Positions 1-64,000 of a stretch of DNA of 64,000 nucleotides are shown one piece after another. The notes below the pieces were generated by a model, which saw nothing but the letters and a program-made list of their open reading frames with translations, was not told the DNA's origin and searched no databases. The DNA comes from Butyrivibrio sp. (GTDB taxonomy: Bacteria; Bacillota; Clostridia; Lachnospirales; Lachnospiraceae). The DNA is taken from contig NZ_JAGAYD010000015.1 in the NCBI RefSeq assembly GCF_017940685.1, positions 3,785 through 67,784 on the forward strand. The letters are read 5' to 3'. The translations under genes were made by a program, and so were the position numbers. Numbering within the stretch: the stretch's first letter is position 1; the number at the start of each line of letters is the position of its first letter.

Positions 1-135
1 CCGATAGGGACACTTGGCAGTGTAGTATGTACGGTATGTGCGGAAAAGGCAATGAGAAATAGTTTAGACAGCATGTCAAGATACAACGAACTCATGGAAA
101 GGTATAATGCGCACTTTTCATTTGGTGAGGTTTAG
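1..135 (+). CDS. 3' end of a hypothetical protein (partial)
   Basis: Frame 1 is open from base 1 to TAG at 133-135 (PIGTLGSVVCTVCAEK...FGEV*) and is followed by hairpins. Confidence 0.35.
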   Translation, partial: PIGTLGSVVCTVCAEKAMRNSLDSMSRYNELMERYNAHFSFGEV

Positions 136-165
136 ATAACCAAGAAGCATGAGAATCCGAATTTT

Positions 166-190
166 AAACCTACCGAATTCGGTAGGTTTT
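166..190 (+). terminator. Perfect 24-bp palindrome, probable terminator
   Basis: aaacctaccgaattcggtaggttt is self-complementary and flanked by T runs. Confidence 0.5.
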
Positions 191-209
191 AGGCTGTAGA
201 CAGAGTCTG

Positions 210-242
210 AGCTCTTGGGAAATAATCCCAGGAGCTTTTTTC
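210..242 (+). terminator. Intrinsic terminator-like hairpin
   Basis: agctcttggga/tcccaggagct stem, loop aataa, followed by a T-tract. Confidence 0.55.
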
Positions 243-323
243 AACCGCAGGTATAGAGACAACTGGCTTTCCATAGACTTATACTTTTTTCATGAAATAC
301 AGAAATCAAGGAGATGCGTTTTT

Positions 324-1436
324 ATGAAGGTTATAAGTACTGGATCCAAATTTGATATATATCCAGATGATTTAAAAAGTTACGATAAGCTTCCCGCTGA
401 TTATTATGTGGTTAGATTTGTTGAGAAACAAGGATTCTTTCTTGAAAAATATTCCGAATTCAAGATAACAGATACTAAGATATATGGAATTCATACGCAG
501 AAGGCTGATAAAGTGCTGGATTCATTTGCGGTTTTTAAGAGAAGCCTTGGCGTAATACTAAGTGGTGATAAGGGAATCGGAAAGTCGCTGTTTTCTAGGC
601 TATTGGGCGTGAAAGCAATAGAGAAGGATATCCCAGTTATTATTGTTGATGCCTATAAAGAAGGAATAGGGGCTTTCTTGGATAGTATTCAACAGGAAAT
701 AATGGTGCTGTTTGACGAGTTTGATAAGACTTTTTCTGAAAAAGAACACGGCGCAGAGGCTCAAAATAGCTTGCTGTCTTTATTCGACGGAGTAGCTTCA
801 GGGAAGAAACTATTTGTAATAACATGCAATGAGCTAAGAGGACTTAACGATTTTTTAGTTAACAGACCTGGAAGATTTCATTATCATTTTCGATTTGATT
901 ATCCAAATGAAGAGGATATCAGGAAATACCTTAGAGATGCTATTAGAATAGACGCTTCTTCTGAAGTTGACAAGGTGGTTGATTTTTCTAAAAGGGTTGC
1001 GCTTAACTACGATTGTCTTCGTGCAATAGCTTTTGAAATAAATAATGGTCTGGAGTTTTCAGAAGCTATTAAAGATCTAAATATTGTAAATATAGAAAGA
1101 GAGAAGTTTCAATTGCTTGTTCTGTTCAAGGATGGATCGACTTTGATAAACAAAAAAGTATCGATGGATTCATTCAGTAAAGAAACAGAAGAATTCTCAC
1201 TTTACGAAGTGGGTGGCGGATATGCTGGAAGTATTTCGTTCTGTCCTTGTGATATAAAGTACAACGCAGGTACACGTGAACTTTATCTGGAAGATGAAGA
1301 TGTGGTACTTGGATACGACGATTACGATCTTGATTATGACGAAAGCAAAAAGAAGGTAGACGGCTTGAGAAACCGTGGAGTCAAGAAAATAGTGATAAAT
1401 AGAGTAAATGAGAATAGACTTCATTATGCTGTTTAA
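324..1436 (+). CDS. AAA+ ATPase
   Basis: Walker A GDKGIGKS, Walker B VLFDEFD, NRPGRF arginine-finger motif; RBS aaggag. Confidence 0.85.
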   Translation: MKVISTGSKFDIYPDDLKSYDKLPADYYVVRFVEKQGFFLEKYSEFKITDTKIYGIHTQKADKVLDSFAVFKRSLGVILSGDKGIGKSLFSRLLGVKAIEKDIPVIIVDAYKEGIGAFLDSIQQEIMVLFDEFDKTFSEKEHGAEAQNSLLSLFDGVASGKKLFVITCNELRGLNDFLVNRPGRFHYHFRFDYPNEEDIRKYLRDAIRIDASSEVDKVVDFSKRVALNYDCLRAIAFEINNGLEFSEAIKDLNIVNIEREKFQLLVLFKDGSTLINKKVSMDSFSKETEEFSLYEVGGGYAGSISFCPCDIKYNAGTRELYLEDEDVVLGYDDYDLDYDESKKKVDGLRNRGVKKIVINRVNENRLHYAV

Positions 1437-1473
1437 GCTAAACGCGATAATTCGCTAAGGAGAATAACGCTTT

Positions 1474-2559
1474 ATGAATTTGCCTATTACAGTTAATCAA
1501 GAAGATTTATTGGAAATTCTACTCAACATTGCGCCTGCAAGACCGGTGTTTATTTGGGGAGCTCCCGGAATAGGAAAGTCTGCCTTGGTTGAGAAGTTTG
1601 CCATGGAGGTTGGCCTTGAGTGTGTTTCGCTTTTGGGCTCTCAGCTTGCGCCGGAGGATATTATTGGAATTCCACAGATAAGAGGAGAAACTTCGGAGTT
1701 TCTTCCGCCTAAGATGATTGCTAGAAAGGAGCCATACGTTCTTTTCCTGGATGAGCTTAATGCATGTACGCAGGAAGTGCAGAAGGCATTTTATAGTCTT
1801 ATATATGAGAGAAGGATTGGTGAGTATCACCTTCCTGAGGGCAGTGTAGTTATCGGTGCAGGAAACAGAGCCCAGGACTCCGCCATTGTAAAGACCATGT
1901 CTAGTGCGCTGATCAATAGGATGTTCCATGTTCAGCTCAAGCCTGATGTTAAGAGCTGGCTTTCATGGGCTTATGAGAGCGGTATTCATAGCTGGATAAC
2001 TGATTATATCAGTCAGAGGCCAGATCATCTTTTCTCTGATCCACCCAAAACCGAGGAACCCTTTTCTACGCCAAGATCCTGGCACATGCTCAGCGATGCG
2101 CTGAAGGAGTTTGGCGCTGGAGATAAAGAGATTCCAATCGAGACGATCAGAATGCTTGCTTACGGAAGTGTAAGTGCGAGCCATGCTGGGATGTTTGCAG
2201 CATTTGTTAAGCAGCTCGATAACAAGTATTTGCTTGAAGATATTATCAAAGGTGAAGCCAAGTGGCCTGATAAACCTGAGGATAGAGATGTACTGTACTT
2301 CCTCGCTCAGTCCTTCCGAGCAAGACTTCTTCATGATCTGCCTACGCAGAAGTCGGAGATAGACAAGAAAAATCAGTATTTTGCTCATAGGGCGAAAGCT
2401 CTTTTGAAGGAGCTGGCACAGCTTAACTATGAGCTTGCACAGATGGTGGTATCTGCAGATGATGGCAAGATCCTTCCTGAGTGGTTCATGGTTGAGATAG
2501 TAAGGGATTTGCCACGCCTTGCATCACAGGATAAGAAAAAAGATGGGAAAACAGCGTAA
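1474..2559 (+). CDS. MoxR-like AAA+ ATPase
   Basis: Walker A GAPGIGKS, Walker B LFLDELN, GAGNR sensor, SALINR; RBS aaggag; overlaps the vWA gene. Confidence 0.9.
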   Translation: MNLPITVNQEDLLEILLNIAPARPVFIWGAPGIGKSALVEKFAMEVGLECVSLLGSQLAPEDIIGIPQIRGETSEFLPPKMIARKEPYVLFLDELNACTQEVQKAFYSLIYERRIGEYHLPEGSVVIGAGNRAQDSAIVKTMSSALINRMFHVQLKPDVKSWLSWAYESGIHSWITDYISQRPDHLFSDPPKTEEPFSTPRSWHMLSDALKEFGAGDKEIPIETIRMLAYGSVSASHAGMFAAFVKQLDNKYLLEDIIKGEAKWPDKPEDRDVLYFLAQSFRARLLHDLPTQKSEIDKKNQYFAHRAKALLKELAQLNYELAQMVVSADDGKILPEWFMVEIVRDLPRLASQDKKKDGKTA

Positions 2560-4405
2560 AGAAAAAGAAGATCCAAATCTCATCCGGCTTAATCAAGGAA
2601 TTGCAATTCTTGATGAACACGATGTATTTAAGCATCTGATTCTATTTAATCTTAGAATTGCAGGAAAGAATGAGCTTGGAAAGAAAACTCCTGCAATCTC
2701 TAATTCTAATGGACTAATTCTGGTTAACAAGAATATAAGTCTTTCACCTAAGCAGTGGGCATATGCTATAGCCCACTGCATTTTGCATAATTGCTTTGGA
2801 CATTATGATGAGGATAAGGTTCCCGGGTATTTCGAGGTTGATGAAACCGGAAAAAAGATAAAGAGGGTGAACTTCAACAAAAAGCTTTGGAATATAGCCT
2901 GTGACATATATGTTGATAGATTTCTTCATGATATCAGACTTGGCGAGCCGCTTAATCAGTCTCCTGTCGGAGTTATACCCTTCAGTATCATGGAGGATGA
3001 ACAAAAGATATATGACTATCTTATCAGGGAAAACTGGAATGAGGATAACAACATATACGGAGTAGGTGCGCTGGATTCCATGGACATGGTCGGATTGGAC
3101 AAGCCCTTGGTGTACAAAAAGGACCGATGGGGAGTTCAGGAACAGAATGAATTTGCCAGTGATTTTGCTTATTATCTGGCTAAGTCGGTTTCCAATGCAA
3201 TTGATTATGTGGCTGATCATGAGGATGATAACTCTTTTGGAAAAAGAATTGCCAGCTGGTTTATAAATACGTTTCCACTCTTAGGAGCTATCGCATCGTC
3301 CTTCAAGATAGTGGAAGATATAAATGAATGTAGAAAATATGACATCAGTACTGCAGCTGTTGACGCCTATGAGGGAATTATCTATATCAATACATCAAAG
3401 AGCATGTCTGATGAGGAGTGGCGCTTTGTTATGGCGCATGAATTCATGCATGCAGCTCTTTTACATCATACAAGAGCTGCAGGTAGGGACCATTATCTTT
3501 GGAATATTGCAACGGACTACGTTATCAATGGCTGGCTTGTAGATATGAAAGTGGGATCAATGCCAGAAGGCGTCTTATATGATCCTAAGCTCAAAAATAT
3601 GTCTGCAGAAGAAATCTATGATGAGATCATTCTGGATATGAGAACCTACATGAAGCTTAATACCTTCAGAGGAAACGGTCAGGGCGATATCATGGGAAAA
3701 AGAGCTCCAGCCTCCTTTGGAGGGCAGGGAAGGGGCGTTTCTTTAGATGAGTTCTATAGGAATGCTCTTAATCAAGGGCTTGAATATGAATTGGCAAGAA
3801 GGGGCAGAGGCTATATTCCTGCAGGGCTTGTGCAGGAGATAAGGGCGCTTGCGGTACCACCTGTGCCTTGGGATGTTAAGTTATCAGAGTGGTTCAATGC
3901 ACATATAAGGCCGCTTGAAAAACATAGAAGCTATGCTCATCCCAGTAGGAGACAGAGTAGTACTCCGGATATTCCAAGAGCAAGCTATGTGATCACAGAG
4001 ACAGATAATGCAGCCAGAACTTTTGGAGTGATCATTGATACCTCAGGATCAATGAATGCTGAAGATATTGGAAAAGCGCTGGGGGCTGTATCAAGCTACG
4101 CTGCAGCAAGAGACGTAATGGCTGCCAGAGTGATTTTTTGCGATGCGGATGCTTACGATGGTGGCTACATGACTCCGGATGAAATCGCAGGAAAGGTCAA
4201 GGTTGTTGGCCGAGGAGGAACAAGAATCCAACCTGCCGTAGATCTTTTGCAGAGAGCAAAGGACTTTCCTAAGGACGGACCAATACTGATCATTACTGAT
4301 GGATGGATCGAGGATCACCTGGATATTAAGCGTGAACATGCCTATATACTTCCCACCGGAGGAAGGCTTCCGTTCAGGGCTAGAGGTGAAGTTTTCTACA
4401 TGTAA
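2543..4405 (+). CDS. DUF2201-type putative metallopeptidase + C-terminal vWA domain protein
   Basis: HEFMH (HExxH) plus an earlier degenerate HCILH copy; MIDAS DTSGS, GGGT-like GRGGT, ITDG; start reassigned to ATG 2543. Confidence 0.85.
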   Translation: MGKQRKEKEDPNLIRLNQGIAILDEHDVFKHLILFNLRIAGKNELGKKTPAISNSNGLILVNKNISLSPKQWAYAIAHCILHNCFGHYDEDKVPGYFEVDETGKKIKRVNFNKKLWNIACDIYVDRFLHDIRLGEPLNQSPVGVIPFSIMEDEQKIYDYLIRENWNEDNNIYGVGALDSMDMVGLDKPLVYKKDRWGVQEQNEFASDFAYYLAKSVSNAIDYVADHEDDNSFGKRIASWFINTFPLLGAIASSFKIVEDINECRKYDISTAAVDAYEGIIYINTSKSMSDEEWRFVMAHEFMHAALLHHTRAAGRDHYLWNIATDYVINGWLVDMKVGSMPEGVLYDPKLKNMSAEEIYDEIILDMRTYMKLNTFRGNGQGDIMGKRAPASFGGQGRGVSLDEFYRNALNQGLEYELARRGRGYIPAGLVQEIRALAVPPVPWDVKLSEWFNAHIRPLEKHRSYAHPSRRQSSTPDIPRASYVITETDNAARTFGVIIDTSGSMNAEDIGKALGAVSSYAAARDVMAARVIFCDADAYDGGYMTPDEIAGKVKVVGRGGTRIQPAVDLLQRAKDFPKDGPILIITDGWIEDHLDIKREHAYILPTGGRLPFRARGEVFYM

Positions 4406-4461
4406 TTTAAAGGGCGATAAATAGTACACCTTATGAGTACAATAAGGTAGTAGGAGATACT

Positions 4462-5064
4462 ATGACTACTAAAGAAAAGATCATTTTTGAGATAAATGGT
4501 GCTGATGCTAAGAAGCTAAAGAGATTTGAGCGACAGCATAAGAACTGCCCTATGGGAATGGAGGGAGGAAGATTTTCTTATACATTTATACCCACAGGTC
4601 TTGGACTTGCAATAACAGTGAAATGCTCGTGCGGACAGCAGCTTCTTCTCGGAGACTTTTTAGATGGACCAGGTGCGGAGTATGATGAGGAAAATTTACG
4701 GCCATTAACTGAGGATGGCATTAAGAATAAACAGTTTGAGGAAGCTGCTCTGATGATACTAGGTCTTGAGGATCGCAGATTCTTTAAGATGGCTATTGGA
4801 CTGGAGCAGTCCTTTGAGATTGTTTATGCCTATGCTGTGGGAGTCGCACGTTATGGAGATCCAAGGATATCAAAGGCGATTCTTTATAAGGTAAGCGTAA
4901 ATGCACTGCATAGACAAGTGAAGAATTATACAGGGACTGAAGAAGAAAACCTGGAGAAATTCTTTGAGCATTTTAAGTCAGTGGTTTTGGAAGAGATGGA
5001 TAAGTACCATTCTGACAATGAGAGGCTTAGAGAAAAGTGTTTGAGCAAGCAGAATAAGTATTGA
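4462..5064 (+). CDS. Hypothetical protein
   Basis: 200-aa ORF with RBS aggag; CxCG motif. Confidence 0.7.
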   Translation: MTTKEKIIFEINGADAKKLKRFERQHKNCPMGMEGGRFSYTFIPTGLGLAITVKCSCGQQLLLGDFLDGPGAEYDEENLRPLTEDGIKNKQFEEAALMILGLEDRRFFKMAIGLEQSFEIVYAYAVGVARYGDPRISKAILYKVSVNALHRQVKNYTGTEEENLEKFFEHFKSVVLEEMDKYHSDNERLREKCLSKQNKY

Positions 5065-5127
5065 TGACCATTTTGCCCAAGTGGGAAAAATGGATGAAAT
5101 GGGTGTTGCACAAAAAGGAGATTGAAA

Positions 5128-5985
5128 ATGGGAAGAGACGAAAACGTTATTATTTTTGAAAATGCACAGCTGCTCTGCAAGGAGAATAAAAAACTCAGTG
5201 AAGCAATTGCGGCGTCAAATTCTGCACAGAAGCTGATTTTGGAAAAGGATCAGATTCCTGAAGCTGATAAGAATAGATATGAGGAACAGGCAAAGGTTGT
5301 CATTTCAAAAAAGAGGTCCTATGAAGCAGCAAGTGCGTATAAAGATATGAAGGTGGCAGTTCATAACTTTGCTTCTGCATCAAACCCGGGCGGTGGAGTA
5401 GTTCGCGGATCAACAGCTCAGGAGGAGTGTTTGTGCAGATGTTCAACGCTGTATTTTAATCTTGATGTAAAGGAAATGTGGTATGGGTTTTATAACCCAC
5501 ATCGTGCAGCTCACGATCCAATCCATAACGACGATATTATCTATACGCCAGATGTAGTAGTGTTTAAGACTGATACGGCGTATCCGCAGGTAATGCCAGA
5601 AAATGAATGGTATAAGGTTGATGTTATAACCTGCGCTGCGCCGAATCTCAAACCTAACCCAACAAATTATTTTAATCCGGGTGATGGCAACAAGCAGGCT
5701 AAGCTCAATGACAATGAGCTGCTTGCGCTTCATGAAAAGAGACTTAGGAGAATTCTTGAAGTAGCTGCTAATAATGGTGCTGAAGCGGTAATCCTTGGTG
5801 CCTTCGGCTGCGGAGCATTCCAGAACAAGCCAGAGGTTGTAGCTTTGGCAGCTAAGAATGTGATTAAAGATTATTTGCATGCCTTTAAGGTAATCGAGTA
5901 TGCGGTTTACTGTGGCCCAAGGGATGATAGGAATTATAAGGTGTTTGAAAGGACGCTGAAGTTGTTCGCACAGGAAAAGAAATAA
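5128..5985 (+). CDS. TIGR02452-family microbial PARG-like macrodomain protein
   Basis: NFASASNPGGGVVRGSTAQEE PARG signature; ILGAFGCGAF macrodomain loop. Confidence 0.88.
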   Translation: MGRDENVIIFENAQLLCKENKKLSEAIAASNSAQKLILEKDQIPEADKNRYEEQAKVVISKKRSYEAASAYKDMKVAVHNFASASNPGGGVVRGSTAQEECLCRCSTLYFNLDVKEMWYGFYNPHRAAHDPIHNDDIIYTPDVVVFKTDTAYPQVMPENEWYKVDVITCAAPNLKPNPTNYFNPGDGNKQAKLNDNELLALHEKRLRRILEVAANNGAEAVILGAFGCGAFQNKPEVVALAAKNVIKDYLHAFKVIEYAVYCGPRDDRNYKVFERTLKLFAQEKK

Positions 5986-6196
5986 AGTGATAGCATTGAA
6001 ATGCTAATAAAAGAAGTGATTAGTAGAGCAAAGAATAGCAGGTGTTTGTTAAAATAATTTAACAAACACCTGTTTGTACATTGGGGGTTGAATATTTCTT
6101 GAAATGTGGTAAAATAAGTAAAATTGAAGTAATTGCTCATGCTGATTAACTAGTAAATTTCACGGATACATATAATTTAATATAACAGGTGTTACA

Positions 6197-7021
6197 ATGG
6201 CTAATAATGATCAGATTAATAATCAAGAGTTTGCTGATATTGTTAGATCTGCACGAGGCAATAGAAGCCTAAGAGAGTATGCTCAACTTGCAAACGTTAG
6301 CTATATGACAATATATAAGGCTGAGCGAGGAGAGTACATACCAAGTTCAAAGACAATCAAGAAGTTATCTACAGGGCTTGCCAATCCTCAGAATGGTGTT
6401 ACGTATGAGGATATGATGGTGGCTGCTGGATATCAGGATAAGGAAGCCGTGTCTGAAACGGCCAGCATTTTAGCTGAGCAGATGGTAGAAGAATCCTATT
6501 CTGACAATAATAATCAGCCAATTGTCACGATAAACCATAAAGGAATTAGCATGGCTGGCAATAGGGGAAGATTAGACTATCTCGAATACGAGAGACGGGT
6601 AACAGGGATTATTCTTTCATCGATGGTGCAGAACAATATATATTTCAGTAATAATAGAGCTTATGATGGAGGCATTAGATCAAGAGTACCGGATGTTATT
6701 CTCGATATTGAGAAGGCTCCAATTACACAGTGGTGGTTTGAAATAAGATATTTTTCAGAGACACGAAGGTTTACACCTATAAGTGTACAGCTTACATTAG
6801 CGAATGCTCTTGCATATCAAAACTCTAAGACAACAAAAGGATCTATTGTAGTAAATACTAAGGATGCATTTGATTTTTTGGCAAGAAGGGCTTATCAAAT
6901 CGCTTACAGAGGAGAGTTGTCGGTAATATTGGTGGATGAGTTCGAACAGAAGGTGATAGCAGAGCGCTATTTATCAAATTATTTTGAAGGAGATCATAGC
7001 TCGGAAATTCTGTTGGTTTAA
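6197..7021 (+). CDS. XRE HTH regulator with C-terminal restriction-endonuclease-like domain
   Basis: N-terminal RGNRSLREYAQLANVSYMTIYKAERG HTH; C-terminal PDVILD...FEIR resembles a PD-(D/E)xK core. Confidence 0.7.
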   Translation: MANNDQINNQEFADIVRSARGNRSLREYAQLANVSYMTIYKAERGEYIPSSKTIKKLSTGLANPQNGVTYEDMMVAAGYQDKEAVSETASILAEQMVEESYSDNNNQPIVTINHKGISMAGNRGRLDYLEYERRVTGIILSSMVQNNIYFSNNRAYDGGIRSRVPDVILDIEKAPITQWWFEIRYFSETRRFTPISVQLTLANALAYQNSKTTKGSIVVNTKDAFDFLARRAYQIAYRGELSVILVDEFEQKVIAERYLSNYFEGDHSSEILLV

Positions 7022-7080
7022 CAGAAACTGAATCTTTTGAAAGGGGTGATGCTTAGTGAAAGCCTATGGCCCGGAAAAAT

Positions 7081-7110
7081 AAAAGAGAGACGTTCGTCAA
7101 AACGTCTCTC
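7081..7110. terminator. Hairpin with 5' A-run
   Basis: gagagacgtt/aacgtctctc 10-bp stem downstream of the XRE gene. Confidence 0.45.
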
Positions 7111-7360
7111 CTGAAATGAATCAGATGCGTCAACATCTGACCAATATGAAGTATTTTTGAACCCTGTCCGAGTTCACTTCATATCCATAAGATACCATTT
7201 TGCACTTTTTTTTGCAATCACCGTACAGTTTAATGGTGTTCTTAAAAAATTCATTTCAGGTATTTTTCCCAGTTTAACAACAATATATGGAACTTGTTGG
7301 GTGCTTTTGGCATGTATTATGCCAATGGCTACGTTTGTTTACCGTAAAGGGAGGGAGATA

Positions 7361-7630
7361 ATGCCTATTAGAGTTATTAATTGTCAGGCCACATGCGCCA
7401 ATCTTAAGCGACTCATGGAAGAAAAGGGGCTTAAGCCCAAGGATATCCGAGATATACTCAATCTGGATTCTGTTCAGAGCGTGTATAAGTGGTATGCCAC
7501 AGCAAGAGGGAAGGGGAGCAGTGTTCCTTCAGTGGATAATGTCATAATACTTGCGTATATCCTTGGAGTTACATTAGATGAAATTTACGTCACCAATGAG
7601 GTGCTTTATGAGGTTAAGAAAAGGCCATGA
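7361..7630 (+). CDS. XRE-family HTH regulator
   Basis: NLKRLMEEKGLKPKDIRDILNLDSVQSVYKW HTH; start reassigned to ATG 7361 after RBS gggaggga. Confidence 0.8.
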   Translation: MPIRVINCQATCANLKRLMEEKGLKPKDIRDILNLDSVQSVYKWYATARGKGSSVPSVDNVIILAYILGVTLDEIYVTNEVLYEVKKRP

Positions 7631-8268
7631 AATCTAGAGTTTATTTGATCGACTACGAGAATGTTCACAAGGAGGGTCTAGAGGGAGCGGAAGCTCTCTC
7701 TAGATCTGACAGAGTCATAGTATTCTACAGTGTTAAAGCTGATTCTATTTCCATTGACACATTAAATAAGTGCAAGGCAAAGATAGAGTTTATTAAGGCT
7801 GAAGTAGGAACGCTCAATGCGATGGATTTCCAGCTTGTAGGATATCTTTTTTATCACATGAAGAAGAACAGAGATTATTACATAATTACTCGTGATCAGG
7901 GATTTAGAGCAATACTGAACATGGCTAAGAACTTAGGAATGTCAGTAAAAATCAAAGCATATATTGGCGAGAAAGATCTTGAAGATAAAGTAATAAAATT
8001 CAGTGAAGCAGACAAAGAGATGACGGAGTATGGTATAGACTCACGCGCCATTGTGAAAGTTGCGAGCCTTATTAGAACAAGCATTGGCATAGTACCAACG
8101 CCTGATGTCTTACAAATGGTTATCGACGGGATTAAGAATTATCCTACGAAAGCAGATTTTTATTTGTATTGCACCAGAACTCTAGGACAGGCTCCTGGTC
8201 AGGCCTTTTATTCAAGCATAAAAAAGAAATTTCTTGAGATCAAGGAAATTGTTGACTTGGCATCATGA
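7627..8268 (+). CDS. PIN/NYN-like domain protein
   Basis: YLIDYENV, DFQL and ITRDQGF acidic PIN-type motifs; ATGA overlap with the upstream HTH gene. Confidence 0.7.
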   Translation: MKSRVYLIDYENVHKEGLEGAEALSRSDRVIVFYSVKADSISIDTLNKCKAKIEFIKAEVGTLNAMDFQLVGYLFYHMKKNRDYYIITRDQGFRAILNMAKNLGMSVKIKAYIGEKDLEDKVIKFSEADKEMTEYGIDSRAIVKVASLIRTSIGIVPTPDVLQMVIDGIKNYPTKADFYLYCTRTLGQAPGQAFYSSIKKKFLEIKEIVDLAS

Positions 8269-8995
8269 GATTTATGTAGCATTCTTTTGTGGCAGGAAGC
8301 ATATCCCAGAAAAGCGTTTCTGTTATGCCTTTCATAACTACAATAATGCTATTGTGGAGCTTTCTGTCGAATGATTTGGTTTTATATTCGTTCTCTTTTG
8401 CTGCGGAATAGATATGCATGTGGTTACGGAGGTGATAAGCTTGTCTGATTTGCTGGAATTGTTCGGAAGAAAGGTTGAGTATTCCTTTACTTTCTATTGC
8501 ATCAAGCTTTTGGGCGAAGGCTTTTACTTTGGGCATGAAGAATTCACAATGGTCATGATCGGGGCATGATCCGCAATATGCGTGCATATCATCATAAACC
8601 TGTCCAATCAGTGATTCGATTATGCAGACATAGTTTATGATGGCAGCTTTATAGATCATTGTCTCGAGAGAACCAAATACATAGAAACGGTTCAGAATGT
8701 AGTTGTATAGATCTGACATTTGCAGACTATAGGCTACATTGCTGACTACTTCATTGTTGGAAAAGAAATACTGAAGTTTGTATTTACGGACATAAAATTC
8801 TTTTGTTCTTATGTATTTAGATGGGAAATGGATTCGCTTTTTTACGCTTGGCGCGTAATTTGTAGCAGGTGGCTCTAATCCCATTTGTCTGCAAAGAGTT
8901 TCGTTTTCGGTGAGAAGTTCAGATATCTTGGCGTTGTTGCTGATGATCTGGGCTTTGATTTCATCTATTGAAAGTGGGGTGATGGAATTGTACAT
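8240..8995 (-). CDS. Hypothetical protein, possible HEPN-like RNase
   Basis: 251-aa ORF; IIESL early and RNHMH near the C-terminus. Confidence 0.65.
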   Translation of the reverse strand: MYNSITPLSIDEIKAQIISNNAKISELLTENETLCRQMGLEPPATNYAPSVKKRIHFPSKYIRTKEFYVRKYKLQYFFSNNEVVSNVAYSLQMSDLYNYILNRFYVFGSLETMIYKAAIINYVCIIESLIGQVYDDMHAYCGSCPDHDHCEFFMPKVKAFAQKLDAIESKGILNLSSEQFQQIRQAYHLRNHMHIYSAAKENEYKTKSFDRKLHNSIIVVMKGITETLFWDMLPATKECYINLMMPSQQFP

Positions 8996-9191
8996 AAAGT
9001 GTAATCTCCCGGCGAGAAGTGGCCTGATGTTTGATTATGTTTCCAATAGCTATTATATCAGACATTTCTTTCGCTTATATGTGAATGTTGAGAAAAAGTA
9101 AACCACAGGTATATTTTTTTCCTGCTCATATTATGGTAATATATGCGAGCGGGATGGCGTTGATGATTCTTTTTTGTAGAAGGAGGCGACC

Positions 9192-9563
9192 ATGGATATT
9201 TTTGATGTGTTTGTAGACATGCAGGCGACTGGTGATCGGATCAAGCAGCTTCGTAAAGAGAAACACATGAGAGTATTTGATCTTGCAAATGCTCTGGGAC
9301 TTGAATCTGAGCAGGCCATTTATAAATGGCAGCACGGTCAGTGTTTACCAAACGCTGACAATCTTGTAAGACTTAGCATATTGTTTGGATGCCATATTGA
9401 TGACATTCTTATTCATAACATGACAGGAGAGGACGAAAGTCCTCTTCTTCCTTTATACGAGGAATTTGGAAGGACTTGGCGTTTATGTGCCAGGTCCTTT
9501 TTTCAACTACACGGTGAATGTAATTTGCGGTTGACGTCTTTAGAATGGTTGTATAGGCAATGA
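9192..9563 (+). CDS. XRE-family HTH regulator (C-terminal extension probably spurious)
   Basis: RBS aggagg; GDRIKQLRKEK...AIYKWQHGQCLP HTH; the ORF runs through two hairpins. Confidence 0.75.
   Translation: MDIFDVFVDMQATGDRIKQLRKEKHMRVFDLANALGLESEQAIYKWQHGQCLPNADNLVRLSILFGCHIDDILIHNMTGEDESPLLPLYEEFGRTWRLCARSFFQLHGECNLRLTSLEWLYRQ
9470..9503 (+). terminator. Intrinsic terminator
   Basis: aaggacttggc/gccaggtcctt stem plus T-tract. Confidence 0.6.
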
Positions 9564-9605
9564 TTCAATACCTCAGTGGAGGTCAGCGTATTAGGAGGGA
9601 GCATC

Positions 9606-10244
9606 ATGGGAAAAATAGAAGTAAGAGGAAATGCAGCAAGGACTGTGGATTATGATCGTATGAAAGTTGAAATCAATTTTCATTCAGTAGAAATGTTGCC
9701 GACAGCAGCTTCAGAGAAATCCATGAAGGAATGTGAGGAATTCTTGAAGGTGCTAAAGGGGGATGGCTTTGATATTTCAAAAATCGCAATAAAAAGAGAT
9801 AGTGTTGAGCGTGATTATTATAGCAACAGAGATGATGAGCAAAGATACAGGGCGGATCGCACGTTGGAAATCGCTTCCGAGTTTAATATGAAGCTTATAA
9901 ATGACCTTCGTGACATTATAAATAACATGGAATATCAAATAGGCTTCAAGGTTGATTTTTCGCTGTCAAATGAGGAAGACATAAAGAATGAGCTTCTAAC
10001 AGAGGCGCTTAAGGATGCAAAGAAAAAAGCTGAGACAATGGCAGATGCCATAGGACAAAGGGTAATAGGGCTAGTTTCTGCAGATAAAACAGCGCCAAAA
10101 ACAGAAAAAGATGATTTTGGAGGAGGATTTTTCGTGGGGTGTGTTTGTGCACAGGATGAAATACCATACGAATATTCAGACGAGTTATCTGCATCGAACA
10201 CGACATTATCTGAGTTTATTTATACTACATGGGAGATTGCTTAA
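9606..10244 (+). CDS. SIMPL (DUF541) domain protein
   Basis: GKIEVRG...LLTEALKDAKKKAETMADAIG pattern typical of SIMPL; RBS ggaggga. Confidence 0.75.
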   Translation: MGKIEVRGNAARTVDYDRMKVEINFHSVEMLPTAASEKSMKECEEFLKVLKGDGFDISKIAIKRDSVERDYYSNRDDEQRYRADRTLEIASEFNMKLINDLRDIINNMEYQIGFKVDFSLSNEEDIKNELLTEALKDAKKKAETMADAIGQRVIGLVSADKTAPKTEKDDFGGGFFVGCVCAQDEIPYEYSDELSASNTTLSEFIYTTWEIA

Positions 10245-10254
10245 GGGGAAAAAT

Positions 10255-10461
10255 ATGAGTAAAGCTAAGGAAGAATTTGAAAAAGCGAATAGAGCTTTTT
10301 CAGAGTGCTGTTGGGTTAAGCCATATGACCGCATCAGAATTTTAGCACCAAGACAGATAGAAAAATGCATTCTTCAAGTAGAGAAGTGGGTAAAAGATGG
10401 AGAAGATGTATCTTTGCATAGGGTTAAGGAGTGGTTAATTGAAAAGAATCAATTGCTTTAA
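10255..10461 (+). CDS. Small hypothetical protein
   Basis: 68-aa ORF starting at ATG 10255 after aagggg. Confidence 0.5.
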   Translation: MSKAKEEFEKANRAFSECCWVKPYDRIRILAPRQIEKCILQVEKWVKDGEDVSLHRVKEWLIEKNQLL

Positions 10462-10467
10462 TTACTG

Positions 10468-10522
10468 AACCACAGGTTTAGCGACAAACGTCTCTACAGC
10501 AGATAAAATCTTACTATCAGAT
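10468..10522 (+). promoter_or_regulatory. SigmaA-like promoter with conserved operator (copy 1)
   Basis: -35 gcgaca 10481-86, 17-bp spacer, -10 taaaat 10504-09; 25/30 identical to 17412-17441; shares downstream tatcagat at the same offset. Confidence 0.65.
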
Positions 10523-10553
10523 CAAGAAAGTGTTGATTATGGAGGGTATTGTT

Positions 10554-11069
10554 ATGGCAAAGATGACATCAGCATATGCAAATAAGGTTTTGAGAAGGCT
10601 CAATGATGACAAGGATTTTTACCTCAACAAGGAACAGGAGGGTCAGGTGTACGTAGCTTCCCTTGATGAAGAGCCTGTTGTTCCAGATTATGACTATTTG
10701 GATGTTTCTACTAAGATTGCAGAGATAGATGCAAAGATCGTAAAGATAAAGCACGCTATCAATGTTACAAACGTTACTAGTACTGTTAAGGTTGGCGGCG
10801 TTGCTATGACCATTGATGCGGTACTTGTTAAAATGGCTCAGCTCAACAAGAGAAAGAGCATTCTTGATGCCATGCGTAAGCGCCAGGAAAAGACAAGAGT
10901 GAGTGCTGGATATTTTACGTCAAGGAAGACAGCTCCTGAGTATCAGTACATCAATTACGACCTTGAAACTGTTAACAAGGAATATGAACGAATCGATGGA
11001 GAGATTGCAGAAATGCAGATCACTCTTGATAAGTTCAATCAGACCTTTGAATTTGATGTTGAGGTGTAA
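10554..11069 (+). CDS. DIP1984/DUF6847-like coiled-coil protein
   Basis: 171 aa; INVTN and C-terminal FNQTFE motifs and helical heptad character resemble DIP1984-like proteins (recalled, not searched); RBS ggaggg. Confidence 0.6.
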   Translation: MAKMTSAYANKVLRRLNDDKDFYLNKEQEGQVYVASLDEEPVVPDYDYLDVSTKIAEIDAKIVKIKHAINVTNVTSTVKVGGVAMTIDAVLVKMAQLNKRKSILDAMRKRQEKTRVSAGYFTSRKTAPEYQYINYDLETVNKEYERIDGEIAEMQITLDKFNQTFEFDVEV

Positions 11070-11075
11070 AACCTT

Positions 11076-11298
11076 TTCCGTGCAGCAGGTGTTAACAAAT
11101 AACAGGATGAGTGTTAAGTGAGAATACATGTTTAAAGTTGTGGTTCTTGGTTATCAGTTATTCTTTATTGAATTATTGTTTATAGTTGCGGCTACAATTG
11201 GTGATGATGCGTATGAGCATTTTTTACATCTGTTTGCAGAAAACTTGTACTTTATGGTACGCGGGGCATGGAAGTTCGGTTTCACATGCCTCTTTTTT
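11076..11298 (+). ncRNA. Putative structured 3' RNA with U-rich 7-nt periodic tract
   Basis: Long-range stem 11081-92/11226-38, stem 11092-97/11112-17, heptad repeats 11138-87, hairpin 11207-20, then terminator. Confidence 0.5.
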
Positions 11299-11305
11299 GT
11301 TTTTT
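11263..11305 (+). terminator. Intrinsic terminator
   Basis: ggggcatg/catgcctc stem followed by long T-tracts. Confidence 0.75.
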
Positions 11306-11317
11306 ATGGAAAAAAAG

Positions 11318-11521
11318 ATGGAAAAGATTAAGAAGACAGGTGCTTCATGTTGGTTTAAAAAGGACTTTAAAAGAGAAAGCGTATAGGACAAGTTGTATCG
11401 CTGGAGAATGAATATTAAATACATATATCAGCGTGCCAAGTACGGATATTGTGATAGGGATATATGGTCCATTGATTATTGGTTTCTGAAAGCCAAATGG
11501 TTTTGGCATCTATGGGATTGA
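11318..11521 (+). pseudogene. Disrupted hypothetical gene
   Basis: In-frame TAG at 11384-86 interrupts MEKIKK...ESV*DKLYRW...QRAKYGYCDRDIWSIDYWF. Confidence 0.45.
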
Positions 11522-11656
11522 TGCTTTCAACTAGCAGTTAAATGACAGGCGTGGCATAGAATAGTACGATTGAATTAAGTATATGTTGATTTGAGTTTAG
11601 GGAGTCGTGCTAATGAATTCTAAGATATTAGGTTTTATAAAGGATAATCCGGATAC

Positions 11657-11938
11657 ATGGGAAAATACGCGAAATTATGGATTTGTGCAAGAAATACGAA
11701 GAGCTTGAGGGGGATGATTGTGGCAGATTTGAACCTTGGTGGAAGGATATATTGTGATATTCCTGATGATTTAGCAAGTAAGATTATTGATGAAATACGT
11801 TCCGCAGAAAAGCTGGATCGTGATGAATTGGAACGTAAGTGCCAGGAACTAAAACAGAAGATTGTTTTTAAAAGAGGGAAAAGGCTTGAGCAGAGTATTA
11901 GTAATTCCAGATGTGCATTTAAAACCCTGGATTTTTGA
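11657..11938 (+). CDS. Hypothetical protein
   Basis: 93-aa ORF overlapping the next gene. Confidence 0.45.
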   Translation: MGKYAKLWICARNTKSLRGMIVADLNLGGRIYCDIPDDLASKIIDEIRSAEKLDRDELERKCQELKQKIVFKRGKRLEQSISNSRCAFKTLDF

Positions 11939-12599
11939 TAAGGCAGATAAAGTTGATAAGAGTTCATATGATGACATTGTGGTTCTTGGTGATCTGGTTG
12001 ATGATTGGGGACAGGGAAATAATCTTGAATTGTATAGGGAGACATTGGATAGGGCGGATGCGTTTGGTGCAGAGCACAATGAGTCCCTCTGGTGCTATGG
12101 TAATCATGATGTTTCATATCTGTGGGATGCAATGGAATCAGGGTACTCTGTAGTTGCAAGAGAAACTGTAATTGAAGGCATTACTAAGCTAGAGAGAACA
12201 CTGGAAGATCGATATAAGTTTATTCACAAGATAGATGATGTGCTATTTAGCCATGCGGGACTTGCTGAGACTTTTGTTTTACATGGATGTGGATATCATA
12301 TGAAAGAAATTGAGGATATTCTTGCTAAGGTCAATCGTATGGGGATGCAGGATTTATGGAGGAACAGTTCTCCAATATGGGTAAGACCGCAGCATGCTTT
12401 CATAAGGATGTTCAGAGATGACCTCTTTTACCAGGTAGTAGGACATACTCCTGTTGAGGAACCACTTGACGCTTGTGGGACGCTGACGCTGGATCTCTTT
12501 TCAACCTATTCAGATGGAACAGCTTATGGTAATCAGAAACTGTACATCATAGATACTATTACAAGAAAGCTTGAGGAAGCTAAGTATGAGGAATCCTGA
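11886..12599 (+). CDS. Calcineurin-like metallophosphoesterase
   Basis: DVH, GDLVD, GNHD, SHAG and GHTP motifs; probable TTG start at 11886. Confidence 0.85.
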   Translation: MSRVLVIPDVHLKPWIFDKADKVDKSSYDDIVVLGDLVDDWGQGNNLELYRETLDRADAFGAEHNESLWCYGNHDVSYLWDAMESGYSVVARETVIEGITKLERTLEDRYKFIHKIDDVLFSHAGLAETFVLHGCGYHMKEIEDILAKVNRMGMQDLWRNSSPIWVRPQHAFIRMFRDDLFYQVVGHTPVEEPLDACGTLTLDLFSTYSDGTAYGNQKLYIIDTITRKLEEAKYEES

Positions 12600-12657
12600 G
12601 AGAATAAGGCCTTTTTGGGACAAGATAGCAGAAGCATGGAAATCCGGTTGTATATAA
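12586..12657 (+). pseudogene. 5' fragment of a DUF1040/YihD-like gene (paralog of 14832-15071)
   Basis: MRNPERIRPFWDKIAEAWK matches MRDPKRIRPFLDKLAEGWE, then stops after 23 aa. Confidence 0.65.
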
Positions 12658-12763
12658 GATAAAAAGCGGTCTTATGTCTCAGGATAGAATAGAGTTCTTT
12701 TTGTCAGAAAACGGTGTGTGGTTAACAAAGGCTGTTCCGGTGAAATATTTGGAGAAAATATAG
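12632..12763 (+). pseudogene. kptA: 3' remnant of RNA 2'-phosphotransferase (Tpt1/KptA)
   Basis: KHGNPVVYKIK/SGLMSQDRIEFFLSENGVWLTKAVPVKYLEKI* with one extra A in the run at 12661-66; matches the recalled Tpt1 C-terminal HGxPVV...SxNGVWLT motif. Confidence 0.65.
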
Positions 12764-12895
12764 AAATGCTTAGGGCCTCATCATTTTAGAATAGATATAT
12801 AGGGTCAAGGCTATTTTTTGCTGACCATCTTATAGTACACCAAAAATGGATAATGGAATCGTGGAGGCAAATAACTCAGAGGAAAGGAGACGCCT

Positions 12896-13549
12896 ATGCC
12901 AACAAATTGGGGTGCTATATCGCCGTATACGTCGAAAAAAAAGTATATGACAGGCCAGCCAGATAAGAAGGGCACGATAGCTTATTGTCACAATATCAAA
13001 CATAAAGGCGCTCTTTCTAAAGGGATGGTCAAGCAACATGAATGCATACAGAAGAACTGCAAGTTTTTTGAAAAGAACCTCGAAAATCCATATTGGGCTG
13101 GTAGGGACCACTACAGGAACCATAAGAAAAGAGATAAGAAGACAAGGAAGTATCTTGAAACTCAGGGGCTAGATGTTAAGCAAACAACTGGAAATTTGCT
13201 GACTGTAAGCAGTTCAAGCATCAATTCGGATCTGGGCAAGATGCTCCAGTTTTTTGATGAGATTGAAGTGTTTCATTCATATCTCTTTTACCGGAATGGA
13301 AATTGGCAGATGAGATATGTTGGTGGATTCTATGGGAAAGATGTCGCAATAGATAAGGCCAGAGAGTTCATATTAGCAGGCAAAGGAGAATATCTCCTGA
13401 TTGCAGGTGATAAGACTCCACTTGTTGGATATAGGATTGAATGCAGGAGTAAGGTGCTCATTGAGATAGACCTTACATGGGGACATATGTATCCGGCGCT
13501 AGCAAGAATGGTATTAAGAGATTTACAACTGAGAAGGGAATCAGCATAG
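12896..13549 (+). CDS. Hypothetical protein
   Basis: 217-aa ORF, RBS aaggag; N-terminal C/H-rich cluster. Confidence 0.65.
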   Translation: MPTNWGAISPYTSKKKYMTGQPDKKGTIAYCHNIKHKGALSKGMVKQHECIQKNCKFFEKNLENPYWAGRDHYRNHKKRDKKTRKYLETQGLDVKQTTGNLLTVSSSSINSDLGKMLQFFDEIEVFHSYLFYRNGNWQMRYVGGFYGKDVAIDKAREFILAGKGEYLLIAGDKTPLVGYRIECRSKVLIEIDLTWGHMYPALARMVLRDLQLRRESA

Positions 13550-13567
13550 GTCAGGGAAGTAGAAGAA

Positions 13568-14773
13568 ATGCAGATTAATCTAATAACAATTTACAACTGG
13601 ATGGATGATTTTGGCATAACAAAATATAGACTTGATGACCCAAGCTATATAAGAATGATTAAGCTTATGGACCTGACTAACCAAATAGCAAGGTCCGGAA
13701 ATAGCACCAGAAGGTCCATATGGATTAATGTTCCAAGTGATCAACCAGAGGGAGAGTGGATAAACATTGTATTTCGTGGTGATTGCTACGATGTTGGGGA
13801 TGTTTTTTACGACATCGAAATTGATGGAGTGCAGATGTTGTCTTATGACAGCAAACGTAGCGAGGGAGACACCTTGGATGTAACGGAAATGCTCGACTGG
13901 CTAATGGAGTGTGTTTCAAAAGTCATTACCATGGCACAAAATGATGAGTATGACTCGTACATATCAAAGGTTCCATATTACAAGAGAAGAGGTGTGATTT
14001 GCAGGAAGGATTACTACAGCATTGTCCCTTTGGCTCGAGAAAAGTACTTAAGCGGGTTAACTAAGAATGAGATTGAGGAACTACTAGATTGCAAGGGAAC
14101 TGCTGGAACATATGAGGATTCAATGACTGCAAGAAGATTTTATGAAGCTTGTGCAGTAGTTTATAGAGAACTTGGTATAGAAAACGTAGATGCCACTGGA
14201 TTTAATGGTTGGGCTGATAGCGAAGAAGAGAGAACAAGATACGGAGGCATAACACCGAAGGAATGGTACTATGCAGCTTCTGATGGCCGAGATGATGGGC
14301 TTTACGCTTTGCCACTTGATGATTCGACAGCGTTTGCAGGTTGGATAAGACATAAAGAACCATATTACTCTTATGAGTACTATGGCGGACATCCTTGGGA
14401 TATCATCCGTAAATATTGTTATTCGCTGTCGCTATATGTTGATCCGGAAATTGGATCAGATAGATGTAAACTTGTAGTCGCAGGGGATTCAGCAGATAAG
14501 AGCACCGAAATTGTCAGAGCCTTTCTTGCACTTAAAAGAGCAGGCTATGCTGTAGACCTAAGAGACTTCAAAACATTGACTGATAGGCTTTTGGAGAAGG
14601 ATTATTTGGCAGTTGTAGAAGAAGTAGAACCATCAAGACATGGAAACACCATAGCAGGTCATTTTGCCCGGGATGAGATATCTCTTTTACAAATAGAGGA
14701 TCAAGGGATTGTAGATAAACTCATACAGGCAACAGAGTGGGAAAAATTAGATGAAGTAAGGGTGAATCTATAA
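13568..14773 (+). CDS. Hypothetical protein
   Basis: 401-aa ORF with protein-like composition; no family recognised. Confidence 0.75.
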   Translation: MQINLITIYNWMDDFGITKYRLDDPSYIRMIKLMDLTNQIARSGNSTRRSIWINVPSDQPEGEWINIVFRGDCYDVGDVFYDIEIDGVQMLSYDSKRSEGDTLDVTEMLDWLMECVSKVITMAQNDEYDSYISKVPYYKRRGVICRKDYYSIVPLAREKYLSGLTKNEIEELLDCKGTAGTYEDSMTARRFYEACAVVYRELGIENVDATGFNGWADSEEERTRYGGITPKEWYYAASDGRDDGLYALPLDDSTAFAGWIRHKEPYYSYEYYGGHPWDIIRKYCYSLSLYVDPEIGSDRCKLVVAGDSADKSTEIVRAFLALKRAGYAVDLRDFKTLTDRLLEKDYLAVVEEVEPSRHGNTIAGHFARDEISLLQIEDQGIVDKLIQATEWEKLDEVRVNL

Positions 14774-14831
14774 TGGCACCATCTGAAGTATATTTTAACG
14801 TAAGTAATTATATGAAAAGAGGGCGATAGAT

Positions 14832-15071
14832 ATGAGAGATCCAAAAAGAATAAGACCGTTTTTAGATAAGCTGGCTGAAGGATGGGAAAAGTATCCAGAT
14901 TTGCGATTTGGTCAATTGGTGATGGATATTGTACCTGACTCTGATAGATTATGGAACTGCGAAGAAGCTGAGTTTCTGAAAAGACTAGATAACTTCGTAT
15001 CCAGAATTGAAGAGGAACATGATGGGAATCTGCTTCTGGTACCGAGAAATGATTCTGACAATGATTTATGA
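14832..15071 (+). CDS. Small DUF1040/YihD-like protein
   Basis: MRDPKRI...W...PDLRFGQL signature; ends 24 nt before the retron ncRNA. Confidence 0.65.
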   Translation: MRDPKRIRPFLDKLAEGWEKYPDLRFGQLVMDIVPDSDRLWNCEEAEFLKRLDNFVSRIEEEHDGNLLLVPRNDSDNDL

Positions 15072-15095
15072 TTTGGTCCGGATTGGATAATAATT

Positions 15096-15262
15096 TGCGG
15101 AACTCTAGCGCAGCTGGCAAACGTCGGCACGAGTGGCGAGTCGTTACTCGGAAAAGAACTATGTAGCATTATAATTGTAGCTGTTCCACTGTAGTGAAAT
15201 GCACGCTTCACGTGCTAGACTACAGCTCCACAGCAACAATATTCTTACTGTTTTGTTCCGCA
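15096..15262 (+). ncRNA. Retron msr-msd ncRNA
   Basis: Terminal inverted repeat tgcggaac (15096-103)/gttccgca (15255-62); TAGCG with candidate branching G at 15108; two msr hairpins (15113-28, 15130-50); long msd stem-loop 15174-15240. Confidence 0.85.
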
Positions 15263-15288
15263 TTGGTATGTAATGGAGGAAAGTTAAT

Positions 15289-16212
15289 ATGGTTGTTCAC
15301 AGAGAGCTTTCCTCCCTGTGCCAAGATCTTGGTTATTCTGCAAGAGCGTTATATTCGCTGAGTAATTCAGTGTCTGAGCACTATCATGATGCTATGATCC
15401 CTAAGGCAAATGGAGAATATAGGCTCTTACATATTCCGGATAAGTTCATGAAAGCTGTTCAGAAGAGTATCGCACAGAATATTCTGTCTTATGAGGATAT
15501 CTCACCCTATGCCATGGCATATAGACCCGGAGGCAGTACTAAGGCAAATGCATTCCCTCATGTGGGTGCATCAATGGTTATGAAGCTTGATGTGCGTAAA
15601 TTCTTCGATCACATTACCTATCCTATGGTAAAGGAAAAAGTGTTTCCGTCAGAGAAATACTCGGAATCAAATAGAATACTTCTGTCGGTTTTGTGTGTTT
15701 ATAATCATGCAATACCTCAAGGAGCGCCAACTTCTCCGGCTATTTCTAATATAATTCTTAGAGATTTTGATAATCGCGTCGGCGACTGGTGTGGTAAAAG
15801 CGGTATTACATATACCAGATACTGCGATGATCTTACCTTTTCTGGGGAGTTTGAGCCGAAAGAGGTAAAGGCATTTGTGAAGAAAGAATTATTCAAGGAA
15901 GGCTTTTTTCTTAATTCCAAGAAAACGATTGTGCTTCGAAATGGGCAGCGCAAAGAAATTACAGGAATTGTTGTCAATGAAAAGGCAGCTGTGCCTGCAA
16001 GATATAAAAAGAGAATAAGGCAGGAACTTTATTATTGCCGGAAATTTGGGATTGATGAGCATGTAAAGAGACTTGGATTACCTGAAAGTACCGAAGCATA
16101 TGCAAGGAAGCTTCTTGGCAGAATCAATTACGTTCTATCAGTTGAACCCGATAATGATGAAATGAAAAGGGGAAGAGCTGAGCTATTATCTTGGTTTCAG
16201 TCTACTTCCTAA
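15289..16212 (+). CDS. Retron-type reverse transcriptase
   Basis: NAxxH region X (NAFPH), PQGAPTSP, YCDD catalytic motif, ITG region Y; RBS ggagga; no fused domain. Confidence 0.93.
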   Translation: MVVHRELSSLCQDLGYSARALYSLSNSVSEHYHDAMIPKANGEYRLLHIPDKFMKAVQKSIAQNILSYEDISPYAMAYRPGGSTKANAFPHVGASMVMKLDVRKFFDHITYPMVKEKVFPSEKYSESNRILLSVLCVYNHAIPQGAPTSPAISNIILRDFDNRVGDWCGKSGITYTRYCDDLTFSGEFEPKEVKAFVKKELFKEGFFLNSKKTIVLRNGQRKEITGIVVNEKAAVPARYKKRIRQELYYCRKFGIDEHVKRLGLPESTEAYARKLLGRINYVLSVEPDNDEMKRGRAELLSWFQSTS

Positions 16213-16218
16213 CATTAA

Positions 16219-16326
16219 GAGGTTGATGAGAATGGTATTAGTAGGACGCTTACATGTATTGGTTTTAAGCCACTACCTGATGATGTGGCGCATGCAATCA
16301 GTAAGAAATATCAGTTGTTTAAGTGA
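16219..16326 (+). pseudogene. 3' remnant of a PTH2-like peptidyl-tRNA hydrolase gene
   Basis: EVDENGISRTLTCIGFKPLPDDVAHAISKKYQLFK* has no start codon; TLTCIGFxP resembles the PTH2 C-terminal T-x-x-G-x-x-P motif (recalled). Confidence 0.55.
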
Positions 16327-16337
16327 GGAATTTTTAT

Positions 16338-16589
16338 ATGGTAGAAGATAAATGGAGCTTTAAGGGTACGCCATGGGAGTTTGTTCACTTAGTGCGTCAC
16401 GCATGTGTTGTTTATGAATGTGTAAAAAGGAAAAGAAATGGCATTCTAGAAATTCTTATGGATGATGAGGTATTTGAGAAAGCGGCAGATGAATTTGGAA
16501 TTACTTACGATACAATAAAAAATGAGATGTGTAGAAATCTGGATTTTGCTGAGCGTCTTGATGAAATCATGGAGAATTGCAAAAAATAG
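16338..16589 (+). CDS. Small hypothetical protein
   Basis: 83 aa from ATG 16338 after gagga. Confidence 0.55.
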   Translation: MVEDKWSFKGTPWEFVHLVRHACVVYECVKRKRNGILEILMDDEVFEKAADEFGITYDTIKNEMCRNLDFAERLDEIMENCKK

Positions 16590-16599
16590 AGATTGGAGC

Positions 16600-17325
16600 A
16601 TGTTTAGAAAAATGATAAGAGAATATGTTGAGGACTATGTAAAGTATTTTCCAGATAAATGGAGTTGGGATTTAAAGAGCTCACCAGAACAACATGAAAT
16701 ATACATGCGCACTAGAGCTAGGAGAAGTAAGGGGAATAGTTATAAGAATAATGACCTTCTCCCGGATTTTTATTCTATAGAGCGCGATGCGGACCAGTTT
16801 GGCCTGGAACATGTGGAGTGGACGGACTTTTTTGGTCTTACTTGGGTTGGAAAAAAGGGGGTTCATGCATACGTTGGGGCGCCCAATTATGAAGGAAATA
16901 TATACTACTATGATGATAATGACGAATGCGATGAAGAAGTCTTCCGCATTTCTTATGACTACGATGCATATGATAATCAACCGCCGGATGATACATATAC
17001 AAGAATACGGCAGAGGGGGATTCATCATTGGATTGATACGGCCAACGTTGTTGATATCAGTTATAAGTATTTTGTTGATAATCACTTGTTCAAAGACACT
17101 CACATTGATCTCATATATGAAGATGGACAAAAATTAACAGTCTATTCTGAGTATGAGGAATTGATCATAGGCTTGATGAAGCATGGGAAAGAAGAACTAG
17201 TTAAGAAAGTTTTTGATTCTATGAATGAGCACTTTATTAAACTACGTGATTCTGATAGAGAGGATGAACGCAAGTTTTTCCCTGGTAAGACAGCAGAGGA
17301 AATGTTTCTTGGCGATGAATATTGA
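16600..17325 (+). CDS. Hypothetical acidic protein
   Basis: 241 aa from ATG 16600 after ggag. Confidence 0.7.
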   Translation: MFRKMIREYVEDYVKYFPDKWSWDLKSSPEQHEIYMRTRARRSKGNSYKNNDLLPDFYSIERDADQFGLEHVEWTDFFGLTWVGKKGVHAYVGAPNYEGNIYYYDDNDECDEEVFRISYDYDAYDNQPPDDTYTRIRQRGIHHWIDTANVVDISYKYFVDNHLFKDTHIDLIYEDGQKLTVYSEYEELIIGLMKHGKEELVKKVFDSMNEHFIKLRDSDREDERKFFPGKTAEEMFLGDEY

Positions 17326-17411
17326 GGCATCTTAGAACTATTTGATTGTCAATTAACTATTGGTATACTCTGTGGAAGATAATGGCAAATGTTATAAATA
17401 ACTGTTTTTTA

Positions 17412-17466
17412 AACCAGAGGTTTAGTGACAAGTGTGTCTACGTTGATTAGAATCATATTATCAGAT
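17412..17466 (+). promoter_or_regulatory. SigmaA-like promoter with conserved operator (copy 2)
   Basis: -35 gtgaca 17425-30, 17-bp spacer, -10 tagaat 17448-53; gaca-N4-tgtc dyad; homologous to 10468-10522. Confidence 0.65.
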
Positions 17467-17488
17467 GGAAAATTGTCTGTCAGCTAAA

Positions 17489-17591
17489 GATGTCCTGTGA
17501 CGGTTCTGACAGGACGGTAAACAAAAAATTGACCGAGCGTGGATGTCCTGTGACGGTTCCGACAGGACGGTAAAATAAAAATTGACCGAGC
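17489..17591 (+). repeat. Tandem 50-nt direct repeats (period 53)
   Basis: gatgtcctgtgacggttc(t/c)gacaggacggtaaa...aaaaattgaccgagc at 17489-538 and 17542-591; partial unit tail at 17471-84. Confidence 0.9.
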
Positions 17592-17606
17592 TGAAGAGAA
17601 GGATAT

Positions 17607-17648
17607 TACGCCGAAGGGCAAAAGTACTTGATTGTACGCCGAAGGGCA
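17607..17648 (+). repeat. Two copies of tacgccgaagggca
   Basis: Identical 14-mers at 17607-20 and 17635-48. Confidence 0.85.
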
Positions 17649-17649
17649 C

Positions 17650-17677
17650 GGGCATCTATCATGGTGCCCATTTTTTT
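17650..17677 (+). terminator. Intrinsic terminator
   Basis: gggcatc/ggtgccc stem followed by a T7 tract. Confidence 0.65.
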
Positions 17678-17757
17678 GCAAAAAGAGCTACTTCTTCTTA
17701 TTGTGAGAAGTGTTTCTTTTCGTTTTTTGTTATGATTATTTAAGGAGTGATAGCGAT

Positions 17758-17925
17758 ATGGAAGGACCATTTGATAAGCTTTATGGAAACACAGTGTTTG
17801 ATCTCAACCACGATGGGAAGATCGATGCGGCTGAGACAGCTTTTTTGTATGATACAATATTAAGTGACGTGATTTCAGACTCGAATGAGAGCGCATTTGA
17901 TGAAGATGAGGAAGATGAGTTTTGA
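17758..17925 (+). CDS. Small acidic protein with EF-hand-like loop
   Basis: 55 aa, DLNHDGKIDAAE loop; RBS aaggag. Confidence 0.6.
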   Translation: MEGPFDKLYGNTVFDLNHDGKIDAAETAFLYDTILSDVISDSNESAFDEDEEDEF

Positions 17926-17926
17926 A

Positions 17927-18895
17927 ATGAAGACACATTTAAGAGAGGTTGGTTTTGCAAATAGAATATTTGCTTTGTTGCTAGTGCTTTCTTGGGGTAT
18001 GTCTTCTTTTCTGTTTTGGAGCGTAAAGAGTCATGCTGAGGATGAGGTTCCGGCTTATAACAAAAGTGCATTTGTTGCTCTTAATAAGAACGTACCGGTA
18101 TTCACGGATGAAGAGATCACCACAAGCTCTTTTGAAAAATATGGAGAGCTTGATAAGCTGGGGAGGTGTACGGCAGCGGTAGCATGTATTGGTCAGGATC
18201 TGATGCCTACCGAGGAGCGTCAGGCTATTGGTGATGTTAGACCGACCGGATGGAAGCAGAACAAATATCCTGGGGTTGTAGATTCGGATCCCCCGTATCT
18301 GTACAACAGATGCCACATGATCGGATATCAGCTTACTGGCGAGAATGCCAATGAAAAGAATCTGATCACCGGAACTCGGTACATGAATGTGGAAGGTATG
18401 CTGCCTTATGAGAATCAAGTGGCGGAGTATGTGTTAAGTACCGGCAGGCATGTAATGTACAGAGTTACGCCAGTATTTACCGGGAAAAATCTTCTCTGTG
18501 ATGGAGTGCAGATTGAAGCGTATTCTGTAGAAGATAAGGGCAAAGGTATTTCTTTTAACGTGTTCTGCTACAACGTTCAGCCTGGAATAGAGATAAATTA
18601 TGCAGATGGCAGCAATAAGCTTGCACCGGATGCAGACGTGGTGGCTGACAGAAATTCTTTTATGATAACTGGCGGAGATTCCGGGAATGGATCAGTAAGG
18701 TCTTCGGCAGGAAGTGATGCTTCTGGTATTCCGGCAGGAACAACATATGTGGTAAACAAGAATACAGGTAAGTTCCATTATCCAAGCTGTGACAGCGTTA
18801 ATGATATGAAAGAGAAAAATAAGGAATACAGCACCAAGACAAGGGATGAGCTGATAAGTGAAGGAAAGAGTCCTTGCAAGAGGTGTAATCCGTAG
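17927..18895 (+). CDS. Secreted/membrane DNA/RNA non-specific endonuclease (EndA-like) with C-terminal Ada-like Zn motif
   Basis: N-terminal hydrophobic segment; NRCH motif, NLITGTRYMN; C-terminal KFHYPSC...PCKRC. Confidence 0.88.
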   Translation: MKTHLREVGFANRIFALLLVLSWGMSSFLFWSVKSHAEDEVPAYNKSAFVALNKNVPVFTDEEITTSSFEKYGELDKLGRCTAAVACIGQDLMPTEERQAIGDVRPTGWKQNKYPGVVDSDPPYLYNRCHMIGYQLTGENANEKNLITGTRYMNVEGMLPYENQVAEYVLSTGRHVMYRVTPVFTGKNLLCDGVQIEAYSVEDKGKGISFNVFCYNVQPGIEINYADGSNKLAPDADVVADRNSFMITGGDSGNGSVRSSAGSDASGIPAGTTYVVNKNTGKFHYPSCDSVNDMKEKNKEYSTKTRDELISEGKSPCKRCNP

Positions 18896-18906
18896 GGGCT
18901 ATAACT

Positions 18907-18945
18907 AATACTTCGATGCCTAATATAGCATCGGAGTATTTTTTT
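18907..18945 (+). terminator. Intrinsic terminator
   Basis: aatacttcgatgc/gcatcggagtatt stem plus T-tract. Confidence 0.75.
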
Positions 18946-19003
18946 GAATATAATTAGTTGATAGTAAATGAAGACTTCTTGATTTGATATTGGAGGGAAA
19001 ACA

Positions 19004-19315
19004 ATGATCAAAATTTACGGAATGCCTACATGTCCATATTGCGATTACATTCATGAGCAGATAAGAGGACGCGAGAATGAATTTGAGTACATAAACATAG
19101 GTGAGAATATCAGAAACATGGGGGCTTTTACCAGACTTCGTGATACCAATCCGGTATTCGATCATTCCAAGGAAATTGGCGATGTTGGCATACCGGCCTT
19201 TGTTCTGGAAGATGGTAGTATAACTCTTGACCCGGCAGTTGTGGGGCTTATTGAATATGGAACACCTGATGCCTGCTCTATAGAAGACCATAAAAGTGGA
19301 AGAAAAGGGTGCTGA
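19004..19315 (+). CDS. Glutaredoxin-related protein
   Basis: CPYC active site, VGIP motif. Confidence 0.8.
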   Translation: MIKIYGMPTCPYCDYIHEQIRGRENEFEYINIGENIRNMGAFTRLRDTNPVFDHSKEIGDVGIPAFVLEDGSITLDPAVVGLIEYGTPDACSIEDHKSGRKGC

Positions 19316-19387
19316 CTGACGAGTTCCTTGAGGATGGGATACCACACGTAAAGATGGAACGAAGAATGCAAGCAAGAGGTTAAAGAA

Positions 19388-19798
19388 ATGGTAAAAAAGA
19401 TTGTTAGAGATCCAATGTTTCTGCAGCAGAAGTCAGAGCCTGCGACCGAAGCCGACAAGCAGGTTATTCAGGATCTTCTGGATACACTGCGGGCTAATCA
19501 GGAGCACTGCGTTGGTATGGCAGCCAATATGATTGGTGTTCGGAAAAGGATAATCGTAGTAGCCATGGGTCCATTCCATTTTGCTATGGTCAATCCGGTA
19601 ATTACGAAGCGGAGTGGAGAGTATCAGACAGAGGAAAGTTGCCTGTCTCTTGATGGAGTAAGGCCCTGCACAAGGTACAAAGAGATTGAGGTTGATTACC
19701 TGGATCAGGATTTTAGGCCTCAGCATGGGAAGTATAAGGATTTTACGGCGCAGATAATTCAGCATGAAGTGGACCACTTTGAGGGGATATTGATCTGA
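19388..19798 (+). CDS. def: Peptide deformylase-family protein
   Basis: GMAANMIG, ESCLS and QHEVDH motifs. Confidence 0.85.
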   Translation: MVKKIVRDPMFLQQKSEPATEADKQVIQDLLDTLRANQEHCVGMAANMIGVRKRIIVVAMGPFHFAMVNPVITKRSGEYQTEESCLSLDGVRPCTRYKEIEVDYLDQDFRPQHGKYKDFTAQIIQHEVDHFEGILI

Positions 19799-19866
19799 GT
19801 GTTTGCGCAGATGGTTAGTAAAACATCGATTAAGCTGATTGACGTGGAGGACTTGGACTAAGACTT

Positions 19867-20061
19867 ATGTGGAAAATTAAACAGATATTTGATGGAGATT
19901 ACGGCTGCGAAGAGTTGCAACCAGGACAGAAGCCAAAGGTATCAGTTACTCTTGTGGATGATTCAGGAAATGAGAAGCTTGTGTCAGTTGAAGATGACTG
20001 GCTTACGGAGAATGGGCTGGATGTTGGATCGGAGTGGACGTCACTGGTCAATGGCTTCTAG
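19867..20061 (+). CDS. Small hypothetical protein
   Basis: 64-aa ORF, RBS ggagg. Confidence 0.55.
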   Translation: MWKIKQIFDGDYGCEELQPGQKPKVSVTLVDDSGNEKLVSVEDDWLTENGLDVGSEWTSLVNGF

Positions 20062-20087
20062 GGGGATGAGAAAGAGGACTGACGGAG

Positions 20088-20534
20088 ATGGATATCAGAT
20101 ACAGAGAAGCGAGAAAGTCTGAAATAGAAAGAATCAATGAGTTATTTAAAGAAATGCTTCAAGCTATCTATCGTACAGATGATGTGAATGGTTACGAAGA
20201 CGGTTATTTGGAGAGGTTCTTTGACAATAATGAGGATCGTATTTTTGTGGCTGAATCCCAGGAAGAAATTGTAGGATTTCTATCTGTTCAAGTATACAGA
20301 GATGAGGGATACATCTACTTTGATGATCTCTCGGTGAGTGCTAAATTTCGGGATCAAGGCATCGGCACAAAATTGATAGAGATGGCAGAAACTTATGTCA
20401 GAGAAATAGGTATTAAAGTAATTGTTTTTCACGTTGAAAAATCAAATGCCCGTGCGCATGAGTTGTACTATAGACTTGGATATGAAGATAATGAAGACCA
20501 GGGTAATCGCATGCGCATGGTCAAGGAGATATAG
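20088..20534 (+). CDS. GNAT acetyltransferase
   Basis: VSAKFRDQGIGTKL acetyl-CoA motif; YYRLGY. Confidence 0.85.
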   Translation: MDIRYREARKSEIERINELFKEMLQAIYRTDDVNGYEDGYLERFFDNNEDRIFVAESQEEIVGFLSVQVYRDEGYIYFDDLSVSAKFRDQGIGTKLIEMAETYVREIGIKVIVFHVEKSNARAHELYYRLGYEDNEDQGNRMRMVKEI

Positions 20535-20628
20535 GGAGAATTGAAACGTGAGTGTTAAATGTCTAAAGTGGCTGAGAAAAGAGACACGGAAAAGTAAGAA
20601 GAACGTGATGGAGGAGGGTGATTAAAGT

Positions 20629-21042
20629 ATGTGGTTTATATTTGCTTTGATGTCTGCGGTGTTTGCGGCGTTGACGTCAATACTTGCGAAGATTGGAATT
20701 GAGGGAGTTAATTCTAATCTGGCTACAGCGATAAGAACGGTGGTCGTAGTAGTTATGGCGTGGGGTATGGTCTTTTTAACAAGCGCTCAGAGTGGGATTT
20801 CAGAGATCAGTAAAAAGAGCTGGCTGTTTCTGATACTGTCAGGGCTTGCTACTGGGGCATCATGGTTATGTTATTACAAGGCGTTGCAGGTTGGTGAGGC
20901 ATCTAAAGTTGTGCCAATTGATAAGCTTAGTGTTGTGATAACCCTTGTACTGGCTTTTGTTTTCCTACATGAACAGTTTACGGCGAAGTCTATGATTGGA
21001 TGTGTATTGATCGGCGCGGGAACTTTGCTTATGGTGCTGTAA
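20629..21042 (+). CDS. EamA/DMT family transporter
   Basis: Hydrophobic helices; ASKVVPIDKLSVV motif. Confidence 0.85.
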   Translation: MWFIFALMSAVFAALTSILAKIGIEGVNSNLATAIRTVVVVVMAWGMVFLTSAQSGISEISKKSWLFLILSGLATGASWLCYYKALQVGEASKVVPIDKLSVVITLVLAFVFLHEQFTAKSMIGCVLIGAGTLLMVL

Positions 21043-21070
21043 TTAAGATTGATGAGGATGGTTTTAACTG

Positions 21071-21454
21071 ATGAAAATTGAACATATTGCCATGTATGTA
21101 ACAGATCTGGAGAAAGCGAGAGACTTCTTTGTTAAGTATTTGGGCGGAGTTTCGAATGATGGATATCATAACGTGAATACAGACTTTAGGTCTTTCTTTG
21201 TCTCTTTTGAAGACGGTGCAAGACTGGAAATCATGACAAAACCTGAGGTTGTGGATGCCCAAAAGCCTCTGAACAGGACTGGATATGCGCATATAGCTTT
21301 TTCTGTGGGTAGTAAAGAAAAGGTGGATGAACTTACAGAGAGGCTAAGAGCTGATGGCTATGAAGTGGTCAGTGGCCCTCGTACAACGGGAGATGGCTAT
21401 TACGAGAGCTGTGTTGTCGGGATTGAGGGGAATCAGGTAGAGATTACGGTTTAA
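21071..21454 (+). CDS. VOC/glyoxalase family protein
   Basis: IEHIAMYV, HIAFSV, GPRTTGDGYYE motifs. Confidence 0.85.
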   Translation: MKIEHIAMYVTDLEKARDFFVKYLGGVSNDGYHNVNTDFRSFFVSFEDGARLEIMTKPEVVDAQKPLNRTGYAHIAFSVGSKEKVDELTERLRADGYEVVSGPRTTGDGYYESCVVGIEGNQVEITV

Positions 21455-21503
21455 AACGAGTTTTTAATGGGGATGCTTGCTGGGAAAAGGAGGATTTAAT
21501 AAC

Positions 21504-21635
21504 ATGAAGCACTACATAATTGCGAAATTCAAAGACAGAGAAGATACAGAGAGGCTTCTTCCGGAGATTAAAGCTCTTTTCCAAAAGGCCCAGGATCTAA
21601 AGGGAGTGGAAGGCTACTTATGGCGACAGGCTTGA
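21504..21635 (+). pseudogene. Truncated Dabb (stress-responsive A/B barrel)-like gene
   Basis: RBS aggagg; MKHYIIAKFK start typical of Dabb proteins; stops after 43 aa. Confidence 0.45.
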
Positions 21636-21729
21636 GAGTAAGGCGATATTTGATTGCGATTGAGGTAAAGTGGTAAAACAGATAGTAATGGACAAGTTCT
21701 TTTACAATGAAAGTCAGGAGGAATGACAG

Positions 21730-22188
21730 ATGAGCAGATTAAAAGAGCTAAGAGCATATGTAGATAAGAAGTTAAACAAGATTGATGACGAAGATAAGAG
21801 AATAAGTGCAACTGCTCATCTTTATGGTGTGTCCCTGGCAGCACAGATCCTTGCCAAGAAGAGAGGACTTGATCCGGAACTTGCAGCTATGGCAGGAATG
21901 CTTCACGACATGCATGCTTACAAAACTGGATCATATGATGACCACGCGCATCTCGGTGCAGAGCTTGCAAGAAAGATCCTTGGAAAACTGGAGCTTACAA
22001 CACCTGAAGAGACTGATATCATCTGTTCAGCAATATATCATCACGATGATAAGGCTGCTATAGACAGTCCTATGGATGAGCTCTTGAAGGATGCAGATGT
22101 TATCGATCATTGCTTTAAGGATGCTTCAAAGCCTGTAAAGGAAAAAGAGCAGAAGAGATACGATGCTTTGTGTAAGGAGCTGCTATGA
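21730..22188 (+). CDS. HD-domain protein
   Basis: HLYGV, MLHD, HH and DAD motifs. Confidence 0.85.
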   Translation: MSRLKELRAYVDKKLNKIDDEDKRISATAHLYGVSLAAQILAKKRGLDPELAAMAGMLHDMHAYKTGSYDDHAHLGAELARKILGKLELTTPEETDIICSAIYHHDDKAAIDSPMDELLKDADVIDHCFKDASKPVKEKEQKRYDALCKELL

Positions 22189-23117
22189 AAAATAGACCAT
22201 TGATAGCCCCAAACATAATGATCATCACGCTTGGGTTGATGCTTTCTGCAGCAGGTTGTGGCAAGGCGGCGCCTACTATTGAAGCAGAATCACGGGTAGT
22301 GCAGGATTACAGCGAGGCTACAGTAAGTTTTCTTGGTCCGGAAGGGACATATACTCAGGAAGCCTGCGGCGTCTTCTTTAATAAGCAGGGAAGCTATGAG
22401 CCCTATGAAACTGTGAGCGATGCGGTGGATGCGCTTGAGTCAGGAGCATCTGAATATGCTGTGATCCCTCAGGAGAACACTATTGGCGGTGCTGTAACGG
22501 ACTATGTTGACATAGTTATTGCGCACGATTCTCTTTCTGTGGTTGGAGAAGTGGAGCTTCCAATCAATCAGAATCTTCTTGTCTTGCCTGGAGCGAAACT
22601 TGAGGATATACAGACTGTTTTTTCCCATAAACAGGGCATTGCCCAGGGAAAAGAGTGGATTGAAAAGAATATACCTGATGCAGAAGTGATCGAGGTATCA
22701 AGTACTGCGGAAGGGGCTAAAATGGTCTCTGAATCTGACGATAAGACCGTTGCTGCCATAGCCTCCGCAGCATGCGCAGATGTTTATCACCTGGAGCTTT
22801 TAGCTTCTGCCATACAGGAGAACGGTAACAACAAAACCAGATTTTATGTGCTTTCAAAAGATCTGCCACTTACTGCGAAGGCCCAGAGGCTTGCGTTTAT
22901 TGCATCGGGCTCAGCCAAAGATCTGGCGCCTCTTATGAAGAGCATGGAAAATCTGAATATGACGCTGATCACAGTGCATGATAGGCCCCTAAAGACTGAG
23001 CTTGGGGAGTATAGTTACATCATGGAATGCACTGACTGCAGCTATGAAGACTATCTTAAGTTAGAGGATAATTCTGCAATGGAGTTGAGATTCCTGGGAT
23101 GCTTTAATGTGTTTTGA
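22185..23117 (+). CDS. Prephenate dehydratase-like protein with lipoprotein signal peptide
   Basis: FLGPEGTYT, PQENT, SHKQ and TRF PDT motifs; ACT-like C-terminus; lipobox AAG-C25. Confidence 0.8.
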   Translation: MKNRPLIAPNIMIITLGLMLSAAGCGKAAPTIEAESRVVQDYSEATVSFLGPEGTYTQEACGVFFNKQGSYEPYETVSDAVDALESGASEYAVIPQENTIGGAVTDYVDIVIAHDSLSVVGEVELPINQNLLVLPGAKLEDIQTVFSHKQGIAQGKEWIEKNIPDAEVIEVSSTAEGAKMVSESDDKTVAAIASAACADVYHLELLASAIQENGNNKTRFYVLSKDLPLTAKAQRLAFIASGSAKDLAPLMKSMENLNMTLITVHDRPLKTELGEYSYIMECTDCSYEDYLKLEDNSAMELRFLGCFNVF

Positions 23118-23192
23118 GAATGATAGCTATTGCGGAGTGTGACAGGAAAAGGAGTGTTAAAGAATTAGTAGTCAGATTTTTAATCTTGATGA

Positions 23193-23292
23193 TTGACTTA
23201 GCCGTACGGCTCATTGTATAATGATTATGGCAAAAAAATGAGTCGTACGGCTTATTTTTGCACTCAATCCATGATGATTTTGCCGTACGGCT
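23193..23292 (+). promoter_or_regulatory. hipBA promoter with three palindromic operators
   Basis: -35 ttgact 23193-98, -10 tataat 23217-22; (a)gccgtacggct-type palindromes at 23200, 23241 and 23281. Confidence 0.8.
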
Positions 23293-23297
23293 AAGGG

Positions 23298-23516
23298 GTG
23301 TATATGAAGATTGCAGATTCAATCTCATTTGGAGAAATGATCAGAAAAAGAAGAAAGCAGATGGGCTATACACAAAAGTATATCTCTGAGTTTACTGGAT
23401 TCAGCATAAGTTTCCTTTCCGACCTGGAGAATGGAAAAAAAACCATAGAGCTTGATAAAGCGCTCACTGTCGCTAATTTGCTTGGACTTGATGTGGAGCT
23501 GAATGAGAGGGGATGA
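23298..23516 (+). CDS. hipB: HipB-like XRE antitoxin
   Basis: 72-aa HTH (ISFLSDLENGKKT) directly upstream of hipA. Confidence 0.85.
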   Translation: MYMKIADSISFGEMIRKRRKQMGYTQKYISEFTGFSISFLSDLENGKKTIELDKALTVANLLGLDVELNERG

Positions 23517-23519
23517 AGC

Positions 23520-24785
23520 ATGCGAGAACTCAAGGTATACGTTGAAATAAATGGACAGATGCAATTTGTGGGAACTATTTATGGCAACACGTATGAAGAT
23601 GCATGCTTCAAATATGATACTGAGTATTTACATAACTTTGAAGCAGCGCCAATCTCCATATCGTTACCTTTGCAGGATGAAGCCTTTAGCGCCGCAGATA
23701 CAACAAATTTCTTCGAAGGTCTTTTGCCAGAGGGGTTTTCCAGACGAGCAGTTGCGGATTGGATCAAGGTAGATGAGAAGGACTATCTGACAATACTTGC
23801 AGTGCTGGGTAAAGAGTGCCTCGGCGCGATTAAGGTTGTAGAGGGCGATAGTTCTGAGGATGCAGGGTATGAATTACTTTCGGATGCAAGAGTAAAAGAG
23901 CTTGCAGCTGAAGGTGCAACGAAATCCACTCAGATTTTGATGGAGACACATCTGTCCTTGACAGGAGCAACGGGTAAAGTGGGTCTTTACTATGATGCTA
24001 TGGAGGATAAGTGGTATCTGCCCAAAGGAGATGCGTCAAGTACTCACATCGTCAAGCAAAGTCATGTGAGATTGAAACAGATTGTACTAAATGAGCAGTT
24101 TTGTATCCTGACAGCAAAAAATCTGGGAATAGAAGTTCCACATAGCTTCATTGTAGACATGAACTCCAACGATGATGAGCTATTATATGCAACTGAGCGA
24201 TATGACAGGACTTTTTCCAGTAATAGAATGATTGATGGTAAACCTTGTCCATCCAGATTACATCAGGAAGATTTCGCACAGGCACTTGGTATTTCTGCAA
24301 AAGATAAATACGAGAATGAACAATTAATGTACATGCAAAAGATGTTTAAACTCGTACGAAATCATTCTTCAAAACCAATTGAAGATCAGCAGGCTCTGCT
24401 TCGAATGATAGTATTCAATTATCTTATAGGCAACACAGATTGCCATGTAAAAAACTTCTCTTTACTCTATAGTTCGGACTTAAAGTCAAAAAGGTTGGCT
24501 CCTGCATATGACCTGGTTGCAACCAGGGTGTACAAGACCACATCAGATATGTCATTCTACATTGGTGGAGAATTAGATATAGAGAGAATTACAAGAGAGA
24601 GCTTTAGCTTGGCGGCTGATGAGATTGGAATGACATCGCGAGTCGTGCTAAACATCTTCGATGATGTGGCAAACAGGCTTGAACATGCAATGGATCTGGC
24701 TGCAGACGAACTTGCAAATCTCGGTTTTGAATCAGTGGATTCTTTGAAAAAAGAAATCCTTAAGAGTAAAAAGAGAACAGAATAA
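23520..24785 (+). CDS. hipA: HipA-family Ser/Thr kinase toxin
   Basis: HipA N-terminal domain (PISISLPL, FFEGLLPEG), SLTGATGK loop, HQED, GNTDCHVKNFS, LAPAYD. Confidence 0.92.
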   Translation: MRELKVYVEINGQMQFVGTIYGNTYEDACFKYDTEYLHNFEAAPISISLPLQDEAFSAADTTNFFEGLLPEGFSRRAVADWIKVDEKDYLTILAVLGKECLGAIKVVEGDSSEDAGYELLSDARVKELAAEGATKSTQILMETHLSLTGATGKVGLYYDAMEDKWYLPKGDASSTHIVKQSHVRLKQIVLNEQFCILTAKNLGIEVPHSFIVDMNSNDDELLYATERYDRTFSSNRMIDGKPCPSRLHQEDFAQALGISAKDKYENEQLMYMQKMFKLVRNHSSKPIEDQQALLRMIVFNYLIGNTDCHVKNFSLLYSSDLKSKRLAPAYDLVATRVYKTTSDMSFYIGGELDIERITRESFSLAADEIGMTSRVVLNIFDDVANRLEHAMDLAADELANLGFESVDSLKKEILKSKKRTE

Positions 24786-24799
24786 TGATATAATGACCT

Positions 24800-24829
24800 A
24801 AGGGGGCCTTATGGCACCCTTTTGTTTTT
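24800..24829 (+). terminator. Probable terminator
   Basis: aaggg-gcc/ggc-ccctt stem plus T-rich tail. Confidence 0.45.
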
Positions 24830-24850
24830 ATGCACAAAAAGGAGACGCAC

Positions 24851-25651
24851 ATGAACACACGGATTGTTACGATCACTGAACGTGCAATACTGCCCTTTGC
24901 AGGTTACCTGTCAGAACAGGAACAAAAAAAGGTGGGCACAAGGGGGTATTTTGCTCTTGGCGCCATTACGGATTTTGATCAGGGAGAGCTGGCATCCGGA
25001 GTGCTGACTTTTTTCGTGGAAAAAGACGAGGCTGTTATCTTAGCCCTTGCTGCCTATGACAGAGAAGAGGAGATACTTCATGACCTGCTGATGGAATATG
25101 CCAGGGTGTTTAAGAGTGCACACCTGAAGGAAACGGTGATCAGTCTAAAGGACCCCGAGATTTCGGATATTGCAGGCGGATTTTTAAAAGAGGAGAGGAT
25201 TCCACTAAAGATCAGACGTGATATGACTATTTCGGAAATCCCTGACGACCTTATGGAAAAGAGAGTGTATTCCGACAGTATTGCATTGCTCACGGAGCTT
25301 GATCATAACGAGAAAGAAGCCGTATATGAATATCTTGATAAAGAAAAGAAGATGCTATATCCGCTGCTTCCGGATGATGCCATTGCCATGTCGGATAAGA
25401 ATCTTTCTTATGTGTGGACAGAGGATGGCAGTGTGAAGGCAGTGCTCCTTATAAAGAAGGATGAGGATGGGCTCAGCCCGTTTTTCTACTCTGCTGATGA
25501 TAGCGAGATTGGTAAGGCAGTTATAGCACAGGCTGCTTCAAAGATAAAAAGCAGTATGCCGGGGGATACCGTTTTACACATATATGAGTTCGACCTGGAT
25601 CAGGTTAAAAGGAGCAGAATATGGGCGGAAACGAGGAAAGCTTACAGGTAG
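24851..25651 (+). CDS. Hypothetical protein, degenerate GNAT-like
   Basis: RBS aggag; alternating alpha/beta pattern like GNAT folds; overlaps the calpain gene start. Confidence 0.6.
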   Translation: MNTRIVTITERAILPFAGYLSEQEQKKVGTRGYFALGAITDFDQGELASGVLTFFVEKDEAVILALAAYDREEEILHDLLMEYARVFKSAHLKETVISLKDPEISDIAGGFLKEERIPLKIRRDMTISEIPDDLMEKRVYSDSIALLTELDHNEKEAVYEYLDKEKKMLYPLLPDDAIAMSDKNLSYVWTEDGSVKAVLLIKKDEDGLSPFFYSADDSEIGKAVIAQAASKIKSSMPGDTVLHIYEFDLDQVKRSRIWAETRKAYR

Positions 25652-28578
25652 AAAAACAGAAAAAACAGCAGGTCATTTCAAATGAGATCCAATCGAATGA
25701 AGAAATGAATGTTCAACAGGTTGTGGAAAACAACAACCAGATTGCGGTAAATGTCCAGCAGGAAGAGGCCCAACAGAACATAGAAAACCTTGTGGAAGCT
25801 GCAATGCCTCAGGAGATTAATGCTGAGGAAAGCAACCAGTTGCAGAGTATGCAGGCTGAGGCCATCAAACGTACCGAGACGGAAAAGAACATGCCCCAGA
25901 GTCATGCTTCTATTTCTGAAGCCAAGGCACGGCTTTTGGCTCATGGGAAAACCTTCGGGGACAGCGAAAAGATGAAGCTGGTGAAGAATAAGACCGAAGC
26001 GTTGCTTACCATGCTTAATGAAAAGATCGCCACTATTGTTGACGATGATGAGTTTGAAAAGAATCTGGACGAGATACATCAGGGGTATGATGAGCTTATC
26101 GTAGCCTGCAAAAAGTATGTCAAAAAAGCGGGGAAGCCCATTTTTCCAAGCGGTGCACAGCGCCTTTTGATCGTGAAGGATATACTGCTTCAGGCAACTT
26201 CTGAGCGCAAGATGATCGCAGACTCCGCAAGACGCCTTCGCCGCGCGGGATTCAAGGGAAGTAAGGGGGCTGCGCTCTATTCTTTTTCTGATGTTTTATC
26301 ACATGTGGCGGTAAATGACGGGGCCATAGAGAACGAGACACTTTCAGATGTTACAGAAGAAAACACCCAAAAGGTTCTTTTATCCCGGTTTGCAACCTGT
26401 ATCGGTGCAAGGGATCTGTATGAGAAGGCGGATATAAAATCCATGCGACGCGAGGACGGAAGCCTTCATGATGTTGTCAGCATTACGAAGCAAAAAAATG
26501 AAAACCTGAATATGCTGGATTCGAACAGGCAGGCCAATACCAGGCGAATCCTTGATGCGATAATTTCAAATAAGTCACAGAAGGAAATGCATGCGCTTTT
26601 GGTGGAGATAAAAAATTCGCCAGTAAAGGCGGATCATGATATCTTAAATAACCTTTTATCAACGGATGTAGAAGAGCTTCTGGGATCCTTTGGCAGTCTG
26701 TATGATGAAACAAAGGAGAAGGCTTTTAAAAAGTCTCTTTCGATCTTCTACAAAGAGGTCAAGGCGTCGGGACTTTCCAAGAGGATGGAGCTGTATGACC
26801 GTACAGGGGAGACCAGTGTTACGGTATCAGAATTCACCTGGCGGGAACGAAGCCAAATGTTGTCTAGTCACGGAAATATGATCTATGAACAGCATCAGGA
26901 TAGCAATGTTGTCGTACCTGATATCTTTATGGAGCAGACAGGCACGTTAGTTGTCCCACAAGGGAAAATCCATATGATAGATCATTCCAAAAAGGAGCCG
27001 CACCGGGTGTCTAAATCCTGGCCGTTTTTGAAGTGGTCAGATAAGAAGGATACCCCATTGTTCCAAAGAGAACCCAGTGTCAATGATATCGCTCAAGGTG
27101 CACTTGGGGACTGCTTCTTTATGACGGCTATAGGTAGTGTAGTCCAGGACAATCCAAAAGCCATCAAAGACATGATGAAGGATAATGGAGACGGCACCGT
27201 CACAGTACGCTTCTATCAATATGATGATTCAACGGATGAGAAACTGACCCCTGTGTATGTAAAGGTAAAAAAATCAGTTGTAAAGGTTAAGGGTTTTGGG
27301 TCTAATTACTTTGCTAGTGGTGGTAACGGGCTTTGGGTACGCATGCTTGAAAAAGCTTTCGTTTGTTCAGGACTTGCGGCAAGTTTAGATGCAAAGGTAA
27401 ACGAAATAAAAAAACAAGATCGTGATTTATTGAATATGGATTACGATCACTTTCAAAATCTGAAGATACTTGCCTCAGAGGCTACTTTGAATGAAGAGGG
27501 GAAGGATAAAAAGAACCTGAAACAGGGAAACTTTGAGATTCTTAACGAAGGAGGATTTACACCACTGGTGATGCCTCTTCTTACCGGAAAATATATGAAA
27601 ACGTCAGAGCTTGCGAAAGCAAACCTCTATGTGGAAGAAAAGGACAAGCGTGATAAAAAGAAAAAATACTCAGTTAGGCCAGAGTATGATACCAACTTTG
27701 AATGCCTGCTTCCTGATGCTCCAGAAATGGAATCCAGTGAGCGTCTCCGCGGTATCATGAAGCGAAATGATGAAAAGAAAAACAAAAAGATAAGTGACAA
27801 AAGCCAATGGATCGACAGAGTCAAAGAAAACCGTCCGGCAACTGTGAATGAGAGATATATAGTCCTCTATGAGAATTGCACCGGAAAGACAGTCAAAGAA
27901 GAAGATGAGAAAAAAGCCATATTCTTTGGTTATTATATACATGGTTTTTATACATATTATAAGGATCATAAAGAGCTGTCAGATGGCGACAAAAATCCCA
28001 GAGAGATTTTCATGAAGCTGATTCGGGCCTATACGGAAGCGTTTATAAAAAAGGACAAAGGAGGCCCGGAGTCGATACAGGAAAGGAGAGAATTTATCGA
28101 TTCAGAACCCTATCTGGATGCGGTGAAATGGCTGTTAAACGATAGGCGTGACGCTTGGGACGACAAAATGCTTAAGTATAAGCGTGGCACCGGCAAGTAC
28201 TATGGGCAGGTGAATAAGATCTATGATGACATAAAGAAGGCTCTTGATGACAAGCGAAGAATAACATATGCCGTTGCGAGCGAGAGATTGAAGCTTGCTG
28301 GCGGGAATAAAAAAGGTCTGTCAGGAGGCCATGCCTACAATATCACCGGAGTGGCAGAGCGAAAATTCGGCGGAAAGACCTATAAGTTTGTGATCTTGAG
28401 AAATCCCTGGGGTACAGCGGGAACGGAGTATTTTTATAATCCAAAGACCAAAAAACTGGATCGAAGAAATAATACCAAGGAAACCGGAGGCTATACCATG
28501 GTGGAACTAAGCGAATTTGCCATGTTCGGTGAAGACATGTCCATTGAGGAGAAGGAGGAAAAAGGCAATGACAAGTGA
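25621..28578 (+). CDS. Large C2-family (calpain-like) cysteine protease
   Basis: QGALGDCF (Cys), GGHAYNI (His), LRNPWG (Asn); Q/E/N-rich N-terminus; no signal peptide. Confidence 0.88.
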   Translation: MGGNEESLQVEKQKKQQVISNEIQSNEEMNVQQVVENNNQIAVNVQQEEAQQNIENLVEAAMPQEINAEESNQLQSMQAEAIKRTETEKNMPQSHASISEAKARLLAHGKTFGDSEKMKLVKNKTEALLTMLNEKIATIVDDDEFEKNLDEIHQGYDELIVACKKYVKKAGKPIFPSGAQRLLIVKDILLQATSERKMIADSARRLRRAGFKGSKGAALYSFSDVLSHVAVNDGAIENETLSDVTEENTQKVLLSRFATCIGARDLYEKADIKSMRREDGSLHDVVSITKQKNENLNMLDSNRQANTRRILDAIISNKSQKEMHALLVEIKNSPVKADHDILNNLLSTDVEELLGSFGSLYDETKEKAFKKSLSIFYKEVKASGLSKRMELYDRTGETSVTVSEFTWRERSQMLSSHGNMIYEQHQDSNVVVPDIFMEQTGTLVVPQGKIHMIDHSKKEPHRVSKSWPFLKWSDKKDTPLFQREPSVNDIAQGALGDCFFMTAIGSVVQDNPKAIKDMMKDNGDGTVTVRFYQYDDSTDEKLTPVYVKVKKSVVKVKGFGSNYFASGGNGLWVRMLEKAFVCSGLAASLDAKVNEIKKQDRDLLNMDYDHFQNLKILASEATLNEEGKDKKNLKQGNFEILNEGGFTPLVMPLLTGKYMKTSELAKANLYVEEKDKRDKKKKYSVRPEYDTNFECLLPDAPEMESSERLRGIMKRNDEKKNKKISDKSQWIDRVKENRPATVNERYIVLYENCTGKTVKEEDEKKAIFFGYYIHGFYTYYKDHKELSDGDKNPREIFMKLIRAYTEAFIKKDKGGPESIQERREFIDSEPYLDAVKWLLNDRRDAWDDKMLKYKRGTGKYYGQVNKIYDDIKKALDDKRRITYAVASERLKLAGGNKKGLSGGHAYNITGVAERKFGGKTYKFVILRNPWGTAGTEYFYNPKTKKLDRRNNTKETGGYTMVELSEFAMFGEDMSIEEKEEKGNDK

Positions 28579-29470
28579 GAATCATAGATTTGTTCGGAAA
28601 ATGGGTAATGCTCTTCGAATCCGGTTGGTGGATGATAAGAACAGTGAAAACTACGAACGTTTTTTGAAAGAAGGAGCAAAGCTTACTAAGGGTTACGAAG
28701 GGGCTGAGACAATTTCTTTTGGCATAGAAAACGAAGGGACTCCTGCAGGGGCCATGAAGCTATTCATCTTGGAGGGCAATGTGATCGTGGGATCAGTTTA
28801 TGTGGATGAAGAGGAGCGGCTGCAGGGGTGCGGTTCTACCCTTTTGGTCCGTGCCAAGGAGTATGCTCTTGAGAGAGATCTTCGTGTGGTTGCCTGTGAG
28901 GTGCCTGCGGATCAGGAAGATCTGTTGCCTTTTTTTGAGAAAAACGGATTTTACCATGATGAGGAAGAAGAATCAGACGGCTTTGCCATGATCTGGGAGG
29001 AGGAATTTGAGACAGAAGCAGTTATTCAGGAGAATCGATTCGATGCGCAGCGTCTGGCTGTAAATCTTGATCCCTTGATGACGATCATGGTGCCTAAGCT
29101 TATGAGGATAAAGGATTTTTTGGAAGAAGAAGGCTACGATGCCGAAGTGATCACAGGAGAAAAGAACTATATATGGGCAGATCATGGAGATTATGATATT
29201 CAGATTTCTTATCTCCCGGATGGTGGTCCACTTCGTGATTTTTATATGATATTCAGTTCTTTTATATCTATGGATGCTACGGAGGATGAGCTTCTTTTAA
29301 AAAGCAATGAGATCAATAAAAGTGCTTATTTCTTGACAGCCATTCCGGATGAGGGGGGAATAATGCTTCGTTACACCTTGACGGAGGCAGTGTATCCGGT
29401 TACAGAAGAAGCATTCTTTACCACACTTTTGGCTTTTGAAGCTGAATTAAAAAAAGCACTTTTACTGTAA
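28568..29470 (+). CDS. GNAT domain fused to a YbjN/T3SS-chaperone-like domain
   Basis: VDEEERLQGCGSTLL...FFEKNGF GNAT; acidic C-terminal NEINK...LRYTL pattern resembling YbjN. Confidence 0.65.
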   Translation: MTSENHRFVRKMGNALRIRLVDDKNSENYERFLKEGAKLTKGYEGAETISFGIENEGTPAGAMKLFILEGNVIVGSVYVDEEERLQGCGSTLLVRAKEYALERDLRVVACEVPADQEDLLPFFEKNGFYHDEEEESDGFAMIWEEEFETEAVIQENRFDAQRLAVNLDPLMTIMVPKLMRIKDFLEEEGYDAEVITGEKNYIWADHGDYDIQISYLPDGGPLRDFYMIFSSFISMDATEDELLLKSNEINKSAYFLTAIPDEGGIMLRYTLTEAVYPVTEEAFFTTLLAFEAELKKALLL

Positions 29471-29536
29471 AACTTCGCTAATTTATCAGGAAGTGATAGA
29501 AGCAGCTTTGATTGCTGGAAGAGTAAAGGGGTTGAG

Positions 29537-30280
29537 ATGGCTTCAATTCGAGAAAACGTAACTAAGTATATAAAAAAGAAGTATAAAGCCTCTCCGGAGA
29601 ATCTTTGGAGAAGCTATCCGGACTACGCTGTTTTCAGACATGATGACAATCGCAAGTGGTTTGCTATCATCATGGACGTGGATGCTGATAAGTTGGGGCT
29701 TCCTGGGAAAGAGCGTATTGATATCATTGATGTGAAGATCGACGATCTGATGCTCAGGGATATACTCTTGCAGCAGGAGGGCTATCTTCCCGGATATCAC
29801 ATGAACAAGCGGAATTGGATCACCATAATGCTTGATGGAAGTGTGGAGCTGGAGCAGGTCTGTAGAATGATAGATGCAAGTTTCCTGGACACTGCTTCTA
29901 AGAAGAAAAAGGATAAATTCAGGCAGCCCAAGGAGTGGATAGTGCCTGCAAATCCCAAGTATTACGATGTTGAGGCAGCGTTCGAGGCAGCTGATGAGAT
30001 AGATTGGAAGCAGGGAGCCGGAATCATCAAGGGCGATACGGTATTTTTGTATGTTGGAGCGCCGGTATCTGCGATTCTTTACAAATGCAAGGTTACTGAG
30101 GTGGATATTCCCTATGATTATGAGGATAAGAATCTAAAGATAACAGCGCTGATGAAGATAAAGCTTTTGAAGCGCTACAAGCGCGATGCATTTACATTTG
30201 AGAAGCTCAAGTCGGAATATGGGATCTATGCTGTGCGAGGACCCAGGGGAATTCCAAACAGCCTTAGCGCGGCGCTTTAA
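29537..30280 (+). CDS. MmcQ/YjbR family protein with C-terminal EVE/PUA-like domain
   Basis: YAVFRH...KWFA, PGYHMNKRNWITI; second domain GDTVFLYVGAP. Confidence 0.85.
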   Translation: MASIRENVTKYIKKKYKASPENLWRSYPDYAVFRHDDNRKWFAIIMDVDADKLGLPGKERIDIIDVKIDDLMLRDILLQQEGYLPGYHMNKRNWITIMLDGSVELEQVCRMIDASFLDTASKKKKDKFRQPKEWIVPANPKYYDVEAAFEAADEIDWKQGAGIIKGDTVFLYVGAPVSAILYKCKVTEVDIPYDYEDKNLKITALMKIKLLKRYKRDAFTFEKLKSEYGIYAVRGPRGIPNSLSAAL

Positions 30281-30287
30281 AAGGGAT

Positions 30288-30509
30288 ATGCCTATGCTAT
30301 TTAAGAAAAAGAGTGACAAGAAAACATACGACAAAGAGAACCAGCGACCTGTGATCAAGGCAAGCATATGCAATGGGGAGCAGGTAGCAGGTTTTCAGGA
30401 CATCCATACAGGTGCGTTTGAGGAAGTCATGCTTATTAGAGGAAATGATGATCTTCAAAAGTTCATGAACATGTATGGAATTGAGGGGAAGATAGAGAAG
30501 ATATACTGA
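30288..30509 (+). CDS. Conserved small hypothetical protein
   Basis: 73 aa, PVIKASICNGEQVAGF...GAFEEVMLIR. Confidence 0.6.
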   Translation: MPMLFKKKSDKKTYDKENQRPVIKASICNGEQVAGFQDIHTGAFEEVMLIRGNDDLQKFMNMYGIEGKIEKIY

Positions 30510-30569
30510 TTTTTCTAAAATGTTGATGATGAATTTTGTATTGTAGTTTACAATACTTTTTTAACCAAA

Positions 30570-30596
30570 TTAGCACTCTGGGTTGACGAGTGCTAA
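30570..30596. promoter_or_regulatory. CIRCE element (HrcA operator)
   Basis: Exact TTAGCACTC-N9-GAGTGCTAA upstream of hsp20. Confidence 0.95.
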
Positions 30597-30733
30597 TTGT
30601 GGTGTTATAGTCATTATAGAACAAAGGAACAGAGAAGACCGTTAGGACTTAACTTTTCCTAAGATCTAAACCCTCCGTCCCAATGCTCAATAACAGTTAA
30701 CCAATTGTTTTTGAAGCAAAGGAGGTATGTATT

Positions 30734-31195
30734 ATGTTAACACCTAGTATTTTTGAAGAGAATTTTATTGATGACCTGTTTGGATTCCCAATGAAGGAGT
30801 TCGATGACATGGAGAGGAACATGGGGCGCAAGCTCTATGGAAGAAAAGCGTCAAGGATGATGAAGACCGATATCAGGGAGAAGGATGATAACTACGAAGT
30901 AGCTATTGACCTGCCTGGCTTCAAGAAAGAAGAGATAACGGTAGAACTTACTGACGGATATCTGACCATTAACGCAGCCAAAGGCTTTGACAAGGATGAA
31001 AACAACAAGAAAGGCAAGCTGATCCGCCAGGAAAGATATGCAGGATCCATGACAAGGAGCTTCTACATCGGAGAGAATGTAGAAAAAGAGGATATCGAGG
31101 CAACTTACAGGCATGGAGTACTTACCCTGACAATTCCTAAGAAAGCAATAGAAAATAAGATTCCGGAAAAGAATCTGATAGCCATCGAGGGCTGA
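30734..31195 (+). CDS. Hsp20/alpha-crystallin small heat-shock protein
   Basis: DLPGFKKEEI, ERYAG...RSF, GVLTLTIPK; CIRCE upstream. Confidence 0.92.
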   Translation: MLTPSIFEENFIDDLFGFPMKEFDDMERNMGRKLYGRKASRMMKTDIREKDDNYEVAIDLPGFKKEEITVELTDGYLTINAAKGFDKDENNKKGKLIRQERYAGSMTRSFYIGENVEKEDIEATYRHGVLTLTIPKKAIENKIPEKNLIAIEG

Positions 31196-31214
31196 TCGCA
31201 TAAGTTACACCGTG

Positions 31215-31250
31215 ATCTCCCGGCACTCATATAGTGCCGGGAGATTTTTT
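31215..31250 (+). terminator. Intrinsic terminator (homologous to 49419-49454)
   Basis: atctcccggcact/agtgccgggagat 13-bp stem plus T-tract. Confidence 0.85.
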
Positions 31251-31320
31251 AGTATTGGGAAATGATTAATGATATCATCAAATAAAAGGGTGTAGGTCTG
31301 TGAACATCGGAGGGATTCTC

Positions 31321-31542
31321 ATGAAATCAATTCTGATCAAGGACACAACAAAAGAAGAACGTGAACAGATAGTGAAGTCATCGCTTGACTGCGGTGGTGG
31401 TTGTGAAAACTGCTCTTCGTGCTGGCTTGGCGGTGGCAGTCCCTGGGACATTTACCAGGACTACATTGATGGCAAAAAAGAGATCCGTGAGATTAATCAG
31501 GAGTACATGGAGAAGTACCGCCAGGACAGGCAGATACACTGA
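31321..31542 (+). CDS. Small Cys-cluster protein
   Basis: CGGGCENCSSC cluster; TTKEERE...IV motif. Confidence 0.65.
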   Translation: MKSILIKDTTKEEREQIVKSSLDCGGGCENCSSCWLGGGSPWDIYQDYIDGKKEIREINQEYMEKYRQDRQIH

Positions 31543-31551
31543 GGTATTACT

Positions 31552-31755
31552 ATGGGAATTGCACCAGAGATTTCAGAATCGACAGTTGAAGAGAGAAGAG
31601 CATACATTAAGGGAAGATTTCCGTGTATAGCGGACTGTGACATGTGCGGTTTGTGCAAGGGTTTTCACGGAAAAGATGCTGAGACGGCCTATGCTGATTA
31701 TATCGAAGGGACAAGGACGTTTCTGGAAGTGTCAGAAGATTACAAAAGGGCCTGA
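31552..31755 (+). CDS. Small Cys-cluster protein (paralog of the preceding gene)
   Basis: CIADCDMCGLC; STVEERR; YADYIEG matches YQDYIDG. Confidence 0.65.
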   Translation: MGIAPEISESTVEERRAYIKGRFPCIADCDMCGLCKGFHGKDAETAYADYIEGTRTFLEVSEDYKRA

Positions 31756-31764
31756 GGTGATTGT

Positions 31765-31890
31765 ATGGACAGCAGAATTGAACGAATAAACGCGATGGAG
31801 AAGCTCTTTGACAGGGTTCTGCAGACCCAGAGCGCCTTTGAAAAGGCCGTTGAGGAATACAGAGAGCTTCAGGAAGATGTAATATGCTAG
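31765..31890 (+). pseudogene. Truncated DUF4298-like gene
   Basis: RBS gagg; MDSRIERINAMEKLFD resembles the DUF4298 N-terminus; stops at 41 aa. Confidence 0.35.
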
Positions 31891-31942
31891 AGCGAAATAA
31901 AGAGATCATGGAAATGATCAGGGAATAGAGCAAAGGCTGTAG

Positions 31943-32281
31943 ATGACGAAAGACCATGTGGAGGACGGCATGAGGGGGCAAAAGCAAAGAAAGGCAGAGA
32001 TAAAGCGGGTCGTTCTTGGCAAAACGGATGGTGTATGTGCCAGGTGTGGTAAACCCATCTCTTTTGAGAAGGCTACGATTGAGCATTTCATCCCCAAGTA
32101 CAGGGGCGGAGCTGATGACGAGAGAAATCTTCTTCCGCTATGCAAGAGCTGCAACAAGCAGAAGGGCTCAAGGATAGTGGCGGCAGAGGAGTATTACCCT
32201 TTTCTGAAAAGAGAATTCTGCAAGAACGCTGATGAATACAGGAATGAATGGAAAAGTAATGGACCATGGGGACGGGGTTAA
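31943..32281 (+). CDS. HNH endonuclease
   Basis: CARCG...TIEHFIP...GG...NLLPLCKSCN. Confidence 0.88.
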   Translation: MTKDHVEDGMRGQKQRKAEIKRVVLGKTDGVCARCGKPISFEKATIEHFIPKYRGGADDERNLLPLCKSCNKQKGSRIVAAEEYYPFLKREFCKNADEYRNEWKSNGPWGRG

Positions 32282-32300
32282 TGGACCATTTTAGGATTTT

Positions 32301-32876
32301 ATGAAGAAAATATTTGCTTTTGGTGATTCAAATACATATGGCTTCGATCCACGAATGGGCGGAACGGGTAGATATCCCAGAGATATAAGGTGGACCGGTG
32401 TGATTGACCAGATGCCTGAGTACGAGGTGAACAATCAGGGATATAATGGCCTTTCGATTCCGGGCTCGGACAGTGCTGTAGCTTCAATTGGCAGAAGCAT
32501 CAAGGAGTGGGGCCCGGATATTATCTTCATAATGATTGGTTCAAATGACCTGCTGAATATGTCCCCTGCATCATGCGAGGATGTAGGGATTCGGTTACGA
32601 CAATTTCTTTTCGCTCTATGCGACTGTGTAGCTGAGTATGTCCAGAACATGGTGATTGTGGCACCACCCAAGATGAGCCTTGGGGCTTGGACTGACCCTG
32701 ATATAGTCAGGGAGTCACAGAAGTTTGGGGCAGTGTATGGGCCTATAGCAAGTGAAAAAGGGCTGAAATTCTTAAATGCATGCGAGTGGGATCTTCCATT
32801 ATGTTATGACGGAGTGCATCTTACGGAAGAGGCTCACTTGCGTTTTGCGGAGAAGATCTTGGCTGAAGGAATATAA
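32301..32876 (+). CDS. GDSL/SGNH hydrolase
   Basis: FGDSNT, GSND and DGVH motifs. Confidence 0.9.
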   Translation: MKKIFAFGDSNTYGFDPRMGGTGRYPRDIRWTGVIDQMPEYEVNNQGYNGLSIPGSDSAVASIGRSIKEWGPDIIFIMIGSNDLLNMSPASCEDVGIRLRQFLFALCDCVAEYVQNMVIVAPPKMSLGAWTDPDIVRESQKFGAVYGPIASEKGLKFLNACEWDLPLCYDGVHLTEEAHLRFAEKILAEGI

Positions 32877-32965
32877 TAAGCCTTGCGTGAAAGAGATGAT
32901 GAAGACGGAAAAATGGAGACTGAATATCAGCCTCCATATTTTTTTGCAATTTTTTGTAAAAAGTG

Positions 32966-32996
32966 TTGACTCTGACGTAACGTAATAGTTTAAGCT
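32966..32996 (+). promoter_or_regulatory. MerR-type promoter (19-bp spacer with dyad)
   Basis: -35 ttgact, 19-bp spacer containing the tgacgt-a-acgtaa dyad, -10 taagct. Confidence 0.7.
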
Positions 32997-33023
32997 ATAG
33001 TTACACGTGAAGGAGAGTAAGCT

Positions 33024-33752
33024 ATGAAGACAGTAAATGAGGTAAGTAAACTGACAGGAGTGAGTATACGCACATTGCAGTATTACGACAAAATAGGACT
33101 CTTAAGGCCGGCAGAATACACGGAGTCTGGCTACAGGCTGTATGACGATGCAGCGCTGGAGAAATTGCAGCAGATTTTATTGTTTAAGGAGCTTGAGTTT
33201 CCGCTTAAGGATATCAAGGATATTGTAACCAGATCTGATTTTGACAAGAGATTGGCACTTGATCAGCAGATTGAACTTCTTGAATTAAAGAAGGAACATA
33301 TTGAAAATCTGATCAGTATGTGCCGTGAATTAAAACTGAGAGGAGTGAGAGATTTGGATTTTACAGCATTTGATTCAAGTAAAATAGACGAATACACTAA
33401 ACGTGCAAAAGAACAGTGGGGTAATACTCCAGAATTTAAGGAATTTGAAGAGAAGAACAAAAAGCGTTCAAAGAGCGAGGAAGAAAGTATGATGACCGAT
33501 TTCATGAAGCTTTTTGAAGAGTTTGGAGCTATGAAGGATCAAGATCCTGCATCTTTTGAAGTACAGGATCAGGTAAAGAAACTGCAGAGCTTTATCACCG
33601 AGCATTTTTACAATTGCACTAATGAGATTCTATCCAGCCTTGGTGAGATGTATGCCGGTGGAGGCGAGTTTACTGAGAACATCGACAAGATGGGTGGTAA
33701 AGGAACTGCTGAGTTCGTTTCTCAGACGATCAAGATCTATTGTGGTAAGTAA
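33024..33752 (+). CDS. MerR-family regulator with TipAS domain
   Basis: VSIRTLQYYDKIGLL HTH; C-terminal LGEMY...FTENIDK TipAS pattern. Confidence 0.88.
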   Translation: MKTVNEVSKLTGVSIRTLQYYDKIGLLRPAEYTESGYRLYDDAALEKLQQILLFKELEFPLKDIKDIVTRSDFDKRLALDQQIELLELKKEHIENLISMCRELKLRGVRDLDFTAFDSSKIDEYTKRAKEQWGNTPEFKEFEEKNKKRSKSEEESMMTDFMKLFEEFGAMKDQDPASFEVQDQVKKLQSFITEHFYNCTNEILSSLGEMYAGGGEFTENIDKMGGKGTAEFVSQTIKIYCGK

Positions 33753-33780
33753 ATGGACCACTTATGTTATAATATTCTGT

Positions 33781-33804
33781 AGGGGAGCATAGCTCCCCTT
33801 TTTT
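33781..33804 (+). terminator. Intrinsic terminator
   Basis: aggggagc/gctcccct stem plus T-tract. Confidence 0.75.
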
Positions 33805-33851
33805 GGCCTGATAAATGGATTATTAGAGGATTTGACCAAGGATGGTGAGCC

Positions 33852-35234
33852 ATGAAGAATTTGTCGAAACTGTTATACATAATATTGGGCATAATTATTG
33901 CCATATGCCTCTTTATCCTGTTTTGCGGGATGAACCCTGATGTTAGCAAGGGATTAAAAGAGTGGATTGCTGAAAATGCACCGAAGAAAGAAGCTGCCGC
34001 GGAAGAAACGACGAACAATGTGGCCACAGCAGCTACTTCAGAGGTATCTGTCGAACCTGAGCCTGAGGACGAAGAAGATAGCGAGGAAAACTATGAGTAC
34101 AATTATGACCTGACCTACGACGATTATGTAAATGACTGGGATCCCAGTACAGTGAGCCAGGATACTCAGAATAATCCAGAGTACCAGGACTTTGTCGATG
34201 CTTTTTTACATCCCCAGGAGAATACTGACGACGGTAATTATCCTGAGGATAAATCCGACATGCAATCCCCTCAGCCCAAGATTGTAGACATTGAGGATGA
34301 GGAAAAGGCTAAAGAGAGAAGTGAAAAGCTGGATTATGGGGATACTGGTGAAGATCTTACGTTTGACCCGCTGTTTTACCCCTATTACCATATGCTGAAC
34401 AGTCGCGGACAGGCGCTGTACAAGCAGATATACGCCAACGCACTTGCTCAGAAAAAGAAATTTGCGCCGGTATTGTCAGATGCAAATGATAACGAGATAT
34501 TTAGTGCATTTTGCTGTGTGCTAAATGACCATCCGGAGCTCTTTTGGGTTGATATTTCTTTTTACACTCAGTACGATTATCAGGGAAAAGCCATTGAATT
34601 TGACTTTAAGTTCTATAAGAACTTTAATGATATACAGTATGCCAGGATGAGGTTTGATAATATATCTGATAACCTTATTGCTGGGGCGAAGGAGTTGGAA
34701 AGTGCCTACGAAAAAGAGCTGTACATACATGATGTGATTGTGGACAAGCTGAATTATCAGCATAATTCCCTTGATCAAAGTGCTTATAGCTCGGTCGTTG
34801 ACAACTATACTGTATGCGCTGGCTATGCAAGATGTTTCCAGTACCTGATGCAGCGCCTTGAAGTGCCGGCATATAACTGCACTGGCTGGGGCGGCAGGGA
34901 GCGCCACGCATGGAACATTGTTTTGCTGGATGATGGGTATCATAATGTTGATTGCACCTGGGATGATTCTGGAGAAAACTACGATTTCTTTAATCTGAGT
35001 GATGCGGAAAATAAGCAGCACAGGAGAATGGATTTTTCGGTCTATCTGCCAAAGTGTGTGGAATCAGACCATAAACCCAAGTTTGCAGCAAAGGCAGCCA
35101 GCAATCCCTCGGTAACTGTTAATACCAATGGTGATACGGCTTCTGTCACCGTCAATCTTGGCGGTTCAGGGTCAAGCAGGCCCTATCACTATAACGTAGA
35201 TAGTGATGGAAACGTAATAAGAATAGACGATTGA
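33852..35234 (+). CDS. Membrane-anchored transglutaminase-like protein
   Basis: N-terminal TM; acidic linker; VCAGYA, HAWN and VDCTWDD triad. Confidence 0.85.
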   Translation: MKNLSKLLYIILGIIIAICLFILFCGMNPDVSKGLKEWIAENAPKKEAAAEETTNNVATAATSEVSVEPEPEDEEDSEENYEYNYDLTYDDYVNDWDPSTVSQDTQNNPEYQDFVDAFLHPQENTDDGNYPEDKSDMQSPQPKIVDIEDEEKAKERSEKLDYGDTGEDLTFDPLFYPYYHMLNSRGQALYKQIYANALAQKKKFAPVLSDANDNEIFSAFCCVLNDHPELFWVDISFYTQYDYQGKAIEFDFKFYKNFNDIQYARMRFDNISDNLIAGAKELESAYEKELYIHDVIVDKLNYQHNSLDQSAYSSVVDNYTVCAGYARCFQYLMQRLEVPAYNCTGWGGRERHAWNIVLLDDGYHNVDCTWDDSGENYDFFNLSDAENKQHRRMDFSVYLPKCVESDHKPKFAAKAASNPSVTVNTNGDTASVTVNLGGSGSSRPYHYNVDSDGNVIRIDD

Positions 35235-35265
35235 ATATGAAAAGAGTAGTTGGGAGGGGAAAAAG

Positions 35266-36249
35266 ATGTTTCAGGACAGAACTCTTAAGAGTATTTTAGA
35301 AGACCCGCTAATTTCAGAGATCTCAAAGGACGCCATTAGCAAGTGGGATTTGTCAAAAGAGGAATTCTATGACTGGACCCTTAAGGATATCGGAGAAAAA
35401 GTGGGCTGGCGCAATATGGCTACTGGCTTTGAGAGACTTTTCGATGTCGCATCCCGCAGGCAGTACTACTACAAATTGTACTCAGAGGATGAGAGGGCCA
35501 GGGACCCTGAGAAGGAAAACATAAATGTGGTATATCTGCCATCAGATGATGAAAAGGCCGCTGACAAGCCCTTTATCCTGCTTGTTCCCGGGGGCGGATT
35601 CGTTAACGTATGGAGCCTTACAGAAGGCTGGCCGGTTGCGGCGCGCTTTAACAAAAAAGGATACAACGTTTTTATCCTGACATACCGTGTCAGCGTTGAT
35701 CTGGCTGCAGTAAAATCTATGGAGGATGTTGCAAGAGCGCTTCAGCTCATCAGATTCCGCAGCGAAGAATTTGGCGTCGATCCAGACAAGTACATTACCT
35801 GCGGATTTTCAGCCGGTGGATATGTAATATGCCTCTGGAATACCGATAAAGGCTACAGGAAGTTTGATCTGCCAAAGCCACAGGCTTGTTTCCCAATATA
35901 TCCTGTCACATCCTACAGGGTTATTCGCGATACCAAATGGGATATCGGTGAGACAAAAGATGCCTATGCTCAGTCCAGTGTTGGATGCAGCCTGGAAGAG
36001 GCCTGCAACAACAGCTTCGAAGTACCGCTCCATGTAGAAGGCTTTCCGCCCACAGCGATCTTTGTAGCGGCAGAGGATGAGCTGGTAGACACAGATCATT
36101 CCAAGAACCTTGCCACTGCGCTTGAGGAAGCCGGGATCAAGGTCAGGTTTGAGATGGGAGAGACCGGCGGACATGGATTTGCTGATGGCGATGGAATGAG
36201 CATGGAGGGCTGGCCTGAGAGGGCAATTGAGTTTTACGAAAGTCTTTAA
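35266..36249 (+). CDS. Alpha/beta hydrolase (esterase)
   Basis: PGGGF, GFSAG nucleophile elbow, ED and GGHGF. Confidence 0.88.
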   Translation: MFQDRTLKSILEDPLISEISKDAISKWDLSKEEFYDWTLKDIGEKVGWRNMATGFERLFDVASRRQYYYKLYSEDERARDPEKENINVVYLPSDDEKAADKPFILLVPGGGFVNVWSLTEGWPVAARFNKKGYNVFILTYRVSVDLAAVKSMEDVARALQLIRFRSEEFGVDPDKYITCGFSAGGYVICLWNTDKGYRKFDLPKPQACFPIYPVTSYRVIRDTKWDIGETKDAYAQSSVGCSLEEACNNSFEVPLHVEGFPPTAIFVAAEDELVDTDHSKNLATALEEAGIKVRFEMGETGGHGFADGDGMSMEGWPERAIEFYESL

Positions 36250-36318
36250 ATATGTTTTTGGCCGGAGAAGGAGTATAATGATAGTAGATAAATAATTCTT
36301 TTTTTGGAGGGCAGGATC

Positions 36319-36492
36319 ATGGAAGTTAAGAATTCAGTTCATGTCACTAAAGAAGATGCAATCTACGATGATCAGGAAAGCGCGGCGCTGTTCACTGATG
36401 ATGTGAGTGATCAGGAGATAAAGCCCGAGATTTCCAGACAATCAACGGTGGCCTTCACCGAGCGGGAACGTTTGTGGGAGGGCATGAAGTAA
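36319..36492 (+). CDS. Small hypothetical protein
   Basis: 57 aa, RBS ggaggg, followed by a terminator. Confidence 0.45.
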   Translation: MEVKNSVHVTKEDAIYDDQESAALFTDDVSDQEIKPEISRQSTVAFTERERLWEGMK

Positions 36493-36512
36493 AATAGAAT
36501 ATCAATGAAACT

Positions 36513-36547
36513 AAAGGCGCAGGATGGAGAAGTCCTGCGCCTTTTTT
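36513..36547 (+). terminator. Intrinsic terminator
   Basis: aaaggcgcagga/tcctgcgccttt stem plus T-tract. Confidence 0.85.
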
Positions 36548-36654
36548 GTGTAGTGTCTATATTTGCGTCTAACAATGTTTCGTGCGGTGATATCTAGATT
36601 TCCTAAAAATGGATATTGCAATTTGGGCGAGAATAAGATATAGTGTCCTTGTTA

Positions 36655-36670
36655 CGGAAAACGTTTTCCG
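36655..36670. promoter_or_regulatory. LacI-family-type operator
   Basis: Perfect palindrome cggaaaacgttttccg immediately upstream of the GH13 RBS. Confidence 0.7.
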
Positions 36671-36683
36671 AAAGGAGATACCC

Positions 36684-38438
36684 ATGTTTTTAAGTGCAAT
36701 ATATCATCGAATGTCAGAGCAGTACTGCTATCCATTGGATACAGAGCAGCTGATCATCAATATCAAAACAGGATATGACGTAGATAAAGTTTATATATAC
36801 TATGGTGATCCGTATGATGCCGGAATAATGGGCGGAAATGAGCGCTGGAGCGGGAAGAAGGAAGAAATCTGCTTCAAGAAAAGGCTTAAGGATCACATCT
36901 GGTGGACCACCACACTCAGGCCGGAATATAAGAGGTGCAAGTATTATTTCGAACTCCATTCCGGAGAGGAAGTAATGTATTACTTTGAGGATGGCTTCTA
37001 TACAGAAGAAGAGATGAATACTGAGGGCAAGACCCTCTCGTATTTCATCATGCCCTGGATGAATCCTGCGGATGTCTGCAAAACTCCCGCCTGGGTCAAT
37101 GATACTGTGTGGTATCAGATCTTTCCCGAGAGGTTCTGTAACGGCGATAAGAGCATAGATCCCGAGGGTGTTATGCCCTGGCAGACCGGAGAAGTGGGAT
37201 TTCATGATTACTACGGCGGAGATATCAGGGGTATAAGAGACAGACTGCCCTACCTCAGGGATCTTGGTATCACCGGCATTTACCTAAATCCGATATTTGA
37301 GGCGCATAGTAATCACAAATACAACACCAGAGATTACAAGAAGGTGGATCCTCAGTTTGGTACCAACGATGACCTTCGCGCACTGGTGGATGAAGCTCAC
37401 GCCATGGGCATCAGAGTCATGCTGGATGCGGTGTTCAACCATACCGGAATTGACCATCCGATGTGGAAGGACATTGTGGAGAAGGGCCAGGAATCTGAAT
37501 ATGCCGACTGGTATATGATAAACAAGTGGCCGTTGGAGAAGGGCAGAGATACGAGGGATGGAAGGTATTACTCTTTTGCCTTTGCAGAGTACATGCCCAA
37601 GCTCAATACCAACAACCCTGCAGTTCAGGACTATCTTCTGGACATCATCAGGTTCTGGATCGAGACCTTTGACATAGATGGACTGCGCTTTGACGTGGGC
37701 AATGAGGTTTCACATTCATTCCTCAAGGCTGTGAGATACATGACCTGCCATATTAAGGACGATTTCTATCTTCTGGGCGAGATCTGGCACGATTCGATCT
37801 CGTGGCTTCGCGGAGATGAGTATGACTCGGTCATGAATTATCCGCTGACTACGGCTATTTCTGACTTCTGGGTTTACAAGAACAGGGGACGCGAGTCTTT
37901 TGAATTCGATATAAACAGATGCTTCACCATGTATTTTGCGCAGGTGAACGATGTTTTGTTCAACCTCCTGGATTCACACGATACCAACAGGCTATTGGAT
38001 AAAGCCTGTCACAACATAGATATCTTTTACCAGCAGCTTGCGGTGCTGTTTACAATGCCCGGAAGCCCCTGCATTTACTACGGTACCGAGGTCGCCATGG
38101 AGGGCTCTTACGACCCGGATTGCAGGCGATGCATGCCCTGGGATGAGATCGATTCCGGTAAAAAAGCTAACGAAATAGCTGAAATGAAGCGCCTCATTGA
38201 GATGAGAAAGACCCTTCAGTCCTGCAAAAGCAGGAACTTCCACTTCCCCAACGATATTGAGGAGAAGAGGGTTATCTCTTTTACCAAGATCGGAGAAAAT
38301 GAGAGCATTCAGGTTTACCTCAACTGCGAGGAAAATGCGGTGAATATCGATATCAGCGGATTTTCCGGCATTGTATATTCCCGTAAATGGAACGATGGTA
38401 ACCTTGAGCCTAACGGAGTGCTGATACTTAAAAAGTAA
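36684..38438 (+). CDS. GH13 neopullulanase/cyclomaltodextrinase-type alpha-glycosidase
   Basis: WYQIFPERF, RFDVGNE, GEIWH, LDSHD catalytic regions; start reassigned to ATG 36684. Confidence 0.92.
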   Translation: MFLSAIYHRMSEQYCYPLDTEQLIINIKTGYDVDKVYIYYGDPYDAGIMGGNERWSGKKEEICFKKRLKDHIWWTTTLRPEYKRCKYYFELHSGEEVMYYFEDGFYTEEEMNTEGKTLSYFIMPWMNPADVCKTPAWVNDTVWYQIFPERFCNGDKSIDPEGVMPWQTGEVGFHDYYGGDIRGIRDRLPYLRDLGITGIYLNPIFEAHSNHKYNTRDYKKVDPQFGTNDDLRALVDEAHAMGIRVMLDAVFNHTGIDHPMWKDIVEKGQESEYADWYMINKWPLEKGRDTRDGRYYSFAFAEYMPKLNTNNPAVQDYLLDIIRFWIETFDIDGLRFDVGNEVSHSFLKAVRYMTCHIKDDFYLLGEIWHDSISWLRGDEYDSVMNYPLTTAISDFWVYKNRGRESFEFDINRCFTMYFAQVNDVLFNLLDSHDTNRLLDKACHNIDIFYQQLAVLFTMPGSPCIYYGTEVAMEGSYDPDCRRCMPWDEIDSGKKANEIAEMKRLIEMRKTLQSCKSRNFHFPNDIEEKRVISFTKIGENESIQVYLNCEENAVNIDISGFSGIVYSRKWNDGNLEPNGVLILKK

Positions 38439-38465
38439 AAGATTTTAACTGATATGTAAGTGTTC

Positions 38466-38498
38466 GAGCTTCCGCATCAAGCGGAGGCTCTTTTTTTT
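38466..38498 (+). terminator. Intrinsic terminator
   Basis: gagcttccgc/gcggaggctc stem plus T8. Confidence 0.85.
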
Positions 38499-38596
38499 AT
38501 AATTTTTTAGGAAATATCGAACACTAATCTATATTATAATGGTAATGTGAGAACTATTGATGTTTAAAAAACACGGTGACGAGAGGAGTAGGACTA

Positions 38597-40702
38597 ATGA
38601 AAAGAAGACCAACGACGGTAATGCTTTCGCTGGCTATTGCCTTTGTCCTGACGGCGTGTTCTGCGGGCTCGCAGGAGGCTGCGGGAGACAGGATCAAGAA
38701 GGAGCTGGATGCTGCACTGAGTAAGGGGTGGGTGGATTCCAATATCTCTGGCTCAGTAAAGGCAGATGTTGAGTACCGTCCCCAGGACGATTTTGCGGCG
38801 GCCAAAAATAAAGCCTGGAAGCAGGAGATTGGAGACAGGTACTACGGTGTATTTCAGGATGTTTCCGATGAAGTCCTTAATAAAATGAAAAAAGCCGTTA
38901 CAGATGAATCAATTCCCGGTGAAGAAGCGGAGGTGCTGAGAAAGTACTATGCGCTTTCATCAGACTGGGATTATAGAAACAGTCAGGGCGTAGAACCTCT
39001 AAAGCCCTATATAGCAGATATTGAATCCATAAGCAGCATGGATGAACTGTATGCTTTCTTTGGTGATCTTGAAAGGAATCCGCTGGCGCTGGCACCTATC
39101 AGCGTAGATGTAATGGATTCATATCATATTGAACAGTATCCTGATATCAATCTCACATATATCGATGTTCCGAAGCTTTCACTTCAGGCCGACAACGGAC
39201 AGACTTATTATGACAAACTGAACGCGGCATCGACTCTGGAAATGTACGAAGCAATAGAGAATAAGGTTATGTACATGCTGGAGCAGCTTGGATATACGCA
39301 GAAGGATGCGAAAAATACCCTTAAGAACTGCCTTAAGTGGGAGAAAAAGGTTGCATCCTCAACTGTGCCTATGGAGCTGGAAGACCTGGAGGAGGGCACA
39401 AAGACCAGGGATGAAGCAGCGAAGATTGCAGGAGATTTCCCGCTAATAGAGCTTTTGGATGCCTGGGGATTTACTGATGCCGAATATATTGTTGTTCCCG
39501 AGTTTTATACTAAGAGGCTGAGCAGACTTTGCAATAAGAGATACCTTGAAAAGATCAAAGATTATATGGTAGTCAATTATTGCCTTAACAGTGCGATGTA
39601 CCTTGACAGAACAACGTTTGAAAAGCTGGACGAATTGTCAAAGTCCAGGAGCTCGCAGCCCATGGATATCGGCCAGTCAGAGCAGCAGAAAGAAGATTCG
39701 TTACAGTTTGAATTCTATATAAGTCGTACTGCAATGCTGGGAGCTCTTAATAAAACTTATGTAGAGAACTATTTTGATGACGCAACCACAGCGGAACTTA
39801 CGGGGCTTACAAAAGACATCATCGATGCATATAACGTTATCTTTGCCGAGGAACCCTGGCTTTCCGACGAGGGTAAGGCAGCATGTCTTGATAAGCTCAA
39901 TAACATAGGGATACATATAGCGTATCAGAGTTTTGAGGTGCTTGATTACAGTAAGGCTCCGTTCAAATCCAAAGAAGAGGGCGGAAGCTTTTTGGATGCC
40001 TATTATGCGATGGAAAGATATCAGATGTATCACACGGCTTTCCTCTCCGGACAGAAATTCAGGAGAGATTACTGGGATCCGATTGCATCTGATGGCTCTA
40101 CTACTATGACAAACGCATTTTATAATCCGGCTACCAATGGAATATATATCTGTGCCGGAATATGTGAGCCGTGCAGTTATGCACCTGATATGACCTATGA
40201 GGAGAAGCTGGCCGGTCTTTGTGCCATAGTCGGACACGAGATAACCCATGGCTTTGACAGAGACGGAGCTCTTTACGACAAGAACGGTTTAAAGAACTCC
40301 TGGATGCCCTATAAGGATCAGGTGGCATTTAGCGATCTCAACGACAAGGTTGCTTCATATTATTCAACTTTAACTCCTTACCCGGGATCCGGTTTGTATA
40401 ATGGCTCAAACCTCACCGGAGAAGCAACAGCAGATATGGGAGGCCTAAAGGCTTGTCTCTATCTGGCATCCAAGGTCCCTGATTTTGATTACGATCTGTT
40501 TTTCAGCTCCTATGCAAGAATTTGGAGGGTCAACATTCCGTTGGAGGCAGAAAAGAACTATTTCGCCAGCGACCCTCATCCTCTTGCTTTCTACAGGATA
40601 AATGTAGGAGTTCAGCAGTTTGATGAGTTTTACGAAACATACGGAGTTGTAGAAGGCGATAGAATGTACCTTGAGCCGGAAAAAAGGATCAAGGTTTGGT
40701 GA
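38597..40702 (+). CDS. M13-family (neprilysin/PepO-like) metallopeptidase lipoprotein
   Basis: Lipobox LTA-C; NAFY, GHEITHGFD, GEATAD. Confidence 0.9.
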   Translation: MKRRPTTVMLSLAIAFVLTACSAGSQEAAGDRIKKELDAALSKGWVDSNISGSVKADVEYRPQDDFAAAKNKAWKQEIGDRYYGVFQDVSDEVLNKMKKAVTDESIPGEEAEVLRKYYALSSDWDYRNSQGVEPLKPYIADIESISSMDELYAFFGDLERNPLALAPISVDVMDSYHIEQYPDINLTYIDVPKLSLQADNGQTYYDKLNAASTLEMYEAIENKVMYMLEQLGYTQKDAKNTLKNCLKWEKKVASSTVPMELEDLEEGTKTRDEAAKIAGDFPLIELLDAWGFTDAEYIVVPEFYTKRLSRLCNKRYLEKIKDYMVVNYCLNSAMYLDRTTFEKLDELSKSRSSQPMDIGQSEQQKEDSLQFEFYISRTAMLGALNKTYVENYFDDATTAELTGLTKDIIDAYNVIFAEEPWLSDEGKAACLDKLNNIGIHIAYQSFEVLDYSKAPFKSKEEGGSFLDAYYAMERYQMYHTAFLSGQKFRRDYWDPIASDGSTTMTNAFYNPATNGIYICAGICEPCSYAPDMTYEEKLAGLCAIVGHEITHGFDRDGALYDKNGLKNSWMPYKDQVAFSDLNDKVASYYSTLTPYPGSGLYNGSNLTGEATADMGGLKACLYLASKVPDFDYDLFFSSYARIWRVNIPLEAEKNYFASDPHPLAFYRINVGVQQFDEFYETYGVVEGDRMYLEPEKRIKVW

Positions 40703-40717
40703 CAGGGAGGGAATAAA

Positions 40718-41539
40718 ATGAGCGAAGCGGTTATTAAACTTGAAAATGTAAATAAATCCTACGGCAAGCACGAAGTGCTTAAAAATGTAAATATGCAGGT
40801 GAACAAGGGTGATATCTACGGCCTTGTAGGCAGGAACGGCGCAGGTAAGACCACGATCTTTAAGATGATCCTGGGCCTGTCCGAGGTAAACTCCGGAAAC
40901 GTATCAATTGTAGGTTCTACAAACAAGAAGGAGCTTCTAAAGAACAGAAGTAAGATCGGCTTTCTGGTTGGATGCAGATTCTACAATTATCTTAATGCGG
41001 AAAATAACCTTAAGTACTTTGCAACTGTAAAGGGCATCCCTAGAAAAGAGCGCAAGCAGGAGATTGCAAGGGTCCTTGAGGTGGTTGGTCTTAAAGGTGT
41101 CAAAAAGCCTGTTAAGTCCTTCTCCCTTGGTATGCAGCAGAGACTTGGAATAGCAAATGCTATCCTTGGAAATCCAGATATCCTTATACTGGACGAACCT
41201 ACAAACGGTCTGGATCCGCAAGGTATTGCCGATATCCGTAACCTGGTAAAAAAGCTCAGGGATGAACATGGCATGACAGTTATCATCTCATCTCACATCC
41301 TTGGTGAACTTGAGCACACAGCGGACAGATTCGGAATCGTCAATGAAGGTTATGTGGTAAAAGAGATCACGCAGCAGGATCTTCAGGAGAATCAGCCGGC
41401 AGTTGAGATTGCAGTAGATGACATTGAAAAGGCCAAGAAGATACTGGAAGAGAACGGAATCAGGATCATGCGTGAGATCACAGAGAAGTCTTCTCTTGAG
41501 GATGTTTATTTCCGACTGATCGGAGGTTCAAATCAATGA
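40718..41539 (+). CDS. ABC transporter ATP-binding protein (bacitracin/multidrug-like)
   Basis: GRNGAGKT, FSLGM, LILDEP. Confidence 0.93.
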   Translation: MSEAVIKLENVNKSYGKHEVLKNVNMQVNKGDIYGLVGRNGAGKTTIFKMILGLSEVNSGNVSIVGSTNKKELLKNRSKIGFLVGCRFYNYLNAENNLKYFATVKGIPRKERKQEIARVLEVVGLKGVKKPVKSFSLGMQQRLGIANAILGNPDILILDEPTNGLDPQGIADIRNLVKKLRDEHGMTVIISSHILGELEHTADRFGIVNEGYVVKEITQQDLQENQPAVEIAVDDIEKAKKILEENGIRIMREITEKSSLEDVYFRLIGGSNQ

Positions 41540-42249
41540 ATAGACTAATGCGAGCAGATTTAAAAAGAATAATAGCCAAACCGTCGATGTATGTGGTCGT
41601 GCTGATACTGGCACTGTTTATTCTCCTTAAGGATGCTGCTGATACATCCGCTGCCCAGATGGAGTTGTACAAGACACTGTTTGGAAACATAGGTCTTATA
41701 TTCATTAGTATCCCGATCTTTCTTTCAGTTTATTCTGATGAGATAAAGAGCGGGATAATGATAAGCATGATCGGAATGGGAATGGAGCGCAAAAACATAG
41801 TGTTCTCCAAACTTAAAGATTCATTTTTCCTGTACTGCGGGACATATCTTATCCTGTATGCCAGTGCAGTAACAAAAGACACTTTAGCAAACCTCCCGGT
41901 ATCGCCCAAACAGAATGCATTTCTGCTTCTGTATTGCGTATACTGCATCATAAGAGGTCTGGGAATAATGGCGCTTGCATCGCTGTTTCTTTTCCTGACC
42001 ATGAGCGCAGCCGGAGGCATGCTGGTACTGGTTCTTGCGGGAGCTGTCGGCTCAGGTCTGCTAAAGGCTGTCCAGGACAAATTTAAAGTCCCGATTTATG
42101 ACATGAGCTATATGGGACTTTTGGATTCGTCCTTTGCTGATTTTCAGGCAGGAAACATCGGATACACGATCATACCGGCACTTTTTTATCTGGCTGTTGT
42201 TGTCGCCATAAATATCGCAATATTTGACAGAAGGGAGATGGATCTATGA
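41536..42249 (+). CDS. ABC-2 type permease
   Basis: Multiple TM segments; coupled to the ATPase. Confidence 0.8.
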   Translation: MNRLMRADLKRIIAKPSMYVVVLILALFILLKDAADTSAAQMELYKTLFGNIGLIFISIPIFLSVYSDEIKSGIMISMIGMGMERKNIVFSKLKDSFFLYCGTYLILYASAVTKDTLANLPVSPKQNAFLLLYCVYCIIRGLGIMALASLFLFLTMSAAGGMLVLVLAGAVGSGLLKAVQDKFKVPIYDMSYMGLLDSSFADFQAGNIGYTIIPALFYLAVVVAINIAIFDRREMDL

Positions 42250-42995
42250 GAAGACTGCTTGAAGCTGATTTAAAACGTGTACTCGTAAAAATACTCCCCT
42301 GGGTACTTCTAGCCGCATGGTTCATATTCGAAGCGATCAGCATTGCAATGAATATTGATAAAAGCCCTGACAGAGACTTCGGTGTGCTGGGTAAGCTTGT
42401 GGGACTGCATTCATTTGCAGCGACGATCATTGGATTTGCAGCACTTCTCGGCATATATGCTGATGAGTTCAAATCCATGGTAATGATAGGGGTAATAGGA
42501 AGGGGGCTGTCGAGAGATAAATTTGTTTTCGGGAAATTTCTGGACCTTTGTCTTCTTACTATTCTGATGGAGCTGATCACTGTTGCTTATGTTTTTATAC
42601 TTAAAGCTGTATTTGGAGTGACATTTTTACCCATTGAGTACAGATTCATGTTCGTATTATTTGTTGCCAGCTTTCTCGAGACAATCGCCTATGTTACAAT
42701 AGCAGCTGTTTTTTATTTCATCTCTGAAAACGCTGCTGTAGGCCTGTTTGCGTATCTCACATTCCAGATCATAATACCTTTATCGCTTGAGCTGATCCTG
42801 CAGCTTACCAATCTCGCCAAGTACCATGCGGAAAGGTATTATGTTTCAGGTATGATGTCTGTCGCATGCTCGGACTTTATTATGGGTGATTTCGCCGGCG
42901 GTCTTGGATATATGCTCATGATGATACTGGTCTACATTTTCGGAGCACTTGGACTGACTATACTCATTTTCAGAAAAAAAGAGCTTGAATTCTAA
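42246..42995 (+). CDS. ABC-2 type permease (paralog)
   Basis: Multiple TM segments; similar N- and C-termini to the preceding permease. Confidence 0.8.
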   Translation: MRRLLEADLKRVLVKILPWVLLAAWFIFEAISIAMNIDKSPDRDFGVLGKLVGLHSFAATIIGFAALLGIYADEFKSMVMIGVIGRGLSRDKFVFGKFLDLCLLTILMELITVAYVFILKAVFGVTFLPIEYRFMFVLFVASFLETIAYVTIAAVFYFISENAAVGLFAYLTFQIIIPLSLELILQLTNLAKYHAERYYVSGMMSVACSDFIMGDFAGGLGYMLMMILVYIFGALGLTILIFRKKELEF

Positions 42996-43128
42996 GTTTG
43001 TTACCGTCGGTATCCTTAACTATATTGAGAAGAAGTAGTTCTACAGGCACAGCAAGTACAGATATGAGCGCAGCAGCTCCTGTACTGATGCTGTGCTTGT
43101 TTTTGTTGTTGGAATTGTTATTACTCAT
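42970..43128 (-). CDS. Possible small membrane peptide
   Basis: 52 aa MSNNNSNNKNKH...ALISVLAVPVELLLLNIV; weak RBS aggata; follows the cysteine hydrolase gene. Confidence 0.3.
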   Translation of the reverse strand: MSNNNSNNKNKHSISTGAAALISVLAVPVELLLLNIVKDTDGNKLRIQALFF

Positions 43129-43149
43129 GGTATATATCCTTTCTATAAA

Positions 43150-43602
43150 TCAGGTATTGATCACTACTACACCAGCATCTGTCAGTTCTTCAAGTGTCTT
43201 TTCAAATATCTTTTCATTCTTAGCGGCTGTACACCTAAGGTTAAGAGTTACCTTGTAACCTGCGCTGACAGCATCCAGGCAGGTTTTCTTTACACAGCTA
43301 TTGCCATCTACGCCTATTACCTCAAGGTCAGTGATGTTCAGGCTCTTTAGCTCTTTTGCAAAAGAATCATTTGTAAAGGCGCTTGGAAAGCTCTTTTCAT
43401 AGATGTGATCTGAGACCATGAGGAGGTCTTTGGCCAGGGCGTAGCTATCGTTATCGCCATGGATACCTATGTTACGGACATAGAATACCTGATCACAGTC
43501 TGACTTTGCCGCAATAATCCTGGCGTTGATCCTTGATACAAGGCTAGCGTCATAGTAGCTCAGGTATTTTTCTTGGACATCGATTACTAAAAGAGTCTTC
43601 AT
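43150..43602 (-). CDS. Isochorismatase-like cysteine hydrolase
   Basis: LLVIDVQ, K...SAF, GVDGNSCV; start reassigned to ATG 43602. Confidence 0.88.
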   Translation of the reverse strand: MKTLLVIDVQEKYLSYYDASLVSRINARIIAAKSDCDQVFYVRNIGIHGDNDSYALAKDLLMVSDHIYEKSFPSAFTNDSFAKELKSLNITDLEVIGVDGNSCVKKTCLDAVSAGYKVTLNLRCTAAKNEKIFEKTLEELTDAGVVVINT

Positions 43603-43773
43603 ACGGTAATTATAAAATATTTTTTGCCACATTTTCTATTCCACGCTATAAATGATCCTTTGTTGGGGCAAAGTAGGACAGGGCGAAAATCCTTGGCATA
43701 TTTCTTTTTTTCTTCGAGGTAAAAAGAGGTATTAGTAGAAAATGGTGTAAACTGATATAAGGAGGGCTAAATC

Positions 43774-44424
43774 ATGCTTGTCGGAATCGTTTCAGACACC
43801 CACGGGATGCTGCGCCAAGAAGTGAAAGATGGATTAAAAGGCGTGGACATGATCATCCATGCTGGTGACATAGACTGTCAGTCTGTGCTGGATCAGCTCA
43901 AAGAGATTTCATCTTCCCTGACTGTCGTCAGGGGCAATGCTGACAAGGAGTGGGCTGAGCATATTCCTCAGACTGCTAGGCTGGAAATTCTTGGAAACAA
44001 GATCTTTGTCATCCATAACAAAGGAAAGATTTCTGAAGATGTCGTTGATACCGACATCATAATCTACGGACACAGCCATAAGTATTCTAACGTGGAAAAA
44101 GATGGGCAGATCTGGTTCAACCCTGGCTGTTGTGGGAAAAGAAGACCAGACCAGGAAATTACTTTTGCTATTCTTGAAATTCGAGGCAAAGGAGATTTTG
44201 AGTTCAGGAAAATGGTCGTTGGAAACGACCAAAAAGAAACAAAACTTCCCAAGGACATCGACAAGATAATCTCAAAAGCTATGAAGCTCACTGATAAGGG
44301 AAAGAGCTTTGAAGAGATTGCAAAGGCATGTAAGATATCAGAGGAATTAGCAGAGAGCATCTGCCGGATGTACCTGACTCATCCCGGAGTTGATGTGGCA
44401 GGAATACTGCAAAGAATTTCTTAA
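43774..44424 (+). CDS. YfcE-like metallophosphoesterase with C-terminal HTH-like tail
   Basis: SDTHG, HAGD, GNAD, GHSH, NPG. Confidence 0.88.
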   Translation: MLVGIVSDTHGMLRQEVKDGLKGVDMIIHAGDIDCQSVLDQLKEISSSLTVVRGNADKEWAEHIPQTARLEILGNKIFVIHNKGKISEDVVDTDIIIYGHSHKYSNVEKDGQIWFNPGCCGKRRPDQEITFAILEIRGKGDFEFRKMVVGNDQKETKLPKDIDKIISKAMKLTDKGKSFEEIAKACKISEELAESICRMYLTHPGVDVAGILQRIS

Positions 44425-44445
44425 TGTATAAACGGAGATTTATTC

Positions 44446-44958
44446 ATGATAAAGCTGAATGATTATTTTCATTTAGACAAACAAGCTACAAAAGGTAGCA
44501 TGAGTTTATCCGGAAAGTTGGAAGCTATTGTAGGTAATTATTTTGTTAGTGGCGAAGGTAATCCGGACGAAACAATCTATACGATTTATTACGATCCTAC
44601 AATTGACAGCTATTATGATTCTGTTGAACTTGTCGACAAGAACCTGATTGGTTATGTGACTTCAGACTATGAATATGCTTTTATCAAAAAGTCAGTCCTT
44701 GAGAAATTTAAAAGGGATACTGAGGAATATAACATGACGATTATCCCTGTTGATGATCTTGACGGCCAGGAACTGTCAATAAATGATGAGTGCAGTCTTC
44801 CGGACTGTGTTTCAGCAGTGACATGGATCAGGGATGATTTTCTGTATGATAAGGATATTGAGTTTGACTATGATGCGTTTGAAAAGATAGATAGTGGAAT
44901 GAAGTATCTTAATCCGGATCATTTTTCGGTCAAGGAGCTTATCAGGGCAATTCATTAA
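44446..44958 (+). CDS. Hypothetical acidic protein
   Basis: 170-aa ORF, RBS ggag. Confidence 0.65.
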   Translation: MIKLNDYFHLDKQATKGSMSLSGKLEAIVGNYFVSGEGNPDETIYTIYYDPTIDSYYDSVELVDKNLIGYVTSDYEYAFIKKSVLEKFKRDTEEYNMTIIPVDDLDGQELSINDECSLPDCVSAVTWIRDDFLYDKDIEFDYDAFEKIDSGMKYLNPDHFSVKELIRAIH

Positions 44959-44984
44959 CCGGATGAATCAAAGGATATTATGAA

Positions 44985-45395
44985 ATGACAGAGCTTTTAG
45001 AGAAACTAAAAAAGATCGACCACGAGATTGAAGGAGAAGAGTTTACCCAGTATGGGGCAACGTACTTCTTTGCTTTTGATGTCCTTGAAGGTGCTGCTGA
45101 TGATCTTTCTATTCTTGAGAAGTACTTTATGGAGCTAGAACTTTCTCCTCCGCTTAATAAGATAAGCCTAATGGAGATAGACGATCCGCAAGGGAATATG
45201 AATAAGATTGCTACTCAATTTCATTTTGCACCGGAACCCTCACAGCTCCTTTGTGAGATTGCAAAAAATGAGGGAGGATATTATAAGGTGTGTGAGGATG
45301 GTGATTGTCTATCCAGAGGGAATCTTATGGATATCTTCCGTATAATTAAGGATGGAAAAGACATGATCGTCCTGTGGTTTTACTTATGTGATTAA
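44985..45395 (+). CDS. Hypothetical protein
   Basis: 136-aa ORF. Confidence 0.6.
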   Translation: MTELLEKLKKIDHEIEGEEFTQYGATYFFAFDVLEGAADDLSILEKYFMELELSPPLNKISLMEIDDPQGNMNKIATQFHFAPEPSQLLCEIAKNEGGYYKVCEDGDCLSRGNLMDIFRIIKDGKDMIVLWFYLCD

Positions 45396-45409
45396 GAAGA
45401 GTTATCAAT

Positions 45410-46042
45410 ATGGATTTGGAAGGGAATAACATGTACGCGAAAGAAGCAGGTTTTAGAAGACTTTATAAACATTTTTGTGTTATCAAAGCTCTTGAAAGTG
45501 ATTTAGACAAATTAAGGGATCTGACCGGAGAAAGGATCCCTGAGTATTTTCTTGCGTTCGGATTCATAGATAAAGAACAGGGGCTGATGTTTGAAGTGAT
45601 TGCTTGTGCTGAGAAGATCCTTGAAGGATTCCGTTTTGCCAAAACAAGAGCAGACATCAGGATCCCCATATGCTACAGGGACCTTATGGACAGGGAAGTA
45701 TTTCTTCTTGAGGACCACATTCTTCACGAGCAGTATAAAGAAAAAGTGGCTATATTAAAGACCTATGATGTTTCAGATGACGTAGAGGAGACAAGGAGAC
45801 TGTCCCTGATAGATGACTGCAGGGACACATTCCATCCGGATGATATACTGGTCTATTTCCTGAAAGAAGGATTGGAAGCAGAAGGTTGCTGGGTAAGAGC
45901 GAAGAGAGTTGGCGAAAAGAACATCGTTGGGACGCTCATAAATGACCCCAACCAGTATTTTGGAGTGCGAAAAGGTGATGATATTGAGTTCAGGCTATCC
46001 GAAACAGATGATAAGAAACTCGTATGTGTAAAGAGATTCTGA
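45410..46042 (+). CDS. Hypothetical protein
   Basis: 210-aa ORF; EGCWVR...GTLINDP motif. Confidence 0.65.
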   Translation: MDLEGNNMYAKEAGFRRLYKHFCVIKALESDLDKLRDLTGERIPEYFLAFGFIDKEQGLMFEVIACAEKILEGFRFAKTRADIRIPICYRDLMDREVFLLEDHILHEQYKEKVAILKTYDVSDDVEETRRLSLIDDCRDTFHPDDILVYFLKEGLEAEGCWVRAKRVGEKNIVGTLINDPNQYFGVRKGDDIEFRLSETDDKKLVCVKRF

Positions 46043-46097
46043 TGCAAACTGCAATTAACCACGTTGATTGAGGAAAAAAATCTCTATTTACAAAGCA

Positions 46098-46109
46098 GAA
46101 CACGTGTTC
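46098..46109. promoter_or_regulatory. LexA (SOS) box
   Basis: gaac-acgt-gttc matches the Firmicutes GAAC-N4-GTTC box. Confidence 0.75.
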
Positions 46110-46135
46110 TATCATTGTTTTTAGAGGATATTGTA

Positions 46136-46420
46136 ATGAGTAAGATCAACAGTAACGTGGATGTCATATGCCAGCATAATGCAGATGGAACCATTATGCC
46201 CATGCGATTCAGACTGATGAATGAAGATGGGATTTATGAGACATATACGATAAAAGGATACAGGCAGATTCTAAGAAAGGATGTTTATACTACACCGGAT
46301 GGAGTATTAACTGACCGGCGTGAGGATGTTTTTGAATGTAGAGTTCTGGTGCTGGATGTGTACCACACAGTCAGGCTGTATTTTAACAAAATTACCTGTA
46401 AATGGAGAGTTGCTATTTGA
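46136..46420 (+). CDS. Small SOS-boxed protein (copy 1)
   Basis: 94 aa from ATG 46136; resembles small clostridial proteins found beside Y-family polymerases (recalled). Confidence 0.75.
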   Translation: MSKINSNVDVICQHNADGTIMPMRFRLMNEDGIYETYTIKGYRQILRKDVYTTPDGVLTDRREDVFECRVLVLDVYHTVRLYFNKITCKWRVAI

Positions 46421-46572
46421 GGGTTCAAGTCCCGTACGTTCCATCATTTAAAATAGATACTTTAATATGAAAGACTAACCAAGTAGTTTCATAAGCTACA
46501 AGGAGGGATTTTGAGGATTTTTGTATTTATGATGTAGCTGGTTAAGAATGATATGGATTTTAAGAATGGTAA

Positions 46573-46605
46573 GGGCTCTAAAGCATGACGCTTTGGGGCT
46601 CTTTT
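46573..46605 (+). terminator. Terminator, duplicated at 47240-47272
   Basis: gggctctaaagc/gctttggggctc stem plus tttt. Confidence 0.7.
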
Positions 46606-46806
46606 ATTGTGCGCAAAAAGAACTGATTTGCGAGCCGTATGTTTACTGGTGTTATGAAGGTTAAATATTTATTTGGACTGCGAACGCAGATGTGTAGCAG
46701 GATTACGTTGTGGCGAATGTTGGACACATAAAGATTTAGGATTAAGCTATCAAACACAGAGGAAAACAGAGGAAAAGCAAAGGAAACAAAGGAGGTGCTG
46801 TAAAAC

Positions 46807-46920
46807 ATGATGTTTATGATGATTATATTTTCGCCAGTACTGTTTGTGCTATGGTGCGTTGTAAAAACTATAGATATAATGGTCCGTTTTATTAGCTTTA
46901 GCAGATATTTTGTAAGCTGA
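46807..46920 (+). CDS. Small hydrophobic peptide (37 aa)
   Basis: MMFMMIIFSPVLFVLWCVVKTIDIMVRFISFSRYFVS; SD ggagg 46791-95. Confidence 0.4.
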   Translation: MMFMMIIFSPVLFVLWCVVKTIDIMVRFISFSRYFVS

Positions 46921-47020
46921 ACTTGGTCACTTATTATCATTTTTTTGCCACAATTTCTTTTCCCCCGTATAAAGAATTGTAAACAAAAACAACAGATAAT
47001 TCTGAAGGGAGATAAATATT

Positions 47021-47209
47021 ATGGCAAAGTTAATCGCAAAGGTATTCATTATCATGACATTGGTATTCGAGGGAATCGTAATCCTTGGGATGAGCACATT
47101 CATTCCTGTATTCGCAACAATCTGCACAGTAGCAGCAATAGCAGCAGTTATCTACCAGATGATCAAGAGAGTTGGTACACCAGTTTCTAATAAGGCTGTA
47201 GCTGCTTGA
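47021..47209 (+). CDS. Small membrane protein (62 aa)
   Basis: Two hydrophobic stretches; RBS gggag; promoter ttgcca-N17-tataaa upstream and terminator downstream. Confidence 0.65.
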   Translation: MAKLIAKVFIIMTLVFEGIVILGMSTFIPVFATICTVAAIAAVIYQMIKRVGTPVSNKAVAA

Positions 47210-47239
47210 AATACTTGAACTTATTCCATATCGCTAAAA

Positions 47240-47272
47240 GGGCTCTGAAGCTAAATGCTTTGGGGCTTTTTT
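47240..47272 (+). terminator. Terminator, duplicated at 46573-46605
   Basis: gggctctgaagc/gctttggggctt stem plus T-tract. Confidence 0.75.
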
Positions 47273-47352
47273 AATTAGAATGGTGTAAACTGATATTTAG
47301 AAACAAAGCTTCTCAAGGATATCGACAGGATCATTCCAAAGAAGGAGGCTAT

Positions 47353-48942
47353 ATGAGAACTAACATTCCTACTATCATATTGCTTGCGTTGACGTGTTTA
47401 GTTACTGGATGCGGGGCGCAAAACGATAATGCAGCAGTGAGTGCATCAGTACCAGAAACTATTGAAACAGATAATGCTCAGTCTAATGAAGAAACAACTG
47501 AAATTGGTTTTACAGAGGATAATCTTCCAGAGCTTTATGAAAGAAGGAAGTTCGTAGGCAGTGCTGTGAATTTTACCGGAGATTGGACAAGGACCTCTGT
47601 ACATTCTTCTCTCAGCGCGGATATCTCAGTAAAAGATCAGAACGAGGAAGGCTTTGACTTTACTGGTGAGTTTTACTATTACTCACATATGGGCGATGCA
47701 GCTGGGAGAGCATATTTTATTTCAGATAACCAGGCGATATATAGACAGTTTGATAATGATGATATCGACGGTGAACCTGCTTACATTGGGTTTTCTTTAG
47801 ACGACAACGGACTTCATGTAATAGCAAATGGATTTGTAGAAGGCATGGGAATGAATGTCTCTGTAACAGGGGACTATATCCAGGATGAACCATATTATAC
47901 CAACGGGAACGTGCTTGCAGAAAACTTTTCAGAGTATGACCTGGAGCAGTTAAAAGAGCTTCTCAGGGAAGAAACATATAAAGAGCTGTTTCTAAATAAT
48001 ACGACAATAGGGGATGTATCTTCTGAGGCTGCGAAGCTTTTAGACGGGACAATTGCAAGGCATATAGAGTGCATTGTTCCGACAATGGGAGATGGATATG
48101 ATCTTCTTATCACTGAGGACGGAAGATACTATTTCTACCACGCAAACACAGACCTTTTTGCAACAAATGACTCAGATTATACAGACTGGAAAATACCGGA
48201 ATATACTGTGGCAACAGATGAGGCAGAGTACGATGATGATAGATCTCCGTTCCTGCTCTGGGAGTTCGAGGGATATGTTGATGAGTGCAATGGATACTAC
48301 TGGCAGGATGACTTTAAGAACTGCGACTATGATGGTGATGGGAAAACAGACAGACTAAAGCGCCAGTGGAATGGTGAAGAGCAGATTGCTGTTTATACTG
48401 TAGAGTTTGGCAACGGAGATCTGCTTACAGTTCCAAAAGGATGGGAGACAGGATTTCCTCATGTTCAGGGCGGTGATCTTGATAGAGACGGACAAAAAGA
48501 GATCCTTTTTACCCTTTCCTACGATACAAGCACAGATCCGTTATCCTTCGGCGACCTGTGGCTCTTTGATAAAGATGCTTCCGGAAGATACAGCGAGGTG
48601 GAGCTTCCGCTTGCCAGCGGTGAAAATGGTGCAAAAGGATTTACCATAGAATATGAAGAGCCTGAGGATCTTATGATCCGATATTCGATAAAAGAAGCAG
48701 GGCTATCCAGAAGCGAAGAGGTTAATGATGACTATATAAACTACTGGTGGACAGAAGAAAAGACCAGTTCACTTAGGAGTGTATACTGGGCAGAGATCAG
48801 GGAGGGGAAGTACCCTGCCATCAGATGCTATGTAGAGCCGCTTCCAAGAGGTGGTGCCAGTCTTGGGTTTGATCTTTCATATAGGGATGGAAAGTATGAG
48901 ATTGGTTACGTTGAGCTGGATGCACCTGATGGACCGTTTTAA
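47353..48942 (+). CDS. Acidic lipoprotein with FG-GAP/EF-like DxDGDG loops
   Basis: Lipobox VTG-C; DYDGDGKTD, DLDRDGQKE. Confidence 0.8.
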   Translation: MRTNIPTIILLALTCLVTGCGAQNDNAAVSASVPETIETDNAQSNEETTEIGFTEDNLPELYERRKFVGSAVNFTGDWTRTSVHSSLSADISVKDQNEEGFDFTGEFYYYSHMGDAAGRAYFISDNQAIYRQFDNDDIDGEPAYIGFSLDDNGLHVIANGFVEGMGMNVSVTGDYIQDEPYYTNGNVLAENFSEYDLEQLKELLREETYKELFLNNTTIGDVSSEAAKLLDGTIARHIECIVPTMGDGYDLLITEDGRYYFYHANTDLFATNDSDYTDWKIPEYTVATDEAEYDDDRSPFLLWEFEGYVDECNGYYWQDDFKNCDYDGDGKTDRLKRQWNGEEQIAVYTVEFGNGDLLTVPKGWETGFPHVQGGDLDRDGQKEILFTLSYDTSTDPLSFGDLWLFDKDASGRYSEVELPLASGENGAKGFTIEYEEPEDLMIRYSIKEAGLSRSEEVNDDYINYWWTEEKTSSLRSVYWAEIREGKYPAIRCYVEPLPRGGASLGFDLSYRDGKYEIGYVELDAPDGPF

Positions 48943-49073
48943 AAACCAGATAGCAAGGGGTATCAATATGAATTACGTTTCTGGCAAGAGTTACTTCCAG
49001 CCCTCTGGAATTTACTCTTGCATACTGCAATTAACCATGTTAACTGAGGGATAAAATCTCTATTTACAATACA

Positions 49074-49085
49074 GAACATGTGTTC
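49074..49085. promoter_or_regulatory. LexA (SOS) box
   Basis: gaac-atgt-gttc. Confidence 0.75.
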
Positions 49086-49111
49086 TATCATTGTATTTAG
49101 AGGAAATTGTA

Positions 49112-49396
49112 ATGAGTAAGATTAACAGTAACGTGGATGTAATATGCCAGCATAATGCTGACGGAACCATCGTGCCCATGAGATTCAGACTGATGAATGA
49201 AGATGGGATTTATGAGACATATACGATAAAAGGATACAGACAGATTCTAAGAAAGGATGTTTATACTACACCGGATGGAGTATTAACTGACCGGCGTGAG
49301 GATGTTTTTGAATGTAGAGTTTTGGTGCTGGATGTGTACCACACAGTCAGGCTGTATTTTAACAAAATTACCTGTAAATGGAGAGTTGCTATTTGA
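49112..49396 (+). CDS. Small SOS-boxed protein (copy 2)
   Basis: 94 aa; differs from copy 1 by one residue (TIVP vs TIMP). Confidence 0.75.
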   Translation: MSKINSNVDVICQHNADGTIVPMRFRLMNEDGIYETYTIKGYRQILRKDVYTTPDGVLTDRREDVFECRVLVLDVYHTVRLYFNKITCKWRVAI

Positions 49397-49418
49397 TTGG
49401 AATAGGTTACTCTTCAAC

Positions 49419-49454
49419 CTCCCGACACTCCATAAGGTGCCGGGAGATTTTTTT
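49419..49454 (+). terminator. Terminator homologous to the hsp20 terminator
   Basis: ctcccgacact/ggtgccgggag stem plus T-tract. Confidence 0.75.
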
Positions 49455-49519
49455 GTTATAATTTAAGAGGTTTAAAGCAAATGAAATTAAAAACTCTTTG
49501 ATATTGTGGGGAAAGGTTA

Positions 49520-50410
49520 GTGACACTTAAGGAAGCATACAAGATACTTGGCGCATCTAAAGAGAATACCGACAGGGAGATCAAGGCAAAGTACAAGAAG
49601 CTCCTCGTCATGTATCACCCGGACTCTGATCCCACCAGGAAAAGAGATCCAGAAGATGATGAAAAGATCCGCCAGGTCATCGAGGCCTACAGGAAAATCA
49701 GGGAATTTGAGGGTGAGCCGTACTTTGAGCCTTATGAGTTTACCTGGGATGCCCTTGAGAACAAAAGAGCTTTTTCAGAGCGTAACATCTTCTTTCAGTT
49801 CAAGATCTACGATGAAGCGCTGCCGCCATCCAAGATGGCAAGAGGCAGATTTGTCTGGGATCCCGACATGGAGGAGTTTCCTCTTTTTGCAAAGAGCGTT
49901 CTCGAGGCTTGCAAGGAAGTGATGACTGACCATGACTTCACTCCTGCGCCTGATAAGGTAAAAGACATTTTCCATCTAATGATGCAGGAATATGTCCTCC
50001 CGGCAGACGCCGCCAGAAAGATTGGCAAGATGATCCGCGAAGATGGCGACAGAGAAGTATATTCATTTAGCGGCTTCATCAAGGATGAACCAGGCACCAG
50101 ACGTGAATCCAAGATAAACTGCGGAGAGCCACTAAACATATATTTGCGTGAAGACAGGGCTGTTGTTGAAGAGATTGTCACAGGCAGGATTTTGGGCAGT
50201 ATCTCTTTTGACGAAGATGAGTTGTACTACGTAGTGCTTCCACTTCTGGAAGACCCAAAGGTGGATGCACTTGCGACCATAACTAAGGTGGATAGGAGTC
50301 GCAGGAATAAAGAACGTATCAGTGTTGCAATTGAGCTGACAATACCAAAAGACTTGATGGATACCCCAGTATTAAATGGGCAGTTGATAAAAGAGCTGTT
50401 GATGAAGTAA
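49520..50410 (+). CDS. DnaJ (J-domain) protein
   Basis: AYKILG...YHPD J-domain; GTG start. Confidence 0.85.
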   Translation: MTLKEAYKILGASKENTDREIKAKYKKLLVMYHPDSDPTRKRDPEDDEKIRQVIEAYRKIREFEGEPYFEPYEFTWDALENKRAFSERNIFFQFKIYDEALPPSKMARGRFVWDPDMEEFPLFAKSVLEACKEVMTDHDFTPAPDKVKDIFHLMMQEYVLPADAARKIGKMIREDGDREVYSFSGFIKDEPGTRRESKINCGEPLNIYLREDRAVVEEIVTGRILGSISFDEDELYYVVLPLLEDPKVDALATITKVDRSRRNKERISVAIELTIPKDLMDTPVLNGQLIKELLMK

Positions 50411-50470
50411 ATCACATTTCATCAGCAGCTTCCTTTTTACCACTGTCCATAATGGCGCAAGCAGGTTACG

Positions 50471-50559
50471 TCATATAGCTGCCTGACAATTTCCTTATGG
50501 GTGATTTTTTAATACTTATTTAAGACCGTGGAATAACGAAATATTGTAGAATAAAAGAG
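50471..50559 (+). repeat. Deleted copy of the GT2 5' end/divergent promoter region at 61327-61560
   Basis: 21-bp identity 50471-91 = 61327-47; ~64-bp near identity 50496-559 vs 61496-560. Confidence 0.85.
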
Positions 50560-50583
50560 ACTTTAAACATCAGGAGAAACCAT

Positions 50584-52506
50584 ATGAAAAAGAGATTGTT
50601 TTCAGTACTTTTAGCCATAATACTAGTGGTTGCGCCATTCTCAGTCGGGGCAAAAAATGAATCTAAGACCGACAGAATTTTGAGAAGTATGACAATGCGC
50701 GAAAAGGTAGAGCAGATGATGCTTGTCTCGTATCGCGTGTGGGAAGAAACTCCAGAGTCAGGTAAGGGTTCTGATGAGGCCTCGCTTGCAAATGTAACTG
50801 AGTTAAATGATACAATAAGAGCTGACCTGATGGGGCACGATTATGGCGGAGTCCTTCTTTTTGGAGAAAACTTTGTGGATGCCAGGCAGACGCTGCGCCT
50901 TGTGTCTGATATTCAGGACACGAACCTGAAAGGTGGCGGTCTTCCTTTGCTGGTGACTGTTGACCAAGAGGGCGGTAGTGTCGCCAGAATAAGCTTTGGT
51001 ACATCAGGTGTTGGAAACATGGCTCTTGCTGCAACAGGTGATCCTTCCGATACGACGCAAATGGCAGAAATATATGGAAAAGAGATGAGCTTGCTTGGGC
51101 TAAACACAGATTTTGCGCCTGTTGTGGATGTTAATAACAATCCCAATAACCCTATCATAGGATGCCGCTCTTTTTCTGATTCACCGAAGGTGGTGGCAGA
51201 GTATGGCGTTTCATATATAGAAGGGCTGCATGAAACCGGCACTATTGCTACATTAAAGCATTTTCCAGGACATGGTAATACCGATACTGATTCTCATACA
51301 GGTTTTCCGCTGATTGAGAGCACCTATGAAGAACTGAAGAATTGTGAGCTTATACCATTCCGTGAGGCTATTGATGCAGGCGCCGACATGGTTATGACAG
51401 CGCATATTCAGTACCCCAAGATAGAGACAGGAACATATACATCTGTTTCAACTGGCAAGCAGGTATATCTGCCTGCCACTATGAGCCACAAGATCCTTAC
51501 AGATATTCTCAGAAAAGACATGGGGTTTGAAGGCGTGATTGTGTCTGATGCCCTTGATATGGCTGCAATTACGGAAAATTTTGCAGATGAAGATGTTCTG
51601 AGTATGACAATTAATGCCGGTGTAAATCTTCTTATCCTTCCGCCTGTTTTTGATTCAAAAGGCTTTAAACACCTTGATGATATGGTGGAAACCGCTGTAC
51701 GGCTTGCGGAGGATGGAACTATTGATACACAGATGATTGATGATTCCGTCAGGAGAATTCTGACCCTCAAGGAAAAATATGGTCTTCTGGATATATCGGA
51801 CTTCTCCGTAACAGAAGAAAAACTTCTGGAAGCAGAAAAAGGCGTTGGAAGCAGCGCAAACAGGGATGTGGCCTGGAATATTGCAAACAAGTCCCTGACA
51901 GTTGTGAAAAATGAGAATAATGCTTTTCCGATAAGTCTTGGATCAAAAGAGAAAGCACTGATCCTTTTTGCTGACAACTGCGCAAGCAGGAGTGGAGCAG
52001 GAAAGCTTGCTGCCAGGGAACTTATTAAAAAAGGAATAATAGCAGATGAATCACAGATCATCGTGATAGATAATGCTGATGAAGACAGAGAGAAATGCAT
52101 AATTGCTGCCAAAGAAGCAGATCATTGCATCCTTGTGCAGAGAACCTACAATGCTGCATGCCTTAACCCCGGCACTGATGATGGCTCTTTTTCCGCTGTA
52201 TTTGATGAGATCATCGCTTCCAGGCATGAAAATGGGAAGAAAGTAGTAGTGGTAAGCTGCAGTCTGCCATATGATGCAGCACGGTTCATGGATGCTGACG
52301 CTTGTGTCTTGAGCTATAACTCAACAACAATGCGTGAAATCCCAAATGAATCAGGTAAAGGAAGCGCATATGCGCCAAACCTTGTGGCTGCACTGGTATC
52401 GTGCTTTGGAAATGAGGAAAGAACAGGCATTTTGCCGGTAAATATTCCGGAGATAGACAAAGATTATAAGATGACAGAGAAGATTTTGTATAAAAGAGGA
52501 TATTAA
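50584..52506 (+). CDS. nagZ: Secreted GH3 beta-N-acetylglucosaminidase (NagZ-like)
   Basis: Signal peptide; DQEGG; KHFPGHGNTDTDSH NagZ motif; VSDAL. Confidence 0.85.
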   Translation: MKKRLFSVLLAIILVVAPFSVGAKNESKTDRILRSMTMREKVEQMMLVSYRVWEETPESGKGSDEASLANVTELNDTIRADLMGHDYGGVLLFGENFVDARQTLRLVSDIQDTNLKGGGLPLLVTVDQEGGSVARISFGTSGVGNMALAATGDPSDTTQMAEIYGKEMSLLGLNTDFAPVVDVNNNPNNPIIGCRSFSDSPKVVAEYGVSYIEGLHETGTIATLKHFPGHGNTDTDSHTGFPLIESTYEELKNCELIPFREAIDAGADMVMTAHIQYPKIETGTYTSVSTGKQVYLPATMSHKILTDILRKDMGFEGVIVSDALDMAAITENFADEDVLSMTINAGVNLLILPPVFDSKGFKHLDDMVETAVRLAEDGTIDTQMIDDSVRRILTLKEKYGLLDISDFSVTEEKLLEAEKGVGSSANRDVAWNIANKSLTVVKNENNAFPISLGSKEKALILFADNCASRSGAGKLAARELIKKGIIADESQIIVIDNADEDREKCIIAAKEADHCILVQRTYNAACLNPGTDDGSFSAVFDEIIASRHENGKKVVVVSCSLPYDAARFMDADACVLSYNSTTMREIPNESGKGSAYAPNLVAALVSCFGNEERTGILPVNIPEIDKDYKMTEKILYKRGY

Positions 52507-52545
52507 GAAAAAGCTCTTTTATAAGCAATAGAGGAGGCTCAATAG

Positions 52546-54039
52546 ATGAAAAAAAGATGCATGGCCCTGATCCTTTTAGTAATTGTTATGATCTGTGGAT
52601 GCTCAAATGCAGGGAATAATGGGGAAGGCTTATCAAGTGAAGGAACGGAGGCTTTAGATACACCAATTGAACTGGTATGGTGGACTTACTCTCCGGATGG
52701 AACTGCTCCTGATGATGCAGAAGAGGTACTCCAAAGAGCAAATGAAATCTCTAAAGAGAAAATAGGCGTCACTGTAAAGATGATATACAAGTCAGAGGAA
52801 CAGTTTGATTTAGATCTCCAGACAGGAGAGTACTATGACATGACTTTCAGCTGTGACTGGTGCAATGATTTTGACGCTAATGCCGGTAATGGCTACTATT
52901 ACGATATTACTGAACTTGTTGAAAAGACTGCGCCAAAGTTGTATAAAGCGGTGGATCCATGGTGGGAGATCGGTTCCCTTCATGGAAAGATATATGGAGT
53001 TCCGATGCTTAAAGATCTTGGAGCAGAAGTCTTTTTTCGCATGAACAGCGACTATTTTGAAACAGAAAAGGGCCTTACTCTGCCGGAAGAGATGGCCTTT
53101 GCAGACCTTGAGCCATATCTTGAGATGTGGAAAGAGGATCACCCGGATGATTATCCTTTTTTCATTCCTAGTGTAGGGCTGTCAGGCGCTTTCCAGGTAC
53201 ATGAAAGAATAGTATCAAAGTATCTTGTAATACCTTATAGTAAGGCTGGGACACCTGACGGAACAAAGATCATTCCTGTATTTGATGATGAGGAATACAT
53301 GGGAATGCTGCGGCTTTTGCACAAGTGGTATGGGCTTTCTTATATCAACCCGGATGCTGCCACTACTACGGAGGTTCCCAAATCAATAAAGACGCCGGTC
53401 CGAACTGGAACAGCGTGGACAGGATTTATGGGGTGGTCTGACCCCGAGGCTTATGGCTTCAATGTTAAGCTTGTTCGCTTTATCGGCCCCAACATGTCCA
53501 GATCCACCCAGCAGGGTTCTCTTATCGCGATAAACGCAGCTGCTTCTCATGAAAAAGCTCAGGCGTGCCTTAAATATATGGAGCTTTTGTATACAGACAA
53601 AGAACTGCGGGATACTCTCGCCTACGGAATTGAAGGAAAACATTTCGAATATTATGAAGACACGGTAATCCGTACTGTGGAAGGCAATGAACACTATATG
53701 CAGGACGCCTTTGTTACAGGCCCTGCAGTAAGTGCATCAGTGGTTTCAGCAGATAAAGATAATCCGGCTGATCCGGATCAGTGGAAGAAAGTATATGATG
53801 GCTACAAGAGTGCAAGGATCAGTGATACAAGGGGATTTTCCTTTGATCCAACAAATGTAGAAGCAGAAATAGCGGCTCTTGATGCTATATGGAACAGTTA
53901 CAGTGCAGAACTTGTGACAGGCACTTCAGATACAGATGAAGCGGCAAAAGAGATACTTAAGCAGATGGAGGCTGCCGGACTTGATAAGGTCAGGGAAGAA
54001 GCACAGAGACAGCTTGACGAGTATTTAAGTCAGTTTTGA
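52546..54039 (+). CDS. Sugar ABC substrate-binding lipoprotein (DUF3502 C-terminus)
   Basis: Lipobox ICG-C; YGVP; AAGLDKVREEAQRQLDEY tail. Confidence 0.85.
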   Translation: MKKRCMALILLVIVMICGCSNAGNNGEGLSSEGTEALDTPIELVWWTYSPDGTAPDDAEEVLQRANEISKEKIGVTVKMIYKSEEQFDLDLQTGEYYDMTFSCDWCNDFDANAGNGYYYDITELVEKTAPKLYKAVDPWWEIGSLHGKIYGVPMLKDLGAEVFFRMNSDYFETEKGLTLPEEMAFADLEPYLEMWKEDHPDDYPFFIPSVGLSGAFQVHERIVSKYLVIPYSKAGTPDGTKIIPVFDDEEYMGMLRLLHKWYGLSYINPDAATTTEVPKSIKTPVRTGTAWTGFMGWSDPEAYGFNVKLVRFIGPNMSRSTQQGSLIAINAAASHEKAQACLKYMELLYTDKELRDTLAYGIEGKHFEYYEDTVIRTVEGNEHYMQDAFVTGPAVSASVVSADKDNPADPDQWKKVYDGYKSARISDTRGFSFDPTNVEAEIAALDAIWNSYSAELVTGTSDTDEAAKEILKQMEAAGLDKVREEAQRQLDEYLSQF

Positions 54040-54045
54040 TGAGCT

Positions 54046-56166
54046 ATGAAAAATAAATGGTCACTGGATAATAATTCAATAAGCACTCTTTTGAAGGAAG
54101 CTCTTTTAGAACTGGAAAGAGCAGGCATAATGAAGGATGACTGTCTGCGCTTTGAGCTTACGCTGGAAGAAATCCTTCTGGATTATCAAAAGGTGTTTTC
54201 GAAAGACGCTGCTGTAGCAGTTAAACTGCAAAAGAAAGCGGACTTTCTATATGTGCAGATAACTCTTGAAGGAGAAGAGTATGATCCATTACAGGAGACG
54301 GCATCTCTCGTTCTTATTAAGACTGTCCATAAATGGGATTCTGCACCTTCTTATGAGTATCAGAATGCGAAAAAAGAAATCGGAAGAAATGTACTGACTT
54401 ATAAGTTTAAGGTAAGAGGGTCACTGCGGGAAAATCTTATCTTTACCTGGAAATATACCAGGCAGAGCAAAGGTTACCTTGCCCTTGCCGTGGCGCTTCA
54501 GCTTATAAGTGTAGTTTTTATGATCATTGCACCGATCCTAAGCGCTAAGATCATCGTTCAGTTGACTGATATAGCGGTTTATCAGATGCTTTGGACAGCA
54601 CTTTCACTTTTTGCAGTTAACATTGCTTCTGCTGCGATAATGGCAGGCTGCAACTGGGCCTACAATGTAGTTTACAATAAAACACTGACCCTGCTTGAAG
54701 CAGAGATATCAGAAAATGTTTTGCAAATTGAGAATAAGGCAGTGGAAGAAAATGGAACAGGACTCTTTATTCAGAGGCTTACTGTTGATACTTCAAACCT
54801 GGCTACTGCTTTTAATACTCTGGCAGATAATATTTCGCAGATCTGCCAGTATGTGGGAATACTGGCAGCAATGTTTATTGTCAGCCCTTTGGTATTCATT
54901 GCGGTTGCGATATTACTGTCAGCACAGATTTTCATGGAACTTAGGCGCCAGAAAGTGTCCCGTGACAACGGGCGTATTTACAGAAATTATGCGGAAAAGT
55001 ACACCGGGATTGTTGGAGAGATGGTTCGCGGTGGTAAGGACATTAAACTGGTGAATGCACAGCAGCAGTTTGAAAATGACCTTAAGGAGCGGATCACGAA
55101 TGCAAATGACTCCAGGATGAAATGGGATGCAGACAACAGAAAGTACAGGCTTGTTATCGCATCTGTACGTGAGAGTGGAGCACTTATATTTGTGGCACTT
55201 TTAGGTGGTCTGCTCTTTAATGGCAGACTTAATGTTGCCACTGCACTTATTCTTTTCAATTATTATACAAGTCTTGGAATGCCTGCGATCACGCTTCTTG
55301 GAACTATCCTTGATTTTGTGACGCAGTTTAATCTTTCCAGCGAAAGACTTCGGGACATCATGGATGACAGGTTTTTCCCGAAGGAATCATTCGGAGAGGT
55401 TCACAAAGAGAATCTTAATGGTGAAATAGAATTTAAGAACGTTTGGTTTTCCTATAACGTAGGTAAATTGAAGACCTCTACCAGGTGGGTACTAAGCGAT
55501 CTGAGTTTTAAGATATCGCCCGGCGAAACTGTGGCACTGGTTGGCAGAAGCGGATCCGGAAAGACAACCATCATGAATCTTATAAGCAGGTTGTATGATC
55601 CTTTCTCAGGGACAATCACAATAGATGGGATTGACACAAAAGACCTTGACCGAGATTCCCTGCGTGGAAGTATGAGTGTTGTGACGCAATCACCATATAT
55701 TTTTCAGATGAGTATCCGTGAAAATCTGCGTATTGTTAAGCCAGATATGACCGAAGAGGAGATGAAGAAAGCAGCGACTCTTGCCTGCATTGACGAAGAG
55801 ATCGAAGCAAAGCCTGAAGGATACGATACTGTAGTTGGTGAAGGCGGGATAAGTCTGTCCGGAGGACAAAGGCAGCGTCTTGCGATTGCAAGAGCGCTCC
55901 TTAGAGATGCGCGGATTCTTCTATTGGATGAAGCAACAAGTGCCCTAGACAATGTGACACAGGACAGGATAAGGGAATCCCTTGACAGGATCAAGGGGCA
56001 GTGTACTGTCATAATCATTGCCCACAGGCTCTCGACAATTGTGAATGCAGACAGGATCCTTTATTTGCAGGATGGCAGGATAATTGCTGAGGGTAAACAC
56101 TCCGAGCTGATTGCAGGGTGCGCTGAATATAGAGAACTATATGAAAAAGAAGAGAAGCAGTCATAA
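54046..56166 (+). CDS. Fused TMD-NBD ABC exporter with an extra N-terminal ~125-aa domain
   Basis: GRSGSGKT, LSGGQRQR, LDEATSALD; TM block; N-terminal LTLEEILLD segment resembles HATPase/anti-sigma-like domains. Confidence 0.88.
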   Translation: MKNKWSLDNNSISTLLKEALLELERAGIMKDDCLRFELTLEEILLDYQKVFSKDAAVAVKLQKKADFLYVQITLEGEEYDPLQETASLVLIKTVHKWDSAPSYEYQNAKKEIGRNVLTYKFKVRGSLRENLIFTWKYTRQSKGYLALAVALQLISVVFMIIAPILSAKIIVQLTDIAVYQMLWTALSLFAVNIASAAIMAGCNWAYNVVYNKTLTLLEAEISENVLQIENKAVEENGTGLFIQRLTVDTSNLATAFNTLADNISQICQYVGILAAMFIVSPLVFIAVAILLSAQIFMELRRQKVSRDNGRIYRNYAEKYTGIVGEMVRGGKDIKLVNAQQQFENDLKERITNANDSRMKWDADNRKYRLVIASVRESGALIFVALLGGLLFNGRLNVATALILFNYYTSLGMPAITLLGTILDFVTQFNLSSERLRDIMDDRFFPKESFGEVHKENLNGEIEFKNVWFSYNVGKLKTSTRWVLSDLSFKISPGETVALVGRSGSGKTTIMNLISRLYDPFSGTITIDGIDTKDLDRDSLRGSMSVVTQSPYIFQMSIRENLRIVKPDMTEEEMKKAATLACIDEEIEAKPEGYDTVVGEGGISLSGGQRQRLAIARALLRDARILLLDEATSALDNVTQDRIRESLDRIKGQCTVIIIAHRLSTIVNADRILYLQDGRIIAEGKHSELIAGCAEYRELYEKEEKQS

Positions 56167-57076
56167 ACTTAATACAGAACTCTCGCTCTTGTCTCTGCCT
56201 GCAGTTATCTGGTATATAGCATTCTGCTATTTGCCTATATTTGGAGTGGCTCTGGCATTTAAGCGTTATCGCCTGGTTCCCGGAAAAAGCTTTTTCTATA
56301 GCATATTTCATGGAAGTGACTGGGTCGGATTATCTAATTTCAGGTTTCTCATGCTCAATCCTCAGATACTGAGAGTAGTCAGAAATACGCTTCTTTATAA
56401 TCTGGTATTTCTTGTTCTGGGTATAGTTGTTCCTGTTATCCTTGCTATTATTCTATCTTATATACATTCAGGACTTGTCAGGTCAATTACACAGATATGC
56501 ATGCTCCTGCCACATTTTATGTCCTGGGTTATAGTCAGCTATTTTGTCTATGCCTTTCTGTCTGCTGACAGGGGCATCATAAATAATGTCCTTAATGATC
56601 TTGGCAGATCTCCTGTTAATTTCTACCTTAAGCCGGAGGTTTGGCCTTTCGTTCTTGTTTTAGTCCATCTTTGGAAGACAGCTGGGTATTCTATGCTCAT
56701 ATATTACGCAAATATTTGTGGAATTGACTCGGATTTATATGACTGTGCAGCTATAGACGGGGCTTCTGTAAGACAGGTTGTGCGCTTCGTGATCCTGCCC
56801 CAGCTTAAGAATATTGTGGTGGTGCTGATGCTTCTGAATCTGGGCCATATTCTTTCCACGGATTTTGGCCTGTTTTATCAGGTCACACGTAATGCAGGGT
56901 CGCTGCTTAGTACCACTGAGACTATTGATGTTTTTGTCTATAAAGCACTGATGGAACAGTCCAATTACGGCTTTTCTGCAGCTGCCAGCCTTATCCAGAA
57001 CGGGATCGGATGCATATTGTTGCTTTTTGCCAGCCGTATGGTATCCCTGGTAGACCCGGAGGGAGGTATTATATGA
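56141..57076 (+). CDS. Sugar ABC permease (LplB-like)
   Basis: LPHFMSWVIV; EAA-like loop AAIDGAS. Confidence 0.88.
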   Translation: MKKKRSSHKLNTELSLLSLPAVIWYIAFCYLPIFGVALAFKRYRLVPGKSFFYSIFHGSDWVGLSNFRFLMLNPQILRVVRNTLLYNLVFLVLGIVVPVILAIILSYIHSGLVRSITQICMLLPHFMSWVIVSYFVYAFLSADRGIINNVLNDLGRSPVNFYLKPEVWPFVLVLVHLWKTAGYSMLIYYANICGIDSDLYDCAAIDGASVRQVVRFVILPQLKNIVVVLMLLNLGHILSTDFGLFYQVTRNAGSLLSTTETIDVFVYKALMEQSNYGFSAAASLIQNGIGCILLLFASRMVSLVDPEGGII

Positions 57077-57987
57077 GAAACGCGCAATCTGAGGGCTACA
57101 TCAAAGGATTAAACAAAAAATCCAATATTTTCCTGAGCTTTTTGATGCTGCTTTTGTCGGGATTCATGATCATTCCGGTTATTTTGATTCTTGCCATATC
57201 TTTTTCATCTGAAGATGCGATCGCCAAAAACGGATACAGGTTTGTGCCGGCTGAGTGGTCCACTGACGCATACAGTTATATTCTAAAAAGTGCGGACAGT
57301 ATAATAAGGGCTTTCGGACTGACGTTCTTTCTGACACTGATAGGAACGGTACTTTCCCTGTTTCTTATCAGTACTGTGGCCTATGTGCTGAGTAACAGAG
57401 ATTACAGCCTGAGGCAGGTTCTTACATGGCTTATTGTAATCCCTATGTTCTTTAGCGGCGGCCTGGCGGCTTCTTATGCAGTCAACACCCAGTTGTTTGG
57501 GATAAAGAATTCTTTTCTGGCGCTATTCCTTCCCGGAGCATGTTCGAGCTGGTATGTAATAGTGATGCGGACTTATTTTATGAAGAATATTCCTGAGGAG
57601 GTCCTAGAAGCAGCAAGACTCGATGGCGCATCGTCATTCAGGCTTTATTTTGGTTTTGTGCTTCCTATGTCAAAGCCTATCCTGCTTACAGTTGGAATAT
57701 TTGAAGCCTTCACATACTGGAACAGCTGGTATGAAAACCTCATCTATACAGATTCTGCCCACAGCAGGCTGTACACGCTTCAGTACATTTTGTACAACAT
57801 GGAAAAAAATGCATCATACCTGTCGTCAAATGAGAACATAAGCGGGGCTGTGATGAACTCTGTTCCGACAGAGTCTCTCAGGATGGCGCTTGCCAGCATA
57901 ATTATCATTCCGGTAATAGTAGTTTATCCGTTTTTCAGGAAGCATTTTCTTAGGGGACTTAATGCGGGAGCAGGGAAATGTACTTAA
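57073..57987 (+). CDS. Sugar ABC permease (LplC-like)
   Basis: EAARLDGAS; YWNSW. Confidence 0.88.
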   Translation: MRNAQSEGYIKGLNKKSNIFLSFLMLLLSGFMIIPVILILAISFSSEDAIAKNGYRFVPAEWSTDAYSYILKSADSIIRAFGLTFFLTLIGTVLSLFLISTVAYVLSNRDYSLRQVLTWLIVIPMFFSGGLAASYAVNTQLFGIKNSFLALFLPGACSSWYVIVMRTYFMKNIPEEVLEAARLDGASSFRLYFGFVLPMSKPILLTVGIFEAFTYWNSWYENLIYTDSAHSRLYTLQYILYNMEKNASYLSSNENISGAVMNSVPTESLRMALASIIIIPVIVVYPFFRKHFLRGLNAGAGKCT

Positions 57988-58020
57988 AGACACTAACTAG
58001 ATATATTCAAAAGATCAATC

Positions 58021-58096
58021 ACTAAAAGAGTCTTCATACGATAATTATAAAATATTTTTTGCCACAATTTCTTTTCCCTCGTATAAATAACTGTAA
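58021..58096 (+). repeat. Chimeric promoter block with a cysteine-hydrolase 5' remnant
   Basis: 58021-66 matches 43586-631 (45/46); 58055-96 matches 46941-82 (39/42); contains ttgcca-N17-tataaa. Confidence 0.85.
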
Positions 58097-58188
58097 GGTT
58101 TTGTATAACAGAAGTAACAAAAAAGCAACTCGTGATTTATGGAGACAATACCCGCTGTTTTGTACACTGATAGCGGAGGTGATGAGAG

Positions 58189-58860
58189 ATGATTTTTTCA
58201 GAAAAACTGCAGATACTCAGAAAGAATAAAGGATACACGCAAGAGGCGCTTGCAGATAAGCTTGGCGTTTCAAGACAGGCAGTTGCAAAATGGGAATCTG
58301 GACAGATATATCCTGATATTTCTAATCTGATCCAAATCAGTGATCTAATGAGCGTTAGTGTTGATTATCTAGTTAAAGATAATGACTGTGCTGTGAATAT
58401 CAAGTCTCAGCCGAAAACTGACCTGGATGAATTGATAGCATTCAGACTGGAAGCAAATGTCAACACCTATGCAGCTTTCAAGAATGAGGTCAATGCTACC
58501 AGACCTGCCTCACACGATTTCAGATATGAGAACGGTAAATATGTTTACCACGACACCTATGTCGGTGGAGAGGAATTTGCAGGAGAAGAGGCGATTTGGA
58601 AGGATGGGCAAGCTGTTTACGCCATGAATTACATGGGGCGAGTGCTGGAAGATGGCTTCAGTGGGAACTTCCTGAAAGAGGCTCTGAGAGCAGCAGATGA
58701 AAAGATGCCATATAGAGGACCGGAAATTCATCAAGCTGGCGAATATACATACAGGTGTAAAGTGACCGGTGATTTTACCTGGTTTCAGGGATGTGAAGAG
58801 ATATATCAGGGTGACAAGAAAGTATACGAATGCGTATTCCATGGCGGATTACTGAGATAA
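58189..58860 (+). CDS. XRE HTH regulator fused to a DUF5680-like domain
   Basis: VSRQAVAKWESG HTH; YHDTYVGGEEFAGEE...PYRGP. Confidence 0.8.
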   Translation: MIFSEKLQILRKNKGYTQEALADKLGVSRQAVAKWESGQIYPDISNLIQISDLMSVSVDYLVKDNDCAVNIKSQPKTDLDELIAFRLEANVNTYAAFKNEVNATRPASHDFRYENGKYVYHDTYVGGEEFAGEEAIWKDGQAVYAMNYMGRVLEDGFSGNFLKEALRAADEKMPYRGPEIHQAGEYTYRCKVTGDFTWFQGCEEIYQGDKKVYECVFHGGLLR

Positions 58861-58873
58861 CATAGTCGATAGA

Positions 58874-59260
58874 TTAAGACCTCATGCAGTTTCGGCTGCA
58901 TGAGGTCTTATATATCGATAATAGGCTTATGAGCACTAATGTTGCGCCTGCAATAGGATAAACAATTATCAGTCGGTTTGTTGTGCCATAGATTTCCAAG
59001 ACTCCTTTAAATAGACAGCCTATGCTTAATGTGGCTATGGCTGTATTCCAGATATTAGCAAAGGCTTTGCCAGGAAATCTATTTAAAATGAGCATCACTT
59101 CATAAGGCAAAACACCCATGATAAGTGGTACTGCAAAGCCGTAAATCATGTAGTAAGATGTTACGCCATGGCTGAATAATTCATATATGGCGCCAAAGAG
59201 TGCAAGAAATGTTGCCCATACAGTATTGTATAATAAGTTCTTCTTTAGTTCTTTTTCCAT
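58874..59260 (-). CDS. Membrane protein
   Basis: 128 aa with about four TM segments; GAIYELFSHGV. Confidence 0.7.
   Translation of the reverse strand: MEKELKKNLLYNTVWATFLALFGAIYELFSHGVTSYYMIYGFAVPLIMGVLPYEVMLILNRFPGKAFANIWNTAIATLSIGCLFKGVLEIYGTTNRLIIVYPIAGATLVLISLLSIYKTSCSRNCMRS
58875..58910. terminator. Bidirectional terminator hairpin
   Basis: 15-bp perfect stem taagacctcatgcag/ctgcatgaggtctta between convergent genes. Confidence 0.75.
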
Positions 59261-59294
59261 AGTCAGGTCCTTTCTGATCGTTCATTGCCGGTCC

Positions 59295-61400
59295 TCAAAT
59301 ATATACGATATCGCTTACACTTCGTTCTTTGATGCTTCCGCCGGAAGTAGGATTGTTGATGACATAACCATTGAAATACATAGTAGATGATCCGCCTCCG
59401 TCAAGGTTGTAAGCAGTGGTTACCCCCAGATCTTTCATGAAGTTTGCCAGCTCATAAAGGCTTAAGCCTTCGCTTTCATCGGTCCTTCCATCTGATACCA
59501 CAAAAACAAAATGATTGGCATCAATGACTCCGATGGCAGTTCGAGGATTGCTGGTCTTGGCCCGATCAACCTCAGTGTTTGTGTCTACTGCAACCTCACT
59601 GTTTTCTATAAGAGCAGGGCCGAATGTAAATGCCTGCCAGACACCCATTGAAACCAGTTCCTCTGCCGTATATTCGGCATCATTTACTACTTCCATTGTG
59701 CCGTCGGCATATATGCACAACACGTCGGACCCATTTGCCGTGCTTCTATAAACAACACCATTTCTTATTACATATCCACTTTCCTGAACTCCGTAATAGT
59801 CTCCGTTTATGGCCAGCACAGCATCGTTGTCTTCTGCGATAGATGAAGTGGTTGCCGTTACATTTTTTCCATAGGTATCATCGGCAAAAGCGGTCTTTAA
59901 ATACCTGGCTGAAGAGAGGGTTACGTCGGCAACATAGATCTTAGTGCCATTCTGATAATAATCAGACAGGGTTATGGTGTAGTCATCTGTAGATACGGTA
60001 TTTTCCCCGGAATACTCGCCGGCTGAAGCCGTAACCGCGGAGGTGGCTGAAGTATCATCAGATGTGCCACTGGTTTTGGCAGATGAGGAATGCTGTCTTC
60101 CGGAGCCTTTCCTGTGTTTTGTTGTGGTGCTGTCTGATGCGTCAGCTGAATCCCCAGAGGTATTGGCAGTCGCTTCAGATTCAGAGGATTCATCTGTCAA
60201 AAGAACTGTTTCTGCCTCTGATGTACCGGAAGGACTCTCAATATCTGCAAACATTGCGGTGTTTATTTCTGTGGCATTTGTATCATATCCTTTGCTTATA
60301 ACAAAGGTGTCCAGTGTGATGTAGATTGTAAAAGTGGTTAGCAGAATGGCTGAAACTACCGGCCAAAGATTCTTTTTCATGCTGTGATTCCTTCCTTTCG
60401 TGAAAATAAATCTTCGCTGGATGAGATAGCTGAGCGCAAAAAGAACTATCTCTGTGAGTATCTTTGCTGTATAGTACGGCATATTCATGCCGGTTAACAT
60501 CTCTAAGATCAAGGTGTTGCATATAATAATAAACGCAGCAAGAAGTGCATATTTGAGCGCGGAAGCTGCGCCTGATCGAGATTTAAAGACTTTTCTTTTG
60601 TTAATGGTGTAGTTTATGGTGCCACTGAATATCCTTGCTGTGACATTTGCGAAAACTAAAGATAATCCCAGAGCGGATAGCAGACAGAATAAGCAGTAGT
60701 CTACGATGAAGCTTACAAAGGATGATGCGGAGAACTTCAGTATCTCGCGGTAAATCAGGAATGAATCCTTTACGGCATTAAAATGTGAGGACTTATTGTC
60801 ATCAATATATACAGTACTTATCCAAACTTCCTTTATTTCAACACCTTCCCTGGGAAGCGCTGTGAGCATGTTCATTTCGTATTCATAGCGTGATCCGTCA
60901 ATTTCTATAAGTCTCGGGATAAGCTTGTCGCTGAATGCACGAAGTCCTGTCTGAGTATCATAAACACTGATTCCTGTTGATAATCTGTAAACAAATCTAG
61001 TAATGGCATTCCCAGCCAGGCTTTTAAAAGGCACCTTGCCTTCCATTTTGCGGCTTCCGAGAATGAGGCATGAACGATTCTGTTCAGAAGCCTGCGCCAC
61101 GCGAATAACATCTTCGATCCTATGCTGCCCATCTGCGTCGACAGTGACAATGGTATAGGGAGCCTCATACACGCTGTTTATGAATTTAAGACCCGTTTTC
61201 AGCGCTTTACCTTTTCCCTGGTTTTTCTCATGACAAAGCACTTTGGCATATCGTGAAGACTCTTCAAATACTTTGATGCAATCATCTGAACTGCCATCAT
61301 TTACGATGATTATTTCAAAACCTGCTTCATATAGCTGCCTGACAATTGTAATCAGTTTGTCATCCGGCATATAGGCGGGAATCAGGGCAATTCTCTTCAT
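59295..61400 (-). CDS. GT2 glycosyltransferase-GtrA-phosphodiester glycosidase (NAGPA) fusion ORF
   Basis: IPAY, VNDGS, DADGQH GT2 motifs; GtrA TM block; NPRTAIG and NLDGGGS NAGPA motifs; internal RBS and ATG at 60380. Confidence 0.85.
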   Translation of the reverse strand: MKRIALIPAYMPDDKLITIVRQLYEAGFEIIIVNDGSSDDCIKVFEESSRYAKVLCHEKNQGKGKALKTGLKFINSVYEAPYTIVTVDADGQHRIEDVIRVAQASEQNRSCLILGSRKMEGKVPFKSLAGNAITRFVYRLSTGISVYDTQTGLRAFSDKLIPRLIEIDGSRYEYEMNMLTALPREGVEIKEVWISTVYIDDNKSSHFNAVKDSFLIYREILKFSASSFVSFIVDYCLFCLLSALGLSLVFANVTARIFSGTINYTINKRKVFKSRSGAASALKYALLAAFIIICNTLILEMLTGMNMPYYTAKILTEIVLFALSYLIQRRFIFTKGRNHSMKKNLWPVVSAILLTTFTIYITLDTFVISKGYDTNATEINTAMFADIESPSGTSEAETVLLTDESSESEATANTSGDSADASDSTTTKHRKGSGRQHSSSAKTSGTSDDTSATSAVTASAGEYSGENTVSTDDYTITLSDYYQNGTKIYVADVTLSSARYLKTAFADDTYGKNVTATTSSIAEDNDAVLAINGDYYGVQESGYVIRNGVVYRSTANGSDVLCIYADGTMEVVNDAEYTAEELVSMGVWQAFTFGPALIENSEVAVDTNTEVDRAKTSNPRTAIGVIDANHFVFVVSDGRTDESEGLSLYELANFMKDLGVTTAYNLDGGGSSTMYFNGYVINNPTSGGSIKERSVSDIVYI

Positions 61401-61617
61401 ATCCTCTTTACCTCCTTCATTCAGGTGGTTGCATCTTATGAGAGAATTGTATTCCAGGAACCTAAAAAGAACTTAAAAGCAACAAAGGTTATTCATATGG
61501 GAGATTTTTTTAATACTTATTTAAGACCGTCGAATAACGAAATATTGTAGAATTAAAGAGTCATATGTTAATCATATTCGTTGCAATGGCTAGGTACCGG
61601 AGCATGTAGGAGGTAAT

Positions 61618-62646
61618 ATGAATAAGAAAGCAAAAGCAGTTTTACTATCACTGATCTTTATGGCGACGATGTTTTTTCAGAGTGCTATCAGAGTAGAAGC
61701 GGTAAATATCCTTCCTTTTACCAGTGCTTTGGATTATTCCAGGTCTGAAAACTGGCTATATGACGGAGCTTATCCAGAAAATGGCGTGGATGTTTTCATG
61801 GTTGCGCCATCAGTGGATACCAAAAGTGAAGTGAATTCTACTATGACTGATGGCTACAAAAGAGCTTTCAGAAATGCGATGAACCAGCAACAGGCTATAT
61901 ATGCTAAAACAGCCAGAATCTATGCGCCTTATTACAGGCAGGCAGCGCTGAATGTATATTCATTTACCGATTTGGCAGCAAGAGAAAAAGCAATGCAGAA
62001 TGCATACATAGATGTTTCGGCCGCATTTAAGTATTATCTTGAGCATAAAAATAATGGAAGACCTCTGATACTTGCAGGCTTTTCTCAGGGAGCTGATATG
62101 TGCTACAGGATTCTGCAAGAGTATTATGGCGGAGATGGTGATAGAGCTGTTTCGCTGCGTGAAAACCTAATTGCTGTTTATGCAATTGGCTGGGATATGA
62201 CAGAGGAAATGATAGCAGAATGCCCACAGATTGTACCTGCCCAAAACGAGACGGATACAGGCGTTGTCATCAGCTTTGATTGTGAGGATGGCACTGTTAC
62301 AGATTCCGTCATCACACCTGCAGGAACCAAGGCGCTTTCCATAAATCCATTAAACTGGAAAACGGACTCTTCAAAGGCTAGCAAAAGTCTTAATAAGGGC
62401 TCTGTTACCCAGGACAGTAAAACCGGTGCAATAACTTCTGTTGAAACGGGAAAGTATGGTGCTTACATTGACCCGGAAAGGGGAACCCTCATTGTAACCG
62501 GGATAGACACAAACGAATATCCTGCAGGACTTGCCATTTTTCCTACCGGAAGTCTTCATCTGTATGACAATTTCCTGTTTTTCGTGAATCTACAGGATAA
62601 TGTACAAAAGAGGACAGATAGCTTTTTGATGCGAAAGAGAAAATAG
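61618..62646 (+). CDS. Secreted DUF3089 alpha/beta hydrolase
   Basis: Signal peptide; APYYRQ, GFSQG, INPLNW, LHLYD. Confidence 0.85.
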   Translation: MNKKAKAVLLSLIFMATMFFQSAIRVEAVNILPFTSALDYSRSENWLYDGAYPENGVDVFMVAPSVDTKSEVNSTMTDGYKRAFRNAMNQQQAIYAKTARIYAPYYRQAALNVYSFTDLAAREKAMQNAYIDVSAAFKYYLEHKNNGRPLILAGFSQGADMCYRILQEYYGGDGDRAVSLRENLIAVYAIGWDMTEEMIAECPQIVPAQNETDTGVVISFDCEDGTVTDSVITPAGTKALSINPLNWKTDSSKASKSLNKGSVTQDSKTGAITSVETGKYGAYIDPERGTLIVTGIDTNEYPAGLAIFPTGSLHLYDNFLFFVNLQDNVQKRTDSFLMRKRK

Positions 62647-62656
62647 GTGTCACAGT

Positions 62657-63244
62657 ATGGATGAAAGACTGAAAAGGCAGATGGAGTTTGCCTTAGAGAT
62701 AGACAAAGAGAAGAATGTTTTCAGGCAGACGCATTTGTCCGGACATGGAAGAAATGAGAATGATGCAGAACACGCTTGGCATATGGCGATTATGGCTTAT
62801 CTTTTAAAAGAGTATTCGAATGAGTCTGTAGATATATCAAGAGTCATGATCATGTGTCTTATCCACGATATTGTTGAGATAGATGCTGGTGATACCTATG
62901 CTTATGACAGTGAGGGGCTTATTACACAGAAAGCGAGAGAGGATGCTGCCAAGGAACGGATATTTTCTCTTTTACCTGAAGATCAGAAGGCGGAATTGAT
63001 AGCTCTTTTTGATGAGTTTGAAGAAAATAAGACTGCGGAAGCAAAGTTTGCTCATGCCATGGATAACCTTCAACCGCTTATGCTTAATAACAGTAATGGC
63101 GGTGCAGACTGGAGAGAGCATGGTGTTACAAAGGACCAGGTTTATGGTAGACAGTCCAAGACTAGAGAGGGTTCTGAGAAACTTTTTGAGCTGACAGATA
63201 GAATAATCAGGCAGCATATTGAGAGTGGGAACATAAAGGAATAA
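62657..63244 (+). CDS. HD-domain hydrolase (YfbR/5'-deoxynucleotidase-like)
   Basis: ENDAEHAWH, LIHDIVE, AMD. Confidence 0.88.
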   Translation: MDERLKRQMEFALEIDKEKNVFRQTHLSGHGRNENDAEHAWHMAIMAYLLKEYSNESVDISRVMIMCLIHDIVEIDAGDTYAYDSEGLITQKAREDAAKERIFSLLPEDQKAELIALFDEFEENKTAEAKFAHAMDNLQPLMLNNSNGGADWREHGVTKDQVYGRQSKTREGSEKLFELTDRIIRQHIESGNIKE

Positions 63245-63294
63245 GGAGACAGGCTAACAGAGCACTCTGAGACGTGAAAAGGAGGAATAAAACT

Positions 63295-63639
63295 ATGCCA
63301 TTCATTGATTCAAAAGTAAGCGTAAAGGTAACACCTGAGCAGAGAAAAGAGCTCAAGGAAAGGCTTGGACAGGCTATCTCATTGCTTCCAGGAAAGAGCG
63401 AGAGCTGGCTGATGGTCGACTTATCTGATGAGCAGGATATGTACTTCAGAGGCGATGGAGAGCAGCCTACAGCTTTTATTGGCGTAAGTATTTACGGGGA
63501 TCCGGACAGCGGCGCATTTGGCAGGCTGACTGGTGAACTCACCAAGATTTACGACGAAGTTCTCGGGATAGCGCCTGATCACATCTATGTAAAATATGCC
63601 ACAACCCACGACTGGGGCTGGAACGGAAACAATTTCTGA
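63295..63639 (+). CDS. MIF/tautomerase-family protein
   Basis: MPFI N-terminal Pro; GKSESWLM; WGWNG; RBS aggagg. Confidence 0.85.
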   Translation: MPFIDSKVSVKVTPEQRKELKERLGQAISLLPGKSESWLMVDLSDEQDMYFRGDGEQPTAFIGVSIYGDPDSGAFGRLTGELTKIYDEVLGIAPDHIYVKYATTHDWGWNGNNF

Positions 63640-63700
63640 TATAGCTCTTTTGTCCGAAAACAGGGACTTGTCTGAAATTCAAAATCAAAATCTGTGTAAA

Positions 63701-63742
63701 ACAGACCTAAATCAGTGAATCTGGTTTGAGGTCTGTTTTTTT
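63701..63742 (+). terminator. Terminator hairpin
   Basis: aaacagacct...aggtctgttt with inner stem, followed by a T-tract. Confidence 0.7.
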
Positions 63743-63815
63743 GCGTGTTACAGAAGTGCAACTCGTGAGTCAAAGAGGATGTTTCCAGGAATTGTGCCAT
63801 ATAATTATAAATTTC

Positions 63816-63950
63816 AAAAAGGGGTACCAATAAAATTTGGAAATTAGCCTGTTTTTTGTACCATATAGTGCGAAAACCCAAAAGGGGTACCACAAAAATC
63901 AAATAAGCGCTCAGAAATTGACGCAAAAATGTATTTTATATGGTACCCCA
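63816..63950. repeat. Cluster of direct and inverted ggtacc-core motifs
   Basis: aaaaggggtacca at ~63817 and ~63880; gtaccatata 63858 inverted to tatatggtac 63937. Confidence 0.55.
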
Positions 63951-64000
63951 TTTTGAAAAATGCCGATTTTTGGCACAAAAATAGATCCGCCAAAATAATT

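Follow-up and report, generated by a model that had tools for sequence, protein, structure and literature searches.

Why should a small bacterial gene of the DIP1984/DUF6847 kind be followed by a long non-coding stretch that carries short, U-rich motifs at nearly even spacing? DIP1984/DUF6847 proteins are broadly distributed, their function is unknown, and they are often mislabeled as "septicolysin." Our text search of the literature for DIP1984 or DUF6847 found no mention of either name among the matches listed, and its two matches to 3KDQ, the crystal structure of a DIP1984 family protein from Corynebacterium diphtheriae, were irrelevant. A first-pass annotation of one such locus, in Butyrivibrio, had proposed a protein-ncRNA module in which the protein, as an oligomer, binds the downstream motifs. 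We analyzed this locus within a window of 64,000 nt (the whole stretch of Butyrivibrio DNA under study) and compared it with homologous loci from bacteria and phages. We found that window positions 10466 to 11305 form a self-contained cassette, consisting of a promoter, a gene for a 171-aa protein, and a structured RNA. The cassette is small, at about 840 bp. Its parts, and a regulator gene located upstream, are as follows.

9192 to 9563, plus strand: XRE-family HTH regulator gene (Pfam HTH_26/HTH_3)
10466 to 10509, plus strand: predicted cassette promoter with palindromic operator (consensus scan; recurrence upstream of homologous cassettes)
10554 to 11069, plus strand: gene for the 171-aa DIP1984-like protein (preceded by a GGAGGG ribosome-binding site; TAA stop at 11067-11069)
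11074 to 11304, plus strand: whole structured RNA, about 231 nt (end-to-end match to covariance model R1)

The first-pass annotation had also given the module a promoter of its own, and this claim was borne out, as the promoter is conserved together with its operator. The operator dyad TGAAC-N5-GTTTA (10466-10480) is followed by the hexamers of the consensus scan, a -35 GCGACA (10481-10486) and a -10 TAAAAT (10504-10509) separated by a 17-nt spacer, and the dyad and an ATGACA-like -35 recur upstream of the homologous cassettes in most loci inspected. Judged by these motifs, the promoter appears to be a regulated one of the sigma-70 type. A near-identical copy of it lies at 17410-17465 of the window, and nearby is a further repeat RNA that has this promoter too. 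The XRE-family HTH regulator is the sole widely recurrent neighbor of the cassette, since in 30 of 71 loci a homologue precedes the cassette on the same strand (37 loci by tblastn), and we regard its product as a candidate binder of the cassette operator.

Sequence models relate the 171-aa protein to the DIP1984 superfamily at a distance. It scores 19.8 bits (E = 8e-4) against Pfam DUF6847 (PF20935) and 20.8 bits (E = 3e-4) against NCBIfam DIP1984 (NF038048), below the curated cut-offs of 27 and 70 bits, respectively, and only 15 of 43 relatives reached E < 0.01. When its profile (A4) was compared with that of canonical DUF6847 (A8) in hhalign, the two aligned over 116 columns with a probability of 63% and E = 6.8e-5. 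The AlphaFold2 model of the protein (pLDDT 91) matched chains C and A of 3KDQ in Foldseek over the full length, with a probability of 1.0 and TM scores of 0.66-0.74, and these were the only PDB matches at E < 0.001. A sequence search of the PDB with the single protein gave no match, and 3KDQ, found by the fold search, was not recovered when PDB sequences were searched with the profile. On the evidence of the modeled fold, we conclude that the protein is a divergent member of the DIP1984 superfamily. The earlier label of a DIP1984/DUF6847-like coiled coil therefore holds for the fold, which matches 3KDQ, but not for the family cut-offs, under both of which the protein scores, nor for the architecture, which is an alpha/beta bundle and not a plain coiled coil.

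The RNA behind this gene begins 4 nt past the stop codon in the window, occurs as a single copy in the window's genome, and matches covariance model R1 with 160.6 bits (E = 1.5e-35). About 190 nt of non-coding sequence had been described between the stop at 11069 and a terminator; we likewise found no conserved ORF in the roughly 235 nt that follow the stop. The first-pass annotation had proposed a search of Rfam, and the RNA matches no Rfam 15 family, even at E <= 10: cmscan of window positions 9000-13000 at that threshold returned nothing on the plus strand of 11070-11310, and the sole overlapping match was at chance level on the minus strand (17.4 bits, compared to a gathering score of 86). 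We conclude that the RNA of about 231 nt is real, conserved, and outside every catalogued family. Its elements are listed here in 5' to 3' order.

11078 to 11080, plus strand: PK2 5' strand, the CCG of a UUUUCCG box, pairing with CGG 11277-11279 in the P5 loop (pair counts)
11081 to 11092, plus strand: P1 5' strand, core 11081-11087 (RNAalifold consensus)
11093 to 11127, plus strand: variable 5' segment or hairpin with an extra GUUAAG unit at 11113-11118 (GUUAAG recurs in close relatives; no conserved helix)
11130 to 11187, plus strand: GUU array of nine positions in register, about 7 nt apart (gap statistics; no conserved pairing partner)
11207 to 11220, plus strand: small post-array hairpin AUGC-GUAUGA-GCAU, 11207-11210 with 11217-11220 (part of the fold)
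11226 to 11238, plus strand: P1 3' strand, core 11232-11238 (RNAalifold consensus; covariation)
11239 to 11246, plus strand: linker GAAAACUU, whose AACUU 11242-11246 is the PK1 5' strand, pairing with AAGUU 11272-11276 (pair counts)
11247 to 11260, plus strand: P4 hairpin GUAC-UUUAUG-GUAC (RNAalifold of nine close relatives, compensatory changes)
11264 to 11291, plus strand: P5 hairpin, stem 11264-11270 with 11285-11291 and 14-nt loop GAAGUUCGGUUUCA (covariation)
11292 to 11305, plus strand: U-run CUUUUUUGUUUUUU (U6GU6), forming with P5 an intrinsic terminator in this genome

The covariation and conserved downstream structure that had been named as checks on the proposal were both found. In an alignment of 44 sequences, 91.6% of cells were paired, compared to 78.5% in shuffles and 28-43% in slid controls, and the 135 double-change cells, compared to 36 in shuffles, were reached by none of 500 shuffles. 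With 93 sequences the corresponding values were 85.9% versus 69.0% paired and 442 versus 142 double-change cells. Four helices are backed by covariation, and two of them are pseudoknots between the P5 loop and strands flanking P1. The long-range stem that the first-pass annotation had drawn between 11081-11092 and 11226-11238 is P1, and all seven pairs of its core have changed on both sides among the 93 distinct sequences. The P5 stem covaries at all seven of its pairs, and its nearly invariant loop holds the 3' strands of both pseudoknots. In PK1, the pair 11245 with 11273 is UA in 71 and CG in 19 of the 93 sequences, and the pair 11243 with 11275 is AU in 88 and GC in 4. In PK2, two C-G pairs are invariant, and the third, 11080 with 11277, varies (GC 78, AU 5, UA 5, GU 1, and unpaired 2 for n = 93; GC 39, AU 4, UA 1, and unpaired 0 for n = 44). 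The earlier description did not contain this double pseudoknot.

We rejected a nested extension of P5 (GAAG with UUUC) in place of PK1, as it is broken in two relatives (L015 and L035) in which compensatory changes keep PK1. Of the two internal hairpins described previously, the post-array one recurs in relatives as hairpins with changed stems, as judged by eye, whereas the 5' one is variable. The P4 hairpin varies in length among relatives, is absent in three of them (L112-L114), and aligns poorly across the family.

The loop closed by P1 measures about 140 nt and contains the array, which had been described as seven near-heptad units at 11138-87. We found that the 7-nt periodicity is conserved throughout the family, but that it extends over nine positions, that the tract is a weak repeat in the window alone (TRF score 30, 4 copies), and that the register is better given as GUU-N4 than by the earlier heptad phasing. 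In the window, GUU units stand at 11130, 11137, 11143, 11150, 11157, 11178, and 11185, and two degenerate units, rich in U, lie between them. Among 93 distinct homologues, 55.8% of GUU-to-GUU gaps measured 6-8 nt, compared to 12.3% (sd 1.7) in dinucleotide shuffles, and the modal gap of 7 nt was observed 206 times against an expectation of 15.7. The distance from first to last GUU had a median of 56 nt and an interquartile range of 55-59 nt. Of the 9 positions, only about 7 carry an exact GUU, and the spacing ranges from 5 to 8 nt.

The array had also been called an unpaired core, and it does lie in no conserved helix, but single-sequence thermodynamic folding pairs about 60% of it. Partition-function folding lends no support to an intrinsically open array, as it yields a mean unpaired probability of 0.40, similar to that of the flanks. 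Two further candidates were set aside as well: local helices within the array, which RNAalifold places in nine close relatives, are built mostly from G-U pairs or pairs that never vary and show little in the way of compensatory change, and an "anti-array" motif, AUAAC, that could pair with GUUAU units (14 observed, 4.7 expected) occurs in about 15% of sequences, in one clade.

Two readings would deny the array a function as RNA. The tract overlaps a hydrophobic ORF of 67 aa (11128-11331, plus strand) with a transmembrane-like N-terminus, and some stop-free frame crosses the array in 80% of homologues, such that it could encode a small membrane peptide. However, neither the start codon nor the frame of this ORF is conserved (the frame is broken in G022/L023, and in L023 it stops after 17 codons), it runs through the terminator, and it matches nothing in Pfam or NCBIfam. 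Array lengths fall into all three classes modulo 3 (41/27/25), and conservation along the array follows a 7-nt rather than a 3-nt pattern. We therefore rejected the ORF, and a peptide is almost certainly not the product of this tract. Alternatively, the repeats could act as DNA, as iterons, a recombination site, or a duplex-bound protein array, and short repeats could in principle bind a protein such as the neighboring HTH regulator. Against this, G-U pairs and compensatory changes keep the helices on the plus strand only, folding is likewise asymmetric (z = -2.85 for the plus strand and -0.75 for the minus strand), repeats spaced by 7 bp do not stay in phase with the turns of the DNA helix, and the array keeps a constant position on the sense strand behind the gene. 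The asymmetry of folding and covariation confined to one strand led us to reject a minus-strand RNA as well as DNA-level repeats, and we consider a role as DNA extremely improbable.

We then asked how strictly gene and RNA go together. Of 100 loci anchored on the protein, 99 had the RNA behind the 171-aa gene. Cultured carriers include Butyrivibrio proteoclasticus P18, whose protein is 95% identical, and Eubacterium ramulus ATCC 29099. Searching with the RNA first, we found it in 42 of 401 Lachnospiraceae genomes, and among the 41 matches outside the window's genome a full gene lay directly upstream on the same strand in 39, with two truncated remnants and one degenerate orphan also recorded. 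In other families of Clostridia, all four RNA matches had the gene, at a protein identity of 35-38%, and, over all RNA-first matches outside the window's genome, a full gene stood directly upstream in 43 of 46. On viral contigs, which were found via the protein profile, the RNA was firm in 13 of 16 cases and reached E <= 0.021 in all 16; searching viral contigs for exact DNA copies of the P5 loop word gave no match. One genome (L006) has kept the RNA with a broken protein gene, and an intact protein without any RNA was almost never observed. The linkage of gene and RNA is near-obligate and co-oriented, in bacteria as in phages, and the proposal of a protein-ncRNA module has thus withstood comparison. 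Strict linkage of this kind would also be expected of a toxin-antitoxin relation or of a purely cis-acting element.

Such a cis-acting 3' untranslated region would work as a stability element and ornate terminator, or would autoregulate the upstream mRNA, and would yield no RNA product of its own. The RNA does follow the stop codon closely, and no conserved internal promoter was seen, the promoter comparison having spanned the region upstream of the gene. P5 and its U-run also terminate the unit, together making a Rho-independent terminator. The terminator placed at 11263-11305 by the first-pass annotation is therefore real, and it was missed by a simple terminator scan because its loop is 14 nt long. 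However, a strong U-run follows P5 in only 33 of 79 homologues and is lacking in 46, and others have a separate terminator or a tRNA gene at that place; therefore, termination is a secondary role of P5. Many loci have a separate GC-rich hairpin ahead of the UUUCCG box, and phage copies of the RNA abut tRNA genes. Moreover, a double pseudoknot and a nine-unit array within about 230 nt, kept down to 35% protein identity, far exceed the needs of termination. We consider it highly unlikely that the RNA acts in cis only.

A type III-like toxin-antitoxin or abortive infection system would account for the linkage in another way: the free protein would be harmful, the RNA from the same transcript would neutralize it, and phage infection or RNA decay would release it. 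The pair is obligate, mobile, and single-copy, it occurs in variable contexts and in a defense island whose other members are a retron, PIN, HipA, and a STAND NTPase, and phages carry it too. The survival of the RNA beside a broken protein gene, the near-absence of the reverse case, and the second repeat RNA under the same promoter also count in favor of this reading. On the other hand, a single pseudoknotted scaffold downstream of the gene holds all the 7-nt units, the 3KDQ-like fold resembles no known toxin, and PADLOC gave no hit on the DIP1984-like protein. We judge this system distinctly unlikely.

The surroundings of the cassette bear on a third possibility, in which the RNA acts mainly with or against another partner, and the protein is only its chaperone or stabilizer. 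The RNA might be a decoy or sponge, its UGUUA-type units mimicking tRNA loops for an enzyme that modifies or cleaves tRNA, or an adaptor of the Y-RNA kind. On half of the viral contigs the cassette lies inside a phage tRNA gene cluster, where tRNA genes begin within 100 nt past the end of the RNA, and in two bacterial loci a tRNA-Gly gene follows the RNA at about 50-60 nt. Neighbors associated with RNA-end or ADP-ribose chemistry recur (PARG directly upstream in six loci, a metallophosphoesterase, and RtcB). The central units, UUGUUAU, would also fit Y-U-GUU-A-N, the pattern of a tRNA-Asn anticodon loop, but only two or three of the nine units do so. Likewise, tRNA linkage is rare in bacterial loci (5 of 60), phage tRNA regions gather many small genes in general, and, in our neighborhood survey of homologous loci, no candidate third partner was conserved beside the cassette, downstream of which the genes vary. 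A main role with or against another partner seems to us unlikely. The settings themselves, defense or RNA-damage islands in bacteria and tRNA clusters in phages, suggest a role in an RNA- or tRNA-centered conflict between phage and host.

The reading that we favor, and hold to be somewhat probable, is that an oligomer of the protein docks on the array, one copy per unit, giving a defined ribonucleoprotein particle from a single transcript. Under this model, the regulated sigma-70-type promoter would drive the gene for the 171-aa DIP1984-fold protein, with the RNA of about 231 nt co-transcribed directly after the stop codon. In the fold, the P5 loop clamps the unpaired strands that flank the base of P1, CCG 5' of it and AACUU 3' of it, into the double pseudoknot, and the resulting scaffold carries nine GUU-centered units with a 7-nt register and a constant span of 56 nt. 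Multiple protein copies, as monomers or as dimers, could then dock one per unit, as TRAP and HutP do on triplet arrays. We infer co-transcription, protein-RNA binding, the array as the binding site, and the stoichiometry, and the one-unit-per-subunit mode in particular is suggested by the periodicity together with the constant length of the array. In favor of the overall reading are the basic segments of the protein, at residues 1-20, 61-70, and 91-125, and a phage (L128) in which a tRNA gene begins right after P5, as would be expected of a discrete, stable RNA released by RNase P. Counting against it are the overall acidity of the protein (median pI 5.4), the array that is not predicted to be open, and the inexact units and spacing.

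With these results, an orphan family with a crystal structure and no biology gains a testable ribonucleoprotein hypothesis. A new structured RNA class of about 230 nt is added, and a divergent DIP1984 branch is found locked to this uncatalogued RNA in gut and rumen Firmicutes, where it occupies variable or defense islands, and in their phages, where it occupies tRNA clusters. A wider and rather doubtful extension is that DIP1984 superfamily proteins and cognate downstream RNAs make up a widespread, unrecognized ribonucleoprotein class. In its Lachnospiraceae and phage branch, an oligomer on nine GUU heptads would act on tRNA or damaged RNA in phage-host conflict, for example as a sensor of, or a decoy for, enzymes that recognize UGUU-type anticodon loops.

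The canonical DUF6847 proteins offer the closest comparison. They have the same fold, a similar size, and the I-N-x-x-N and N-Q/W-T motifs in common with the present protein, in addition to the weak profile relation, although identity is about 14%. A conserved non-coding element lies behind the gene in both groups, yet, read from the sequences, that of canonical Bacillota DUF6847 genes has other conserved blocks, which end in GUGAGGGUGGGnAnGGGG, and carries no GUU heptad array. The periodic tracts that the first-pass annotation mentioned after DIP1984-like genes were accordingly not found behind the canonical Bacillota genes that we fetched, and array binding in this form is therefore not a rule of the superfamily.

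Among systems that join a protein to a repeat RNA as one unit, the type III toxin-antitoxin systems (ToxIN, CptIN, and TenpIN) resemble the cassette in being mobile, located in defense islands, and carried by phages. In these systems, the antitoxin lies upstream of the endoribonuclease toxin gene, with a terminator between the two, and is built of tandem units, about 30-45 nt each, that the toxin separates by cleavage. In contrast, the present units measure 7 nt, TRF finds no long tandem unit, the RNA is downstream without separable pseudoknots, and the protein is not a nuclease of the ToxN/Kid type. Ro60 (Rsr) and YrlA are similar in that a protein gene adjoins a structured RNA whose end-closing stem surrounds a functional module, and they share the RNA-repair contexts and the occurrence in phages. 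However, Ro60 is a HEAT-repeat ring and Y RNAs such as YrlA carry a tRNA-like domain, whereas the present protein is small and helical, its RNA has neither a tRNA-like domain nor an Rfam Y RNA match, and TROVE was not among the 25 Pfam families found most often in 150 neighboring ORFs.

The array itself is most like the binding sites of two ring proteins of Bacillus subtilis, TRAP (11 G/UAG triplets with 2-3 nt spacers) and HutP (UAG-N4 repeats with a 7-nt period), sharing short conserved triplets, weakly conserved spacers, a fixed register, and a constant unit number and length, and with HutP the 7-nt period as well. Where sites of this type would call for at least six conserved triplets in a fixed register, the array has nine positions over a 56-nt span. 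TRAP and HutP arrays are cis-regulatory sites in the 5' leaders of target operons, where they compete with terminator or antiterminator hairpins. Unlike these, the present array forms no part of a 5' leader switch but lies 3' of the gene, in the P1 loop of a stand-alone pseudoknotted scaffold behind the gene of its putative binder, a protein of unrelated fold. If the array is bound, it would represent a new case of register-based RNA recognition beyond TRAP and HutP.

The DIP1984-like gene in the window is followed directly by a folded RNA that carries a periodic array and is inherited together with the gene. The first-pass annotation had proposed such a unit, with a long-range closing stem and its own promoter and terminator. 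About 235 nt without a conserved ORF lie between the stop codon and a hairpin with a U-run at 11264-11305, which agrees with the claimed terminator, and folding of 11070-11310 against shuffled sequences gave z = -2.85 on the + strand and z = -0.75 on the - strand. A search of Rfam 15, suggested in that annotation, matched the window RNA to no family on the + strand even at E <= 10. The elements discussed here are as follows.

10466-10509, + strand: cassette promoter and operator
10554 (ATG) to 11067-11069 (TAA), + strand: DIP1984-like gene, with a GGAGGG ribosome-binding site and a 171-aa product
11081-11092 with 11226-11238, + strand: P1, the long-range stem
11130, 11137, 11143, 11150, 11157, 11178 and 11185, + strand: GUU starts of the array, with two degenerate U-rich units in the 21-nt gap
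11207-11220, + strand: small hairpin 3' of the array, recurring with changed stems as judged by eye
11247-11260, + strand: P4, a variable hairpin supported among close relatives and missing from distant ones
11264-11291, + strand: P5, the terminal hairpin
15289-16209: retron reverse transcriptase (PADLOC RT_Ec107-like, E = 4.5e-126; Pfam RVT_1), 4 kb downstream of the cassette
17410-17677: second non-coding RNA candidate, with two 53-nt units, two GCCGAAGGGC mini-hairpins and a terminator

We aligned 44 homologous RNAs with MAFFT, from which RNAalifold predicted P1 and P5. By inspection, we found two further helices involving the P5 loop: PK1, in which AACUU directly 3' of P1 faces AAGUU, and PK2, in which CCG directly 5' of P1 faces CGG. 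Across the 44 sequences, the four helices had 91.6% paired cells versus 78.5% when shuffled and 135 double-change cells versus 36; 0 of 500 shuffles equaled the observed values, and control helices with partners shifted by 1-3 columns gave 28-43% pairing. A covariance model, R1, built from P1 and P5 alone, aligned 99 matches (93 distinct), in which the same helices showed 85.9% versus 69.0% pairing and 442 versus 142 double-change cells, bearing out both the closing stem and the anticipated covariation among downstream RNAs. Among the 93 sequences, the PK2 G-C pair was GC in 78, AU in 5, UA in 5, GU in 1 and unpaired in 2, while the central U-A pair of PK1 was UA in 71 and CG in 19, and the A-U pair beside it AU in 88 and GC in 4. 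The helix counts, including these pair changes, indicate that the P5 loop clamps both single strands at the P1 foot in a pseudoknotted three-way arrangement.

Within the 400 nt 3' of each stop codon at the protein-anchored loci, nearly all loci had the same order: a UUUCCGUGCAG box, a variable segment, a GUU/GUUAU run, CUGCARAAAACUUG, a small hairpin and the terminal hairpin, the loop of which was nearly invariant (GAAGUUCGGUUUCA). Many loci (e.g., L010, L011, L016, L017, L024, L030 and L040) also had a GC-rich hairpin directly before the UUUCCG box (5-40 nt), the U residues of which trail the hairpin like a weak terminator tail; the window has no such hairpin. It may be a partial termination or processing site between mRNA and RNA.

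The 7-nt periodicity originally read from the window proved to be a property of the family. Tandem Repeats Finder reported heptads in the window alone at its lowest threshold only (score 30, 4.1 copies of TTATTGT), so the single-sequence periodicity is weak. Among homologues, the array consensus was GUUuAau GUUnng GUUnuug GUUAUUuu GUUAUUun UUAUnng UUAuu GUUuAng GUU, with the triplets conserved and the spacers less so. Gaps between GUUs in the P1 loop measured 6 nt 92 times, 7 nt 206 times and 8 nt 72 times, against about 16 each expected from dinucleotide shuffles, and gaps of 6-8 nt made up 55.8% of all such gaps versus 12.3% (SD 1.7) when shuffled. From first to last GUU, the array typically spans 56 nt (median; interquartile range 55-59), or eight steps of 7.0 nt. 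The description of the array as an unpaired core held in part: RNAalifold left it without pairing in the 44 sequences, where we found no conserved partner for it, but its mean unpaired probability was only 0.40, equal to that of the variable flanks, and an open state is not predicted. An AUAAC word complementary to the GUUAU units lies in the 5' variable segment (11098-11110 in the window, and in relatives); it is clade-specific (14 of 93 sequences versus 4.7 expected), and the minimum-free-energy fold of the window RNA has it paired to a portion of the array.

A 67-aa ORF across the array was rejected as a gene, its start codon not being conserved and its length being reduced in one relative (L023); array lengths modulo 3 were 41/27/25, with all residues represented, and conservation had a period of 7, not 3. 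We regard a coding reading of the array as close to excluded, and we judge equally harshly a reading in which the array acts at the DNA level, beside which the folding difference between the strands has to be set.

The closest named relative of the window genome is B. proteoclasticus P18 (95% protein identity). Scanning one genome per species with the protein as anchor gave 77 loci, nearly all from rumen or gut Lachnospiraceae. Searching protein-first, we found the RNA directly 3' of the gene in 99 of 100 loci, and the lone miss (L073, 39% identity) had GUU-rich units and an AAAACUU box by eye. Searching RNA-first, with one genome sampled per genus, R1 matched in 42 of 401 Lachnospiraceae genomes, including a single copy in the window's own, and 39 of the 41 other hits had a full-length gene immediately 5' on the same strand (34-72% identity). 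Gene and RNA are both truncated in L158 and L163, where a gene fragment of 23 or 48 aa adjoins about 99 nt of RNA, and L162 (G436:C187:640-887, minus strand) is a degenerate RNA without a DIP1984-like gene 5'; all three represent decayed cassettes. A further 399 Clostridia genomes yielded 4 hits in two other families, with the gene present in 4/4 (35-38% identity). Relatives were also encoded on 16 IMG/VR contigs (35-57% identity), with firm RNA scores behind the gene in 13 and partial or weak matches in the remaining three. That the RNA is purely a cis-acting 3' element we consider distinctly improbable. In Oribacterium sp. WCC10 (L006:3001-3513), a single stop interrupts the gene in frame (…MCKR*EKTR…), owing to pseudogenization or to a sequencing error, and the RNA behind the gene is intact and the best-scoring R1 match.

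Most cassettes share an upstream TGAAC-N5-GTTYA dyad that runs straight into an ATGACA-like -35 box; the -10 box follows after 17 nt. The window carries the same element, in line with the proposed promoter. A strong U-run follows P5 in only 33 of 79 homologues, the others having a separate terminator or a tRNA; P5 is primarily structural, and in the window it is also the terminator of the unit. A near-identical promoter/operator at 17410-17465 (10468-10530 compared with 17410-17472) precedes the second RNA candidate, whose 53-nt unit is a hairpin, GUCCUGU-GACGGUUCN-GACAGGAC, followed by GGUAAAnAAAAAUUGACCGAGC. In L089, an RNA of this type follows the DIP1984-type RNA at a distance of about 70 nt, and its second-unit stem carries compensatory changes on both sides (GAUGUGU/ACACAUC).

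The assignment of the gene itself stood at the level of fold, although the product reached only 19.8 bits (E = 8e-4) against Pfam DUF6847 and 20.8 bits (E = 3e-4) against NCBIfam DIP1984_fam, each under the curated cut-off. An AlphaFold2 model with 43 relatives as input (pLDDT 91, pTM 0.73) has a small sheet and four long helices, and its sole significant PDB target in Foldseek was the C. diphtheriae DIP1984 structure 3KDQ (probability 1.00, TM 0.66-0.74, 14-15% identity); predicted viral structures resembling it are uncharacterised proteins from many large phages. Profile-profile comparison with canonical DUF6847 proteins (E = 6.8e-5, probability 63%) aligned the I-N-x-x-N and N-Q/W-T motifs. 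We file the protein as a putative divergent member of the DIP1984 superfamily, outside Pfam DUF6847 as now delimited. Proteins of the family are acidic, at a median pI of 5.4; basic stretches occupy residues 1-20, 61-70 and 91-125, and the model's least confident loop falls in the third of them.

Within the window, the defence-type island includes a STAND NTPase, a MoxR/VWA pair, PARG (ADP-ribose glycohydrolase), a PIN domain, the retron reverse transcriptase, a non-specific endonuclease and HipA. Its co-oriented genes (324-8268 and 17885-28578) encode nSTAND3/AAA ATPase, MoxR AAA_5, DUF2201 VWA-metallopeptidase, microbial PARG, HTH, PIN7, Endonuclease_NS_2, HipA and a 985-aa calpain-like protein, a composition of defence or stress type. 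The retron msr/msd region presumably lies directly upstream of the reverse transcriptase (about 14830-15280); no retron effector was recognised among the scanned flanking ORFs. Across loci, the only widely recurrent neighbour was an upstream, same-strand XRE-type HTH gene (30 of 71), followed among Pfam families in 150 flanking ORFs by microbial PARG (5), metallophosphoesterase (4), RtcB (2) and HipA (2). PARG is immediately 5' on the same strand in L011, L014, L017, L022, L029 and L037 (about 2050-2900 of each locus), 2-3 kb 3' of the gene on viral contigs L120 and L121, and 4.5 kb upstream of the cassette in the window (5122-5985). In such surroundings, gene and RNA could form a type III-like toxin-antitoxin pair, a reading we find rather improbable.

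The phage context differs, in that the cassette lies within a tRNA gene cluster in 8 of 16 viral contigs, several with a tRNA starting <100 nt behind the RNA, versus a tRNA within 3 kb in only 5 of 60 bacterial loci. These counts bear in both directions on the possibility that the RNA acts mainly with a third, tRNA-related partner, which we consider unlikely. The pair sits inside the cluster in L122, L123, L124, L127, L128, L129 and L131 (36-202 kb); a tRNA-Leu starts directly behind P5 in L128, and tRNAs flank both sides in L129 and L131.

Canonical DUF6847 genes, found above cut-off in 15 of 301 Bacillota genomes, are followed by a conserved element of about 200 nt (L132-L148; blocks GGUARC, GGCGAG, UACUACC and GUGAGGGUGGGnAnGGGG), so a structured RNA behind the gene seems to be a general pattern. 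It is supported in Bacillota and in phages of the window's lineage, with RNA families that vary from one protein subfamily to another. In contrast to the window RNA, this element has other conserved blocks and no heptad array: those behind the fetched Bacillota genes lacked GUU heptads, contrary to the suggestion of similar periodic tracts after DIP1984-like genes elsewhere, and the window RNA is, by sequence comparison, a separate family. Some canonical elements contain T-arm-like GGUUCRAnYCC hairpins, and in two genomes the gene is present twice in tandem, with about 2 kb between the copies. For the window family, the data establish that the RNA exists, how it folds, that its array is periodic and that it is linked to the gene. 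Beyond that, we lean somewhat toward a reading in which the DIP1984-like protein would bind the downstream RNA, with the array as its docking site and one protomer or dimer per unit, because gene and RNA are strictly co-inherited across large distances, because the 56-nt ruler is constant, and because such an arrangement would be analogous to TRAP and HutP.

Follow-up and report, generated by a model that had tools for sequence, protein, structure and literature searches.

The question raised by this locus is what a retron is when no effector gene is recognised beside it: a self-sufficient unit, a relic, or one part of a system whose other part lies elsewhere. A retron consists of a reverse transcriptase (RT) and a folded RNA that is copied by it into DNA. 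The locus lies in a stretch of 64,000 nucleotides of Butyrivibrio sp. (GCF_017940685.1, NZ_JAGAYD010000015.1:3785-67784), referred to here as the window, and all positions are counted from its first letter. A preliminary description had reported a complete retron with a stand-alone RT, set among RNA-repair remnants and without a recognisable effector. The a1/a2 repeat, the msr hairpins, the msd and the RT were all recovered at the following positions, with covariation beyond chance.

15086-15094, plus strand: possible -10 promoter element GATAATAAT, read from the sequence, just 5' of a1
15096-15103, plus strand: a1, 5' arm of the a1/a2 stem, TGCGGAAC, 8 nt, 100% complementary to a2
15108, plus strand: candidate branching guanosine, the G in TAGC, within a conserved AG; putative 2'-OH primer for msDNA synthesis
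15113-15128, plus strand: msr hairpin 1, present in the MFE and centroid folds
15130-15150, plus strand: msr hairpin 2, from the fold; GCGAGTCG at 15136-15143 forms the loop and closing pairs
15174-15240, plus strand: msd stem-loop, putative template of the msDNA hairpin, from inverted repeat and fold
15255-15262, plus strand: a2, 3' arm of the a1/a2 stem, GTTCCGCA, from inverted repeat and covariation
15275-15315, plus strand: hairpin in which the RT Shine-Dalgarno sequence GGAGGAAAG (15275-15283) pairs with codons 7-9 CTTTCCTCC (15307-15315), enclosing the ATG
15289-16212, plus strand: retron RT, 307 aa, with D101, NAFPH at residues 87-91, YCDD at 178-181 and ITG at 224-226

The locus is very probably a functional stand-alone retron of the 'Ec107-like' branch of RT clade 2, about 1.1 kb in length and composed of the noncoding RNA (~15096-15262) and the RT. 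The RT open reading frame starts 26 nt 3' of a2, and its length and three motifs agree with the preliminary description. The protein matches Pfam RVT_1 (E 7.7e-21). The best match in NCBIfam is retron_St85_RT (1.1e-64), with the group II intron and DRT models far lower. In PADLOC the best model is RT_Ec107-like (E 4.5e-126, 418 bits, model positions 8-304, 297/307), followed by RT_III-A (323 bits, E 3.6e-97; range for RT_III-A 3.6e-97 to 3.9e-69). The general motifs of retron RTs (NAxxH, YxDD and a VTG-like motif) are present, and the RT retains all positions that do not vary among 21 relatives, including D101, NAxxH, YCDD and xTG. The dN/dS ratio is 0.17 against L045 and 0.05 against L001 (L numbers denote related loci), and the RT is under purifying selection. 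A second RT in the genome (C160) is of the group II intron maturase type and is unrelated to the retron RT.

The noncoding RNA is homologous among the relatives of the RT, as judged by alignment, and has the general retron layout of an a1/a2 repeat, a G after a1, and msr and msd hairpins. The RNA of 191 nt folds into the a1/a2 stem, the two msr hairpins and a long msd hairpin (MFE -61.3 kcal/mol, z = -3.2); one of 200 shuffled sequences folds as well. Covariation was assessed by pair counting on a trimmed alignment of 20 homologous upstream regions. Compensatory changes were found in 33 of the 45 pairs, and 80.1% of the cells were paired versus 34-42% with slid partners; the observed values were reached in 0 of 500 shuffles. 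RNAalifold recovers only three helices from the raw MAFFT alignment, because insertions in the msd and cut 5' ends spoil it. Compensatory changes affect seven of the eight pairs of the a1/a2 stem (helix 1; 93% of cells paired), which covaries between loci, e.g. GGAACAATA/TATTGTTCC, GCGGGACA/TGTCCCGC and CCGACCGGACA/TGTCCGGTCGG. They also affect five of six pairs in msr hairpin 1 (helix 2), six of nine in msr hairpin 2 (helix 3; again 93% of cells paired) and 15 pairs in helices 4-7. The arms of the msd stem (15174-15195 and 15219-15240) are 22 nt long and 77% complementary; insertions close to the tip make the msd longer in some relatives. Across 29 aligned relatives A15107 and G15108 hardly vary, and within the 20-sequence alignment they are invariant. 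The a1/a2 stem abuts this AG in most relatives; in the window copy it stops 4 nt before G15108, which is a candidate priming site for msDNA by analogy with canonical retrons. The GCGAGTCG segment is unchanged in 29 of 29 relatives, and msr hairpin 2 is likely the element recognised by the RT. A scan of 13-19 kb against Rfam, whose library holds no retron family, gave only chance matches at E <= 10.

Two features bear on expression of the unit. As read from the sequence, the promoter 5' of a1 is weak in the window copy: the -10 candidate has no good -35 partner, and a consensus scan of the window made no call there. Read-through from the 79-aa gene upstream is therefore equally possible. TATAAT-like words occur at the same place 5' of a1 in many relatives, and L055 has a full TTGACT-17-TACAAT promoter 8 nt 5' of a1. 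The second is the hairpin over the ribosome-binding site of the RT, a perfect inverted repeat of 9 bp (MFE -18.3 kcal/mol, z = -2.9). When folded sequence by sequence, all relatives with a correctly set RT start form a hairpin between the Shine-Dalgarno sequence and the coding region (-13 to -34 kcal/mol). Its 3' arm is constant at synonymous sites, and A:T to G:C switches are seen in L004, L014 and L029. By hiding the ribosome-binding site and the start codon, this conserved hairpin probably keeps translation of the RT low.

Placement in the Ec107-like branch is based on the PADLOC HMM and on the match to the published description in taxonomy, habitat and architecture. Stand-alone (msr-msd)-RT cassettes were described as the 'Ec107-like' group of RT clade 2 by Mestre et al. 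2020 (PMC7736814), and the SPIRE metagenome survey of 2026 confirmed the stand-alone state (192 members, 93% Bacillota; PMC13712802). Like these, and with Retron-Eco5 (Ec107) of E. coli as the namesake, the window locus has an RT best matched by the Ec107-like HMM, a noncoding RNA directly 5' of an RT of ~300 aa with no extra domain in a compact, self-contained cassette, no conserved accessory gene, and the same hosts and habitat (Bacillota, Lachnospirales, gut and rumen). It differs in that the E. coli Ec107 element is only distant in sequence, the likeness being drawn from the HMM and the description, and in that the window copy lies in a conflict/RNA-repair island rather than between housekeeping genes. 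The sub-branch to which the window belongs often has a MoxR-VWA pair upstream, which the two surveys (PMC7736814, PMC13712802) do not report. Type III-A (RT, PRTase-like and wHTH) is the sister lineage in RT clade 2, on a common node with the Ec107-like group according to Mestre et al. (PMC7736814). It gives the second-best HMM matches; however, the PADLOC scores group the RT with Ec107-like over type III-A, and no PRTase or wHTH gene was found beside the RT in the window or in ~50 related loci. Nor did PADLOC match, in the ORFs at 11.9-18.9 kb, the ATPase with HNH or TOPRIM gene that stands beside the RT in types I-A and I-B. With the classical tripartite retrons (Ec86/Eco1, Sen2/St85, Ec48, Ec78) the locus shares the a1/a2 stem, the branching G after a1, the msr and msd hairpins and an RT with NAxxH, YxDD and xTG. 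The classical retrons encode in cis an effector that is checked by the RT-msDNA complex, whereas the Ec107-like branch has none, so that a guard-and-release mechanism cannot be assumed.

Domain searches bear out that no recognisable effector is fused or adjacent to the RT. The lack of an effector, which the preliminary description had treated as unexpected, is real, but it is no surprise, being a defining published property of the clade 2 Ec107-like group (PMC7736814, PMC13712802). Because this effector-less group has already been described, the window locus adds a fresh case to a known puzzle rather than a new type of system.

In gut Bacillota, few retron groups are more abundant than the Ec107-like one. 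To our knowledge, the branch is the one large retron group without a known partner or function, and a literature search found a demonstrated function reported for no member of it. The window copy is a clean and intact example from a rumen-type Lachnospiraceae; it does not solve the puzzle of the branch. The closest named relative, Butyrivibrio proteoclasticus, is cultured, and the locus offers three testable leads: the sharp boundaries of the cassette, the family-wide Shine-Dalgarno hairpin and the recurrent, non-obligate MoxR-VWA neighbour. For genome editing, its RT and ncRNA form one more compact pair whose structure is well defined.

Analogy to retrons already characterised suggests how the unit could work. 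Transcription would start at or just before a1, or reach the unit by read-through, and the RNA would fold into the a1/a2 stem, the two msr hairpins and the msd hairpin. The RT would bind to the msr, for which the invariant GCGAGUCG hairpin is the probable contact, prime from the 2'-OH of G15108 and copy the msd leftwards from ~15254 to ~15165. Trimming by RNase H would then yield a branched msDNA, ~85-95 nt long, whose hairpin of 22 bp is imperfect. The cassette encodes no effector in the window or in the relatives, and the unit moves between unrelated sites as a cassette. The most likely role, for which the chances are put at about even, would be the sensing of phages or mobile elements, as in other retrons, with a partner encoded elsewhere or with the RT-msDNA complex acting alone. 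One role suggested in the preliminary description was that of an ssDNA signal in a stress/repair regulon.

The genes around the retron are listed below.

1474-4405, plus strand: MoxR-type AAA+ ATPase (361 aa) and metallopeptidase-VWA protein (DUF2201_N/DUF2201, 628 aa), identified by Pfam; context, co-oriented, 10.7 kb upstream
14832-15071, plus strand: ORF of 79 aa without a family match; context, outside the retron, ending 24 nt 5' of a1
16219-16323, plus strand: C-terminal remnant of a PTH2 peptidyl-tRNA hydrolase, 35 codons; context, starting 6 nt after the RT stop
16323-17325, plus strand: ORFs of 88 aa (16323-16589) and 241 aa (16600-17325); context, possibly co-transcribed with the RT

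No conserved neighbour gene was found across ~50 related loci (40 genome loci and 13 metagenome/genome contexts), and the only 'conserved' clusters in the 40 genome loci are antisense shadow ORFs within the RT. The neighbourhoods, once tabulated, gave no sign that a known effector is a regular companion of the homologs and was lost from the window. The gene 3' of the RT is often on the opposite strand in related loci. The gene 5' of the retron also varies: it is the 79-aa ORF in the window, a VWA gene in L001, L046, L058 and L079, a PadR gene in L055 and a histidine kinase gene in L080. In L055 the retron has its own promoter and its own terminator. The flanking ORFs of the window (79, 88, 241, 401 and 217 aa) are unlinked to the RT, and none of them has a match in Pfam, PHROG, PADLOC or NCBIfam. 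A PADLOC scan of the ORFs from 11.9 to 18.9 kb likewise matched no effector. The 79-aa ORF ends at 15071, as the preliminary description had it; the label 'DUF1040-like' given to it there is unconfirmed, since the family searches returned nothing for it at E <= 0.1 / 0.01. Homologs of it are found in L001, at 4 kb from the RT, and in L045, L052 and L053, and their position relative to the RT is not fixed.

The retron sits in a shuffled, variable conflict/RNA-repair island. The RNA-repair remnants reported earlier are present as the C-terminus of KptA (12629-12760) and that of PTH2. The PTH2 remnant is 86% identical to residues 105-139 of the full PTH2 gene of B. proteoclasticus P18 (L001), which itself matches Pfam PTH2 (PF01981) at 3.4e-13, and a similar remnant lies 5' of the homolog of the 241-aa gene in L048. 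Within this setting the boundaries of the cassette are sharp. DNA homology starts at 15097 (L045), 15098 (L046) and 15069 (L001) and ends at 16198, 16166 and 16179, respectively, so that the cassette runs from a1 to near the RT stop. Such limits, at a1 and at the RT C-terminus, hint at the way in which the unit moves. Strong RT matches occur in ~10 of 301 genera of the family and are absent from the sole genome of the same genus that was sampled (G262), in which synteny is not kept and no empty site was found. The best relatives in phage and plasmid collections have <= 41% and <= 39% identity, which gives no indication that a sequenced phage or plasmid carries the cassette. In relatives L059-61, genes for an AriA/PtuA-like ATPase and an SNF2 helicase abut the RT stop; no such genes stand beside the window RT.

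One rival reading holds that a local ORF of unknown function (79, 88 or 241 aa) is a new small effector, an option already raised in the preliminary description. These ORFs share the strand of the RT and are separated from it by short gaps, and prediction finds one weak terminator only between the RT stop and 17650, so that co-transcription of the downstream ORFs is possible. The 241-aa gene is the only recurring neighbour, and no more than two further contigs have it at < 2 kb from the RT: in L045, the closest relative (RT 91% identical), it follows the RT after a gap of 208 nt, and in L054 it lies 1.65 kb 3' of the RT. However, no flanking ORF is conserved beside the RT in the 40 genome loci. 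In 39 of them no homolog of the three ORFs lies at <= 6 kb from the RT, the exception being the 79-aa homolog of L001; none of the related loci retrieved contains a homolog of the 88-aa ORF; and the 241-aa gene occurs free of any RT in six of six other genomes. The PTH2 remnant, moreover, lies between the RT and the 88- and 241-aa ORFs, which marks the junction as a recombination scar. To the lack of family matches is added that no toxin-like fold was found, on a poor model: the AlphaFold2 model of the 241-aa protein, built with seven homologs, has a mean pLDDT of 56 with the N-terminal half below 50, and Foldseek against the PDB gave no match better than E 0.13. A small effector next door is therefore considered highly improbable. 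Less credible still is the view that the cassette, like the gene remnants that surround it, is a relic in decay or without activity. The truncated KptA, PTH2 and 97-aa genes of the island, the weak promoter of the window copy, and an apparent second retron copy in L045, decayed and situated after the 79-aa gene of that locus, would fit such decay. Yet the RT is of full length, has kept all invariant residues and shows dN/dS values of 0.05-0.17, and every helix of the noncoding RNA, the Shine-Dalgarno sequence and the start codon are intact in the window copy.

A third reading takes the retron, the MoxR AAA+ ATPase and the metallopeptidase-VWA protein (DUF2201) as a three-gene system, the partners having been separated in the window by later insertions; the RT-msDNA would then guard or license a MoxR-activated protease. 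Such MoxR-VWA conflict modules are represented in the window island in the same orientation as the retron. Of the 13 distinct contexts of the sub-branch, 7 have MoxR and DUF2201 genes on the same strand upstream (<= 11 kb), the window being one of them. In L001, L046/47, L058 and L079 the pair is directly upstream of the retron, and the junctions that were read place the VWA stop 10-36 nt before the retron DNA or a1 and ~205 nt before the RT start; the distance is 2.1 kb in L070, 3 kb in L054 and 10.7 kb in the window. Of 301 family genomes, 40 carry DUF2201_N, in most cases at one copy per ~3 Mb, and from this low background the chance of co-location within 11 kb is ~0.001 per genome. L046 and L058 are the closest pair for RT, MoxR and VWA alike. 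On the other hand, MoxR-VWA modules are widespread without retrons, and most Ec107-like retrons lack the pair: 38 of the 40 genome loci from the wider branch do not show the association, nor do 8 of the ~10 genera of the family that carry a retron. L062 and L083 have pairs of this type without a retron, and a reverse search with the VWA protein returned one locus, with no retron there. The window pair belongs to another subfamily (33% identity; VWA protein of 628 versus 456 aa) and is separated from the retron by ~12 genes. Cassettes share DNA homology from exactly a1 onwards rather than from within the VWA gene. Other defence cargo also occupies the position behind the VWA gene, such as a DUF262/HEC-06-like gene in L070 and, following the retron, AbiEi in L001; a cargo hotspot accounts for this better than a partnership does. 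The congruence of pairwise identities is only loose (Spearman 0.5, p = 0.14), and PADLOC gave no meaningful matches for the pair. The three-gene system is accordingly judged unlikely. If it were true, the retron of the Lachnospiraceae sub-branch would not be an orphan but a new retron type with a MoxR-activated protease as its effector, and the partnership would give a first handle on the function of Ec107-like retrons. In the stand-alone reading preferred here, the pair is a neighbour found upstream of the retron unusually often, though not obligately, in the Lachnospiraceae sub-branch.

The retron's reverse transcriptase (RT) gene starts 26 nt past repeat a2, with a GGAGG ribosome-binding site ahead of it, and encodes 307 aa carrying NAFPH, YCDD and ITG. 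The protein matches Pfam RVT_1 (E 7.7e-21), and its top PADLOC model is RT_Ec107-like (E 4.5e-126, 418 bits, 297/307 model positions); the type III-A models score at most 323 bits and the remaining retron types lower. Among the NCBIfam models, those of retrons (St85 family, 1.1e-64) stand far above group II intron and DRT models. Coordinates of the retron and the genes around it are as follows.

Features of the retron and its surroundings
1474-4405, forward strand, MoxR AAA+ ATPase and DUF2201 metallopeptidase-VWA protein
upstream of the retron, same strand, nSTAND3-type AAA protein; PARG; HTH proteins; PIN7 protein; SIMPL and DUF6847-like proteins; metallophosphoesterase
11659-11712, remnant, end of a 97-aa gene
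12629-12760, C-terminal remnant of KptA
14832-15071, 79-aa ORF
15096-15103, forward strand, a1
15113-15128, forward strand, msr hairpin 1 (RNA fold)
15130-15150, forward strand, msr hairpin 2 (RNA fold)
15174-15195 and 15219-15240, forward strand, msd arms
15255-15262, forward strand, a2
15289-16212, forward strand, RT gene
16219-16323, C-terminal remnant of PTH2, beginning 6 nt past the RT stop
16323-16589, 88-aa ORF
16600-17325, 241-aa ORF
downstream of the retron, secreted non-specific endonuclease

The RNA fold of 15085-15275 has the canonical retron layout of an a1/a2 stem, two msr hairpins and a long interrupted msd hairpin (MFE -61.3 kcal/mol, z = -3.2, equalled by 1 of 200 shuffles). 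The inverted-repeat search returned a1 (TGCGGAAC) as a perfect complement of a2 (GTTCCGCA), and msd arms of 22 nt. When the upstream regions of 29 RT relatives were aligned, an invariant GCGAGTCG supplied both the loop of msr hairpin 2 and the pairs that close it (15136-15143 in the window), and the AG at A15107/G15108 was near-invariant. For the covariation count the alignment was trimmed to 20 sequences and the window's centroid structure mapped on: standard pairs filled 80.1% of the cells, against 34-42% with the 3' partners slid by 1-3 columns, 33 of the 45 pairs had at least one double (compensatory) change, and none of 500 column shuffles matched any of the five covariation measures. Covariation of a1/a2 is strong among the relatives (GGAACAATA/TATTGTTCC, GCGGGACA/TGTCCCGC, GGGCAGCA/TGCTGTCC, CCGACCGGACA/TGTCCGGTCGG); the stem abuts the AG in most members and ends 4 nt before it in the window and its closest relatives. 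Because the AG is near-invariant and the stem ends at it in most members, G15108 is the leading candidate branching guanosine, with a putative priming role. A complete retron, msr-msd plus stand-alone RT, had been proposed in the preliminary description, and the RT profiles and covarying RNA bear this out; the repeat, hairpins and msd stem-loop are confirmed by inverted-repeat search, fold and covariation, and the RT, its motifs and its 26-nt spacing by ORF call and sequence reading.

Aligned with 20 relatives (42-85% identity), the window RT retains all invariant columns, including D101, N87-A88..H91, Y178-C179-D180-D181 and T225-G226. The dN/dS ratio (Nei-Gojobori) is 0.17 against the copy on the metagenome contig L045 (91% identical) and 0.05 against that of Butyrivibrio proteoclasticus P18 (L001), so the RT gene is under purifying selection; together with the kept columns this makes a dead relic very improbable. 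The genome's second RT (contig C160, 643-1377), of group II intron type with YADD and a maturase-like C-terminus, is truncated where the contig ends and has no relation to the retron.

Codons 7-9 of the RT, CTTTCCTCC (15307-15315), which are the LSS of an ELSSL motif, base-pair with its Shine-Dalgarno sequence, GGAGGAAAG (15275-15283), and the start codon lies inside the resulting hairpin (15275-15315, MFE -18.3 kcal/mol, z = -2.9). Relatives whose RT start was set correctly for folding form the same hairpin (-13 to -34 kcal/mol), and its coding arm is constant at synonymous sites, with a few compensatory switches. Its recurrence and the fixed synonymous sites suggest that RT translation is kept low, and the hairpin probably controls RT translation throughout the Ec107-like family.

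For the effector search, 42 genome loci with RT relatives were fetched, and 39 with a full or near-full RT were analysed together with the window, all ORFs being called and clustered. Besides the RT, the only clusters spanning many loci were shadow ORFs lying antisense within the RT gene; immediate neighbours vary by locus and frequently face the other way. Homologs of the window's 79-, 88-, 241-, 401- and 217-aa ORFs were not found near the RT in the 39 loci, save for the 79-aa homolog of L001, at a distance of 4 kb. The 241-aa ORF comes after the RT in L045 and 1.65 kb downstream of it in locus L054; its homologs in other representative genomes lie without an RT within 5 kb (six of six). The flanking ORFs had no family match in four libraries, and the 241-aa protein gave a poor structure model and no fold match. 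As no neighbour is conserved, the 241-aa gene is RT-less elsewhere and no family matched, no effector, known or novel, travels in cis with the RT. A local small effector among the flanking ORFs is accordingly given very little weight, since they are not kept near the RT in relatives.

The absence of a recognisable fused or adjacent effector, as first described, thus stands across the 39 loci and the window; in the window the 79-aa ORF does end 24 nt before a1, as described. The neighbourhood table of RT homologs, in which only the RT and its shadow ORFs are common to many loci, upholds the effector-less state. An associated protein was reported for only 2 of 59 RTs of the Retron-Eco5/Ec107 branch, and both trans effectors and another function were left open by Mestre et al. 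(PMC7736814). In the SPIRE metagenome survey of 2026, clade2_Ec107like ranks second in abundance among retron groups (192 members; 93% Bacillota, 91% host-associated) and is enriched in Eubacteriales and Lachnospirales (PMC13712802). The window's relatives, rumen and gut Lachnospiraceae and Oscillospiraceae, fit this distribution exactly. By PADLOC profile score and published descriptions the locus is assigned to the clade-2 Ec107-like stand-alone retrons; like the Retron-Eco5/Ec107 branch it stands alone, and its RT is best matched by the RT_Ec107-like model. Effector-lessness is a published hallmark of this abundant group (PMC7736814, PMC13712802), so it was already known and is not the surprise it had been taken for; the earlier interpretation is supported in part. 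A literature search found no paper giving the branch a function.

A MoxR-DUF2201 pair lies directly before the retron in L001, L046/47, L058 and L079, and upstream at 2.1 kb (L070), 3 kb (L054) and 10.7 kb (window). Among 301 family genomes, DUF2201_N occurs in 40 and a strong Ec107-like RT match in about 10, a background low enough that the co-location is not chance. Such adjacency would suit a real partnership, a minority possibility that we consider unlikely: the pair is missing from most of the Ec107-like branch, pairs of the same kind occur without a retron in L062 and L083, the window's pair is of a different subfamily (33% identity), and RT, MoxR and VWA identities are only loosely congruent. 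The recurrence is read instead as a shared island backbone with a cargo hotspot. The published surveys consulted do not report such a pair ahead of Ec107-like retrons, a recurrence seen here in a single sub-branch of the Lachnospiraceae.

DNA homology to the window starts at 15097 (L045), 15098 (L046/47) and 15069 (L001) and ends at 16198, 16166 and 16179, respectively, which delimits a cassette from a1 to shortly before the RT stop. The RT C-terminal tails diverge past a conserved ...EPxNxEMK motif, the upstream gene varies among contexts, and in one relative (L055) the retron comes with a complete promoter and a terminator. Identity to L001 is just 80% in the retron segment, against 95-96% for the neighbouring island segment 11655-12796, so the cassette and its surroundings have had separate histories. 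On L045, past its 79-aa homolog, 4751-4835 holds two short matches to window 15273-15323 and 15505-15548; these pieces, 3 kb downstream of the intact retron copy, look like a decayed second copy without ncRNA, or could be an assembly artefact.

In the matching L001 island the PTH2, Thg1 and Tpt1/KptA genes are intact; only C-terminal ends of KptA and PTH2 are left in the window, so the earlier label of RNA-repair remnants is correct, as is the placing of the PTH2-like remnant after the RT stop. A deletion scar relative to P18 (window 12586-12796 / 11655-12642) marks the loss of ~1.37 kb, covering most of a 79-aa-gene paralog, a Thg1-like gene and Tpt1/KptA codons 1-150; its flanks are 95-96% identical to P18, with a 13-nt overlap at the junction. 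In two genomes (window 16219-16323; L048 4903-4971) the last 23-35 PTH2 codons persist just upstream of the 241-aa gene, or of the 88-aa and 241-aa genes together, and from this recurrence the PTH2 3' end looks like a junction at which recombination has repeatedly exchanged cassettes in this island.

Retrons of relatives stand beside a T4-type RNA ligase and metallophosphoesterase (L077), PARG (L059, L082), AbiEi (L001), a DUF262/HEC-06-like nuclease (L070) or an AriA/PtuA-like ATPase and SNF2 helicase (L059), and taken together these neighbours mark the setting as a defence/conflict island. In L059-L061 (RT 70% identical) the gene for this ABC ATPase (339 aa) opens on the first base past the RT stop codon, and the gene for a 1087-aa SNF2-type helicase overlaps its end; the two may be an effector pair captured in that lineage. 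For the window's retron, sensing of phages or mobile elements, either with a partner in trans or with no partner, receives about half of our confidence; what is left beside the small shares of a MoxR-VWA partnership, a local small effector and a dead relic goes to roles not yet imagined. What was observed is a parts list, and the working is drawn by analogy with studied retrons. Either a weak -10 element immediately ahead of a1 or read-through would supply the ncRNA transcript, which would fold and be bound at the msr by the RT. The RT would then prime on the 2'-OH of G15108 and copy the msd from ~15254 to ~15165, so that the msr RNA would carry an msDNA hairpin of roughly 85-95 nt.

The right edge of the island (17885-18895) encodes a secreted or membrane-anchored non-specific nuclease of 336 aa, in which a hydrophobic segment at the N-terminus is combined with an Endonuclea_NS_2 domain and a zinc-binding C-terminus of the Ada type. 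Two tandem ~50-nt units at 17480-17575 (gatgtcctgtgacggttc[t/c]gacaggacggtaaa...attgaccgagc) fill part of the interval from the 241-aa gene to a terminator (17650-17669); a hairpin lies within each unit, and the pair resembles a small RNA built of repeats.

Follow-up and report, generated by a model that had tools for sequence, protein, structure and literature searches.

How a bacterial protein related to calpains is put to use when it lacks a Sec signal and is encoded between two acetyltransferase-like genes is the question raised by the locus described here. The three genes lie in a 64,000-nucleotide stretch of Butyrivibrio DNA (the window) and were confirmed as + strand open reading frames, each with a good Shine-Dalgarno site.

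24851..25651, + strand: orfA, 266 aa, acidic (net charge −14), degenerate GNAT-like protein of family F0 (open reading frame and ribosome-binding site)
25621-28578, + strand: orfB, 985 aa, predicted calpain-type protease
28568-29470, + strand: orfC, 300 aa, very acidic (net charge −32), start ATG at 28568

The likeliest start of orfA is the ATG at 24851, which has the sequence AAGGAG 7 nt on its 5′ side. The orfA and orfB genes overlap by 31 nt, and orfB and orfC by 11 nt. The Kyte-Doolittle value does not rise above 1.42 in any 19-aa window of orfA, orfB, or orfC, from which we conclude that these proteins carry neither a Sec signal nor a membrane segment. These results agree with a preliminary description of this locus that reported three overlapping genes and a signal-less orfB.

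The hipB and hipA genes are located directly upstream of orfA, and a retron and a TenpI RNA also are present in the region around the cassette. A stabilizing effect of hipBA on the cassette had been suggested, but this link is unsupported because hipBA is missing beside an orthologous cassette and from six related genomes. An empty-site search in six relatives revealed that the cassette flanks are missing or reside on other short contigs. The trio itself is retained in an ortholog with 71% identity and in another with 36% identity, where the order A-B-C is changed to B-C-A. Orthologs of orfA adjoin orfB orthologs at loci L002/L022 and L013. The flanking GNAT-type genes are conserved accessory genes. 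The possibility that the cassette is a phage or plasmid gene was rejected on the basis of tblastn searches with orfB, which gave no match to phage records and only generic C2 matches to plasmids, in Streptomyces, Burkholderia, and Calothrix.

The predicted parts of orfB are as follows.

25621..25884, + strand: leader, aa 1-88, Q/E/N-rich, acidic and low-complexity; candidate packaging signal (composition, charge)
25885..26247, + strand: MOD domain, aa 89-209, helical, about 115 aa (jackhmmer, alignment A1)
26248..27028, + strand: middle alpha/beta region, aa 210-469, modeled as packed with MOD
27029..27420, + strand: N-terminal catalytic part of the calpain (C2) domain, with Cys498 at 27112-27114 (PF00648, calpain-8 alignment)
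27421..28212, + strand: K/E/D-rich insert, about 240-260 aa, that separates the catalytic Cys from the catalytic His (split Pfam match, spacing, composition)
28213..28578, + strand: C-terminal catalytic part of the calpain domain, with His904 at 28330-28332 and Asn928 at 28402-28404 (Pfam, calpain-8 alignment)

The Pfam Peptidase_C2 profile (PF00648) matches orfB with 60.8 bits, well above the cut-off of 23.8, and the match is split into two stretches. Calpains 1, 2, 3, 8, and 9 of the PDB also match, with E values between 1e-6 and 1e-4. In the alignment with calpain-8, the segments LGDC(498)F, GGH(904)AY, and LRN(928)PWG provide the catalytic Cys, His, and Asn. By profile and by aligned triad, orfB is a member of peptidase family C2, and protease activity is predicted. 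The catalytic Cys and His are separated by 406 aa, compared with about 160 aa in calpains, which indicates an insert of about 240 aa that might regulate or disrupt the predicted activity. Both the intact triad and the long insertion had been proposed earlier, and both are upheld by the profile match and the calpain-8 alignment.

Calpain homologs (MEROPS C2) are known from bacteria, an example being Tpr of Porphyromonas gingivalis (Rawlings 2015, PMC4631099). Like orfB, these proteins have a Cys/His/Asn triad, no calcium-binding domains, and a patchy distribution. They mostly lack signal peptides and often are fused to delivery-related domains such as WXG100 (PMC4631099). Features that set orfB apart are the insert of about 240 aa that separates Cys from His, the MOD domain near its N terminus, and an association with an extracellular contractile injection system (eCIS), a machine that resembles a phage tail.

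Among the first 85 residues of orfB, 19% are Q, 18% are E, and 14% are N, and the net charge is −10, as expected from the earlier account of a low-complexity, Q/E/N-rich N terminus. In the structure model, the leader has a pLDDT below 50, and it is predicted to be disordered. A polar, acidic, and disordered leader of this kind is consistent with a packaging signal. The MOD domain that follows is modeled as confident helices and is defined by the motif DSxxMxxVK...YxxlIxxCxxY...P...GKxR..V. No Pfam family matches this region of orfB. An AF2 model that includes MOD and the middle region yields a pLDDT of 76 and a pTM of 0.76, and a Foldseek search with residues 80-470 of the model against PDB and BFVD returned nothing at E<=1e-3, with weak echoes only of four-helix bundles, PI4K, and LegK7. 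Residues 260-591 match 1338-aa calpain ORFs in two genomes of the same genus (G007 and G031).

A search of 1.84 billion representatives identified 652 protein clusters with MOD at E<=1e-3. The statement in the preliminary description that the helical segment recurs in large proteins with variable C termini is thereby confirmed. Each protein has 1-5 copies of MOD, which starts inside the first 150 aa in 88% of cases and after residue 150 in the other 12%. The leaders of 131 family members have a median length of 75 aa, are enriched 1.8-fold in Q, and are net negative in 76% of cases. The fused C termini are mostly kinase-like (PI3/4K- or HipA-like) and sometimes calpain. Among 44 MOD proteins, Peptidase_C2 is present in five; other members give weak matches to PI3_PI4_kinase or HipA_C, and one has an ABC1/APH kinase. 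The kinase label is based on these weak Pfam matches together with a GxxDRxxxN...IDxDxxFG motif, and no significant match was obtained when the kinase-like MOD proteins (A7) were searched against PDB profiles. Between four and seven divergent paralogs occur per genome, with their enzymatic heads swapped. We conclude that orfB is a member of a family of large, signal-less proteins with a common helical module near the N terminus and variable enzymatic C termini. The presence of several MOD copies, or a deep internal position as in the 12% noted above, would be odd for a pure signal. Genes for PP2C (SpoIIE-type) and STAS proteins are found repeatedly beside MOD genes.

For export of orfB, the preliminary description had favored the flagellar type III apparatus, and a type VII system could be imagined as well, with the YbjN-like domain of orfC acting as a T3SS-type chaperone. 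This domain is small and acidic, the orfB N terminus is disordered, and the genome carries flagellar export genes. However, FlhA is encoded by 53 of 61 relatives, 38 of which lack the MOD module, and such a near-universal distribution carries no signal for a flagellar route. No WXG100 match was found in the organism's own genome, and 8 of the 12 genomes that bear the module have none above the cut-off. At the 41 MOD loci examined, no flagellar or T7SS gene adjoins the MOD gene, whereas eCIS genes do. Flagellar export of orfB was thus not borne out, since MOD tracks eCIS and FlhA is independent of MOD. A T7SS route also was rejected, given the WXG100 census and the lack of an LXG or WXG Pfam match in orfB. 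Export of orfB by either apparatus is extremely improbable.

The association of MOD with eCIS is apparent in its distribution and in gene order. Among relatives, the eCIS cap gene Pvc16_N is present in 11 of 12 MOD genomes and in 7 of 49 others (Fisher p = 8e-7), although this co-occurrence inside the genus is partly phylogenetic because the genomes with an eCIS are small MAGs that group together. An order-wide sample of three genera gave 4 of 5 MOD genomes versus 13 of 196 (p = 1.7e-4). Physical linkage is evident in two complete genomes of other genera (G111 and G213), where an array of MOD and F0 genes with two AAA+ ATPases lies directly behind the eCIS genes. In G111, which is 100% complete, the eCIS structural operon continues straight into a co-directional array that reads 1072aa-F0-800aa-F0-AAA+-MOD1677-AAA+-1340aa-F0-1452aa-MOD928-F0-F0-F0-MOD2286-F0-MOD1274-F0. 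The G213 array resembles it. Pfam matches none of seven giant proteins encoded in the putative payload array of G111. On a metagenome contig (L046), an AAA+ gene followed by a 1181-aa MOD gene lies beside baseplate genes, and AAA+ genes of the eCIS-linked family abut MOD genes at three more loci (L015, L040, and L042). The more general suggestion of a non-Sec delivery route for this family therefore holds, in the form of a tie to eCIS.

The organism's own genome (G000) contains a complete eCIS locus on contig C140. It encodes a Pvc16_N cap, sheath, gp19 tube, two CIS_tube proteins, a Phage_base_V spike, gp25, two Baseplate_J proteins, Tail_P2_I, and an AAA+ ATPase with a WHD. Downstream of the ATPase are a gene for a 1558-aa protein with a signal peptide and then an F0 gene and a gene for a 1400-aa helical protein. 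The orfB gene is neither in nor beside this locus, but on contig C270 of the 281-contig assembly. Because the cassette is remote from the eCIS genes, its assignment is made by family membership, with MOD and the F0 partners as the homologous elements. We judge that the trio probably is an orphan eCIS payload cassette, consisting of a calpain-type protease toxin and two acetyltransferase-like helpers, with the injection system encoded elsewhere in the genome.

The two partner genes belong to the same family, F0, a set of GNAT-like proteins of 250-320 aa that is diverse in sequence. In orfC, two domains can be delineated.

28643-28981, + strand: orfC GNAT domain, aa 26-138, intact (Pfam, PDB profiles, Foldseek)
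29105-29383, + strand: probable YbjN/T3SS-chaperone-like domain of orfC, aa 180-272 (sub-threshold Pfam match)

The GNAT domain, which had been recognized in the preliminary description, matches PF00583 (E 2e-10) and PDB profiles, and Foldseek aligns it with many GNATs (E 2e-7, TM about 0.65). Its acetyl-CoA motif, R84-x-x-G87-x-G89 (RxxGxG), is invariant in five homologs. The C-terminal domain of orfC is probably YbjN-like. The YbjN profile PF10722 scores 21.2 bits, just under the cut-off of 22, and matches the same region in four of five homologs (best E 1.2e-4). The order of secondary structure elements, a-b-b-b-a-b-a, fits YbjN, but the pLDDT is 35-60, and the Foldseek matches of the orfC model are dominated by the GNAT domain.

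The earlier designation of orfA as GNAT-like is based on sequence links to partner proteins and to orfC. Neither Pfam, NCBIfam, nor PDB gives a direct match, and a PDB profile search with orfA-type partners (A4) found nothing significant. The F0 HMM matches orfA at E 6e-66, and BLAST links it (1e-7) to two F0 partners (p254_L020 and p275_L019) that themselves have weak GNAT matches. A collinear hhalign match to the orfC GNAT domain has an E value of 1e-3 and a probability of 20%. Since the RxxGxG motif is missing at the aligned position, orfA is at best a pseudo-GNAT.

An F0 gene is directly adjacent to the MOD gene in 28 of 41 cases and within two genes in 33 of 41, with any type of C terminus. 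For the remaining eight MOD genes, including a MOD-calpain gene (L018), there is no F0 gene within two genes. This pattern bears on whether orfA and orfC, or one of them, might be immunity proteins that neutralize a toxin delivered by the eCIS or otherwise, for instance through binding or acetylation of the protease. Both genes overlap or abut the toxin gene, as immunity genes do, the intact acetyl-CoA motif of orfC would permit inactivation by modification, and the sequence diversity of F0 is like that of immunity families. However, the F0 superfamily accompanies unrelated C termini (calpain, PI3/4K-like, ABC1 kinase, and Pfam-less giants), and calpain ORFs that lack MOD, as on contig C238 of the same genome, have no F0 neighbors, nor does the MOD-calpain gene L018. 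The co-variation between partner and toxin domain by which polymorphic toxin-immunity pairs are recognized was not found, as F0 follows MOD and not the C terminus. Two or three partners per cargo would be unusual as well. We regard an immunity function for these genes as unlikely.

Another scenario is that MOD proteins and their GNAT-like partners are linked genetically to the CIS but act inside the producer instead of being injected. They might regulate the assembly of the CIS or lysis, take part in signaling by partner switching, or form an anti-phage or conflict module. The PP2C and STAS genes that neighbor MOD genes would fit intracellular signaling, and the retron, the TenpI RNA, and hipBA share the region with the cassette. 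Some CIS are cytoplasmic, such as those of Streptomyces, which act in the cytoplasm. Furthermore, YbjN-type chaperone domains are found in intracellular conflict systems (PMC9503650). In contrast, PADLOC found nothing relevant in the trio and a neighboring gene. The four to seven divergent paralogs per genome with swapped heads also speak against this scenario, as does the fact that these genes follow the structural genes and surround the ATPases, which is the classical position of payloads. In addition, a calpain homolog (P0014) carries PF13699 (DUF4157), which is treated as an eCIS-toxin-associated domain (PMC11297309). An exclusively intracellular function thus appears improbable.

The orphan payload reading suggests a mechanism. 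The acidic, disordered leader of orfB (~85 aa) and the MOD domain would mark the protein as cargo for recognition and loading by the AAA+ ATPase(s) of the eCIS, by analogy with payloads of Photorhabdus virulence cassettes (PVC), which have non-conserved N-terminal signals and rely on the Pvc15 AAA+ ATPase (PMC9054023, PMC11495950). Upon sheath contraction, the C-terminal calpain-type cysteine protease would reach the target cell and serve as the toxic or effector activity. The pseudo-GNAT orfA and the active-looking orfC, with its YbjN/T3SS-chaperone-like domain, belong to F0, the family that accompanies MOD cargo regardless of enzymatic domain. Their most probable function is that of cargo-specific chaperones or adaptors for loading, which would act on the N-terminal part common to the cargo proteins. 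It also is conceivable that orfC acetylates the cargo or keeps it inactive in the producer.

Such a mechanism has precedents. As in PVC and the anti-feeding prophage (Afp), where the AAA+ ATPase Pvc15/Afp15 loads payloads by means of N-terminal signals, the locus encodes a Pvc16_N cap, sheath, tube, spike, gp25/J/I baseplate, and AAA+ ATPase, and the proposed payloads are large enzymatic toxins without signal peptides that are encoded downstream of the structural genes and begin with disordered, poorly conserved leaders. Unlike PVC and Afp, the host is a Gram-positive rumen bacterium of the Lachnospiraceae type, MOD cargo adds a conserved folded helical domain in 1-5 copies, the locus has two AAA+ paralogs and GNAT-like partner genes with each cargo, and the orfABC cassette is remote from the eCIS genes. 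DUF4157 (PF13699) of eCIS-associated toxins, which has been proposed to work as a "chaperone" domain in cis or in trans (Geller 2021; Danov 2024, PMC11297309), likewise is a conserved non-toxic domain that marks diverse toxins and may act in cis or come from neighbors. However, orfB lacks DUF4157, MOD is all-helical and unrelated in sequence, and the trans partners have a GNAT fold. Similarly, T6SS adaptors (Eag/DUF1795, Tap/Tec DUF4123, DUF2169) and class I T3SS chaperones/YbjN proteins are small, acidic, and encoded beside the effector. The adaptors and class I chaperones bind the N-terminal region of the effector, and which of them is present depends on the delivery module rather than on the toxin head. 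They differ from the present partners in fold, here there is fusion to a GNAT domain, and cargo binding by orfA and orfC is a prediction. For YbjN proteins as such, a role in secretion is unproven (PMC5398634).

The MOD domain and the F0 helper family are undescribed so far as the literature could be searched, and no description of a GNAT-like accessory family was found in the eCIS literature. We tentatively propose that MOD and its GNAT-like/YbjN-like partners could represent a previously undescribed cargo-recruitment system of a Gram-positive eCIS lineage. The partners would be dedicated chaperones or adaptors, one of them possibly acetylating, that pass very large enzymes, of as much as about 3400 aa and with one to five MOD copies, on to a pair of AAA+ ATPases for loading. 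This loading logic would be unlike that of the short disordered PVC signal.

The choice and loading of eCIS cargo are poorly understood, which limits the use of these particles as programmable protein-delivery devices, and nearly all knowledge of eCIS comes from a few Gram-negative systems. MOD provides a sequence-defined cargo marker, present in hundreds of protein clusters, that would reveal payloads even when they are scattered across a genome, and F0 is a candidate family of cargo helpers that is GNAT-like and, in one branch, YbjN-like. For uncultured rumen bacteria of the Butyrivibrio type, the findings point to an injection system whose weapons are enzymes of eukaryote-like type (calpain, PI3/4-kinase-like), which hints at interactions with rumen protozoa, fungi, or neighboring bacteria. 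A plausible role also emerges for one group of bacterial calpains, proteins that have been enigmatic so far.

Three co-directional genes with coupled starts occupy positions 24851-29470 of the window, each preceded by a Shine-Dalgarno site. The preliminary description had recognized these overlapping genes, the catalytic triad and the upstream HipB/HipA genes, and this observation is confirmed.

24851-25651 (alternative longer start 24830), + strand: orfA, ORF with Shine-Dalgarno site
25621-28578, + strand: orfB, ORF encoding 985 aa, with Shine-Dalgarno site
28568-29470, + strand: orfC, ORF with Shine-Dalgarno site

The orfA/orfB overlap is 31 nt and the orfB/orfC overlap is 11 nt. In none of the three products is any 19-residue window sufficiently hydrophobic for a signal peptide or membrane helix.

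The orfB protein scores well over the cut-off for Pfam Peptidase_C2, with the match split into two stretches. Alignment to human calpain-8 identifies GDC498, GH904AY and RN928PWG as the catalytic Cys, His and Asn. The Cys-His distance is 406 residues, and therefore a K/E/D-rich insert of ∼240 aa splits the domain. A second calpain-domain ORF of this genome (G000:C238:15095-19204; L021:5096-9205) encodes 1369 aa and has neither the helical domain described below nor its usual neighbors. Similar ORFs of 1338-1379 aa exist in three other genomes (G007, G023 and G031), and orfB residues 260-591 are common to them.

The helical domain, termed MOD, spans orfB residues 89-209 (motif DSxxMxxVK...YxxlIxxCxxY...P...GKxR..V). 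Large ORFs elsewhere in the genus also carry it, some with two copies, and three further MOD proteins are encoded on other contigs of this genome. When 1.84 billion representatives were searched with a MOD profile, 652 clusters passed E<=1e-3 and 180 passed E<=1e-10; the proteins have C2, kinase-like or other ends, which bears out the earlier suggestion that this segment recurs with variable C-termini. MOD proteins are 150-3435 aa long and carry one to five copies. The first copy begins no more than 150 residues from the N-terminus in 88% of these proteins, behind a polar, acidic leader (median 75 aa). In orfB, residues 1-85 are acidic and 51% Q+E+N. Pfam matches occur only at the C-termini, and only in some proteins: Peptidase_C2 in 5 of 44, weak PI3_PI4_kinase or HipA_C, and one ABC1/APH kinase (2216 aa). 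Most C-termini share the motif GxxDRxxxN...IDxDxxFG, a sequence pattern that suggests an atypical kinase; a PDB sequence search with the kinase-like proteins gave no match. A confident AlphaFold model of orfB residues 80-470 (pLDDT 76, pTM 0.76) packs the MOD helices onto an alpha/beta region, and has no significant match among PDB and BFVD structures.

When every gene in 34 MOD loci was clustered, the one dominant neighbor family was F0, whose GNAT-like members are 250-320 aa long, orfA and orfC among them. F0 genes directly adjoin 28 of 41 MOD genes and lie within two genes of 33, whether the cargo ends in a calpain, a kinase-like or an unrecognized domain; calpain ORFs without MOD also lack F0 neighbors. 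That F0 follows MOD and not the enzymatic head argues against classical toxin-specific immunity, and favors a role for these partners that is tied to the shared N-terminal part of the cargo. Apart from generic GNAT matches, no Pfam family covers MOD or F0 proteins.

The orfC product is a genuine GNAT in which the RxxGxG acetyl-CoA motif is invariant. Its C-terminal half falls slightly under the gathering score for Pfam YbjN, as a match also seen in four of five homologs (33-84% identity), and has a predicted a-b-b-b-a-b-a order compatible with T3SS-chaperone/YbjN topology, although the model is low-confidence here. The orfA protein lacks the acetyl-CoA (cofactor) motif and gave no direct match to family profiles; its only ties to GNAT run via partner proteins as intermediates and via a profile-profile match that is collinear but weak.

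Full-length relatives are rare in a collection of 5.8 billion proteins (six for orfB, three each for orfA and orfC). The order A-B-C is kept around a 71%-identical ortholog from an uncultured Butyrivibrio MAG and becomes B-C-A at 36% identity, so the accessory genes are conserved, as had been proposed. The suggested link to hipBA proved wrong, because hipBA does not adjoin the orthologous cassette and is missing from six relatives. Distant orfB orthologs have another large protein in front (>484 aa in L013:2-1456; >1287 aa on the P0006 contig), at the position of canonical hipBA in the window. The L013 protein has a kinase-like C-terminus (HCVDWLLCNFDTKGEH), and therefore cargo genes cluster there. 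Elsewhere in the window, between HNH-like and GDSL-like genes, a stretch of ∼31 nt (32260-32290; aatggaccatggggacggggttaatggaccat) has dozens of copies in related genomes (87-100% identity), nearly always as +/- pairs ∼43 nt apart, and resembles a dispersed palindromic element of the REP/MITE kind.

Export through the flagellar T3SS, as first proposed, is not borne out: FlhA occurs in 53 of the 61 relatives, with or without MOD. WXG100 proteins (T7SS) were found neither in this genome nor in most module-bearing genomes. The initial clue to an extracellular contractile injection system (eCIS) was a metagenomic contig on which a strong MOD protein (P0020) lies beside Phage_base_V, gp25, Baseplate_J-like and Tail_P2_I genes. 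The eCIS marker Pvc16_N, which had no match in 14 control genomes, occurs in 11/12 MOD-positive versus 7/49 MOD-negative relatives (Fisher p = 8e-7), and in 4/5 versus 13/196 genomes of an independent order-wide sample (201 genomes, three genera; p = 1.7e-4). In each sample, the one MOD-positive genome without Pvc16_N is that with the weakest MOD match. Moreover, AAA+ genes abutting MOD genes in four loci (L015, L040, L042 and L046) belong to the same family as the eCIS ATPase of this genome. Together with the missing signal peptide, the eCIS association supports the broader proposal of non-Sec delivery.

Three eCIS regions are as follows.

G000:C140:16749-51422 (loci L061, L062 and L067): complete eCIS of this genome, outside the window
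G111:C1:137000-183000 (loci L078-L080): eCIS region of another genus, genome 100% complete
G213:C5:28000-58000 (loci L075-L076): eCIS region with G111-like layout, opposite strand

The C140 structural set comprises a Pvc16_N cap, sheath, gp19 tube, two CIS_tube, spike, gp25, two Baseplate_J and Tail_P2_I. Within the locus, an ABC-ATPase and histidine-kinase-like pair lies ahead of the AAA+ ATPase, which has a winged-helix N-domain. Downstream of the ATPase is an Ig-like protein of 1558 aa with a signal peptide, and then a GNAT-like F0 gene and a helical protein of 1400 aa. Six upstream genes (620-905 aa; no Pfam match save weak OEP in one) keep their synteny in G007 and G023 and may be part of this system. 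In G111, the structural operon runs co-directionally into a payload-like array (1072aa-F0-800aa-F0-AAA+-MOD1677-AAA+-1340aa-F0-1452aa-MOD928-F0-F0-F0-MOD2286-F0-MOD1274-F0). In G111 and G213, the MOD/F0 arrays behind the structural genes lie where known eCIS loci carry their payloads. Both systems have two AAA+ paralogs, ∼64% and ∼30% identical to the ATPase of this genome, interspersed with Pfam-less giants (800-2487 aa) and many F0 genes; the giants and F0 genes would be a large, wholly uncharacterized payload arsenal.

That MOD proteins and partners instead act intracellularly has a low probability. Such a role would fit the defense-island flavor of the window and the recurrence of PP2C and STAS genes near MOD genes. 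PP2C/SpoIIE-type genes (586-735 aa) lie beside MOD/F0 genes at L015:4963-6723 and in L028, L038 and L042, and STAS genes at L069:7367-7669 and L070:9311-9613. PP2C (a membrane phosphatase) and STAS are partner-switching components that may regulate cargo or CIS expression.

Both eCIS and eCIS toxins are already known, and eCIS have been reported from ∼1% of rumen genomes (bioRxiv 10.1101/2025.07.29.667580). The searchable literature yielded no account of calpain payloads, of a cargo domain resembling MOD, or of GNAT-like or YbjN-like proteins as eCIS accessories. One calpain homolog bears the eCIS-toxin-associated domain DUF4157 (PMC11297309), which provides an independent link between C2 proteases and eCIS.

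Within the genus, eCIS and MOD are found mostly in small (2.3-3.0 Mb), incomplete, uncultured MAGs (relatives table). Genomes of ∼4 Mb that are 99-100% complete mostly lack both; G014 has both and G016 a weak MOD match alone. A distinct eCIS-armed sublineage is suggested.

On the best-supported interpretation, orfA, orfB and orfC together form an orphan payload cassette of the eCIS lineage of this genome. The orfB protein would be cargo, with its leader and MOD as the recruitment part by analogy to PVC (Photorhabdus virulence cassettes) payload signals and Pvc15 (PMC9054023, PMC11495950). Its calpain domain would be the delivered activity, and orfA and orfC would be putative cargo helpers.
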